Shown piece by piece: positions 1 through 64,000 of a stretch of DNA of 64,000 nucleotides (position 1 is its first letter; each line of letters starts with the position of its first letter). The DNA is taken from assembly GCA_964016885.1 (NCBI GenBank), contig OZ024741.1, forward strand, positions 104,656,001 to 104,720,000. The letters run 5' to 3'. The notes under the pieces were generated by a model, which worked only from the letters and a program-made list of their open reading frames with translations, was not told the DNA's origin and made no database searches. The translations under genes and the position numbers were made by a program. The stretch comes from Eledone cirrhosa. Lineage: Eukaryota.

Positions 1-534
1 ATTATATATATATATATATATATATATATTTAAGGGTTAAACAAGGTTCATATGAATACATCTAAGAATCAGTTTTACACACATACATATATGTGTGTGT
101 ATGTATTTGTATGTATGTGCTTGTGTATATGTATGTATATATGTGTATATGTATATATATATGTATATATGTGTGTGTATATGTGTATGTGTATGTATGT
201 GTATATGTATATGTATATGTGTATGTGTGTGTGTGTATGTATTTATTTTTATGTATGTATGTGTATGTGCAATTGTGTGTATTGCTTACCACGTGTGTTT
301 GTTCATTTATTTGTTGCCTGTATCGCTGTCAACTGTATAATAATTTTTACATTCATTTTTCTTCTTATGTGACGGTATTTTTATTATTATATTTTTCTTA
401 TAATTATTTGTGTGTGTGCGTATGTAGGTGTGTGTACATATATCTATATTTGTACATGCATATGTATGCGTGTATATATGTGTGTATGTATGTGTGTGTA
501 TGTACGTGTGTATATAAGTATGATTGTGTGTATG

Positions 535-582
<48 letters not shown>

Positions 583-734
583 TATGTGTGTGTGTGCGTG
601 TTTGTGTGTCTGTGTATGTATGGATATGTTGATATATATGTGTGTATATATGTATGTGTATATGTATGTGTATGTATATATAGATATACATATATATGTG
701 TGTGTGCGTAAATATGTGTATATATATGTGTATG

Positions 735-825
<91 letters not shown>

Positions 826-830
826 GTGTT
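1..830. repeat. (TA)n/(TG)n/(TATG)n compound microsatellite, possibly part of a PLE 3' tail that ends in the HHR at 922-982
   Basis: Direct reading; the ORFs here are YI/VC/TH dipeptide repeats. Confidence 0.95.
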
Positions 831-921
831 TATTTTTCCTTTCCTTCTTTTTCCAGCCTCACTTTCATATGGATTATATTTTTGTTTTTAAAATCCAATG
901 TCAATAAATACACCAGGATTT

Positions 922-982
922 TTTCATTCTGATGATTGAAATCAAAATTTGTTTGCTTTTAAGAAACCACTGGTAAATGAAA
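922..982 (+). ncRNA. Type-I hammerhead ribozyme
   Basis: TTTCATT-CTGATGA(929)-TTGAAA...TTTTAA-GAAA-CCACTGG-TA-AATGAAA: 7-bp stem I, intact core, stem III ACCA/TGGT, GUA site. Confidence 0.75.
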
Positions 983-1000
983 TAATTGCCTTATGTTGTT

Positions 1001-1070
<70 letters not shown>

Positions 1071-1072
<2 letters not shown>

Positions 1073-2759
1073 TAATTTTGCGAGGTTTTTGATATGAAAT
1101 CGTGTGTCGAAACAAATATTGTTATACTTGGGAGGGTCATATTTGTGTAATAATATTACCAGAATTAATAACAGAACACACTCAAGTTTGATTTAGAACG
1201 TAGCACAATGGAACGCATCCAGCAGATAGCGATTCCATACCCCAGAGTATAACTGTAACTATCGACTACCCTTCCAAACACCCTAACAATAGACTATCTG
1301 TATTAGACACGGAACTCTGGATTAACACTATAGACGAGAGAGCCCATTTTCTCCACCCACACTACGCTAAACCAATGGCCTCCAAATACCTGATACTCAA
1401 AAACTCAGCAATGTCCAGTAGTGCTAAGTTTAATATTCTGATCGCAGACTTGGTACGAGTGATGAAGAACGTGTCCCGCATGTGCGACCCAACAGAAATG
1501 GAAAGACACATCCAACACTTCATCAACCGCATGCAGTTCTCTGGCTACAACCAAAGAGACAGAATCAGAGTATACGAAGGAGTCACGGAGAAGTATAAGA
1601 CCATCCTAAAACTGGACATGAAAGGAATTTTCCCATTATACAGGAGCAAATCATGGAATAGCTTAGATAGGACTAGACATAAGATAGGGAAAGCCACCTC
1701 ATGGTACGACAACCAGAGATACCAGAGTGTCATGTTTGTGGACGCTACCTCTGGAGGGAAATTAGCTAACCAGTGTAGAAAGGCCCTGAGAAAGACCCAC
1801 TTAAAGATTAAGGTGGTAGAAAAGCCAGGAACCACCATAAAATCCCTGATCAGCAAAACCTACCCTTTTAAGAAAAGCCACTGTACTAATAGGAAATGTA
1901 TTATATGTAAAGTAAACCCCCGGATAAACTGTAAAACTAGAAAGGGAGTCTATAGCATAAGAAGTACAGAGGGTACTTGCAGAAAGATGACAACAACATA
2001 CATACGTGAGACAGCTCGTAGCATAGGTGAGACAGCTCGTAGCATAGGATAGACCAACACTGGGGGGAACTAAAAGGACGAAAAAACGGTTCAGTACTAT
2101 ACGAACATGCCAGACAACAACACGACGGTAACATAGACAACATAGAAGTTAGAATAATATCTAAACATAGAAATGACCCAGCAGATAGGTAAATCAGAGA
2201 GGCCAGCGAAATAGAACTTAGAAGGCCAAGGCTAAACAGAAAAAAATGAATGAAATAACAACACCCAAACTAACAATACTGACCTAAGAGAAGTATAAAT
2301 AAATACATACACAAGCACAATAACAACAAACACATATAAACACACACTAGTAAACTAAGATAGAATATAATAACCAATACACAGTCACCCAAACACGAAC
2401 ACACATCAAACACTATACACACACGCAAACGCATGCGCAGAGAAGACAAAAAAAAAATAAACAGACTAAATAAAGATGGCATAGCCATACAATACAACAG
2501 GAGGAAACATAATAACACCACTGACGATGTTACAGATGTGCAACGAAAGAACTTTGTTAGACTATATATATGTGTTTGTGTCTATATTATATCTGTATTT
2601 TTGACCGTTGGTCAGTCAATGGTAACATGAGGACCGAATAAATTAAATTAACCGATATAAAAGACACAGAAGCGAAAACCAACCAAAGAGTGAGTGTGTT
2701 CTGTTATTAATTCTGGCAATATTTTTACACAAGTATGACCCTCCTCAAGTATAACTATA
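1071..2759 (+). mobile_element. 5'-truncated Penelope-like element (family A) with short inverted pLTR head (1071-1184), RT thumb + GIY-YIG pseudogene and 3' pLTR
   Basis: 1071-1184 is the reverse complement of the element's ORF-start region (2691-2759 and 3090-3178). ORF 1375-2052 has HYAKPMAS, a Cys-rich linker and VYSI...YIRETARSIG. Near-identical to 7772-9308; ends in (TA)n. Confidence 0.9.
2512..2560 (+). ncRNA. Hammerhead-like motif in PLE pLTR (stem I imperfect)
   Basis: CTGACGA(2521)-T-GTTACA-GATG-TGCAAC-GAAA-GAAC-TT-TGTTA; same position as the cleaner HHR of the sister family at 17243. Confidence 0.6.
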
Positions 2760-3867
2760 TATATATATATATAAATGATATATCTCTATGGGTACTTAGT
2801 ACTCAGAGAGATATTTACCTCATTTTTATATATTCTCCAATCTATGTAGAGAAAAAATTCGTTGTGCTTACTGCTATTTTTTTAGCAGCAAAGCCATCAA
2901 CAAGTCTGTAATATTCCCACTTTCACTAGCGGCCGGTTCACGTGTGGGTCACTTTAACGGCCATAACTCATACGAGCTGGTAGTTGGCATTATATTTTCA
3001 GACCGTGGGACTTAGTCCTATAGGATGGAAATAGCTATTTAGTCTGTTTATATATTTACGTATTTGTTTATTTTTTTGTTATTATTTCTGGCAATATTAC
3101 ACAAATATGACCCTCCCCAAGTATAACAATATTTGTTTCGACACAGGATTTCATATCAAAAACCTCGCAAAACTAATTCATCGCCGCTATGGCATTAGCT
3201 TGTGCCAAGTTGAAAGATTATTGAAAGACACTGTTTTCTGTTATATAAAAACTACAATAACAACAGAACAAATCCGCTTCTTAAAAGACTGTGTTTCCTT
3301 CAAAATATACACAACAAACATATCAAAACAAGTAAATAATTTATTATTAAACAAAACACAAGCTGAACGACTAAAACACACAATAACAGTTAATATGAAA
3401 AGAACAACATACACAAAAGTTAAAGAACTTTACAGAGAGAAACGCATTAACGGTAAGGAAGTTCGAAATCTCACCACACCAAACGAGAGGGATGAACTCA
3501 TGAGCGTCATTCGACGTGAAACGAAATTCGCCCGAAACGAATGCAATAGGCATTTCAATAAGAAATTAGATTGGATGAATAAGAAAAAACTAGAAAGAAA
3601 AATAGAATATTCACAAAAATACCCAGATGACATCAACAATATCCGTATGAAGAATTTACCAATGACCACACAGTAAATATTTATGGGAACACTTTAATCA
3701 GTGAACAAGAACAACAAATTCTGCAGCTACCACCAAGATTTGCTATCTACAAAAAGATTAACCCTATCGAGTGCAAAACGGAGCTGGAAAAGTGTTTCAC
3801 AAAAATACGTTGGAATGCAAAAGTAAACAACAACAACAACAACTATACGGACAACAACAACAATAAT

Positions 3868-3916
3868 AACTGTTTCTACTTTTGGCACAAGGCCAGAAAT
3901 TACCCAGTACATTACT
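3868..3916 (-). mobile_element. 3'-end fragment of the tRNA-derived SINE (family S1)
   Basis: TGTTTCTACTTTTGGCACAAGGCCAGAAATTACCCAGTACATTACTG matches 13362-13408. Confidence 0.8.
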
Positions 3917-4077
3917 GAATAACGATAGTAGTAATATAAACAATAACTCTGAGTATAGAAATAACAGCTATAATAGTAATAGTCATAACAATAGCAATAG
4001 CAGGAGAGTGAGAAATAGTAATAATGGTAATAATATTAACGATAGACAGAACAACAACAACAACCACAATAATAATA

Positions 4078-6190
4078 ATGATTTCTTTATTAACCACAAG
4101 GGTTTACATAAAGTAGACATTAAGGACAGTGCAGGACAATGCAGGACGGTACAAATGGTCATTTCTGCGTGTAAAAAACAAAAACAGAGGATGTAACAAA
4201 AAATAACAATGAAAAATTCCCCAATAGGGGGCAGACTTCGGAGGGACATTTGTGGAGAAAGCCCATTAAAAGGCCACAGTGACCTTGACCACCAGGGCAA
4301 GTGCCCTCTCCCAGTTTTCCACCTTTAATTTACAGACACATACTCAGAGTAGGCCCATTCACTCGAGCCATACTTGCTTCTCTCACCCATCTTTCAACAA
4401 AATGCTGGGAAGAGAGCACTTCCCTCTCTACCCTGATTTTCCTTTTCAAATAAAATTTGAAAAAGTTAATCAGGGCATCACCGAAGAGGTAAGTGCTCGT
4501 CTTCATCCCTTTCAAACGTGTCCACCATACTATCTCTTTCGCCATGGCCATCAGGTAGATAAAAACTGCCTGCCCTTCCCGGCTAAAGGAGGAGGGCGGG
4601 GCAATCCTCACGATGGACTCAGCTGATAGTTGGATCCGTCCTACACGTGACAGCAGGTGTTCGACATAAACCCACAAGTCAGCAATGCTCGGACACTGGA
4701 CGAGTGCGTGCAGAACGGTTTCGTCGACCTGCGCGCATCTCAGACATGCTCGGCTGACGGCACCTCCATGCCTGTAGAGTTTATCCCGAACTGGCAAAGC
4801 TCCTCGGTAGCACTACCAGGCCAGGGATTTCTGGAATTTGTTCATAGGCCCCAGCCCGAAAGTCCTACCGAAGAGATTGGCTAGTTGATTTTCGTCGACG
4901 GCTAGAATTTCTCCAAGTACGTCGTCGCTCTTCCCCTCCACTAATCCCCTATAGAACGCCAAGGTGGAGTTTCCACCGATCACATTGCCCGATTGGTCGA
5001 GGGATGTGAGCGCCTGAAGACATTCCAGTCTCCAAGCGCTCCCTCTCGGTCTTCGCTTGACCCAGGACTGCAGCTCCGTCAAGGAGACGAGCTGGGTAAA
5101 GACGTGTCTAGCAAACGGCGACTACACCTGATCACCGTCGAGGAAGAGGTGGAGATGTCGTAGCCTGAGCGCGTGTCTGCGCATCATCAGCCACGGCATG
5201 CCCAGCCCTCCACGTAGCGGGTGTTGACAGCAGATGGACCGCTTGACCATCGGAGCGCGTTCCTTCCACAAAAAGCGAAAGAGCAAACGCTCCAGCGCAG
5301 TCAGGCGGGGCTTAGGGCAAGGTACGACGGTCAGGCGGTAGTAGATGACAGACGCGATGTACGCGTTAGCCACCTCCTCTCGACCTTTCAGGGATAGCTT
5401 CCTCTCCGCCCATTTCTGGGTGAGAGAAGCCACCCTGCTCGTCACCTCGTCCCAGTTTTTGTCCGTCTGGAGGTCCGGACCGAACCAGACCCCTAGCAAT
5501 TTAACCGGTCCGTCCGTCCAGCGCCCGACGACGCTGTTGGACGGCATGGACCTGCCTCTCCAGGTGCCGAGCTGCAGGCCCACTGACTTTTCCTGGTTGA
5601 TCATTGCTCCTGTCACCGCTTCGTATTCTCTTAGTGTAGTGCCGATCGCCTCGATGTGTTTGGCGTTCGACACCACTACGGTGACATCGTCGGCATATGC
5701 TGACACGGATCTTCCGCATCCCAGTTCGTGCGGGACCCCCCTAAACGTCTCCAGTTTGTGCAGTAATGGCTCTAGAGTCAATACTTACAAGAGGGACGAG
5801 AGGGGACATCCTTGGCGGACCGAGCGCATGATGTTGAACGGTTCCGAAAGGTGACCGTTCACTCTCACCACAGAGCAGATGTCGCTGTGAATGGTAGCGA
5901 TCCAGCCTCTGAAGACGGGCCCAAAGCCAGCCGCCTTCAGGACTGCCGCTAGGTAACGATGGTCGACCCTATCGAAAGCTTTCGACTGATCTAAATTGAT
6001 CAAGGACCCACCCGTGCCAGGTTCCCTAGCTACCCTCTCTACGATGTATCGCATGAGGTGGAGGTTGTCGTGGATGGATCTGTCGGGAATGGCGCATGTC
6101 TGCGCCTCTTCCACCAGACCACCAACGACAAGCGCGAACCTCTTTGCTAGCACCTTGGCCAAAATCTTGAACTCTGTGTTTAGCAAATAC
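4078..6190 (-). mobile_element. 5'-truncated L1/Tx1-clade LINE (ORF2 RT C-half + CCHC zinc knuckle)
   Basis: LDQSKAFDRV, VRQGCPLS, AYADDV, KLLGVWF and CLRC..ETVLHALVQC. The minus-strand 3' end has AATAAAGAAATC followed by (ATT)n. Confidence 0.92.
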
Positions 6191-9063
6191 ATGTAGCAAC
6201 GTTAATGATAAACACAGCAACAACAACAACAACCAAAACAAGAAACATAATAAAAATAATAACCACAATGGTAGAAATAACAGTAACAACAACAATAACG
6301 GTGGAGAAAACAACAACAATACATCTAACAATCACAGCAACAATACATCTAGCAATCATAACAATAATAATAATGCTAATGATAGGAACAACAACAACAA
6401 CCACCATAATAACAATAATAGCAACACACACAACTACGACGATAGATATAATGACAACCCCTTAGAGAAACTATTCTTCAACCCAGCTGACAAAACATAT
6501 AAGATGGGTAATATCTATCCTACGAGGTTACCCTTTAATAAAAGGGTTTGTATACCACAACAAATAGATGACGAGACAGAGGCACAGTTCATCATAGCTA
6601 GAAATAAGATTAGACAAATAGTAGACCGGTTTACTAAGAGACAGAGCAGACCAGAGGTCCAACAACTTGGGAGGAAAACTGTAGAAGGCTTGGTTAGCCT
6701 CAAGCAGCGCACAAGGGATGGTGAGGTAGTATGTCTACCCACGGATAAGTCCGGTAGGATGTCAATAGACAGCATGCCGAACTACATCAAGGCTATGCAA
6801 CCCCACATCACCAACACGAGCGAAATTGCACAGCAAATACATGATGGGAGAGAGAAAATCCTCAACGCTCACATGATGATGTGGACCGACATCCTAAAGC
6901 CAAGCAGACGCACTGCCAATAACTTCCAGGCGTCTAACAATGGCATACCACCCTTGTATGGGCTCCGCAAAGACCATAAGACAGTCGACGACCCGACAAC
7001 AGGACCACCAACAAGACCTGTATGCGGAGCAAATATAGCTAGCAACTACAGGATCTCCTACTTCCTCTCAATGGTTATACGCCCCATAGTCAAGATGTCC
7101 CCAGATGTATGTGACAGTACAGAGGACCTCCTCAGCAGAATCAGTGAGTGCAACAAAAACCAAAACCTATCCAACTGCATAATAGGCAGTATGGATGTGG
7201 TGTCACTTACCCATTCATTAACATTGATTTTGCTGTGGAAAAATGTGTGGAGATGATCATTGAGAGTGAGGTGGAGTTCTGCGACGTCGACACAGACGAA
7301 CTGGGCCTCCTACTTAGACTTACCTACGACACTGACTACCTAGACAGCCATGACCTTAGACGTTTCTGCCCCAGTAGACCCAGAAGAGGTAGACCCCCCC
7401 CCCACCATAACGTCAATTGCAAAAAAGACTCCCATAGGAAGGTGGATTGGGTGGACCAAAAGCTATACGGACCCCCCCCCCAAAAAAAAAAAAAATGATT
7501 AGGTAAGAAAAATGGTCGCACATGCAATAGGGGCTAGTATCAAAACTATCCTAAAGGGCCACATATTCAAATTCAACGAGAAGATCTACACCCAAAATGA
7601 GGGAGCAGCCATTGGCGTCAGCATAGCTGGTAACGTTGCCAACCTTTTTATGGTATGGTGGGAAAAGAGACTCAAAGATTTTGATGAGAGCTCCATAGAC
7701 CTCATCATGTACTCTCGTTACGTAGACGACATCAATATAGTAATAAGGACATCCCCACAAGAGAGTACTAACAAGTTTGATTTAGAACGTAGCACAATGG
7801 AAAGCATCCAGCAGATAGCGAATTCCATACCCCAGAGTATAACTGTAACTATCGACTACCCTTCCAAACATCCTAACAATAGATTACCTGTATTAGACAC
7901 GGAACTCTGGAACACTATAGACGAGAGAGCCCAAATTCTCCACTCACACTATGCTAAACCCATGGCCTCCAAATACCTGATACTCAAAAACTCAGCAATG
8001 TCCAGTAGTGCTAAGTTTAATATTCTGATCGCAGACTTGGTACGAGTGATGAAGAACGTGTCCCGCATGTGCGACCCAACAGAAATGGAAAGACACATCC
8101 AACACTTCATCAACCGCATGCAGTTCTCTGGCTACAACCAAAGAGACAGAATCAGAGTATACGAAGGAGTCACGGAGAAGTATAGGACCCTCCTAAAACT
8201 GGACATGAAAGGAATTTTCCCATTATACAGGAGCAAATCATGGAATAGCTTAGATAGGACTAGACATAAGATAGGGAAAGCCACCTCATGGTACGACAAC
8301 CAGAGATACCAGAGTGTCATGTGTGTGGACGCTACCTCTGGGGGGAAATTAGCTAACCAGTGTAGAAAGGCCCTGAGAAAGACCCACTTAAAGATTAAGG
8401 TGGTAGAAAAGCCAAGAACCACCATAAAATCCCTGATCAGCAAAACCTACCCTTTTAAGAAAAGCCACTGTACTAATAGGAAATGTATTATATGTAAAGT
8501 AAACCCCCGGATAAACTGTAAAACTAGAAAGGTAGTCTATAGTATAAGAATTACAGAGAGTACTTGCAGAGAGATGACAACAACATACATAGGTGAGACA
8601 GCTCGTAGCATAGGTGAAAGGATAGACCAACACTGGGGGAACTAAAAGGACGAAAAAACGGTTCAGTCCTGTACGAACATGCCAGACAACAACACGACGG
8701 TAACATAGACAACATAGAAATTAGAATAATATCTAAACATAGAAATGACCCAGCAGATAGGCAAATCAGAGAGGCCAGGCTAAACAGAAAAAATGAATGG
8801 AATAACAACAACACCCAAACTAACAATACTGACCTAAGAGAAGTATAAATAAATACATACACAAGCACAATAACAACAAATACATATAAACACACACTAG
8901 TAAACTAAGATAGAATACAATAACCAATACACAGTCACCCAAACACGAACACACATCAAACACTATACACACACACGCAAACACATGCGCAGAGAAGACA
9001 AAAAAAAAATAAACAGACTAAATAAAGATGGCGTAGACATACAATAGAACAGGAGGAAACATA

Positions 9064-9110
9064 ATAGCACCACTGACGATGTTGCAGATGTGCAACGAAA
9101 GAACTTTGTT
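9064..9110 (+). ncRNA. Hammerhead-like motif in PLE pLTR
   Basis: CTGACGA(9073)-T-GTTGCA-GATG-TGCAAC-GAAA-GAAC-TT-TGTTA; perfect 6-bp stem II, imperfect stem I. Confidence 0.62.
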
Positions 9111-9304
9111 AGACTATATATATGTGTTTGTGTCTATATTATATCTGTATTTTTGACCGTTGGTCAGTCAATGGTAACATTGAGGACCGAATAAATTAAA
9201 TTAACCGTTATAAAAGACACAGAAGCGAAAACCAACCAAAGAGTGAGTGTGTTCTGTTTTTAATTCTGGCAATATTTTTACACAAATATGACCCTCCTCA
9301 AGTA

Positions 9305-9361
<57 letters not shown>

Positions 9362-9821
9362 GATATATCTCTATGGGTACTTAGTACTCAGAGAGATATT
9401 TACCTCATTTTTATATATTCTCCAATCTATGTAGAGAAAAAATTCGTTGTTGCTTACTGCTATTTTTTTAGCAGCAAAGCCATCAACACGTCTGTAATAT
9501 TCCCGCTTTCACTAGCGGCCAGTTCACGTGTGGGTCACTTTAACGGCCATAACTCATACGAGCTGGTAGTTGGCATTATATTTGCAGACCGTGGGACTTA
9601 GTCCTATAGGATGGAAATAGCTATCTGATGAAATTTACTTTCCGTTAGAAATTCTCTGAATTTCTAATCTTTTGTAAATGGAAACCGCCGGTAATAGCAT
9701 TGCGAACAGGTAGATATTTAAATCATTTTTTAATTTATTTAAAGGATTGTTTAATGTTTGTTTGTTCTGTTCAATGGGTTAAAGACATCTGTCAAATCAA
9801 TTAGTGTTGATGGTGATGGTG

Positions 9822-9858
<37 letters not shown>

Positions 9859-9864
9859 AGAGGA

Positions 9865-10084
9865 ACGATCGACTTTTTTGTCAAATCGGACCGAGGGAAC
9901 AATGTTTCCGTTGGTCTTTCCAATTGCTAATACTATCTATCGGTCGCAACTCCAGGTAGAAGGAGCAACGTGAAATAAAGTGTCTTGCTCAAGGACATAA
10001 CGCATCGCCTGGTCCAGGAATCGAACTCACAACCTTACGATTGCGAATACAATTCTCTAACCACTCAGCCACACGCCTTCACTA
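9865..10084 (-). mobile_element. tRNA-derived SINE (family S2)
   Basis: Minus strand: A-box TGGCTGAGTGG, B-box GAGTTCGATTCC, core GTCCTTGAGCAAGACACTT; other copies at 26353-26510 and 49040-49302. Confidence 0.85.
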
Positions 10085-10086
10085 TC

Positions 10087-10140
<54 letters not shown>

Positions 10141-10161
10141 TTGTGTGTGTATGTTTGTGTA

Positions 10162-10196
<35 letters not shown>

Positions 10197-10340
10197 TTAT
10201 TTAGGTTTGTTGGTTCACCACTGGATAGAATTGATCATTACGTATGGTCAACCTAGATGTAATATTATGGAGAGAACTCAACGTAATGCAACTCAACCGT
10301 CTTCGTTTGTATTGTTGGTGGTGCGAGTACGGAGTTAATT

Positions 10341-10718
10341 ATTATAAAATAACAGGAGGCTGGACTGGTGTAATTCCTTAAAAGGTTTATTATACTATGA
10401 TCATTTCAATGACCCGGTTCAGTGTGAATCCGGTGACATCATCAGGTATTCGAAATATAACAAAGGAATATAATAGACAAAATCCATGGGGCTGAAAATC
10501 AGAGACACGAGGGCGACCGAGCATTTAGCAGCTTCTACCTCTGTCGCCCTCATGTCTCTGATTTTCAGCCCATGGGTTTTGTCTATTATATTCCTTTGTT
10601 ATATTTCGAATACCTGATGATGTCACCGAATTCATACTGAACCCGGTCATTGAAATGATAATAGTATAATAAACCTTTTAAGGAATTACACCAGTCCAGC
10701 CTCCTGTTATGTTATAAT
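10341..10718. repeat. Fold-back inverted repeat (~178-bp arms) with a hammerhead on each strand
   Basis: 10341-10518 is nearly the reverse complement of 10543-10718. + strand: ATAC-CTGATGA(10614)...GAAA-TGATAA-TA-GTAT. The minus-strand copy has the palindromic stem III ATGATCAT. Confidence 0.85.
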
Positions 10719-10731
10719 ATATATATATAGA

Positions 10732-12468
10732 GGAGGAAGTTATAGTAGACTACATCAACTCCAGCCAGAACAACTTAAACTAAATAGATACGCCTTTAGC
10801 CTCGACGTTGTCTCCCTCTACACTACAGTCCCCGCTCATCCAGCTGTCGATTTATTGACGGACTGCGTGGTCGCAGAGGACATCCGCTGCTACGGTCTCC
10901 ATCCGACGGACATACACCAGCTTTTGTCCTTCACAGTGGACGACACGTACTTCACCTTCCACCACCACACATACAGACAGACAACAGCTAGAATGCCGAG
11001 CCCTCAACACCTGCCATTCCCATACCTTCTTCACCCGATATGTAGATGACATACTCATCCTTACATCATCCTGTGAGGAGGCGGATAAAATATACACGAT
11101 ATTCTCCAGCATGGACGCTAGTATAAAGTTCAGTATGGAACACCCCGATGACCGCGGATCCCTATCCCTACTGGACTTCCAACTCAGGGTAACAGAGGAA
11201 GGCAAGATCCACACCTGCTTCTATAAAAAAGCCGCCTGCAGGGACCTGTTCGTACATTTCAGATCGGCCCTCCCAGCCGGCGCTAAGTTCGGATACATAA
11301 GGAACGAATTAACACGTATCCGGAACAAATGCACTGACGTTAGAGACCGAGACACACACACCACACATTTCCTGGAAGTACTCAAACTTAACGGATACTC
11401 GACGTCCACCACGAACCGTGCCAGAAAGAACAGAGGACACCACACTCGAGGCACTAACACCTGCTTCCTGAAGCTCCCACACTTCAGTGACGAAACAACA
11501 ACAGCCATCCGCAGAGCTATCAGACGAGAGGGACTAGATATCCAACTAGCCCACTCGGGACCTTCTGTACGCGGACAGCTAACCAAAATACACTCCACCA
11601 GACATGTCAGCCGCTGCAGGCTAGCCAACTGCCCCATCAACGACACAGACCTATGCCACCAGGCTTACGTCGTATACAGATTAGAGTGCGACAAATGCAG
11701 CAACTTCTACGTAGGTAGTACCACCAGGCCACTTCACATAAGAATAAAAGAACACCTCAATACTAACGCTTCCTCATTTAAGAAACACCTAGTGAAATGC
11801 AAAAACACCGACAAAACATAACAGTTAGGATAGAAACTAAGGAAAGAAACCTCGGCAATCTTAGAATTAAGGAAGCACTGATTATAGACAAAACACAACC
11901 ACCAATCAATAATAGACTAGAACTCAACACCCAATTTATAACTTGATAGAGCACCTAGCCCCACACTTACACCCCCTTCTCACGCACACACACAAACACA
12001 CACACACGCGCTTACACTTCCACTTATTCTCTCTCACACACACATACACACACACAGACCAGGTTTAACATGATAGAGCATCTAGCCCCCACATTTACGT
12101 ATAGACATATCTTCTCACACTCACACACACATACTTACGCCTTCACGTATTCTCCCACACACTTAAACATACATGTACAAAACCCCTTTTAAAGGGAGAC
12201 TACTCTTTATCCACCTAACCTTCACTCTTTGACATTAGAGATAGAACAGAATCTCTATACCATTTCCTGTCAGCATGACTTGGCAAGCTATTTAGAACGC
12301 TGGTTTAACCACTTTACTTCCCTCCGAAGAAGAGATATTATCTCGAAAATTAAGGATGTTTAAATAAATTTAAGGTAAAAGACTAATTGTCAACAATATC
12401 TTTTGCATTTGCATTTATATTCTATATCCATACCTGCATTGTTTTGGCCTTACAACTACAAACGTTTA
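10732..12468 (+). mobile_element. 5'-truncated Penelope/Poseidon-type PLE (family C), RT + GIY-YIG pseudogene, CA-rich 3' region with HHR variant
   Basis: LDVVSLYT (~10800), RYVDDI (~11036), SIKFSME, LSLLDF, FYKK, VVYRLECDKCSNFYVGSTTRPLHIRIKEH. Confidence 0.88.
12321..12355 (+). ncRNA. Minimal hammerhead variant (CCGAAGA core)
   Basis: CCT-CCGAAGA-A-GAGATA-T-TATCTC-GAAA-ATT-A-AGG; palindromic AATT stem III; U4>C change in the core. Confidence 0.5.
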
Positions 12469-12547
12469 TATATATAGATATGTCCCAAGGCTCTGATACC
12501 ATCAACACCATAAACACAGAGCTGGTATATCTAAGAGCAACTGACTA

Positions 12548-12603
12548 ACTGCCTGATGAGGTCATAGCCATTCAATGGGTATCATCGAAATATATATAAC
12601 AGT
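12548..12603 (+). ncRNA. Type-I hammerhead in an isolated pLTR-like fragment
   Basis: ACTGC-CTGATGA(12553)-GGT...CCATT-C-AATGG...ATC-GAAA-TATATA-TA-ACAGT; palindromic ATATATAT stem III. Confidence 0.65.
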
Positions 12604-12671
12604 AAATAAAGGATTATTCATGCAATTGACTTATGTTTCGTCACTATATATATATATATATATACACCACC

Positions 12672-12714
<43 letters not shown>

Positions 12715-12753
12715 GTAAAAAATTGAACGGGAACAAAACAGAGAGGCAGTACG

Positions 12754-12823
<70 letters not shown>

Positions 12824-13152
12824 GCCAATCATTGTAAGTTTGAATCTGACATGCAAAAACACACATATATATATGAATAAAGTAAGCCCAAATCATAGTA
12901 GATTCAAATATCACAGAGAGGGGGTGGAATGAGGTGCAACAGAAATGAAACATAGATTACGGGTTAAAATATAGTCTAGATAGATGTGAAGCAAAACGAC
13001 GATATAATTTATAGAACACCCAAATGATTAAGAAGTCGACCTTAAGTAGGAACCATAACATTAAGAAATACATGAACGACACCACAACACTTTGTTTCGA
13101 AAATTTTGAAAGTAGGTTTATAAGTATGAATTTTCATTAGATTTTCGTAGTT

Positions 13153-13222
13153 GTCTCTGTGGCCTAGCGGTAGGTACTAGAGACGGTGGAGATCCTGGCC
13201 CCGGGTTCAATCCTGGTCAAAA
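13153..13222 (+). other. tRNA-like Pol III head (SINE head or tRNA pseudogene)
   Basis: A-box TGGCCTAGCGG and B-box GGTTCAATCC, but no clean anticodon arm or acceptor stem. Confidence 0.55.
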
Positions 13223-13357
13223 CGTACATGTAACCGTTTTTATTTTACAACCAATAGTTGTAAAATTCGGTGTTGTTTTTCTCTCCAGGTCTGACCACAG
13301 CAGATTTAAGGATAGAGCAATTATTGGTTTAAAACAATATAACACTTTATTCTAAAA

Positions 13358-13541
13358 TAATTGTTTCTACTTTTGGCACAAGTCCAGCAATTATCCAGTA
13401 CATTACTGGTACTTTATTTTATCGACCCCGTAAGGATGAAAGGCAAAGTCAACCTCGGCGGGATTTGAACTCAGATCGTAAAGGGACGTAACTATGCTGG
13501 AAAGCATGGCGTCCGACCCCCCACCGATACTGCCAATCCAA
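13358..13541 (-). mobile_element. tRNA-derived SINE (family S1, Meta-domain-like core)
   Basis: Minus strand: TGGCAGTATCGG...GAGTTCAAATCCCGCCGAGGTTGACTTTGCCTTTCATCCTTACGGGGTCGATAAAATAAAGTACCAG. Confidence 0.88.
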
Positions 13542-14051
13542 TATAGACAACTAAGTAAACGGATATTTTATAACACAACGATAACGATGACGACGTCACA
13601 TTGTGTATATGAGTGTGTATGTGTATGAGAGTGTGTGTGTGTTTGCACGTTCGTTACGTACGTTACGCCTCAGTAAGTTACATACACACACATCTTCACG
13701 TAAATATTTAATCAGATACACAGACAATTAAACACACACACACATCTACACATGCATATACATATGTGTGTGAGTGTTTGTGTGAGTATATGTGTGTGTG
13801 AGTACACATACATTTCTGTAACGACTGACATAACGAAACGTTGGGGGTGAAACTCTATGTGTGTGTTTGTAGAATATATGTCTCTGTGTGTTTTTTTATA
13901 AGTGTATGTTTTTGTGAGTGTATGTGTGTACCGTTAAATTAGCAGTTAATACATTTACTTATATTTGATTAATTTGCTTATATGTGGTTAATTTACACTG
14001 CATACAAAAATAGAGATTAACATATATTTCTTTTTGGGTGTTGATATTTAG

Positions 14052-14518
14052 TTGTTTACAATATTGAAAAAAAATGTCTTTATTCTAAAAATTCCTCTCA
14101 TACTTACAGCTGTTCCATTTAGATTTAAGAGGCTTCAGTTTCCAGTCAAACTAAGTTTTGTTAGTTCAATTAACAACTCTCAGGGTCAATCCCTCAAGGT
14201 AGTTGGACTTGATCTATCTAGTGCATCTTTCTCCTACGGTCAACTCTATGTTAGTTACTCACGAGTTGGAAGTAACAATAATTTATTCATTTGGACACTA
14301 ACAAGAAATTACACAATGAATATTGTTTACCCTGGTATGCTTCAAAATTGACAGATTTTCATTTCTAAATTCTATTATCATTACAATTTTGATATTTTTT
14401 TTATTTATAAAATATAGATATTTTGAAATAATTATAAGAAAAAAAAATCTTCATATTTATTATTTACTACTCTGAATTAGAACAGCAGTAACCGGGCAAC
14501 GCCGCGTCATTCGGCTAG
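14052..14518 (+). mobile_element. Helitron 3' portion (PIF1 helicase C-terminal fragment + terminus)
   Basis: FKRLQFPVKLSF..SINNSQGQSL..VGLDL..FSYGQLYVSYSRV; GC-rich subterminal segment CCGGGCAACGCCGCG then CTAG at 14515-14518. Confidence 0.85.
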
Positions 14519-14744
14519 GATAATATTATATAATATAATTCCAAGAACAATATCAACATTGTTCAAAGATATTACAAATGTAAAAAAGCTAGTGAGATGC
14601 GGATATAATATTGTTGTTTTTCTTCTTGGTTGGGCATCGTGCAAGTTGTTATAAAGGCTGCCATCAAGACCACCTTAACAACATTATAGACTCACGGGTA
14701 AAGCAATTCACTAGGAACACCTCTATACACAAACACAGCATATA

Positions 14745-14945
14745 CGAGGGTTGGTTGAAAAGTTCAGAGGCTGACGAAAATACACTCATGGAATGACCAA
14801 ATGAGGTTTATTTTTCAACATAGTCCCTCCTGGAAAGAAACAATGCAGTTATTAATAAGAAGAGTTGAAATTAATGCATGCAAGATTTCACAGCTCTAGC
14901 ATCACTCCTTCAAATTCAACCTATGAACTTTTCAGTCGACCCTCG
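14745..14945. mobile_element. Tc1/mariner-type MITE
   Basis: TIRs CGAGGGTTGGTTGAAAAGTTC / GAACTTTTCAGTCGACCCTCG; preceded by TA. Confidence 0.8.
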
Positions 14946-15359
14946 TTTAGCATTGAGTTCCTATATCTAGTGGAGCCCCAAGTCAAACTATCCAATGTAC
15001 CCATGCCATAAGGCGACCTCGGCTGCCATGTGAGAGCTGACAGCGATGTAGTTGTATATGTTAATTATAAGCATGCAAGAGGAATGTGTATTTAAAAGAG
15101 TAGGAGTGTTCTTGTAGTTTGAAGTTTGATTATGGTAGCATTTGTGGGACAAGGAAAATGATTAGAATAAAGTGGCCGTTAAATTAGTTGTGGTACTGTT
15201 AATTACAAAAACAGGCAAAGTGAGCAATTAAATTTAATTACTGCACCAGAGTTTCTAATAAACAGTTGATTTCTCTTGTTAATACATTAGTTGAAACTGC
15301 CTGATCCGTTCACATCCTTCACTCCATTTAAACGTCATTTTGATGTTCATTATATGTGA

Positions 15360-15731
15360 AGGGCGGTAGATTGGCAGTATTGGTAGAGGGTCGGACGCCA
15401 TGCTTTGCCATTCTGAGTTCAAATCCCGCTCAGGTTAACTTTGCCTTTCATCCTTACGGGGTCGATAAAATAAAGTACCAGTAATACACTGCGATAATTG
15501 CTGGCCTTGTGCAAAAAGTAGAAACAATTATATATGGTGGATTGGCAGTATCGGTAGAGGGTAGAGGGTCGGACGCCATGCTTTGCAGCAAAGAGTTACG
15601 GCCCTTTATGGTCTGAGTTCAAATCCCGCCGAGGTTAACTTTGCCTTTCATCCTTACTGGGTCGATAAAATAAAGTACCAGTAATACACTGCGATAATTG
15701 CTGGCTTTGTGCCAAAAGTAGAAACAATTAT
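15360..15731 (+). mobile_element. Two tandem S1 SINE copies (15360-15531, 15536-15731)
   Basis: Both carry GAGTTCAAATCCCGC...GCCTTTCATCCTTAC.GGGTCGATAAAATAAAGTACCAG...AAAAGTAGAAACAATTA. Confidence 0.88.
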
Positions 15732-15901
15732 ATATATATTGTTATACTTTGGGAGGGTCATGTTGCCAATAAGAAACACACGCACCAGTTGCTTTCACTT
15801 CAATTTATTATATATTTATAAATTTATAAATTTACAAATTTACAAACTTATAAATTTATGGTTGGTTGGTTGGTTCCACAACCAGATAGTTGTTTATATA
15901 T

Positions 15902-15946
15902 AGTCATAGTCCTTTCGTCACACACTCTGTAACCTCTTCAGTGACT
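15902..15946 (-). ncRNA. Type-I hammerhead (inverted pLTR copy)
   Basis: Reverse complement: AGTCA-CTGAAGA-G-GTTACA-GAGTG-TGTGAC-GAAA-GGAC-TA-TGACT. Confidence 0.8.
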
Positions 15947-17237
15947 GGGGATTCCTTTCTTCGTTTCTGTGCCTTTCCTTTCTTCTATCCTACGCCATTT
16001 TGTTTCTGTGTGTGTGTTGTGTGCTCAGTTTGCGCATGCGCCACATCCGGGTGTCTGTGTGTGTTTGTGTTCATTTATCTATTTGTTTATTTATTTATTT
16101 ATTTATTGTTGGTTGGTTGTTTGTTCTATGTGTGTGTGTGTTTTCATTTTGTCCTGTGTGTGTTTTCATTTTGTCCTTAATTGTAAGTTGTTTGTTCTAT
16201 GTGTGTGTGTGTTTTCATTTTGTATGCAGTTCTCTGGCTACAATCAGAGAGATAGAATCAGAGTGTATAAAGGAGCCAGAACCAAATGGGAAAAAATGGT
16301 AAATAATGAAATAAATGGGACCTGCCCCTTGTATAGGAGCAAATTTTGGAATAGAATAGAAAGAACTAGGAACAAGGCCAATAGAATAAACTCATGGTAT
16401 GATAGCAATAAATACCAGAGTGTAATGTTCATCAATACAACCCTTAGAGGCGAACTAGCCTACAAATTTAGAAGGGCCCTAAATAAACATAATCTCAATA
16501 TTAAGATAGTAGAAAGACCTGGTACCTCCGTAAAAACACTTATTAGCAAGACATACCCGTTCCAAAGACCCTCATGTGTAGATAAGAAATGTATAACCTG
16601 TAAAATAAGCCCCCATATTAACTGTAAAACTAGAAATGTAGTGTATAGCATAAGATGTACTGAAGGACAATGTAGAAACAAAAATATAGTGTACATAGGT
16701 GAGACAGCTCGTAGTATAGGGGAACGAATAAATGAACACTGGCGAGACCTCCAAGATAATAAAGAATCATCTGTGTTCTACCAACATGCTAAGATAGAAC
16801 ACAGGGGTAGATTAGAGAGCATATAAATAAAAATAGAATCCACACACAGAAAAGACGCAATGTTTAGGCAAATTACAGAGGCAGTAAGCATAAAAGAATT
16901 AAAACCAAAATTAAATAGAAAATATGAGTGGAACAGCAACATCACAACTTACAATTAAGGACAAAATGAAAACACACACACACATAGAACAAACAACTTA
17001 CAATTAAGGACAAAATGAAAACACACACAGGACAAAATGAAAACACACACACACATAGAACAAACAACCAACCAACAATAAATAAATAAATAAATAAACA
17101 AATAGATAAATGAACACAAACACACACAGACACCCGGATGTGGCGCATGCGCAAACTGAGCACACAATACACACACAGAAACAAAATGGCGTAGGATAGA
17201 AGAAAGGAAAGGCACAGAAACGAAGAAAGGAATCCCC

Positions 17238-17282
17238 AGTCACTGAAGAGGTCACAGAGTATGTGACGAAAGGACTATGACT
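17238..17282 (+). ncRNA. Type-I hammerhead in PLE pLTR
   Basis: AGTCA-CTGAAGA(17243)-G-GTCACA-GAGTA-TGTGAC-GAAA-GGAC-TA-TGACT; stems I and II perfect, minimal stem III. Confidence 0.85.
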
Positions 17283-17542
17283 ATATATAAACAACTATCT
17301 GGTTGTGGAACCAACCAACCAACCATAAATTTATAAGTTTGTAAATTTGTAAATTTATAAATTTATAAATATATAATAAATTGAAGTGAAAGCAACTGGT
17401 GCGTGTGTTTCTTATTAGCAACATGACCCTCCCAAAGTATAACAATATCGGTTTCAACACACGATTACAGATAAAGAATCTTGCTAAACAAATTCAGAAA
17501 CGAAATATATATATATTATTTTATGTGTATGTCTATCTATCT

Positions 17543-17650
<108 letters not shown>

Positions 17651-18174
17651 ATGCGATACTGACGGGCATGAGAAAAAGTATTCAATACCGAAGTAGAGTT
17701 TAAATATTCTTTATTATTGTGCTAAGTGGTGGTTGGAATGGTGGTGGTGGTGGTGGGGGGTACCCTAGAGTAAAGGTTCTCAACGGGGGGGGGGGGGGGC
17801 ATATGCACCCCGGGGGACGTTTCGGAACTCCAGGGGGACGTTTGGGAATTTGTATGTCTTTGAGACAGCCAGTGTGAATGCATTTGAATGAGCATGCACA
17901 CAGCATAACTATGATCTGATCGCAGCTGTGAGCAGGTGTGTAGGCGTGTTTAGACATTAACCGGCAATTGAGATCCTAACAATGGAAAAATCCACAGTCA
18001 ACTGGGTCAAGGACATTTTGAGCGCAGCCAGTTAGAATCTTGTCTTTCCTTCACCGATAACAATGTATTTCATGTCTGAAATTATTGACTCAACCGTAAC
18101 GAGTTAACACTATGTAGATCTATTTTATTCCCTATTGTATAAATAATATTACAAATAAAAAAAGAAAAAAAACA

Positions 18175-18590
18175 CAGAAGCGAGTAGCACACACATCTAG
18201 GACCACATACAACACATAAGCAGGTAATACACGCATCTAGGACCACATACAACACATAAGCAGGTAATACACACATCTAGGACCACATGCAACACATAAG
18301 GAGGTAGCACACACATCTAGGATCACATACAACACACAGGCAGGTAATACATACATTTAGGACCACATAAAACACATAAGCGGCTAATACAAACATCTAG
18401 GAGCACATACAACACATAATCAGGTAATACAAACATCTAGGACCACATACAACACATAAGGAGGTAATACAAGCAGGTAATACATACAGCTGGGACCACA
18501 TGCAATACATAAGCAGGTAATACATACATCTAGGACTACCTACAACACACAGGCAGGTAATAAATACATCTAGGACCAAATACAACATAC
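18175..18590. repeat. 39-bp minisatellite, about 10 copies
   Basis: Unit ACACATCTAGGACCACATACAACACATAAGCAGGTAATA. Confidence 0.92.
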
Positions 18591-18594
18591 ATTG

Positions 18595-19653
18595 TATCAT
18601 GTGCTACGGACGACGCAAGAACAATGGTCGGTCAACATAAGGGTTTCGTCACTCTTCTGAAGAGAGAAAATCTATCTGTATTTGTTGTTCATTGTGTCAT
18701 TCATCGACAACACTTGGCTGCGAAGAAACTCAGCAAGCCACTGAGCAAGTCCTTGCAGGTGGCCCTTGATGTCATCAATTTTATCAAATGGCATTCCCTC
18801 AATGAACGAATTTTCCGGCAACCGTGTCAAGATAATGACGAAGAATTCGTCAAGTTGCTCCTTCATAATGAAGTGAGGTGGCTTTCAAAGGGCAAGTGCC
18901 TTACTCACTTCTTTGAACTGTTCGACTCTATCATTGAGTTTCTGCGAGGACGCAACACAGAACTGTACAAGAAAACCCTCGATGTGAGGCAAGACTGCAC
19001 CTACCTCACCGACATCTTCGACAAATGCAATAGCGTCATTTTAGCTTTGCAAGGGAAGAAGATCACCTTGCTTAAAGCAAGGAATGCTGTGAAAACATTC
19101 CTGACCTAATTGAATGTCATCGAAAGGAATCTTTGTTGACGGGAATTCTATAATTTTCCTAGTGTCGCCAATGTTCAAAACATTGTAAGCGATGACCAAC
19201 TCCAAATTTATACCGCTCACCTCCGTGCGTTACAAGACAACATGAGAGAACGGTTTGTCGACCTTTTGCCGATGGACATCCCAATGTGGGTAGCAAATCC
19301 CTTCATAGCTAACTTCGATGATTTGGACGTTATATTTCAGGAAGAATTCATTGAACTTCAAGCAGATGACATGATCAAAATTAGATTTTCCAAAATAGGT
19401 GAACCCCCCTTTTGGATGCAAGAGCAAATTCAGCGTCGATTTCCACACCTACATGCAGAGGCTAAGATTTGCTCTGCTTTTTCCAATCTCATACTTAGTC
19501 AAGAGGAGGTTTGGTGCTGTTTCCAGACTGCACAGTAAGGCTCGCAACCGCTACAATGTAATTACACGTGGAGATCTTCGGCTACATCTTACGACAATCC
19601 AGCCTGACGTCAAAGAGTTAGCTAGACTCCATAAAGTTCAATGGTCCCATTGA
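18595..19653 (+). pseudogene. Buster-type hAT transposase (ZBED5/SCAND3-like), with stops and a frameshift
   Basis: CATDDA..MVG, HCVIHRQHLA, LLLHNEVRWLSKG, YLTDIF, FPISYLV..FGAV, RGDLRLHLT. Confidence 0.9.
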
Positions 19654-20449
19654 AATGAGGTTAAATTTAAAGTAAATTGATTTATCCGAAAACTTGGATA
19701 TGCTATTGTTACAAAGCAAACTAACATTTTTTTTTATTTGTAGTTGCAGTCTGACTGGACTGGAAACCATCTACTCCAATTCACTTACTCATTTGTTGTA
19801 TATATTTTACCATTTACTAATAAATATACCCTCTTACGTGGTCATGAAAACCCTCTTCCGTGGTCTCTAAGCTCACAAAGTGAAGGGGATATCAAGTTAG
19901 ATATCAATATTTATTATGTCCGTTTCATTAAAGGGAAAATTGGAAAGCTTTGAAATGATATAATTGCCACTTTCTTCCAGATAAGCGCACTCTTTGGATA
20001 GACAGAGTTGCTCTTGTATAAATGTTCAAAATAGCTGGTATCGCCTGTTGGGAATATAACAAATTCAACTGGTCCTTATTCATAAAAAAGAACAAACATT
20101 TATGTTCCTTTTTTTTTGAAATTTATATATTTCCTTTCAAGGAATGTATTTATACTCTTAGCTGCCTGCAATGGTATCTTTGGAACATTGTTAATCAATT
20201 TTTTTAGTAATCTACTGATATCAAAATCAGTAGTATATTGAAAAATGGAAAAGTAGGGTAGGGACCGTTTCGTGATTTCGAGGGACAAAAGGGGGCGTTT
20301 AGCCTAAATGGGTTGAGAACCTGTGCCCTAGAGTTTCACCTATCTACTCACAGGATCCATAGACGACTCTTGTCTGGTGATCTTGTGAGTACACAGGTAA
20401 AAGAAACTCCAGAGTAACAAGACTCATCACTTAACCCCATAATAAATGA

Positions 20450-20534
<85 letters not shown>

Positions 20535-21352
20535 AATAAGTTGCTAGTACCGGTTACATCTCATCCTACTCAATAGGTAATGTTATGTAAAATCCCAGAC
20601 TATACACATAGTTATTCGCTTCAATACAACACACGTAAATGGGTACCTTCAAACTATACCCGTACTCGAGTTTCGACCACACTTAATGCAGCAATAGAGT
20701 ACACAGCATCCACTGTCTGAATTTCTTATGCAACAATGCACAATCGGGGCATGTGGCTTCATCAGCGGGTTTTGCCTAATCAATAACCAATCGATCGACA
20801 GAATTCGATTCGAGTCCGTGTCGGCTATGACAGTGAATGTGATGGTCAACACAGTAAAACATTAGCAACTGAAATCCCTACGCATCATCACAATGCCGTC
20901 AAGCGATTGGCTATTGGTTCAGAAATTTACATGACGGTAGGAGATGAAATTCAAATAATTCCGCTCCTGCCATAAGCACTCAGCCAACGTATCTCAAATA
21001 CAAATTAACAAGCGAGTGAAAATCAGTCTCCAATCGCTGTACAATAGAATGGTAGCATTCGGCTCCAGACTCCAAGTACTATGGCGAGAAATAGTGCGAC
21101 AGTAACAATGGTAGTGCCTAAAATCTTTCCGGACATTAAATGCTAACAGGCGATTAGACAGCGATATAGAGTTAGCGCATTGGTTAGAATTCGAAATCTA
21201 GATATTGCGACCAACCAACAAAGGCAAGTTATTTTAGATATTTCATTCATTGTTTTACGATCGTTTCGGAGGGTTGATCATATTGATATATTGACAGATC
21301 TATAGCAGTTAGAGAACTGTATACTGTCAGACATACTATATATGTATGTATA

Positions 21353-21560
21353 TTGGTTTCTGATCTAGGCACAAGACCAACAATTTTTAGGGAAGGGGAA
21401 AGTCGATTAAATTGACCCCAGTGTATTACTGGTGCTTTATTTTATCGACACCGTAAGGATGAAAGGCAAAGGTAACCTCCGCGGGAGTTGAACTCAGATT
21501 GTTAAGTGCCGTAACTCTATGCCGCAAAGCATGCTGTCTGACGCTCTATGGATACTGATA
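21353..21560 (-). mobile_element. S1-related SINE
   Basis: Contains TTTATTTTATCGACACCGTAAGGATGAAAGGCAAAG...GAACTCAGA, the reverse complement of the S1 core. Confidence 0.8.
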
Positions 21561-21874
21561 TATTACGGACTTGACAGGTTAGATTTAATTAACAGCAGCA
21601 CTAACGTAGCATGATACAGAATAGAGTTACAAACGCAATATATAATTTTCAAATCTCTTCAATGCACCATCCTTTATAATACGTAGAGAAATTCTTACCG
21701 TTGAACATGATTACAACATTCACACTGAGACTTGTATGTAACATTAGAGGCGGCTATTAAAGTCCCCGGGCTGGTAACTTTGAATACGCAGACGATAACG
21801 GCCTGTTGGAGAATGAATTTGAAAGCAGTCAAAAATAACTTGACACACAGGCCTAAAACAATCCGGTATGATGC

Positions 21875-22828
21875 CACACAACCTTGAATCAGCCAAGATT
21901 GTGCAATGGGATACGTATGGTTGTGACTGAACTACAGCTTCACATTATTGAAGCCAAAATCCTCAATAGATGTGGTAAGGGAGACATCGCATTTACACCT
22001 AGAATGCTGCTAATAGCAACAGATGTCCCCTTTCGTTTCAAATGATTGCAATTCCCAGTGAGAGTCGGTTACACAATGACCATTAACAAGTCCCAAGGTC
22101 AAACACTGCAAGTTGTCAGTCTCCATCTAGACGAAGGGTGTTTCTCACATGGTTAATTGTATGTAGGTTATTTCAGACAAGGAAGACCCCACAAACTCTT
22201 CATATATGCTCCAAAGAAAACAAGTTAAAAACATGGTATATACTGAAGTCCTGTAAATGTTTTTTTTTAATTTTCGTAGAATACATTTTTCTATTATTTT
22301 CTTTCTTTATTATATATCACCTTCTCTTCAGAAGATTGAATGTATGTGTGTGGAGGGGGGGGTCTCTTAAATTTCGTCTGTGCGAATAACAGAGGCAGGA
22401 AGGGAGAGGGATACTCGGAGTTACAGATAAACACCAAGCTTAATTAATTAATTGTGCCTCAGTTTACAAATCCACCATTCTAAAGAGGAGTGGCTGTATG
22501 AAAGAGCAGTCTTTGCCCCCCGAAACATCACAGTGAATGCCATAAACAAAATCTCTCACAAATGATCCCTGGAGGTAGCCACACCTATAAATCTATCGAG
22601 ATAAATTCATTGTATATACTGAAGTTTTATAATTTTTGTAGAACATATTCTCTTTTCTTTTCTTTATTACTTTCTGTAATTAAATATTCTAAATAAATTT
22701 TTAAAAGTATGTTATTCAAATACATTTTAACATCTTTTATTCTTAGGAAAATGGACATAACGACAAATGACAATAGGTGACTTATGAATAGACTTGAGCA
22801 GAGTACAAACCTGGGCGAAGGTCGCTAG
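21875..22828 (+). mobile_element. Helitron 3' portion (PIF1 helicase pseudogene fragments)
   Basis: [41 protein letters not shown]; ERAVFAPRN fragment at ~22500; CTAG|T at 22825-22829. Confidence 0.82.
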
Positions 22829-22904
22829 TATAACATCACCCAATGAGTACGCTGAGATGCAACCGGTACTAGCAGCAGTGAAACCTATGCTAGTTCCGTC
22901 AGCT

Positions 22905-23075
<171 letters not shown>

Positions 23076-24077
23076 TTAAAACAATGAAATAAAAATCAAG
23101 TCATTAGAGATATACTTCACTGCTTTACGATCGATTCTAGGTGATGATAATACATTGTAGCTATACTTCGTTATTGATCTATGTAAGGTTAATTACAAAA
23201 TATCAGATAAAGAGAATATTTACTTACATGCATATCACCAGCTGTTTTCAAAAGCAATAATAATTTTATTCAGAATTAGTAGTATGTTAGTATCTTGTCT
23301 TTATTTGGAGGTAATTGAAGAACTAACCAATCAAATTGTTTTTTTCATATGATGTTAAGATGAAATGTAATTCACTTTAGTTGAGGTCATGACCCTTAGA
23401 AAGGAATGGTTGAATGGTGTTAATAACAGAGTTGCCATAAAAAATCTATTAGGAGGAAAGAGATTGTCAAATTGATAGTTGAATGTATCTGGTATAGTGA
23501 AGTTTAAAAGGAATGTAAAAATAAAATGATTAGTGTTGTATGGAGTTTTTAGGTGAATATAAATTAAGGTCATGGCGAGGAAAGATAGTATATTAAAAGA
23601 TGAAAATTATAATAAGATAATGAAATACAGTAATGCAATAATATAATATAACTAACACAATATAGTACGGTATTGTAAATTGCACTTAGTATAATACAGC
23701 GTATGATACGCTCTAAAATACTATCAAGTATGTTTATGTATAAATAATCAAACTCAGATAAATACATGTTGACATAGTCAAAACGCACAAATTTCATAGA
23801 TCACAAAGTGCATATATCCACACTATATATAGCACTTAGTACAATACAGCGTATGATACGCACTTAGTACAATATATAAATTGCACTATATAAATTGTGC
23901 ATATCACAAAGTGCATATATCCACACTATATATAGAGAGGTATAGTTACATTGATACCCAACTAAAAATATACATACACATAAATAGATGCAAACATAAA
24001 TACACATTTACACATGTGCACATAATCATATACACATATATCTATACATATCTATATCTACACATACACACCTATAC

Positions 24078-24137
<60 letters not shown>

Positions 24138-24674
24138 CTGTGTATGCACACACTCATACATGTACACACACTCATATATAAACACTCATACACATATACT
24201 CACATATACACACACACAAACACACATATATATACACACATACACACACACACATAAGGTAAAAGATAAGCATGAATGCATATAATTAGGGGAAAGAGGT
24301 ACTAACATTTAAATACTATAAAGCTAATTAAATATTCTAAATAGCAACTCACTATAATTCTATATAGAGTAACATTTGTTAGTACCCCTTTCCCCTAATT
24401 ATATGCATTCATGCTTATCTTTTACCTTTTAATATTTTAGCTCCCTTAGGTTTATGCGTTAATGACATTCACCTATCAATTTGACAATCCCTTTCTTCCT
24501 AATAGATTTTTTATGGCAACTCTGTTATTAACACCATTCAACCATTCCTTTTAAAGGGTCATGACCTCAACTGTTTCGTTGGTTTTCGCTTCTGTATCTT
24601 ATATCTTATATCCTGTATCTTATATCCTGCATCTTATATCTTATATCCTGTATCTTATATCTTATATCTTATAT

Positions 24675-24729
<55 letters not shown>

Positions 24730-24735
<6 letters not shown>

Positions 24736-25672
24736 GTTAAAAATGTACATCCACATATGTATACTGAAATACTAGTATGCATATGAATACACACACGTGT
24801 ACATATGTAGATGTACCGAGTTTTTCACTGGACACTTTACTGTGAGTGTTCAGCTAGTCTGTATGTAAACACACAGACAAACCGGTTTTTAGAGTCATAC
24901 TGGTTTTCGAGGAAACACCTTTCCTCTATTCTCCAGAAAGCCAGACAGGAATATTGGACTAGTTTCGATGTTGTTACATCTCATCAGCAATATTTACCTA
25001 TCCTCCGGCCTTTCTAGAGAATCGTAAAAGCACATATCGTTATATGCTTTTTCTATGAAAATTAGTAGTGGGCAGACTAATTTGCATAGAGCGTGAGTAC
25101 GTACCGGTTCAGCGGAGACGATAAAAACTTAATTGTTTAAGCATCAGTCATACAAAAGTGAGTTACAAACGAAACGAAATTTAATTTCGTTTCGTTATTT
25201 GTTTTTATCGTCTCCGCTGAACCGGTACGTACTCACGCTCTATGCAAATTAGTCTGCCCACTACTAATTTTCATAGAAAAAGCATATAACGATATGTGCT
25301 TTTACGATTCTCTAGAAAGGCCGGAGGATAGGTAAATATTGCTGATGAGATGTAACAACATCGAAACTAGTCCAATATTCCTGTCTGGCTTTCTGGAGAA
25401 TAGAGGAAAGGTGTTTCCTCGAAAACCAGTATGACTCTAAAAACCGGTTTGTCTGTGTGTTTACATACAGACTAGCTGAACACTCACAGTAAAGTGTCCA
25501 GTGAAAAACTCGGTACATCTACATATGTACACGTGTGTGTATTCATATGCATACTAGTATTTCAGTATACATATGTGGATGTACATTTTTAACTTAATTG
25601 TTTAAGCATCAGTCATACAAAAGTGAGTTACAAACGAAACGAAATTTAATTTCGTTTCGTTATTTGTTTTTA
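24730..25672 (+). mobile_element. Retrozyme-like element (465-bp unit) with an inverted 5' copy
   Basis: 24730-25126 is the exact reverse complement of 25202-25599; 80-bp direct repeat at 25128 and 25593; one HHR per arm; flanked by (TA)n. Confidence 0.82.
25335..25379 (+). ncRNA. Canonical type-I hammerhead ribozyme (mirror copy at ~24950-24994, minus strand)
   Basis: AATATTG-CTGATGA-GATGT-AACA-ACATC-GAAA-CTAG-TC-CAATATT; predicted cleavage after GUC at 25372. Confidence 0.93.
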
Positions 25673-25846
25673 TATATATATATATATATAAGATATAAGA
25701 TATAATTTTAGTCCAGAATTAGCCGTCGAAACGGCTTGAGCTCAGCCGTCGGGGTCCTACTCGTTCCTATTACCCACTCTACTACCCTAAGTATTGAGTA
25801 CTTTGGTGCGTTATGGTCCACCTGGTTCCTTACCACAACTCCTTCG

Positions 25847-25922
<76 letters not shown>

Positions 25923-25959
25923 GAGAAAAATGGTGTGCTGCGCTGTTGCGGATGTGATA

Positions 25960-26332
25960 CATATGAATTAAAAAATAGAGTAAGAAGCCAGGACTATCCG
26001 TCATCAGTAATCTTCTGGCTATTATAGGTATTTTCTCGCTCACATTTCGCATGGCTTGGATGCGTCTTTCATCTTCCCGTCAATGATTCGCCAGATCTTA
26101 TGTTCACTTGTATCACTGACTTGATTTTTCACCCTTTACGTTGCCTTACCATCCTTGTTTGTTTACATGTCTCTATTTCTCCACCGAATTTTTTTATCCC
26201 AATAACTTTATTTAGTTATCGCTCGCGCTTGCCTGAGGTATATGATCTTTAATGCGAAGAAATACCTATAATGGCCAAAATATCACTGATGACGGATAGT
26301 CCTGGCTTCTTACACTGTTTTTTAATTCATAT
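25960..26332. repeat. Element with ~75-bp imperfect terminal inverted repeats, set in (TA)n
   Basis: ATGAATTAAAAAA...AGAAGCCAGGACTATCCGTCATCAGT...TATAGGTATTT and its reverse complement at 26254-26332. Confidence 0.7.
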
Positions 26333-26352
26333 ATATATATATTTTTTTTTAA

Positions 26353-26510
26353 ACGATCGACTTTCGTCAAATCGGAACGAGGAAACAATGTTTCCGTTGG
26401 TCTTTCCAATTGCTAATACTATCTATGTGAGTTCGATTCCTGGACCAGGCGATGCGTTATGTCCTTGAGCAAGACACTTTATTTCACGTTGCTCCTTCTA
26501 TCTGGAGTTG
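26353..26510. mobile_element. S2 SINE copy with 5' inversion
   Basis: 26353-26425 matches 9865-9940 in the same orientation; 26426-26510 matches 9946-10030 in the opposite orientation. Confidence 0.8.
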
Positions 26511-28774
26511 CTACTGTACGTCTGTATACATATATGTATGTACGTATACATACTTATATTTAAGTAACAGCCGTGCTCAGAGTGAGAAATGAAATTTCGT
26601 TTCATTTTTTTCTATTTATCGTTTTCGGAGCCCCCGGCAGATTAACTCAATCGATATGCAAATTAGGCTGCTCATCCGTTAATATGCATAAGGAAAGTAT
26701 ATACTTTCAGACGTTCAATCATCTGGCAGGAAGGTATACGGTGCTGACGATAGCTACTAAGCTTGAAACTTGTACATCGTTCATTTGTCAGTGTTGAACA
26801 AAAGGGCAACGATGGTTGCTAAACACTGTACGGCTTAATTCGGGATGTTTGTTTACAAACAAACAGAGCATTATAATAAATACTCGGTAAATCCATACGT
26901 ACATATATATATGTGTGCATGTATGTATATATATATACATACTACCGTACATCTGTATACATATATGAATGTACGTATACATACTTATATTTAAGTAGCA
27001 GCCGTACTAAGAGAGACAAATGAAATTTCGTTTCATTTTTTCCATTTATCGATTTCGGTGCGCTCGGCCGATTAACTCACTCGATATGCAAATTATGCTG
27101 CTCAGCCGTTAAAATGCATATGGAAAGTATATACTTTCAAACGTTCAATCATCTGGCAGGAAGGTATACGGTGTTGACGATAGCTAATAAGCTTGATACT
27201 AGTACATCATTCCTTTGTCAGTGTTGAACAAAAGGCCAACGATGGTTGCTAAACACTGTACGGCTTAATTCGGGATGTTTGTTTACAAATGCTCGGTAAA
27301 TCCATACGTAGATATATATATGTGTGCATGTATGTATATATATACATACTACCGTACGTCTGTATACATATATGTATGTACGTATACATACTTATATTTA
27401 AGTAACAGCCGTACTAAGTGTGAGAAATGAAATTTCGTTTCATTTTTTTTCCATTTATCGTTTTGGGTGTGCCCGGCCGATTAACTTACTCGATATGCAA
27501 ATTATGCTGCTGAGCCGTTAATATGCATGAGGAAAGTATATACTTTCAGACGTTCAATCATCTGGCTGGAAGGCTTACGGTGCTGACGATAGCTAATAAG
27601 CTTGAAACTTGTACATCGTTCATTTGTCATTGTTGAACAAAAGGGCAACGATGGTTGCTAAACACTGTAGGGCTTAATTCGGGAAGTTTGTTTACAAACA
27701 AACCGAGCAGTATAATAAATGCTCGGTAAATCCATACGTACATATATATATGTGTGCATGTATGTATATACATACATACTACTGTACGGCTGTATACATA
27801 TATGTATGTACGTATACATACTTATATTTAAGCATCAGTCGTACTAAGAGTGGGAAACGAAATTTCGTTTCATTTTTTTCCATTTATCGTTTTCGTTGCG
27901 CCCGGCCGATTACCTCACTCGATATGCAAAATAGGCTGCTTAGCCATTAATATGCATAAGGAAAGTATATACTTTCAGACCTTCAATCATCTGGCAGGAA
28001 GGTATACGGTGCTGACGTAGCTAATAAGCTTGAAACTAATACATCGTTCCTTTGTCAGTGTTGAACAAAAGGGCAACAATCATTTATCGTTTTCGGTGCG
28101 CCCGGCCGATTAACTCACTCGATATGCCAATTATGCTGCACAGCCGTTAATATGCATATGATAAGTATATACTTTCAGACGTTCAATCATCTGGCAGGAA
28201 GGTATACAGTGTTGACGATAGCTAATAAGCTTGAAACTAGTACATCGTTCTTTGACAGTTTTGAACAAAGGGGCAACGATGGTTGCTAAACACTGTACGG
28301 CTTAATTCGGGATGTTTGTTTACAAATGCTCGGTAAATCCATACGTACATATATATGTGTGTGCATGTATGTATATACATACATACTACTGTACGTCTGT
28401 ATACATATATGTATGTACGTATACATACTTATATTTAAGCAACAGTCGTACTAAGAGTGGGAAACGAAATTTCGTTTCATTTTTTTCTATTTATCGTTTT
28501 GTGTGTGCCCGGCCGATTAAACTCACTCGATATGCAAATTAGGTTGTTTAGCCGTTAACATGCATAAGGATAGTATATACTTTCAGGCGTTCAATTATCT
28601 GGCAGGAAGGTATACGGTGCTGACGTAGCTAATAAGCTTGAAACTTGTACATCGTTCCTTTGTCAGTGTTGAACAAAAGGCCAACGATGGTTGCAAAACA
28701 CTGTAAGGCTTAATTCGGGATGTTTGTTTACAAACAAACCGAGCATTATAATAAATGCTCCGTAAATCCATACG

Positions 28775-28808
<34 letters not shown>

Positions 28809-29626
28809 CCTGTATGTATATATATATATACAACTGTACGTCTGTATACATATATGTATGTACGTATACATACTTATATTTAAGTAACAGCCGTATTAAG
28901 ATTGAGAAATGAAATTTCGTTTCATTTTTTTCCATTTATCGCTTTCGGTGCGCCCGGTCGATTAACTCACTCGATATGCAAATTAGGCTGCTTAGCCGTT
29001 AATATTCATAAGGAAAGTATATACTTTCAGACATTCAATCATCCCGCAGGAAGGTATACAGTGCTGACGATAGCTAATAAGCTTGAAACTTGTACATCGT
29101 TCATTTGTCATTGTTGAACAAAAGGGCAACGATGGTTGCTAAACACTGTACGGCTTAATTCGGGATGTTTGTTTACAAATGCTCGGTAAATCGATACGTA
29201 CATATACATATGTGTGCATGTATGTATATACATACATACTACTGTACGTCTGTATACATATATGTATGTACGTATACATACTTATATTTAAGCAACAGTC
29301 GTACTAAGAGTGGGAAACGAAATTTCGTTTCATTTTTTTCCATTTATCGTTTTGTGTGTGCCCGGCCGATTAACTAACTCGATATGCAAATTAGGCTGCT
29401 CAGCCGTTAATATGCATGAGGAAAGTATATACTTTCAGACGTTCAATCATTTGGCAGGAAGGTATACAGTGCTGACGATAGCTAATAAGCTTGAAACTTG
29501 TACATCGTTCATTTGTCAGTGTTGAACAAATGGGCAACTATGGTTGCTAAACACTGTACGGCTCAATTCGGGATGTTTATTTACAAACAAACCGAGCATT
29601 ATAATAAATGTTCGGTAAATCCATAC

Positions 29627-29697
<71 letters not shown>

Positions 29698-32508
29698 CAT
29701 GTATGCATATATATATACATACTACTGTACGTCTGTATACATATATGTATGTACATATACATACTTATATTTAAGTAACAGCCGTACTAACAGTGAGAAA
29801 AGAAATTTCGTTTCATTTTTTTTTCCATTTATCGTTTTGGGTGTGCCCGGCCGATTAACTCACTCGACATGCAAATTAGGCTGCTTAGCCGTTAACATGC
29901 ATAAGGATAGTATATACTTTCAGACCTTCAATCATCTGGCAGGAAGGTATACGGTGCTGACGTAGCTAATAAGCTTGAAACTAATACATCGTTCCTTTGT
30001 CAGTGTTGAACAAAAGGCCAACGATGGTTGCTAAACACTGTAAGGCTTAATTTGGGATGTTTGTTTACAAACAAACCGATCATTATAATAAATGCTCGGT
30101 AAATCCATACGTATATATATATATATGTGTGCCTGTATGTATATATATATATACAACTGTACGTCTGTATACATATATGTATGTACGTATACATACTTAT
30201 ATTTAAGTAACAGCCGTATTAAGATTGAGAAATGAAATTTCGTTTCTTTTTTTTCTCCATTTATCGCTTTCGGTGAGCCCGGTCGATTAACTCACTCGAT
30301 ATGCAAATTAGGCTGCTTAGCCGTTAATATTCATACGGAAAGTATATACTTTCAGACGTTCAATCATCTGGCAGGAAGGTATACGGTGCTGACGATAGCT
30401 AATAAGCTTGAAACTAGTACATCGTTCCTTTGTCAGTGTTGAACAAAAGGGCAACAACCATTTATCGTTTTCGGTGCACCCGGCCGATTAACTCACTCGA
30501 TATGGAAATTATGCTGATCAGCCGTTAATATCCATATGGAAAGTATATACTTTCAGACGTTCAATCATCTGGAAGGAAGGTATACAGTGCTGACGATAGC
30601 TAAAAAACTTGAAACTAGTACATCGTTCCTTTGTCAGTGTTGAATAAAAGGACAACGATGGTTGCTAAACACTGTACGGCATAATTCGGGATGTTTATTT
30701 ACAAACAAACCGAGCATTATAATAAATGCTCGGTAAATCCATACGTACAAATATATATGTGTGCAGGTATGTATATATATACATACTACTGTAAGTCTGT
30801 ATACATATATGTATGTACGTATCATATTATATTTAAGTAACAGCCGTACTAAGAGTGAGAAAAGAAATTTCGTTTCATTTTTCTTTCCATTTATCGTTTT
30901 GGGTGTGCCCGGCCGATTAACTCACTCGATATGCAAATTAGGCGGCTTAGCCGTTAACATGCATAAGGAAAGTATATACTTTCAGACCTTCAATCATCTG
31001 GCAGGAAGGCTTACGATGCTGACGATAGCTAATAAGCTTGAAACTAGTAAATCATTCCTTTGTCAGTGTTGAACAAAAGGCCAACGATGGTTGCTAAACA
31101 CTGTACGGCTTAATTCGGGATGTTTATTTACAAACAAACCGAGCATTATAATAAATGCTCGGTAAATCCATACGTACATATATATATATGTGTGCATGTA
31201 TATATATATATACTACTGTACGTCTGTATACATATATGTATGTACGTATACATACTTATATTTAAGCAACAGCCGTATTAAGAGTGAGAAATGAAATTTC
31301 GTTTCATTTTTTTTCCATTTATCGCTTTCGGTGCGCCCGGCCGATTAACTCACTCGATATGCAAATTAGGCTGCTTAGCCGTTAATATGCATAAGGAAAG
31401 TATATACTTTCAGACGTTCAATCATCTGGCAGGAAGGTATACGGTGCTGACGATAGCTAATAAGCTTGAAACTAGTACATCGTTCATTGTCAGTGTTGAA
31501 CAAAAGGGCAACGATGATTGCTAAACACTGTACGGATTAATTCGCGATGTTTGTTTACAAATGCTCGGTAAATCCATACGTACATATATATATGTGTACA
31601 TGTATGTATATACATACATACTACTGCACGTCTGTATACATATATGTATGTACGTATACTTACTTATATTTAAGTAACAGCCGTACTAAGAGTGGGAAAC
31701 GAAATTTCGTTTCATTTTTTTTCATTTATCGTTTTCGGTGCGCCCGGCCGATTAACTCACTCGATATGCAAAATAGGCTGCTTAGCCGTTAATATGCATA
31801 AGGAAAGTATATACTTTCAGACGTTCAATCATCTGGCAGGAAGGTATACGGTGCTGACGATAGCTAATAAGCTTGAAACTAGTACATCGTTCCTTTGTCA
31901 GTGTTGAACAAAAGGGCAACAACCATTTATCGTTTTCGGTGCGCCCGGCCGATTAACTCACTCGATATGCAAATTAGGCTGCTCAGCCGTTAATATGCAT
32001 ATGACACGTATATACTTTCAGACGTTTAATCATCTGGCAGGAAAGTATACGGTACTGACGATAGCTAATAAGCTTGAAACTAGTACATCATTCCTTTGTC
32101 AGTGTTGAACAAAAGGGCAACGCTGGCTGCTAAACACTGTACGGCTTAATTCGGGATATTTGTTTACAAACAAACCGAGCATTATAATTAATGCTCGGTA
32201 AATCCATACGTACATATATATATATATGTGCGTGCATGTATGTATATATATACATACTACTGTACGTCTGTATACATATATGTATGTACGTATACATACT
32301 TATATATAAGTAACAGCCGTACTAAGAGTGGGAAACGCAATTTCGTTTCATTTTTTTCCATTTATCGTTTTCTGTGCGCCCAGCCGATTTACTCACTCGA
32401 TATGCAAATTATGCTGCTCAGCCGTTAATATGCATAAGGAAAGTGTATACGTTAAGTAACAGCCGTAGTAAGAGTGAGAAATGAAATTTCGTTTCATTTA
32501 TTTCCATT
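26511..32508 (+). repeat. Tandem array of HHR-bearing monomers (non-LTR retrozyme-like), 15 HHR motifs
   Basis: ACGGTG-CTGACGA-TAGCT-AATA-AGCTT-GAAA-CTAG-TA-CATCGT recurs at 26744, 27174, 27583, 28012, 28212, 28620, 29064, 29472, 29957, 30389, 30590, 31019, 31447, 31854 and 32055. Confidence 0.9.
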
Positions 32509-32510
32509 TA

Positions 32511-32559
<49 letters not shown>

Positions 32560-32749
32560 AACATACAAACATTTAACAATCGAAGTATTGTACAATCTAC
32601 TCTACCCCGTGAGGAGGTGGAGTGTCTGTTCCACCACGTCTCTCTCGCCATCCCCCGGGCAATGCCTTCTCCATCCTGTCGGCCGGGGCACGAGGCAGAC
32701 TGGCCCTTGAACAGAGAGTGGCATATACAGATCACGCACGCACATACAC

Positions 32750-32802
<53 letters not shown>

Positions 32803-33775
32803 GGGGGGAGAGCATTATTATCCTGCTAATTTTTACTTAAGAGAGATCAGTTAAAGGAATATTTAAATTAAAGGAATATCACTTCCTCCTTTACACGAGT
32901 CATGTTTAACCTCACATTTTTGTTTCTTTGCGGGAGAATTACTATCACTTATATGTGTGACGTATCCTCTAGCTTTTAAAACATATATTCTAGTACCGAT
33001 ACGATGACCAAACTTTATTTCTATTCATATGACGGTGAAATTTGATTCTCTATTCTTTAATGAAAAGAATAAGGGAGAGAGAAGAAAGAAAGGAAGAAAG
33101 AAATAATTGGATTTTAATATTCGCCTTCCTCCCGCAACACGTCATTTTACTTGTCTGACAACTGTCGTTCAACTTCACCCTTTCCCATTTCATATATTGT
33201 TGAGGTGAGGAAGTAGAGACATTAGAAGGTCATCATGTATAGCAACGTACTGACGGTATCTCAGGCTAAAGAATGGTTTATTTGGGTTAAGGCTAATGGC
33301 AGAAATAGGAACATAAGATACAATACGTAGTATAGTTTTAACTGACCTTGGAGAAATGAATGCTAAATTGGTTGTTGTTGTGTAACCCTACGTCTGTGTT
33401 GATCCACCAGATCTATATGCAAAGACATTCTAGCAATTTTAACCTGCCGTTTTGGGGTTTTTTTGGGGGGGGCAATCAGTGTAGCCCCGGATTACTTTAT
33501 CAAAAGTCCCTTTAAAAAGATATGGTAGATGTGATTTGAGGGAAAGTTAGCTAAAACTTTTCGCAAGTCGAGAGATTGCGCAGAAGTTTTTAACTTCTCT
33601 TGTCCTTGTCTGAGGACTGTACACATTCATTTTCATTTTTTTTTTAACTAAAAAATGTAAATTCTTGCAAAGCTAGACATTAAAGTGGTCTACAGTTCAC
33701 TGGTACAGTACAGATATATATATATATATACATTTTTGTGTTAACACATTCAAGAAATATATATATATATATATG

Positions 33776-34039
33776 TATAATTGATACTGGTATCATTATG
33801 AGTTATTAATCTCTGCATTCTATTTGTATATATATATATATATATATGTATAATTGATACTGGTATCATTATGAGTTATTAATCTCTGCATTCTATTTGT
33901 ATATATATATATATATATGTATAATTGATACTGGTATCATTATGAGTTATTAATCTCTGCATTCTATTTGTATATATATATATATATATGTATAATTGAT
34001 ACTGGTATCATTATGAGTTATTAATCTCTGCATTCTATT

Positions 34040-34045
<6 letters not shown>
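33776..34045. repeat. ~70-bp tandem repeat, 4 copies (51-bp core + variable TA)
   Basis: TATAATTGATACTGGTATCATTATGAGTTATTAATCTCTGCATTCTATTTG(TA)n, identical cores. Confidence 0.93.
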
Positions 34046-34119
<74 letters not shown>

Positions 34120-34120
34120 T

Positions 34121-34154
<34 letters not shown>

Positions 34155-34155
34155 T

Positions 34156-34265
<110 letters not shown>

Positions 34266-34316
34266 TATATATGCATATATATATATTTATATATATATAT
34301 ATATATGAATATATAT

Positions 34317-34369
<53 letters not shown>

Positions 34370-34482
34370 TATAAATGAATATGTATATATATGTATAAAT
34401 ATATGTATATATATATATATATATATAAATGAATATGTATATATATGTATATATATATGAATATATATATATAAATGAATAT

Positions 34483-35218
<736 letters not shown>

Positions 35219-35460
35219 AAAGTTCTATTTAAATTGTTGGGATACAACAAGCAAATATTTTTATAACTGATATAAAGCACTCGACAAGTATTTGGAGTAG
35301 ATATACGATATTAACAAATGGAAACTATATTTATAAAACCATATTTATTTCATTATACATATGTCGTCCAAAAGACATGATGTCGGCCAAAAGTAATGGT
35401 CGCATTTTGAAAGGGTACGTCAATGTTTATTTATAAAACTGGTATATATGTATATATTGT

Positions 35461-35523
35461 ATTTTGTCTGATGAAGGCATACCATAATTTAACTTGGTAT
35501 CCTTGAAATATGTATAATGAAAT
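35461..35523 (+). ncRNA. Type-I hammerhead inside a small fold-back element (35300-35570)
   Basis: ATTTTGT-CTGATGA(35468)-AGG-C-ATACCA...TGGTAT-CCTT-GAAA-TATGTA-TA-ATGAAAT; the downstream ~60 bp is repeated inverted at 35303-35362. Confidence 0.72.
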
Positions 35524-35570
35524 AAATATGGTTTTATAAATATAGTTTCCATTTGTTAATATCGTATATA

Positions 35571-35618
<48 letters not shown>

Positions 35619-35931
35619 GATTTTTAACCGCTTTCAAACCGTGCAGCAGTTGTCTAAAAAAAATAGGTCATACTTAGGATTCAGGGGAAAGCAGTCACAT
35701 CTGTTTCGTTTCATTCGTCTCTTTATAAGGCATGTTTATCTTATTATTTATTCAGAGTAGGGAGGACATTACACATGACCTCTTTCAGAACCTCTTACTG
35801 CTGGAGGTCTGGCTAAAATATTTGAACTAAAATATTTGTCTGGCTAAAATAAGTGTACTTTGCTCTGTTTAAGTGTCAAATAGGTGGTATAAAAACCAGG
35901 CGGCGATATATTAAGTCTACTACTCCACCAA

Positions 35932-38900
35932 GTTGGTGGTGGTGTCGTTGTTGTTGTTGGTGGTGTCGTTGTTGTTGGTGGTGTCGTTGTTGGTGGTGGT
36001 GTCTTTGTTGGTGGTGGTGTCTTTGTTGTTGTTGGTGGTGTCGTTGTTGTTGTTGGTGGTGTCGTTGTTGTTGGTGGTGTCGTTGTTGGTGGTGGTGTCG
36101 TTGTTGTTGGTGGTGTCGTTGTTGTTGTTGGTGGTGTCGTTGTTTTTAGTGGTGTCGTTGTTGTTGTTGGTGTCGTTGTTGGTGGTGGTGTCGTTGTTGT
36201 TGGTGGTGTCGTCGTTGTTGTTGGTGGTGTCGTTGTTGGTGGTGGTGTCGTTGTTGGTGGTGTCGTTGTTGTTGGTGGTGGTGTCGTTGTTGGTGGTGGT
36301 GTCGTTGTTGCTGGTGTCGTTGTTCGTGGTGGTGGTGTCGTTGTTGGTGGTGGTGTCGTTGTTGTTGTTGGTGGTGTCGTTGTTGGTGGTGTCGTTGTTG
36401 TTGGTGGTGTCTTTGTTGGTGGTGGTGTCGTTGTTGTTGGTGGTGTCGTTGTTGGTGGTGTCGTTGTTGTTGGTGGTGTTGTTGTTGGTGGTGGTGTCGT
36501 TGTTGTTGGTGGTGTCGTTGTTGGTGGTGGTGTCGTTGTTGTTGGTGGTGGTGTCGTTGTTGTTGGTGTCGTTGTTGTTGGTGGTGTCTTTGTTGGTGGT
36601 GGTGTCTTTGTTGGTGGTGGTGTCGTTGTTGTTGGTGGTGTTGTTGTTGTTGGTGGTGTCGTTGTTGTTGGTGGTGTCGTTGTTGTTGGTGGTGTCGTTG
36701 TTGTTGGTGGTGTCGTTGTTGTTGGTGGTGTCGTTGTTGTTGGTGGTGTTGTTGTTGTTGGTGGTGTCGTTGTTGGTGGTGGTGTCGTTGTTGTTGGTGG
36801 TGTCGTTGTTGTTGGTGGTGTTGTTGTTGTTGGTGGTGTCGTTGTTGTTGGTGGTGTTGTTGTTGTTGGTGGTGTTGTTGTTGTTGGTGGTGTCGTTGTT
36901 GTTGTTGGTGTCGTTGTTGTTGGTGGTGGCGTTGTTGGTGGTGGTGTCGTTGTTGTTGGTGGTATCGTTGTTGGTGGTGGTGTCGTTGTTGTTGGTGGTG
37001 TTGTTGTTGTTGGTGGTGTCGTTGTTGTTGTTGTTGGTGTCGTTGTTGTTGGTGGTGGCGTTGTCATTGTTGGTGGTGTCGTTGTTGTTGGTGGTGTCGT
37101 TGTTGTTGTTGGTGTCGTTGTTGTTGGTGGTGTCGTTGTTGTTGGTGGTGTCGTTGTTGGTGGTGTCGTTGTTCGTGGTGGTGGTGTCGTTGTTGTTGCT
37201 GGTGGTGTCGTTGTTTGTAGTGGTGTTGTTGTTGTTGGTGGTGTCGTTGTTGGTGGTGGTGTCGTTGTTGGTGGTGTCGTTGTTGTTGGTGGTGGTGTCG
37301 TTGTTGTTGGTGGTGTCGTCGTTGTTGGTGGTGTCGTTGTTGTTGTTGGTGGTGTCGTTGTTTTTAGTGGTGTCGTTGTTGTTGTTGGTGGTGTCGTTGT
37401 TGTTGGTGGTGTCGTTGTTGTTGTTGGTGGTGTCGTTGTTGTTGTTGTTGGTGGTGTCGTTGTTTTTGGTGGTGTCGTTGTTGGTGGTGGTGTCGTTGTT
37501 GGTGACGGTGTCGTTGTTGTTGGTGGTGTCGTTGTTAGTGGTGTCGTTGTTGGTGGTGGTGTCTTTGTTTGTAGTGGTGTCGTTGTTGTTGGTGGTGTCG
37601 TTGTTGTTGGTGGTGTTGTTGTTGTTGGTGGTGTCGTTGTTGTTGGTGGTGTCGTTGTTGTTGGTGGTGGTGTCGTTGTTGTTGTTGGTGGTGTCGTTGT
37701 TGTTGGTGGTGTCGTTGTTGTTGTTGGTGTCGTTGTTGGTGGTGGTGTCGTTGTTGTTGGTGGTGTCGTCGTTGTTGTTGGTGGTGTCGTTGTTGGTGGT
37801 GGTGTCGTTGTTGGTGGTGTCGTTGTTGTTGGTGGTGGTGTCGTTGTTGGTGGTGGTGTCGTTGTTGCTGGTGTCGTTGTTCGTGGTGGTGGTGTCGTTG
37901 TTGGTGGTGGGGTCGTTGTTGTTGTTGGTGGTGTCGTTGTTGGTGGTGTCGTTGTTGTTGGTGGTGTCTTTGTTGGTGGTGGTGTCGTTGTTGTTGGTGG
38001 TGTCGTTGTTGGTGGTGTCGTTGTTGTTGGTGGTGTTGTTGTTGGTGGTGGTGTCGTTGTTGTTGGTGGTGTCGTTGTTGGTGGTGGTGTCGTTGTTGTT
38101 GGTGGTGGTGTCGTTGTTGTTGGTGTCGTTGTTGTTGGTGGTGTCTTTGTTGGTGGTGGTGTCTTTGTTGGTGGTGGTGTCGTTGTTGTTGGTGGTGTTG
38201 TTGTTGTTGGTGGTGTCGTTGTTGTTGGTGGTGTCGTTGTTGTTGGTGGTGTCGTTGTTGTTGGTGGTGTCGTTGTTGTTGGTGGTGTCGTTGTTGTTGG
38301 TGGTGTTGTTGTTGTTGGTGGTGTCGTTGTTGGTGGTGGTGTCGTTGTTGTTGGTGGTGTCGTTGTTGTTGGTGGTGTTGTTGTTGTTGGTGGTGTCGTT
38401 GTTGTTGGTGGTGTTGTTGTTGTTGGTGGTGTTGTTGTTGTTGGTGGTGTCGTTGTTGTTGTTGGTGTCGTTGTTGTTGGTGGTGGCGTTGTTGGTGGTG
38501 GTGTCGTTGTTGTTGGTGGTATCGTTGTTGTTGGTGGTGTCGTTGTTGTTGGTGGTGTTGTTGTTGTTGGTGGTGTCGTTGTTGTTGTTGGTGTCGTTGT
38601 TGTTGGTGGTGGCGTTGTCATTGTTGGTGGTGTCGTTGTTGTTGTTGGTGGTGTCGTTGTTGTTGTTGGTGTCGTTGTTGTTGGTGGTGTCGTTGTTGTT
38701 GGTGGTGTCGTTGTTGGTGGTGTCGTTGTTCGTGGTGGTGGTGTCGTTGTTGTTGCTGGTGGTGTCGTTGTTTGTAGTGGTGTTGTTGTTGTTGGTGGTG
38801 TCGTTGTTGGTGGTGGTGTCGTTGTTGGTGGTGTCGTTGTTGTTGGTGGTGGTGTCGTTGTTGTTGGTGGTGTCGTCGTTGTTGGTGGTGTCGTTGTTGT

Positions 38901-41900
38901 TGTTGGTGGTGTCGTTGTTTTTAGTGGTGTCGTTGTTGTTGTTGGTGGTGTCGTTGTTGTTGGTGGTGTCGTTGTTGTTGTTGTTGGTGGTGTCGTTGTT
39001 TTTGGTGGTGTCGTTGTTGGTGGTGGTGTCGTTGTTGGTGACGGTGTCGTTGTTGTTGGTGGTGTCGTTGTTAGTGGTGTCGTTGTTGGTGGTGGTGTCT
39101 TTGTTTGTAGTGGTGTCGTTGTTGTTGGTGGTGTCGTTGTTGTTGGTGGTGTTGTTGTTGTTGGTGGTGTCGTTGTTGTTGGTGGTGTCGTTGTTGTTGG
39201 TGGTGGTGTCGTTGTTGTTGTTGGTGGTGTCGTTGTTGTTGGTGGTGTCGTTGTTGTTGGTGGTGTCGTTGTTGTTGGTGGTGTCGTTGTTGTTGGTGGT
39301 GTCGTTGTTTGTGGTGTCGTTGTTGTTGTTGGTGGTGTCGTTGTTGTTGGTGGTGTCGTTGTTGTTGTTGGTGGTGTCGTTGTTGGTGGTGGTGTCGTTG
39401 TTGGTGGTGGTGTCGTTGTTGTTGGTGGTGTCGTTGTTGTTGGTGGTGTCGTTGTTGTTGGTGGTGGTGTCGTTGTTGTTGTTGGTGTCGTTGTTGTTGG
39501 TGGTGTCGTTGTTGTTGGTGGTGTCGTTGTTGTTGTTGGTGGTGTCGTTGTTGTTGGTGGTGTCGTTGTTGTTGTTGGTGGTGTCGTTGTTGTTGGTGGT
39601 GTCGTTGTTGTTGGTGGTGTCGTTGTTGTTGGTGGTGTCGTTGTTGTTGGTGGTGGTGTCGTTGTTGTTGGTGGTGTCGTTGTTGTTGGTGGTGTCGTTG
39701 TTGTTGTTGGTGGTGTCGTTGTTGTTGGTGGTGTCGTTGTTGTTGTTGGTGGTGTCGTTGTTGTTGGTGGTGTCGTTGTTGTTGGTGGTGTCGTTGTTGT
39801 TGGTGGTGTCGTTGTTGTTGGTGGTGGTGTCGTTGTTGTTGGTGGTGTCGTTGTTGTTGGTGGTGTCGTTGTTGTTGGTGGTGTCGTTGTTGTTGGTGGT
39901 GGTGTCGTTGTTGTTGTTGGTGTCGTTGTTGTTGGTGGTGTCGTTGTTGTTGGTGGTGTCGTTGTTGTTGGTGGTGTCGTTGTTGTTGGTGGTGTCGTTG
40001 TTGTTGTTGGTGTCGTTGTTGTTGTTGGTGGTGTCGTTGTTGTTGGTGGTGTCGTTGTTGTTGTTGGTGGTGTCGTTGTTGTTGGTGGTGTCGTTGTTGT
40101 TGGTGGTGTCGTTGTTGTTGGTGGTGTCGTTGTTGTTGGTGGTGGTGTCGTTGTTGTTGGTGGTGTCGTTGTTGTTGGTGGTGTCGTTGTTGTTGGTGGT
40201 GTCGTTGTTGTTGGTGGTGGTGTCGTTGTTGTTGTTGGTGTCGTTGTTGTTGTTGGTGGTGTCGTTGTTGTTGGTGGTGTCGTTGTTGTTGGTGGTGTCG
40301 TTGTTGTTGGTGGTGTCGTTGTTGTTGGTGGTGTCGTTGTTGTTGGTGGTGGTGTCGTTGTTGTTGTTGTTGGTGTCGTTGTTGTTGGTGGTGTCGTTGT
40401 TGTTGGTGGTGTCGTTGTTGTTGGTGGTGTCGTTGTTGTTGGTGGTGTCGTTGTTGTTGTTGGTGTCGTTGTTGTTGTTGGTGGTGTCGTTGTTGTTGGT
40501 GGTGTCGTTGTTGTTGTTGGTGGTGTCGTTGTTGTTGGTGGTGTCGTTGTTGTTGGTGGTGTCGTTGTTGTTGGTGGTGTCGTTGTTGTTGGTGGTGTCG
40601 TTGTTTGTGGTGTCGTTGTTGTTGTTGGTGGTGTGGTTGTTGTTGGTGGTGTCGTTGTTGGTGGTGGTGTCGTTGTTGTTGGTGGTGTCGTTGTTGTTGG
40701 TGGTGGTGTCGTTGTTGGTGGTGGTGTCGTTGTTGTTGTTGGTGGTGTCGTTGTTGTTGGTGGTGTCGTTGTTGTTGTTGTTGGTGGTGTCGTTGCTGTT
40801 GTTGGTGGTGTCGTTGATGGTGGTGGTGTCGTTGTTGTTGTTGGTGGTGTCGTTGTTGTTGTTGGTGGTGTCGTTGTTGTTGGTGGTGTCGTTGTTGTTG
40901 TTGGCGGTGTCGTTGTTGTTGTTGGTGGTGTTGTTGTTGTTGGTGGTGTCGTTGTTGTTGGTGGTGTCGTTGTTGTTGTTGTTGGTGGTGTCGTTGCTGT
41001 TGTTGGTGGTGTCGTTGATGGTGGTGGTGTCGTTGTTGTTGTTGGTGGTGTCGTTGTTGTTGTTGGTGGTGTCGTTGTTGTTGGTGGTGTCGTTGTTGTT
41101 GTTGGTGGTGTTGTTGTTGTTGGTGGTGTCGTTGTTGTTGGTGGTGTCGTTGTTGTTGGTGGTGGTGTCGTTGTTGTTGTTGGTGGTGTCGTTGTTGTTG
41201 GTGGTGTCGTTGTTGTTGGTGGTGTCGTTGTTGTTGGTGGTGTCGTCGTTGTTGGTGGTGTCGTTGTTGGTGGTGGTGTCGTTGTTGTTGGTGGTGGTGT
41301 CGTTGTTGTTGTTGGTGGTGTCGTTGTTGTTGGTGGTGTCGTTGTTGGTGGTGGTGTCGTTGTTGTTGTTGGTGGTGTCGTTGTTGTTGTTGGTGGTGTC
41401 GTTGTTGTTGGTGGTGTCGTTGTTTGTGGTGTCGTTGTTGTTGTTGGTGGTGTCGTTGTTGTTGTTGGTGGTGTCGTTGTTGTTGTTGGTGGTGTCGTTG
41501 TTGTTGTTGGCGGTGTCGTTGTTGTTGTTGGTGGTGTCGTTGTTGTTGGTGGTGTCGTTGTTGTTGGTGGTGGTGTCGTTGTTGGTGGTGTCGTTGTCGT
41601 TGTTGGTGGTGTCGTTGTTGTTGGTGGTGTCGTTTTTGTTGTTGGTGGTGTGGTTGTTGTTGTTGGTGTCGTTGCTGTTGGTGTCGTTGTTGTTGGTGGT
41701 GTCGTTGTTGTTGTTGGTGTCGTTGTTGTTGGTGGTGTCGTTGTTGTTGTTGGTGTCGTTGTTGTTGTTGGTGTCGTTGTTGTTGGTGGTGTCGTTGTTG
41801 TTGTTGGTGTCGTTGTTGTTGGTGGTGTCGTTGTTGTTGGTGGTGTCGTTGTTGTTGTTGGTGTCGTTGTTGTTGGTGGTGTCGTTGTTGTTGTTAGTGG

Positions 41901-44900
41901 TGTCTTTGTTGTTGGTGGTGTCGTTGTTGTTGGTGGTGTCGTTGTTGTTGTTGGTGGTGTCATTGGTGGTGGTGGTGTCGTTGTTGTTGTTGGTGGTGTC
42001 GTTGTTGTTGGTGGTGTCGTTGTTGTTTGTGGTGTCGTCGTTGTTTATGGTGGTGTCGTTGTTGTTGGTGGTGTCGTTGTTGTTGGTGGTGTCGTTGTTG
42101 TTGTTGGTGGTGTCGTTGTTGTTGGTGGTGTCGTTGTTGTTGGTGGTGGTGTCGTTGTTGTTGGTGGTGGTGTCGTTGTCGTTGTTGGTGTCGTTGTTGT
42201 TGGTGGTGGTGTCGTTGTTGGTGGTGTCGTTGTTGTTGTTGGTGTCGTTGTTGTTGTTGGTGGTGTCGTTGTTGTTGTTGGTGTCGTTGTTGTTGTTGTT
42301 GGTGGTGTCGTTGTTGGTGGTGGTGTCGTTGTTGTTGGTGTCGTTGTTGTTGTTGGTGTCGTTGTTGTTGTTGGTGGTGTCGTTGTTGTTGTTGGTGTCG
42401 TTGTTGTTGTTGGTGGTGTCGTTGTTGGTGGTGGTGTCGTTGTTGTTGTTGGTGTCGTTGTTGTTGTTGGTGGTGTCGTTGTTGTTGGTGGTGGTGTCGT
42501 TGTTGTTGGTGTCGTTGTTGTTGTTGGTGTCGTTGTTGGTGGTGGTGTCGTTGTTGTTGGTGGTGTCGTTGTTGTTGTTGGTGTCGTTGTTCGTGGTGGT
42601 GGTGTCGTTGTTGGTGGTGGTGTCGTTGTTGTTGGTGGTGGTGTCGTTGTTGGTGGTGGTGTCGTTGTTGTTGTTGGTGGTGTCGTTGTTGTTGGTGGTG
42701 TCGTTGTTGTTGTTGTTGGTGGTGTCGTTGCTGTTGTTGGTGGTGTCGTTGATGGTGGTGGTGTCGTTGTTGTTGTTGGTGGTGTCGTTGTTGTTGTTGG
42801 TGGTGTCGTTGTTGTTGGTGGTGTCGTTGTTGTTGGTGGTGTCGTTGTTGTTGTTGGTGGTGTCGTTGTTGTTGTTGGTGTCGTTGTTGTTGTTGGTGGT
42901 GTCGTTGTTGTTGGTGGTGGTGTCGTTGTTGTTGTTGGTGTCGTTGTTGTTGTTGGTGGTGTCGTTGTTGTTGGTGGTGGTGTCGTTGTTGTTGGTGTCG
43001 TTGTTGTTGTTGGTGTCGTTGTTGGTGGTGGTGTCGTTGTTGTTGGTGGTGTCGTTGTTGTTGTTGGTGTCGTTGTTGGTGGTGGTGGTGTCGTTGTTGG
43101 TGGTGGTGTCGTTGTTGTTGGTGGTGGTGTCGTTGTTGGTGGTGGTGTCGTTGTTGTTGTTGGTGGTGTCGTTGTTGTTGGTGGTGTCGTTGTTGTTGTT
43201 GTTGGTGGTGTCGTTGCTGTTGTTGGTGGTGTCGTTGATGGTGGTGGTGTCGTTGTTGTTGTTGGTGGTGTCGTTGTTGTTGTTGGTGGTGTCGTTGTTG
43301 TTGGTGGTGTCGTTGTTGTTGGTGGTGTCGTTGTTGGTGGTGGTGTCGTTGTTGTTGTTGGTGGTGTTGTTGTTGTTGGTGGTGTCGTTGTTGTTGGTGG
43401 TGTCGTCGTTGTTGGTGGTGTCGTTGTTGGTGGTGGTGTCGTTGTTGTTGGTGGTGTCGTTGTTGGTGGTGGTGTCGTTGTTGTTGTTGGTGGTGTCGTT
43501 GTTGTTGTTGGCGGTGTCGTTGTTGTTGTTGGTGGTGTCGTTGTTGTTGTTGGTGGTGTTGTTGTTGTTGGTGGTGTCGTTGTTGTTGGTGCTGTTGTCG
43601 TTGTTGGTGGTGTCGTTGTTGGTGGTGGTGTCGTTGTTGTTGGTGGTGTCGTTGTTGGTGGTGGTGTCGTTGTTGTTGTTGTTGGTGTCGTTGTTGTTGT
43701 TGGTGGTGTCGTTGTTGTTGGTGGTGTCGTTGTTTGTGGTGTCGTTGTTGTTGTTGGTGGTGTCGTTGTTGTTGTTGGTGGTGTCGTTGTTGTTGGTGGT
43801 GTCGTTGTTTGTGGTGTCGTTGTTGTTGTTGGTGGTGTCGTTGTTGTTGTTGGTGGTGTCGTTGTTGTTGTTGGTGGTGTCGTTGTTGGTGGTGGTGTCG
43901 TTGTTGGTGGTGGTGTCGTTGTTGGTGGTGGTGTCGTTGTTGGTGGTGTGGTTGTTGTTGGTGGTGTCGTTGTTGGTGGTGGTGGTGTCGTTGTTGGTGG
44001 TGGTGTCGTTGTTGTTGGTGGTGTCGTTGTTGGTGGTGGTGTCGTTGTTGGTGGTGTCGTTGTTGTTGGTGGTGTCGTTGTTGGTGGTGGTGTCGTTGCT
44101 GTTGTTGGTGGTATCGTTGATGGTGGTGGTGTCGTTGTTGTTGTTGGTGGTGTCGTTGTTGTTGTTGGTGGTGTTGTTGTTGTTGGTGGTGTCGTTGTTG
44201 TTGGTGGTGTCGTTGTTGTTGTTGGCGGTGTCGTTGTTGTTGTTGGTGGTGTCGTTGTTGTTGTTGGTGTCGTTGTTGTTGTTGGTGGTGTCGTTGGTGG
44301 TGGTGGTGTCGTTGTTGTTGGTGGTGTCGTTGTTGTTGTTGGTGGTGTCGTTGTTGTTGTTGGTGTCGTTTTTGTTGTTGGTGGTGTGGTTGTTGTTGTT
44401 GGTGTCGTTGTTGTTGGTGGTGTCGTTGTTGTTGGTGGTGTCGTTGTTGTTGTTGGTGTCGTTTTTGTTGTTGGTGTCGTTGTTGTTGTTAGTGTCGTTG
44501 TTGTTGTTAGTGGTGTCTTTGTTGTTGGTGGTGTCGTTGTTGTTGGTGGTGTCGTTGTTGTTGTTGGTGGTGTGGTTGTTGTTGTTGGTGTCGTTGTTGT
44601 TGGTGGTGTCGTTGTTGTTGGTGGTGTCTTTGTTGTTGTTGGTGGTGTGGTTGTTGTTGTTGGTGTCGTTGTTGTTGTTGGTGTCGTTGTTGTTGTTGGT
44701 GGTGTCTTTGTTGTTGGTGGTGTCGTTGTTGTTGGTGGTGTCGTTGTTGTTGGTGGTGTCGTTGTTGTTGTTGGTGGTGTCGTTGTTGTTGGTGGTGTCG
44801 TTGTTGTTGTTGGTGGTGTCGTTGTTGTTGTTTGTGGTGACCTTGTTGTTGGTGGTGTCGTTGTTGTTGTTGGTGGTGTCTTTGTTGTTGGTGGTGTCGT

Positions 44901-47900
44901 TGTTGTTTGTGGTGTCGTCGTTGTTTATGGTGGTGTCGTTGTTGTTGGTGGTGTCGTTGTTGTTGGTGGTGTCGTTGTTGTTGTTGGTGGTGTCGTTGTT
45001 GTTGGTGGTGTCGTTGTTATTGGTGGTGTCGTTGTTGTTGTTGTTGGAGGTGTCGTTGTTGTTGTTGGTGGTGTCGTTGTTGTTGGTGGTGTCGTTGTTG
45101 TTGTTGGTGTCGTTGTTGTTGTTGGTGGTGTGGTTGTTGTTGTTGGTGTCGTTGTTGTTGGTGGTGGTGTCTTTGTTGTTGGTGGTGTCGTTGTTGTTGG
45201 TGGTGTCGTTGTTGTTGTTGGTGGTGTCGTTGGTGGTGGTGGTGTCGTTGTTGTTGTTGGTAGTGTCGTTGTTGTTGTTGTTGTTGGTGGTGACCTTGTT
45301 GTTGGTGGTGTCGTTGTTGTTGGTGGTGTCGTTGTTGTTGGTGGTGGTGTCGTTGTTGTTGGAGGTGTCGTTGTTGTTGTTGGTGTCGTTGTTGTTGGTG
45401 GTTTCGTTGTTGTTGTTGGTGTCGTTGTTGTTGGTGGTGTCGTTGTTGGTGGTGGTGTCGGTGTTGTTGTTGGTGGTGTCGTTGAGTTGTTGGTGGTGGT
45501 GTCGTTGTCGTTGGTGGTGTCGTTGTTGTTGTTGGTGGTGTCGTTGTTGTTGGTGGTGTCGTTGTTGTTGGTGGTGTCGTTGTTGGTGGTGGTGTTTTTG
45601 TTGTTGTTGGTGGTGTCGTTGTTGTTGTTGGTGTCGTTGTTGTTGTTGGTGGTGTCGTTGTTGGTGGTGGTGTCGTTGTTGTTGGTGTCGTTGTTGTTGG
45701 TGGTGGTGTCGTTGTTGTTGTTGGTGTCGTTGTTGTTGGTGGTGGTGTCGTTGTTGGTGGTGTCGTTGTTGTTGTTGGTGTCGTTGTTGTTGTTGGTGGT
45801 GTCGTTGTTGTTGTTGGTGTCGTTGTTGTTGGTGGTGTCGTTGTTGGTGGTGGTGTCGTTGTTGTTGTTGGTGGTGTCGTTGTTGTTGTTGGTGTCGTTG
45901 TTGTTGGTGGTGTCGTTGTTGGTGGTGGTGTCGTTGTTGTTGTTGGTGTCGTTGTTGTTGTTGGTGGTGTCGTTGTTGTTGTTGGTGTCGTTGTTGTTGT
46001 TGGTGGTGTCGTTGTTGTTGGTGGTGGTGTCGTTGTTGGTGGTGTCGTTGTTGTTGTTGGTGTCGTTGTTGTTGTTGGTGGTGTCGTTGTTGGTGGTGGT
46101 GTCGTTGTTGTTGTTGGTGTTGTTGTTGTTGTTGGTGGTGTGGTTGTTGTTGGTGGTGGTGTCGTTGTTGGTGGTGTCGTTGTTGTTGTTGGTGTCGTTG
46201 TTGTTGTTGGTGGTGTCGTTGTTGTTGTTGGTGTCGTTGTTGTTGTTGGTGTCGTTGTTGTTGGTGGTGGTGTCGTTGTTGTTGGTGTCGTTGTTGTTGT
46301 TGGTGTCGTTGTTGTTGTTGGTGGTGTCGTTGTTGTTGTTGGTGTCGTTGTTGTTGGTGGTGTCGTTGTTGGTGGTGGTGTCGTTGTTGTTGTTGGTGGT
46401 GTCGTTGTTGTTGTTGGTGTCGTTGTTGTTGTTGGTGGTGTCGTTGTTGTTGTTGGTGTCGTTGTTGTTGTTGGTGGTGTCGTTGTTGGTGGTGGTGTCG
46501 TTGTTGTTGTTGGTGGTGTCGTTGTTGTTGTTGGTGTCGTTGTTGTTGTTGGTGGTGTCGTTGTTGTTGTTGGTGTCGTTGTTGTTGGTGGTGTCGTTGT
46601 TGGTGGTGGTGTCGTTGTTGTTGTTGGTGGTGTCGTTGTTGTTGTTGGTGTCGTTGTTGTTGTTGGTGGTGTCGTTGTTGTTGTTGGTGTCGTTGTTGTT
46701 GGTGGTGTCGTTGTTGTTGGTGGTGGTGTCGTTGTTGTTGGTGTCGTTGTTGTTGTTGGTGTCGTTGTTGTTGTTGGTGGTGTCGTTGTTGTTGTTGGTG
46801 TCGTTGTTGTTGTTGGTGGTGTCGTTGTTGTTGGTGGTGGTGTCGTTGTTGTTGGTGTCGTTGTTGTTGTTGGTGTCGTTGTTGTTGTTGGTGGTGTCGT
46901 TGTTGTTGTTGGTGTCGTTGTTGTTGTTGGTGGTGTCGTTGTTGGTGGTGGTGTCGTTGTTGTTGGTGTCGTTGTTGTTGGTGGTGGTGTCGTTGTTGTT
47001 GGTGTCGTTGTTGTTGGTGGTGTCGTTGTTGTTGGTGGTGGTGTCGTTGTTGGTGGTGTCGTTGTTGTTGTTGGTGTCGTTGTTGTTGTTGGTGGTGTCG
47101 TTGTTGCTGTTGGTGTCGTTGTTGTTGGTGGTGGTGTCGTTGTTGGTGGTGGTGTCGTTGTTGGTGGTGTCGTTGTTGTTGTTGGTGTCGTTGTTGTTGT
47201 TAGTGGTGTCGTTGTTGTTGTTGGTGTCGTTGTTGTTGTTGGTGGTGTCGTTGTTGGTGGTGGTGTCGTTGTTGTTGTTGGTGGTGTCGTTGTTGGTGGT
47301 GGTGTCGTTGTTGTTGGTGTCGTTGTTGGTGGTGGTGTCGTTGTTGTTGGTGTCGTTGTTGTTGGTGGTGTCGTTGTTGTTGTTGGTGTCGTTGTTGTTG
47401 GTGGTGTCGTTGTTGTTGGTGGTGGTGTCGTTGTTGGTGGTGTCGTTGTTTGTGGTGTCGTTGTTGTTGTTGGTGTCGTTGTTGTTGTTGGTGTCGTTGT
47501 TGGTGGTGGTGTCGTTGTTGTTGGTGTCGTTGTTGTTGGTGGTATCGTTGTTGGTGGTGGTGTCGTTGTTGTTGGTGTCGTTGTTGTTGGTGGTGTCGTT
47601 GTTGTTGGAGGTGTCGTTGTTGTTGGTGTCGTTCTTGTTGTTGGCGTTGTCATTGTTGGTGGTGTCGTTGTTGTTGTTGGTGTCGTTGTTGTTGGTGGTG
47701 TCGTTGTTTGTGGTGTCGTTGTTGTTGTTGGTGTCGTTGTTGGTGGTGGTGTCGTTGTTGTTGGTGTCGTTGTTGTTGGTGGTGTCGTTGTTGTTGGTGG
47801 TGTCGTTGTTGTTGGTGGTATCGTTGTTGGTGGTGTCGTTGTTGGTGGTGGTGTCGTTGTTGTTGGTGTCGTTGTTGTTGGTGGTGTCGTTGTTGGTGGT

Positions 47901-48690
47901 GTTGTCGTTGTTGGTGGTGTCGTTGTTGTTGTTGGCGTTGTCATTGTTGGTGGTGTCGTTGTTGTTGTTGGCGCTGTTGTTGGTGGTGGTGTCGTTGTTG
48001 GTGGTGGTGTCGTTGTTGTTGGTGGTGTCGTTGTTGTTGGTGGTGGTGTCGTTGTAGGTGGTGGTGTCGTTGTTGTTGGTGGTGTCGTTGTTGTTGGTGG
48101 TGGTGTCGTTGTTGGTGGTGGTGTCGTTGTTCATAGTGGTGTCGTTGTTGTTGTTCGTGGTGTCGTTGTTGTTGGTGGTGTCGTTGTTGTTGGTCTGTGT
48201 CGTTATTGGTGGTGGTGTCGTTGTTGTTGGTGGTGTCGTTGTTGTTTTTGGTGGTGTCGTTGTTGGTAGTGGTGTCGTTGTTGGTGGTGGTGTCGTTGTT
48301 GTTGGTGGTGGTGTCGTTGTTGGTGGTCGTGTCGTTGTTTATAGTGGTGTCGTTGTTGTTGTTGGTGGTGTCGTTGTTGGTGGTGGTGTCGTTGTTGGTG
48401 GTGGTGTCGTTGTTGGTAGTGGTTTCGTTGTTGGTGGCGGTGTCGATGGTGGTGATGTTTATTGGCATTGATGTTGGTGATAATGGTAGTGTCATCATTG
48501 TTGATGTGTAGTTAGTGGTGGTGCTTTATTGTTTGTGTTTGTGGTTAATGTCATTATTATAGTTGTTGATGGTGTTAGTATAGTTAATGCTGGTAGTGTC
48601 GTCATCGTTGTTGCTGGGGGTGGTGTCGTTGTTGTTGTTGGGTTGGTCATCGTTGGTAGTGATGGTGTCTCATCGTTGTTGTTATTTAAC
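35932..48690 (-). repeat. 12.7-kb compound trinucleotide repeat GTC(GTT)2-5(GGT)1-4; reads as a Pro/Thr mucin-like tract on the minus strand (coding status unproven)
   Basis: Direct reading; 2039-aa PTT ORF at 35844-41963(-); TAA stops in the Pro/Thr frame at ~42045 and 44925, frame slip at ~45485; degenerate beyond ~48420. Confidence 0.95.
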
Positions 48691-49039
48691 CCTAATCGAA
48701 GATCTATAATCAAACGCGTTTAACACGCGACCATACTGTCCTTTTCTTTAAACGTACAGCCATTTCATCAAATGTGTCCCTTCTATTTGTTAAAAAGCTA
48801 TTTGATGGAGATTTGGTTGTTATTTCTAGAAAGTTGTGTGCCCGGCTTGTATTATATATGCATGCAGTTGTCTAATACAGGGGCAGTGGAACTGGGGAGA
48901 CCAAGGGAACCATGTCTCCTCCAATAATATTGTTCTTCCCAAACTACCAAAACACACATCTATTTGTATATACGCCACAATTTATGGACATGTTATGTCA
49001 CATACCATGTGTACTGCAAATGTCTAAAAGTCTAAAGTG

Positions 49040-49302
49040 TCTCTCGAGCCCGAAGGCACATTAGTCGATAATTATTTCGGTTTCTGTGGAGTTAAGTGAA
49101 TCGACCCTGGACAGGACGCCAGTCCATTGCCGGATTAAACCCCAAGCTAATACTAGTACTCATTTTCAGCTGAGTATACTGGAGCAACGTGAAATGATGT
49201 TTTATTCAGGATCACAACACACAACTCAGTCCACGAATCGAACACACGACATTATGATCGTAAGTCCAACTCCCTAACCACTAGGCCACGTGCCTCCACG
49301 CT
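49040..49302 (-). mobile_element. S2-related tRNA-derived SINE
   Basis: Minus strand: TGGCCTAGTGG A-box, GTTCGATTC B-box, ATTTCACGTTGCTCCAGT core. Confidence 0.75.
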
Positions 49303-49569
49303 GCAAATGTATCATATTTCGAGTGAACATGTTTCAATAAAATGTATTCTACGAACAACAGTGGGAAAAGAAAAAAAATGTATCATTCCCACAGTCTCTC
49401 AATGAATTCAGTCACGGCCTGTAAATACATTTCTTTACAATGTTTCACTAAACCGTATTTCTTTGCTGTTTGTTCACGAACTGTTGCACGCCCTGATTCA
49501 CCCATACAATATTTTCACATGTCTTTGTACATACATAATACATACATATATATATGTATACATACGTAC

Positions 49570-50047
49570 ATGGTGGCTGCCAACTCGTTTTCGAGTACGT
49601 CCACTACTTTATATCTATGTAGGAGAACCCCTACCGATGCGCTTAATGAGCGTGACTTTTTAGTCCAGCAAGTGACTTGAAAACTCTGGTACAAACACTA
49701 CACTTGTGACAATTATTGACACATAGTGCTGGGCCCATGGTACCATGTGACGGCAAGTGCAGAGAGATCTCCAGATATAAAAGAATGCCTGTGCCGTGAA
49801 GCTTTTATAGTGAGCAAAGGCACTGCACAAAGCCAGTCCCACTCTCTTAACCAAGATGATATTTACCAATTAGAAGAACAAGTCAACATCATTGGATACC
49901 ATCAGATTTGCAGGTGTTATATCAGAGTTTTCCTTCTCCTAGAATTCTGCCTTGACAAAGGCTATGGGGTCATCTCTCCCGGTGATTTTGGATGGCCATT
50001 GACTCTTAAGAGCTCATTTGCTCTTTGACAGGCTTTGTTTTTAGTCT
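49570..50047 (-). mobile_element. Second copy of the RTE-derived non-autonomous element
   Basis: Reverse complement of ~34745-35172 with small indels. Confidence 0.65.
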
Positions 50048-50135
50048 ATACGTGTATATACGTACAAACATATCTACATACATACATACATGCATACATA
50101 CATACATACATACATACATACATACATACATACAT

Positions 50136-53100
50136 CAGTCCACGCGATCAGTCGCATATTTTGGCGTGGGAGACTATTTTTTAAATTTAAGATGAATGCT
50201 ATCTCCGACAGTAATGCCACAACTACAGCCAGGTTGAATAACTCGTTATTCTTCTAACTATCCCTTCTGAAGACACCTTTTATTCGAATTCGTAGAGATA
50301 TCCGACTAAATACATCATTCATTTTACAAGGATTTGCTACAAATAGCATGGCTGAACACAACATCAACAAGAAAATTAAGGAAGTATCGAAGACAAATAA
50401 CAAAGAAGGTAATCAAACTTTATTCAGTTGTAGCTACAGAAGAAACCGAAATTATAAATCGCATTTCTCTTGGAGTTGCGAACTTAATAATGATTTATTT
50501 AATTGTTATAAAATGGCAAAAAACAATCCCTCCATTGGCTATATGAATAGAATGAAGCTACACTGGGACGAAATGCACCCAGAGCTAAATTATTTCACAG
50601 CGAAACAATTACGCCAACAAGCGACGTTTGTTGAACGTAAAAATAAGATAAATATTATTAATTGTAAGTCCCCACAACAAACATGGAATCAACAACACGT
50701 GCTACAGATCGCCATGCTACTAGACTTCCTAGCAGCCAGGTCGAACAGTGCCTTGAAACAACTATGCCTGTACCATCTAAGTCTACCTCGAATGCTGGGG
50801 AAAACACTATCGATAATAATAATAATCGAAGAAATAATAATAATAATCGAATAAATGTGACACCACGTATACCATCTGAGTCTACCTCGACTGTTGTGGA
50901 AAATACTATCGATAATGATAATCAAAAGTATAAACAATTGAAAATTTCCCTCAACGAAATCTTCCAGAGAGAAATTAACTCATGTATAAATATCTCTCTG
51001 GCTGAACGTGTTAAAATGACAATGGTGAATAAAAAACCAAATAATGAAATACTACGTGTTATTGACGAAATAGGGATGAATATTTACGACGGATAAAAAC
51101 CCCAACATTTTGGCAAATCAACGCCTGTTTATATGCCTTAGCAATGACAGTGAAGCATTATCTTGGTGATAGCAGAGATATTAACAAGAACAAAACACCA
51201 CCAAAAATACCATCATATATAACTAAAATAGAAAAAAAGAGTGCTGACCTACGAAAAAAACATAGGACATGTGATAATGCTCCTTAGATGCAAACAAACA
51301 CAAAAAAACCTCACTCACCAACAAAGAGTGAAAAATAAAATAGAGACGATGTTTGGTAACAGTAGAACCAGAACTCTCCAATATAAGCTGATCACCCTCA
51401 AACAAGAATTGACAGCTGTTAGCGAAAAACGCCGATACCTGAAGAAGGTAGATGAGAGAAAAATGCTTAATAAAAGATTCAGACGAAACCAAACATCAGT
51501 CTATAGAGATATGAAGGGCAAAATAATAAGTGTCACTGAGGCCCCATCCCAGAAAGACATAGATTCCTTTTGGAGAAAAATATGGGGTGAAAAGAAGAAT
51601 TTCAACCAAGATGCAGTGTGGCTAAGAGAAATCCGAAAGAACTATTGCTCCTACACTACAACAAAAACATACGAAATAAGTGAGGGTACCCTTGAGACTG
51701 TGATAGGAAAACTCCAAGATAAGAAAACACCAGGAAGAGACATGATTGTCGGCTACTGGTACAAAAAACTAATATTCTATCGGAGGTATCTTACTGACCA
51801 ACAAGTTCTTAAGGGAGATACACTTATACCAGAATGGTTGACATTAGCACAAACGTTACTGGTCCCCAAGAGCAAAGACACCCACTTGGCAAAAAACTAC
51901 CGACCCGTTGCATGCCAGAACCTAATGTATAAGATGTATACAGCCTGCCTCAACCTATTCCTCCAAGATCACTGTGAAAATAATAACATCATCACAGATG
52001 AACAAGCAGCTGGAAAGAAAAGGGTTTGGGGATGTGCTGAACAACTCCTAATCAACAAAACTGCGATGTCGGAGGTGCGACAACTTAGGAGGAATATGAC
52101 TACAGTCTGGCTGGACTACAAGAAAGCTTTCGATTCTGTTCCCCACTCTTGGATGATAGAGGCCCTCCAACTTGCTAAAGTCCCAGACATTATTGTCAGA
52201 GCCATAGAGAGGCTGTCTTCTTCTTGGGCTACTATCCTAAGGTTAAAGACAGAGAGGGAGGACTCTATTTTCACTGATAAAATAAAATATTGCAGGGGTA
52301 TATTTCAGGGGGACAGTCTCTCTGTGATATTGTTCATCTTGTCATTAAACCCCTTGTCCTTTCTGCTCAAGAAATGTGAGGGATACGTCATTGGCTCACA
52401 GGATGACAGAAATACGAACCTAACCCATAACTTCTTTGTGGACGATCTGAAACTCTATGCCAAGAACATGGATGGGATGAAGAAAAATCTTGACCTGGTT
52501 ACAACGTTCTCAAAGGATATAGGAATGGAGTTTGGCCAAGATAAATGCTCATACATGACTGTAAAGCGGGGAAAAACAACAACCCAATCTAGCAACATTG
52601 TCATCAATGGTCTAACTGTTTCACCGATATCTGATGAGGACTGCTACAGATACCTGGGGATAAATGAGAACATATCCTATAATGGTATCTGTAATAAAGA
52701 ACGCGTAACCAGGGAATAATACACCCGATTAAGAAAAATCTGGTCATCGGAACTCTCTGCGCAAAACAAAACAGTGGCTCACAATGTGTTTGCTGTGCCT
52801 GTCCTAACACCAACGTTTGGAATACTCAATTGGACGATAGACGAAATCCGAGCAGTTGATGTTGGAACTCGAAAAATACTGAACAACACCGGAAACTTCC
52901 ACATCAACAGTGACATAGACCGCCTTTACTTGAAACGTAGGCAGGGAGGCAGAGGCCTAACATCAGTCCAGACAACATTTGAATGTCGCATCATATCTCT
53001 TCGACAACATCTACGAACCTCGAAGCGTAGGAGCCCGCTTCTCGAGCAAGTCTATCTGCATGAAACAGATAAGATCATGAGAGTTGGGAAGGAACTCCTT

Positions 53101-54236
53101 GAGAGATATTCCCTGTGTGATAATCAAAAACTCACACCCAGGGATGTCGCTCAGCAGTATCGCAGTGAATCCATGGATGAAAAACTGCATGCCTATCAGC
53201 AAAAAATCATGCATGGATATGTTGCCAGGAAGCTCCAGAGTGAGAGTAATATAGATAAGGAAAGTAGTCTATCTTGGACCAACAACCGCTATATTGGCTC
53301 CCACTTTGAAGGATACGCTTTTGCAATCCAAGAACAGGAGATTAGCACGAAATACCTGATTCACAAAAGTGATAGGGATGCAGCCAAAACACCTAGATGT
53401 GATAACAAGTGCAGACTCTGCAGAACTAACATCGAGGATATCACCCATGTCATCAGCAGCTGCCCAAAGATGTCATCGCGGTACTATCTACCTATGAGGC
53501 ATGATGTAGTGGCCAAAACACTGTACAATGCAGTTCGTAAAAAAAGATAGCCCTGATGATAAACACATTAAAAGCTACAATAATGTGGAAGACATCCATG
53601 TACATAATATGAAAGAGTACTGGTGGAATGTTCCAGTAAAAACCCCAATAAAATGCAGGCATAACAGACATTATGATATGGGACAGGGAGAAGAAAACAT
53701 GCACAGTAGTGGAAATTAGCTGTCCAGCAGATGCCAATATAATATCAAAGATTAGTGAAAAGGAGAATATTTATGCAGAACTGATGAGAAATCTGCAGAT
53801 ACTCCACCCTGATTACACCTTCAGATTTATGCCTGTGATTATTGGGGCACTGGGATAGGTTAGTAACTGCCTCAATACAAATCTTGAGAAGCTAGGCTTC
53901 ACAGGAACAGAAAGAACACAACTAGTTAGAAAATTACAAGTACAATCCATTAATGGAACAGTAAAAATTTGTGAAACATTCCAAAAATTTTGCATCTAAT
54001 AACTGCATATACACATGTACAGATACAAAGCATATACACATGCACACATACAACTCAAAACATACACATCCACACATACAATAACATCCATATCTACACA
54101 TGCATGCATGCAGACATACATACATATCTACCTAGTTGATGTTGTGTAAATTCCAATGAGAGAGTCTTGTGTCTATGTTAGAAACCGACTCTCTCTTTAT
54201 TGGTAAAACTTTGTGAAATTATAAAACCAGAAGAAC
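50136..54236 (+). mobile_element. Near full-length RLE-type non-LTR retrotransposon (R4/Dong clade), defective
   Basis: Single ORF in pieces 50348-53999: KNYRPVAC, WLDYKKAFDSVPHSW, RGIFQGDSLS, FFVDDLKLY, GGRGL, CRLC...HVISSC, RHD, HNR.DIMIWD...VVEISCP. Both flanks are (CATA)n. Confidence 0.92.
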
Positions 54237-54339
54237 ATACATACATACATACATACATACATACATACATACATACATACATACATACATACATACATAC
54301 ATACATACATACATACATACATACATACATACATACATA

Positions 54340-54596
54340 CTTCATACCCATCATTATTGGTGCTACGGGTTATATACCAACCCGCTTGGACCAAAGTATG
54401 ACCGAACTTGGATTTGCGGACAAAAAGCGCAGCTCCCTAATTCATAGTCTACAAATGGCTGCGATAGCTGGCACCTTCAAAATATGCAAAACATTCTTGC
54501 GATTCAAGGGATGACAATTTCTTTTCTTTTACAACCTTGCCACCAGGAAGGTGGCCGGTCAAAAAAATATACTCGAAATTAAGAGAAAGAGAAAAC
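54340..54596 (+). mobile_element. 3' end of a second R4/Dong-like family
   Basis: FIPIIIGATGYIP...LQMAAIAGTFKICKTFL* is homologous to the C-terminus at 53820-53999; flanked by (CATA)n. Confidence 0.8.
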
Positions 54597-54808
54597 ATAC
54601 ATACATACATACATACATACGGACAGACAGACACATAGACATAAATACAGACATACATGCATGCAAACATTCACACAAACACACACACATACACACATAC
54701 GTACTCACACATTCACATATACATAAACACATTCATACATACACACATACATATGTATGTACTTATATAATATGTACATACATACATAAATACATACATA
54801 CATACATA

Positions 54809-55574
54809 TGTAGCGAAATCTGTCCGCGCCTTGAACCATGGGTGACACCTAAAGGTCAAATTCTAGGTCAACACCCTTTTACAGTAGACAGGTTGATGTG
54901 TTGACTATTCCCTCAAGGTGGGAGACAGGAAGTGACAGCTATATATAGAGCCTGTACCATCCTACTTTGGCGAGATACATCGGAGCATTACACCTATAAC
55001 AAACTATGTAAGGATTCACTGCTATCAATAGACCCCGGTGGTCTACAGCCAGAGACATCGGAGCATTACGCTAGCAACTAACTATGTAAGGATTCACTGC
55101 TATCAACAGACCCCAGTGGTCTACAGAAATAGAGACATCGGAGCACACCACTACAGAACAAGCAATGTGAAAGATTCACCACTATCAACAGACTCCATGA
55201 GGTCTACAGATACACCCAGAACGATTGGAGCCCTACTACTACAGAACACAAATGTGGAAGATTCACCGCTGTCTGCAGGCCACGGTGGTTCACAGTTACT
55301 ACAGACCATAACAGAGGTATACAAACCATATCTCTCTCTCTTACTCAATACGGTCTCAGAATTACTACCACCGATTCCAAATTCCAACAACAACATTATC
55401 TGTTTGCTCGCTGTTTTCACATCAAAAACATTGTCAACCTTAACAACTCTTGGTAACTGTTTTTATATGTACTTTTTAATTGATTCACGTGAAGTAAACC
55501 ATATATCAACCAAATCATTTATTCTCTATATTCTCGTTATTGCATTTATAAATACTAATACCCTTCGTTGAACA
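54809..55574 (+). mobile_element. Probable solo LTR
   Basis: TGTAGCGAA...TTCGTTGAACA termini, TATA-like CTATATATAG at ~54939, internal ~79-bp repeats, TACATA on both sides. Confidence 0.6.
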
Positions 55575-55605
55575 TACATATGTTAGTAACTGTTAGTTAG
55601 GGTAT

Positions 55606-55976
55606 GTTAGTAACTGCCTCAATACAAATCTTGAGAAGCGAGGCTTCACAGGAACAGAAAGAACACAACTAGTTAAGAAATTACAAGTACAATCCATTAA
55701 TGGAATAGTAAAAATATGTCAAATAGTAAAAACATTCCAAACATTTTGCATCTAATAACTGCATATACACATGTACAGATGCAAAGCATATACACATGCA
55801 CACATACAACTAAAAACATCCACATCCACACACAATAACATCCATATCTACACATGCATACATACATATCTACCTAGTTGATGTGTAAATTCCAATGGGA
55901 GAGTCTTGTGTCTATGTTAGAAACCGACTCTCTCTTTATTTTGAAAAAATTTGTGAAATTATAAAACGAGAAGAAC
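55606..55976 (+). mobile_element. 5'-truncated copy of the first R4/Dong element (3' end)
   Basis: Matches 53859-54236; ends GAAGAA|CATACAT. Confidence 0.88.
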
Positions 55977-56409
55977 ATACATATGTACCTATGTATATAC
56001 ATACGCACATACATACACTCACACACTCACACATACACACACACATACACACTCATACACATATACACACATACATACATACGTACGTACATACATACAT
56101 TCACACACACATACACACACATACATACACATTCATATATATATGTACTTACGTACATATATATATATGTACTTACGTACATAGATAATATGTACATAAA
56201 TACGTACGTACATGCATACATTCACACATACACACATACGCACATTCATACACACACATACACACACACATATACCCATACATACGTACGTACATACATA
56301 CGTACGTATATACATACGTACATATATACGTATATACGTTCATACGTATGTACATAGAAACATGTACATACGTGCATACGTATGTACATTATGTCGTACA
56401 TAAGTGTGT

Positions 56410-57535
56410 GTCAGGATCAGGATATATAAAGGAGCCAGGACCAAATGGACAAAGATTGTAGAAATTAGATGCGAATGGGACTTGTATAGGAGCAAATTTT
56501 GGAATAAAATAGAAAGAATTAAGAAAAAGACTGTAGCGGTTGTCTCCCTTGTTTTGATTGGGATCTAGACGGGAAGTAGAACCCTTTCTGCAACTTCCGG
56601 TCAGAGCCCTATAAAACTAACAACTTTAAGCTCTCTCTCTCTCATTGCCTTTTCGGCACCAGGTCAAGAGCCTCTCATTTAGCTCTGCCATTCATTTGGC
56701 CAACAGGCGCCTGGCCTTAGCCAGGCGTCCTCTGCCAGCCGCGTTTGCCTGGCAATCAAAACGGTAACTACTAACTTTGCTTCATTCTATCAACCTCATC
56801 TTTGACATGTCAACTATACTATCTACCATTGTTAATTAAATATTATACAAACAAACAATGTATTCCTTGTTACATTCATACAACCCAGTATTCCCGCTAT
56901 AAGACCATAAAATCAACACATGGTATGGTAGCAATAAATAACAGAGTGTACTGTTCGTTAATGCATCTCCCAGAAGTACAATAGCTTACAGATTTAGAAG
57001 GGCTCCAGACAAACACAAATTAAATACTAAGAAAGTTGAAAGACCAGGCATTCCCACAAAAGCCCTAATTATTAGAACATATCCGTTTATAAAAAAACAA
57101 TGCACTGATAGGAAATTAAATCTACAAACTAACTGCGAAACTAGGAACGTAGTATATAGCATAAGATGTACTGAGGGATAGCGTAGGAATTCTTACATAG
57201 GTGAGCCAGCCCGTAGCACAGAAGAAAGAATAAATGAACACTGGCGAGAACTCCAAGACGGTAAAAACTCATCAGTACTCTACCAACATAGAGAACATAA
57301 AGATAAAAATTATATCCACACACAGAAAAGACGCAATGCTCTGACAAATTACAGAATTGACAAACATAAACGAGCTCCAACCAAAATTTAACAGAAAACA
57401 TGAGTGGAATAGCAACAACATCACAACTAGTAATTAAGGACAAGATAAAGACAAACAGAAGCACCCAACTAATAAAACAAACCACACACACAGATAGAAC
57501 AAGTAATCAACTAGTGAACCAACAGGTGCGTGTGT
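56410..57535 (+). mobile_element. Degenerate PLE fragment (family A/B-like), interrupted by a solo LTR
   Basis: Similar to 16250-16960 (TATAAAGGAGCCAG.ACCAAATGG, GTATAGGAGCAAATTTTGGAAT, TACATAGGTGAG.CAGC.CGTAG). Confidence 0.8.
56532..56901 (+). mobile_element. Solo LTR (Gypsy-like)
   Basis: TGTAGCGG...CCGCTATA termini, 4-bp TSD AGAC, CTATAAAA box at ~56609, ATTAAA near the 3' end; the PLE sequence resumes after it. Confidence 0.8.
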
Positions 57536-57702
57536 TTACATGGTTATTTATATGACTACGTCAGATGCTTACGCAATTATAGGTGCAGTTATGCAATGAT
57601 TGTGATATGCCGGTGGTCATGCACGTCTATGAATAACCATGTAACAGAAATATATATCATTCAATAAATAATTGTGGTGATTTAATCTCGTCTTAACTAC
57701 CA

Positions 57703-57820
57703 TTATTTGTCAGTGTTGAACAAAAGGGCAACGATGGCTGCTAAACATTGTATGGCTTAATTCGGGATGTCTGTTTACAAACAAACCGAGCATTATAATA
57801 AATGCTCGGTAAATCCATAC

Positions 57821-57867
<47 letters not shown>

Positions 57868-58417
57868 CATATATGTATATATATACATACTACTGTACGT
57901 CTGTATACATATATGTATGTACGTATACATACTTATATTTAAGTAACAGCCGTACTAAGAGAGAGAAATGAAATTTCGTTTCCTTTTTTTCCATTTATCG
58001 ATTTCGGTGCGCCCGGCCGATTAACTCACTCGATATGCAAATTAGGCTGCTCAGCCGTTAATATGCATAAGGAAAGTATATACTTTCAGACGTTCAATCA
58101 TCTGGCAGGAAGGTATACGATGCTGACGATAGCTAATAAGCTTAAAAATAGTACCTCGTTCCTTTGTCAGTGTTGAACAAAAGGGTAACGATGGTTGCTA
58201 AACACTGTACGGCTTAATTCGGGATGTTTGTTCACAAACAAACCGAGCATTATAATGCTCGGTAAATCCATACGTACATATATATGTGTGTGCATGTATG
58301 TATATATATACATACTACTGTACGTCTGTATACATATATGTATGTACGTATACATATTTACATTTAAGTAACAGCCGTACTAAAAGTGAGAAATGAAATT
58401 TCGTTTCATTTTTTTCC

Positions 58418-58423
<6 letters not shown>
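57703..58423 (+). repeat. Dispersed ~1.6-unit copy of the retrozyme-like monomer (HHR degenerate at 58123)
   Basis: Same monomer as 26511-32508; CTGACGA intact but GAAAC changed to AAAAA. Confidence 0.88.
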
Positions 58424-58462
<39 letters not shown>

Positions 58463-58469
<7 letters not shown>

Positions 58470-58746
58470 ATACTTTGGGAGGGTCATGTTGCCAATAAGA
58501 AACACACGCACCCATTGCTTTCACTTCAATTTATTATAATAAATTTATAAATTTAGGAATTTATAAATTTCTGGTTGGTTGGTTGGTTCCACAACCAGAT
58601 AGTTGTTTATATATTGTCAAAGTTCTTTCGTCACACATTCTGTGACCTCTTCAGTGACTGGGGATTCTTTTCTTTGTTTTTGTGCCTCTCCTTTGTTCTG
58701 TCCTACGCCATTTTGTTTCTGTGGGACACACACAGAAACAAAATGG
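58463..58746 (-). mobile_element. PLE family-B pLTR with HHR and a short fold-back junction
   Basis: Matches 15736-16010; HHR (minus) GTCA-CTGAAGA-G-GTCACA-GAATG-TGTGAC-GAAA-GAAC-TT-TGAC at ~58613-58658. Confidence 0.88.
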
Positions 58747-59610
58747 TGTCGTTGTTGTTGGTGGTGTTGTTGTTGTTGGTGGTGTCGTTGTTGGTGGTGG
58801 TGTCGTTGTTGTTGTTGGTGTCGTTGTTGTTGTTGGTGTCGTTGTTGTTGTTGGTGTCGTTGTTGTTGGTGGTGTCGTTGTTGTTGTTGGTGTCGTTGTT
58901 GGTGGTGGTGTCGTTGTTGTTGGTGGTGTCGTTGTTGGTGGTGGTGTCGTTGTTGGTGGTGTCGTTGTTGTTGGTGGTGTCGTTGTTGTTGGTGGTGTCG
59001 TTGTTGGTGGTGGTGTCGTTGTTGTTGGTGGTGGTGTCGTTGTTGTTGGTGGTGTCGTTGTTGGTGGTGGTGTCGTTGTTGTTGGTGGTGTCGTTGTTAG
59101 TGGTGGTGTCGTTGTTGTTGGTGGTGTCGTTGTTGTTGGTGGTGTCGTTGTTGTTGGTGGTGTCGTTGTTAGTGGTGGTGTCGTTATTGTTGGTGGTGTC
59201 GTTGTTGTTGGTGGTGTCGTTGTTGTTGGTGGTGTCGTTGTTGGTATGGTGTCGTTGTTGGTGGTGGTGTCGTTATTGTTGGTGGTGTCGTTGTTGTTGG
59301 TGGTGTCGTTGTTGGTATGGTGTCGTTGTTGGTGGTGGTGTCGTTGTTGTTGGTGGTGTCGTTGTTGGTGGTGGTGTCGTTATTGTTGGTGGTGTCGTTG
59401 TTGTTGGTGGTGTCGTTGTTGTTGGTGGTGTCGTTGTTGGTGGTGGTGTCGTTGTTGGTATGGTGTCGTTGTTGGTGGTGGTGTCGTTGTTGTTGGTGGT
59501 GTCGTTGTTGTTGGTGGTGTCGTTGTTGGTATGGTGTCGTTGTTGGTGGTGGTGTCGTTGTTGCTGGTGGTGTCGTTGTTGGTGGTGGTGTCGTTATTGT
59601 TGGTGGTGTC
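58744..59610. repeat. Second tract of the GTC(GTT)n(GGT)n repeat
   Basis: Same unit grammar as 35932-48690, plus frame-breaking GGTATGGTG variants. Confidence 0.93.
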
Positions 59611-60050
59611 AGGAAGTTATAACGTAACAACTAAGATAAACAACACTCTTCTGAACTATATATATATATATTACTTTAACAACCATAGCCAAGGGATATA
59701 TACATCCGATATGGGAGGCCCTATATTATGGCTTGCTCTGTCAGAAATAGCAGCCAAATTTCCCATAAATATTTTACTTATTTGAACAAAAAGCCTTAAA
59801 ATAAACAGCCGTTTAGTATTCGTTAAAAGAGAAATCATTGATCGTCTATATAGAACAGCTCTAAGGGAAATAACTCTTTCTTCTGCAACAACTATTGTTG
59901 GAGTAGTTTCCCTTGCTATAAACGTGATTACTCGAAACAACTCTACACACACACTGTTTTATGTGGTTTTAAGTATTAAGTTTATAAGTGAAATAGAAAG
60001 ATGACTAACCTCTAGTATGCTTATAGTGATTCATCTATTTATCATTATCG

Positions 60051-60237
60051 GTGGATTGGCAGTATCGGTAGAGGGTCGGACGCCATGCTTTGACGCATAG
60101 AGTTACGGCCCTTATCATTCTGAGTTCAAATCCCGCCGAGGTTAACTTTACCTTTCATCCTTACGGGGTTGATAAAATAAAGTACCAGTAATGCACTGGA
60201 TAATTGCTGGCCTTGTGCAAAAAGTAGAAACAATTAT
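60051..60237 (+). mobile_element. S1 SINE
   Basis: Near-identical to 15536-15731. Confidence 0.88.
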
Positions 60238-60559
60238 TTATTTATGTTTTCGCCATTTGATTATAATTAAAAGTAAGAAAAAATTTTTTTTTCTCTGTTC
60301 CTGGCTTGTAATCAATTTTTTTTGTGTTGCTTAGATCACAAATAAATAAAAAAAAGTGCTATTAAACAGTTAAAAGTTTGAGTTTGTAAAAATTCTAAGC
60401 TATTCACTAGAGTTATTTGTATGCTGGATTTTACGTTGTATGTAAGTTTAATTTGCTTATGTTAAATGATTTTTTTTATATATGTTTCAGGTTAAATTAA
60501 AATTATAAAATAAAGAGTAATACATAAAGAAAATTATAAAAGTGCAATAAAGTATAAAA

Positions 60560-61780
60560 TTGTTAAAAAGTGAATTAAAGAGATTTATTGATACTGGGGT
60601 ACAAGAAAAAGTTCCTCACTTCCCAAACCAAAAAGAAGTCAATGACTTGGTCAGGGATATGGGTCTGACCAAGTCCAATGCAGAGCTATTCGTCTCCAGG
60701 ATGAAGCAGTGGAACTTGGTCAAGGAGGAAGTGCAGGTGACAAGTCAGAGAAGTCGACACGAACCTTTCTCAGGCTTTTACACTCTTAGGGATGGCCTCT
60801 GCTTCTGCCATGACGTGCCTGGACTGTTTGACGTTATTGGGGTGCCGTTTGTGCCCAAGGAGTGGCGGCTATTTATAGACAGCTCCACCACAAGTTTGAA
60901 GGCTGTCCTCCTCCACAATGGAAACAAGTTCAGGACACTACCCCTAGCTCATTCAGTCTGCCTGAAGGAAGATTACTACAGTGTAAAAGTCCTCTTGGAA
61001 GCTCTGCAATACAACCAGTACAATTGGGAAATCACTGGAGACTTCAAGATGGTGGCTTTCCTGCTTGGACTCCAAGGAGGCTTTATCAAATTCCAATGCT
61101 TCCTCTGCCTTTGGGACAGCAGAGCCACCTCTGACCATTACAAAAGAAAGAACTGGGAGGAGCGAACTTAATTTGTAGTTGGGACCCGGAACGTCATGTG
61201 GGAGCCACTGGTTGATCCCAGGATTGTGCTCATGCTGCCACTGCACATTAAGTTGGGGTTGATGAAGCAGTTTGTGAAGGCTCTCAACCAAGAATCAGCC
61301 GCTTTTAAGTACCTTCTTGAGTTCTTCCCCAAGTTATCTGAGGCCAAAATCAAAGGTGGAATTTTTGTTGGACCTCAGATAAAGAAGGTGTTTGAGTCTA
61401 CCGAGTTCTCCAATAAGCTCAATAGGATTGAGAGAACAGCATGGAACTGTTTCAAGGCAGTTGTTAAGGGCTTCCTGGGCAACTACAGAGCTGAAAACTA
61501 CCAGCAACTGGTGCAGGATCTGATAAAGGCTTTTGGCGCCATGGGATGCAGGATGTCGCTTAAACTCCATATGATGGACGCTCACCTGGAAAAATTCAAG
61601 GACAATATGGGCGCCTACTCAGAAGAACAAGGCGAACGATTCCACCAAGATGTGAAAGAGATAGAGCGGAGGTACCAGGGCCACTACAATGAAAAAATGA
61701 TGGGGGACTATATCTGGGGGCTAGTGCGGGAATGCGACCTGGACTACAACCGCAAATCCAGGAAATTCAGTCATTTCTGA
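60560..61780 (+). pseudogene. Chapaev3-like (CMC superfamily) transposase, one premature stop at ~61169, N-terminus missing
   Basis: WRLFIDSS..SLKAVLLHNGN, GDFKMV, CFLCLWDSR, PLHIKLGLMKQFVKAL, SEEQGERFHQD; right end GTTACACGGTG|TTA at 62064 fits CAC termini with a TWA target. Confidence 0.75.
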
Positions 61781-62962
61781 CGTGTATAAATTGCTTTATA
61801 AGTGTTATTTGTTTTTACTTGTTTGCTTTTGATAAGCTTGTGTAATAAAATAAATATATACTCTGTTGATTTAATTATATGAACTGATAAATTTTAAAAA
61901 AATGTGTTTTTTCTTGAAAAATATGAAAATTTTGAAATATCAAACTCCTGACCACAAACCCAAACTTCTGATTAAATAATAGTGTTTTTTAAAAATAATA
62001 ATGGGATATAATAAACCAGTAAATGACACTTAGAACCGGGGAACAAAAAATATGTTACACGGTGTTATCTGGGTCAGACTAAAAACTAACCGATACTCTA
62101 AACAACCTGTTTAAATAAGTTCTTAATGTTCTGCGTGCGCCACCACCCCTCTCCTCCCACTTCCCTCCTGACCACAACATCTCTGGAGACCTTACAAGAT
62201 CTCTTTGGACACCGGATTATACATGGATATTCCGACACACGTGAAAATAGCCTCGCACAAACGTACACACTCACATACATAGAAACAATATAAAAAGTTA
62301 CATACACCCAGGTACACACAAGCATACCCAAACACAAACATACGCACATATGTACACAAATCCATCCCTCTACAGATAATACAAAGCCATCAACACACGC
62401 GCAGACCCATATACACACACTCATCCGACACACGCGTGAAAATATATACACGCACACACAAACGTACACACTCACATAGATAGAAACAATTGAAAAAAAT
62501 CATATACACATGCATACGTGTGGAGACACATACACATAACCATCTGACACAAACGTGTATACACACACTCACACTCACATACAACTGATAAAAGCCCCAT
62601 ATACACACATACACACACGCATACACACACTCACGCGCACACACATGCACAAACAACAAAGAACTTATAGACACACACACATCAGTGTGCATACATGAAC
62701 AATATAAGACTCTGAGACACACGTGTTCACGCACACACACTGACTGAAGCAATGCACACCTACAGATTCCATCCCTTCGGCACACACACAGACACACACA
62801 TGACACACCTGGACCCTCTATTTCGGCCCCCACTCCCAAATACCGGACCTCTCGTCTACAACCCCAACCTATCAATCTCTCCTAACACCCTTTTCATAAC
62901 TTCCTTTCCTAACTTCTACACTCTACTTTCATGTATCTATCTGTTCTCTCCTTATCCGAAAT

Positions 62963-62996
62963 TTCCTGATGAAGGACATCCGTCCGAAATGTAGAA
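62963..62996 (+). ncRNA. Minimal type-I hammerhead at the end of a CA-rich PLE-like 3' tail (62066-63068)
   Basis: TTC-CTGATGA(62966)-A-GGAC-ATCC-GTCC-GAAA-TG-TA-GAA. Confidence 0.65.
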
Positions 62997-63090
62997 CCCT
63001 CCTCTAATTCCTCTAAGCGTGAACCTAACATGATATTGTATTTTTGCATCCCTGTTTTTTTTTATCAACTATATATATATATACATACAC

Positions 63091-64000
<910 letters not shown>

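Follow-up and report, generated by a model that had tools for sequence, protein, structure and literature searches.

A young hammerhead-repeat insertion in Eledone cirrhosa with the end geometry of Penelope-like elements

How does a repeat that putatively encodes no protein come to lie head to head with an inverted copy of itself inside a run of (TA)n, and what kind of enzyme put it there? The question is raised by an insertion at positions 24730-25673 of a 64,000-nucleotide stretch of Eledone cirrhosa DNA (GCA_964016885.1, contig OZ024741.1, positions 104,656,001 to 104,720,000 of the forward strand), which we call the window and in which the insertion is flanked by TA runs on both sides. The initial annotation had described a 465-bp unit with part of a next unit, preceded by an inverted copy of about 400 bp, all within (TA)n, and had linked this hammerhead repeat, a retrozyme, to the machinery of Penelope-like elements (PLEs). 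The observation is real and was correctly described apart from corrections that concern the ribozyme stems, stem III and the ages of two families. Its features, with unit positions counted from 25126 (u1), are these:

24677 to 24729: (TA)n target, left
24730 to 25128, minus strand: inverted arm of 399 bp (u76-u465, then u1-u9), 3' end outward, at the short initiation site
24950 to 24994, minus strand: mirror hammerhead within the inverted arm (HH9 match 24935-25005, minus strand)
25126 to 25128: head-to-head junction with 3-bp microhomology
25126 to 25590, plus strand: full 465-bp retrozyme unit, family A
25241 to 25252, plus strand: TATGCAAATTAG, a U6/RNase MRP-like motif and the 5' strand of a predicted hairpin
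25335 to 25379, plus strand: type I hammerhead with a palindromic 2-bp stem III, predicted to cleave after 25372 (GUC)
25591 to 25673, plus strand: start of the next unit (83 bp), which stops at the long site; a PLE-type tail with a 13-bp hairpin at about 25600-25673
25674 to 25691: (TA)n target, right

Read as its reverse complement, the left arm (399 bp) runs from u76 round to u9, and it mirrors a right arm that runs from u1 through u83 of the next unit (548 bp, the 465-bp unit plus 83 bp). The arms thus represent 0.86 and 1.18 turns of the unit, overlap by 3 bp and have zero mismatches; 24725/24730-25128 and 25201-25604 are 100% complementary over 404 nt, TA overlap included, and the 83 nt form a direct repeat at a spacing of 465. 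None of the listed public-run contig pieces spanned the focal junction.

The hammerhead lies where it had been annotated, with its GUC site, and was found by the Rfam model HH9 (E 4.7e-6) with a score of 34.2 bits; the gathering score is 52, and no match anywhere in the window reached it. Rfam miRNA matches were rejected as noise from TA-rich hairpins. Stem III (ACUAGU) has 2 bp and a 2-nt loop and is not scorable as a monomer fold, and we therefore predict that the ribozyme is a type I hammerhead of the dimer-dependent metazoan type; for the palindromic form of stem III, a second copy is required for efficient cleavage (PMC4209133, passages covered). Stems I and II had been said to differ completely from those of a neighboring array and still to pair. 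Both sides have changed in 6 of the 14 hammerhead pairs, a count that is descriptive only because the seven sequences are related; however, three of the seven stem I pairs never vary, and two of the five stem II pairs are common to the focal copy and the array, so the stems differ in part. The core has been conserved, stem II shows a compensatory change within family A, and 211 hammerhead pattern matches occur across the family-A loci examined, each short tandem unit having one type I hammerhead. The unit is predicted to fold at −158.9 kcal/mol (z −11.4 against 100 shuffles) and the circular unit at −154.4 kcal/mol.

The array in question belongs to a second family:

26511 to 32512, plus strand: array of the older sister family B, with units of about 408-450 bp; its right end is at the homologous long site, then (TA)n

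The family A unit aligns over its full length with the array unit, with homology z scores of 24.7 for the whole unit, 15.8 upstream of the ribozyme, 10.7 downstream and 4.5 downstream without the TA-rich part; none of 500 shuffles reached any observed score, so the proposed collinearity beyond the ribozyme core is significant on both sides. The focal copy had been called a recent, diverged sister of the array. Its recency is upheld, but it is the array that represents the older family: the best copies of family A are 98-100% alike, and the best other copies of family B are mostly 84-95% alike. The family A unit search of the 3.0-Gb genome gave 825 candidates, of which the best 40 were scored, the top ones at 98-100% identity. 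Exact pattern matches numbered at least 2,048 for long-end/TA junctions and 7,297 for internal sites genome-wide and 842 for short-end junctions on the forward strand alone, the reverse count being inflated by repeat matches. Family A is thus dispersed in many copies, and no LTR structure was seen in the mapped loci. As separate observations on family B, a second copy at 57706-58423 ends at the long site and is followed by (TA)n and then by a short-ended PLE-B arm, and three array units (28080, 30455 and 31920) break at one point, b253 being joined to b55, which gives 201-bp periods.

The ends of insertions were mapped at 56 family-A loci, made up of 39 distinct loci from the unit search and 17 picked pattern matches, which is not a random sample. 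One array of about 60 units (C1:95.655-95.685 Mb) was excluded, its ends being out of view; it has a 6-unit and 12-unit higher-order repeat and looks like a satellite in the making. The 56 loci held 57 insertions, of which 47 were inverted, 8 were single-armed and 2 were cut at the locus edge, so that 47 of the 55 complete insertions were inverted. Outward 3' ends fell into two classes about 70 nt apart, short (u463 to u15) and long (u78-83). Inverted insertions had one short and one long end in 43 of 47 cases and one other end in the remaining 4, with no long-long and no short-short pair, and the single-armed insertions were divided into four short and four long. Either arm can be the longer one, and arm length in family A ranges from 55 bp to more than 7 kb. 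Inner ends, 102 in all, are spread uniformly over the unit (Rayleigh p 0.52), and among 44 loci the arms overlap (28), abut (1) or are separated by extra bases (15). Family B uses the homologous two sites, with short and long ends in 11 of 12 inverted loci (21 loci examined, read by eye). The expectation that copies begin at random points is therefore borne out by the inner junctions and contradicted by the outer ends, which are fixed at two sites. Fixed termini had been regarded as MITE-like. That view fails here, as the outer ends are fixed yet asymmetric, and fixed outer ends are here the mark of a PLE; a MITE or DNA transposon was rejected, with no symmetric terminal inverted repeats and no fixed internal length. 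The arms run through the cleavage site, and a linear monomer template with 5' ends at the ribozyme cut was likewise rejected (3 ends observed near the site versus 2.4 expected). A Pol III terminator at the long end was not adopted: the T5 at u77-81 agrees with one in family A, whereas in family B the long end falls about 10 nt past the T run.

The same asymmetry is found in the PLEs of this genome, two of which have insertions in the window:

1071 to 2759: PLE family A insertion, with a long-ended inverted head and a short-ended main arm; neither arm contains the other
15736 to 17506: PLE family B insertion, with a short-ended inverted head, a long-ended main arm and a 59-nt tail

PLE-A ends lie 24-26 nt or 69-84 nt into the ORF, with one short end earlier, and the target is (TA)n. 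Short and long ends were paired in all 5 PLE-A loci with both ends visible (14 loci examined) and in 5 of 6 PLE-B loci, the exception (L194) being long-long with identical flanks on both sides. One PLE reverse transcriptase (RT) is known to initiate at two sites within the RNA, and these define the tail; the protein cuts and extends both strands and is a predicted dimer (PMC11167929). In PLE insertions the tail is often confined to a single end, and an inverted, 5'-truncated copy is present (PMC8557442, passages covered). The one-short-one-long ends of the host PLEs are this published "tail." Targets in (TA)n, head-to-head arms and the short/long end rule are common to both retrozyme and both PLE families tested, in agreement with the proposed match between the focal inverted head and the PLE insertions at 1071-2759 and 15736-17506. 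Tail lengths are about 69-79 nt in retrozyme family A, about 61 nt in retrozyme family B, 43-58 nt in PLE-A and 59 nt in PLE-B. A likeness between the short sites of retrozyme and PLE (TAAC..AT, then TGTTT) was noticed post hoc.

Open frames of at least 1,200 aa hold about 85 of the 150 PLE-A matches that were scored (hand count). A 1,210-aa PLE-A protein has a weak RT match (RVT_1, E 3.7e-5) and PLE-B a GIY-YIG match (E 3.9e-4), both below the Pfam cut-off; Pfam gave no match when searched with the complete 1,210-aa protein or with the C-terminal part of it, and RT matches in a PDB search were only weak. The PLE-A protein has a CX4CxxC motif ahead of its C-terminal endonuclease region, which, by the passages covered of PMC8557442, points to the Neptune/Nematis type. 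In a PLE-A ORF (L102:3754-7383) the RT is also preceded by a long region rich in asparagine, which resembles the N-rich inserts of Penelope elements in rotifers (PMC3846280, passages covered), and in both PLE families a minimal hammerhead-like motif was seen by eye in the pLTR (2519-2570 and about 17240-17285).

When compared with the pLTRs and tails of PLE-A and PLE-B, neither retrozyme family showed significant homology (z −1.4 to 1.6; two PLE families), so the geometry points to the kind of enzyme and not to a family. Derivation from a pLTR, as a non-autonomous PLE of that type, is not supported by the two PLE families compared, given the lack of homology to their pLTR or 3' end. We conclude that it is PLE machinery that, very probably, moves the retrozyme, which would work like a non-autonomous PLE.

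For at least part of the family, the template of this machinery was probably circular. Three insertions consist of identical units over both arms (15/15 in L165, 14/14 in L166 and 16/16 in L198-199), and their haplotypes are all distinct, differing by 8 changes each. A two-variant marker of L165 has 16 matches in the assembly, all 16 of them within L165; the equivalent marker of L166 defines a subfamily of 618 matches and is therefore not private. Repeated reading of one monomer circle would be the simplest account of these three insertions. The main alternative, which we consider improbable, is that PLE machinery acts on linear multimeric read-through RNA, that arrays grow at the DNA level by unequal crossing-over and conversion and that the hammerhead is incidental to mobility. 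Several arrays are heterogeneous and of higher order, as this would predict: among the further arrays (14 taken, 13 scored for unit identity), 19 of 29 units are distinct in one (L201-202) and 10 of 13 in another (L200). Periods of 3 to 5 units occur at four other loci (L035, L045, L047 and L048). Two loci have an identical commonest unit, which makes array-to-array copying possible, hammerhead mutants had no effect on PLE insertion in vitro, where uncut RNA was the main substrate (PMC11167929), and local tandem amplification is favored in bioRxiv 10.64898/2026.07.22.740005. However, a linear template would require for L165 an unseen homogeneous parent of at least 11 units, although the marker is confined to L165; oppositely oriented arms are not readily equalized by unequal crossing-over; and the hammerhead core is kept, with the compensatory stem II change. 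Two loci do not fit a single monomer circle, L213-214, in which one arm has period 3 and the other has 9 of 10 units identical, and L004, in which the arms have no match in register. Heterogeneous and periodic arrays could stem from multimeric circles, which are expected because the ribozyme is dimer-dependent, or from later expansion at the DNA level.

It had been proposed that at the focal site a PLE RT copied slightly more than one turn of a circular template. The end rule upholds a PLE-type insertion; the circle is inferred, best at the three loci with identical units, and the focal copy is only consistent with it. At u18 the focal insertion has the same uncommon base at both tandem positions, a pattern weakly consistent with a circular template. 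As a private focal marker, this base was rejected, since it recurs 88 times genome-wide, probably through CpG decay. A self-closing contig of 495/496 nt, one each in public runs X4 and X5, was not counted as a circle, since tandem DNA loops alike.

The pairing of the arms raises a further question, that of how the second arm arose. At 14 of 44 loci, a locus-private variant was common to both arms, compared to a mean of 0.25 and a maximum of 3 in shuffled pairings, which implies one template or source for both arms unless they were converted later; such common variants could result from gene conversion between arms. On balance, we favor independent priming of both arms on RNA from one molecule or source. 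That the inverted arm is instead a secondary copy of the first, made by snap-back, by L1-style twin priming at a random site or by later rearrangement, seems very unlikely to us. The focal short arm is contained in the long one, the focal arms are identical and private variants are shared between arms, all as a secondary copy would have it, and self-priming has been proposed for PLE palindromes (PMC3846280, passages covered). Nevertheless, the arms end at different fixed sites and either may be the longer, and in the PLE at 1071-2759 neither arm contains the other; the retrozyme arms of L177 are likewise non-nested, but by at least 7 nt only. Mobilization by a LINE or by a DNA or rolling-circle transposon (SINE-, MITE- or Helitron-like), or an assembly artifact, is scarcely credible: the retrozyme has no homology to the PLEs compared, LINE-like RT fragments lie within the window and target-site duplications are unreadable inside (TA)n, but ends of this asymmetric, two-site kind are held to be unique to PLEs (PMC11167929), the two ends do not form inverted repeats, junctions differ among thousands of loci and public-run contigs contain 10 other left/right-arm joints, read as inverted junctions of other loci, although run X1 may be the assembled sample.

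Mobility would begin with transcription, and the best-conserved block between families A and B outside the ribozyme is the 12-nt motif at 25241-25252. Host U6 genes, both two single ones and those of the cluster type, have TATGC(A/T)AAT(T/G)AG at −76 to −78; in one cluster variant an insertion has displaced it. Host RNase MRP has the same motif at −77. The chance of the motif is about 3e-4 per unit, with a background of 1 match in 285 kb. A TATA-like run in the unit lies 41-42 nt downstream of the motif versus 46-48 nt in the host genes, which is about 5 nt too close, and the unit has four T4-T5 runs that may be Pol III stops. The motif also forms a predicted hairpin, and it carries two changes in the subfamily with 618 matches. 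A U1/U2-type promoter was rejected, the motif being absent in the 130 nt upstream of 16 distinct U1/U2 copies. We hold only tentatively, and with more doubt than belief, that the motif may work as a promoter element. Newt satellite 2 is reportedly similar in this respect, as Coats, Zhang and Epstein are said to have described in 1994 a snRNA-type promoter motif upstream of the hammerhead in that repeat. The unit described here is likewise a hammerhead repeat with a motif of snRNA-gene promoters upstream; unlike in newt satellite 2, this putative promoter is of the U6/MRP (Pol III) type and not that of U1/U2 upstream regions. Among the host genes themselves, U6 and RNase MRP promoters combine the motif at about −77 with a TATA at −30 (L080-L091, L197 and L109-L128), U1 and U2 have in common a TCAGT near −55 and a TATA-like run near −30, and in the U6 cluster on C19 (L086, L087 and L091) a SINE-like insertion parts the promoter motif from U6 in some copies.

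Taken as a whole, the focal element is a young insertion of a putatively non-coding hammerhead repeat, a non-LTR retrozyme, likely placed in (TA)n by a PLE RT-endonuclease, with circular RNA as the likely template. Tandem copies would be transcribed, and their hammerheads would cleave as dimers, freeing monomers or small multimers, which would then be ligated into circles. Both strands of (TA)n would be cut by a PLE protein, and the free 3' ends would each prime reverse transcription on sense RNA, with the short site as the start for one and the long site for the other. The enzymes would then each roll round the template until they stall, and the two cDNAs would be joined via microhomology or a few added bases into a head-to-head palindrome. 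A stricter version of this scheme is possible but doubtful: two PLE RTs, one on each side of a double-strand cut, would copy a single RNA circle from two fixed sites about 70 nt apart, and the retrozyme, instead of being a pLTR relic, would be an independent parasite made up of a promoter of the U6 type, a hammerhead and a sequence that mimics the signal at which PLEs start. If true, the double copying would account in a single step for three features of PLEs: the inverted arm, the tail on one side and the tandems.

Other elements in and near the window were also observed. A very abundant element of about 145 bp lies in (TA)n at 25706-25847 and recurs in L045, L048, L095, L102, L107, L139, L146 and other loci, where it often forms tiny palindromes, head to head, in which one end is short and the other long, with a tail of about 78 nt; it represents a further family with PLE geometry, and no parent was found in the loci examined. 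In the left flank, at 24420-24600 (minus strand), AGAAGCGAAAACCAAC is shared with the pLTR of PLE-A, and this flank may represent the terminus of a further PLE-related element. At 10859-11821 lies a fragment of another PLE type with RT/GIY-YIG, and at 4330-6201 there are LINE-like RT frames in minus orientation. A 12.5-kb array of an 18-bp GT-rich unit occupies 35932-48445, with a smaller array at 58744-59610.

On every sequence feature compared, the focal element fits the non-LTR retrozymes. Those of coral, mussel and amphibians (axolotl/newt satellite 2) are likewise tandem, low-GC, putatively non-coding units with one type I hammerhead each and are highly self-paired, and those of amphibians also have a short, dimer-requiring stem III (PMC7229834, passages covered). 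The unit is longer here, 465-470 nt versus 170-400 nt, and RNA circles have been shown for the retrozymes of that paper and are only predicted here. A link between retrozymes and PLEs is already proposed in print. PLEs are named strong candidate mobilizers in the same passages of PMC7229834, with circle-templated tandem cDNA; the word "inverted" is absent from its main text, and fixed two-site ends are not described in the passages covered. Dependence of retrozymes on PLEs is also the conclusion of bioRxiv 10.64898/2026.07.22.740005, where it rests on co-occurrence and on homology to pLTRs (known transposable elements, nearly all of them PLEs, were matched by 24 of the 57 Xenopus families), whereas the evidence here is insertion geometry, with no pLTR homology to the two PLE families compared.

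Insertions of EN+ PLEs are similar in their head-to-head inverted 5'-truncated arm, one-end tail, AT-rich or microsatellite target and partial tandems (PMC3846280 and PMC8557442, passages covered), as is Poseidon PAc in vitro, with two internal RT start sites (PMC11167929). Unlike EN+ PLEs as described in those passages, the retrozyme is putatively without an ORF, has a tail of about 70 nt versus 30-40 nt and has up to 30 units per arm, and the one-short-one-long rule has been counted here (43/47). The non-autonomous PLEs of Chlamys (such as MRC1) are non-coding elements driven by PLE proteins, and like the retrozyme they are multicopy and inserted head to tail; however, such elements generally resemble an autonomous partner at the 3' end, and their clade is mostly without canonical hammerheads (PMC8557442, passages covered). 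Within what were largely open-access main texts, we found no published account of cephalopod retrozymes or of the ends of retrozyme insertions, and none in which such insertions are said to have PLE-type tails, inverted arms or signs of roll-round copying.

These results bear on the enzyme that moves animal retrozymes, on whether circles are real templates and on the origin of the inverted, one-tailed insertions of PLEs. The genome offers a resource of thousands of young insertions with a rule that can be counted, numerous intact PLE ORFs and, as a candidate substrate, a 465-nt unit whose start sites are mapped. In combination with the existing in vitro assay for PLEs, this resource makes the questions of mobilization testable.
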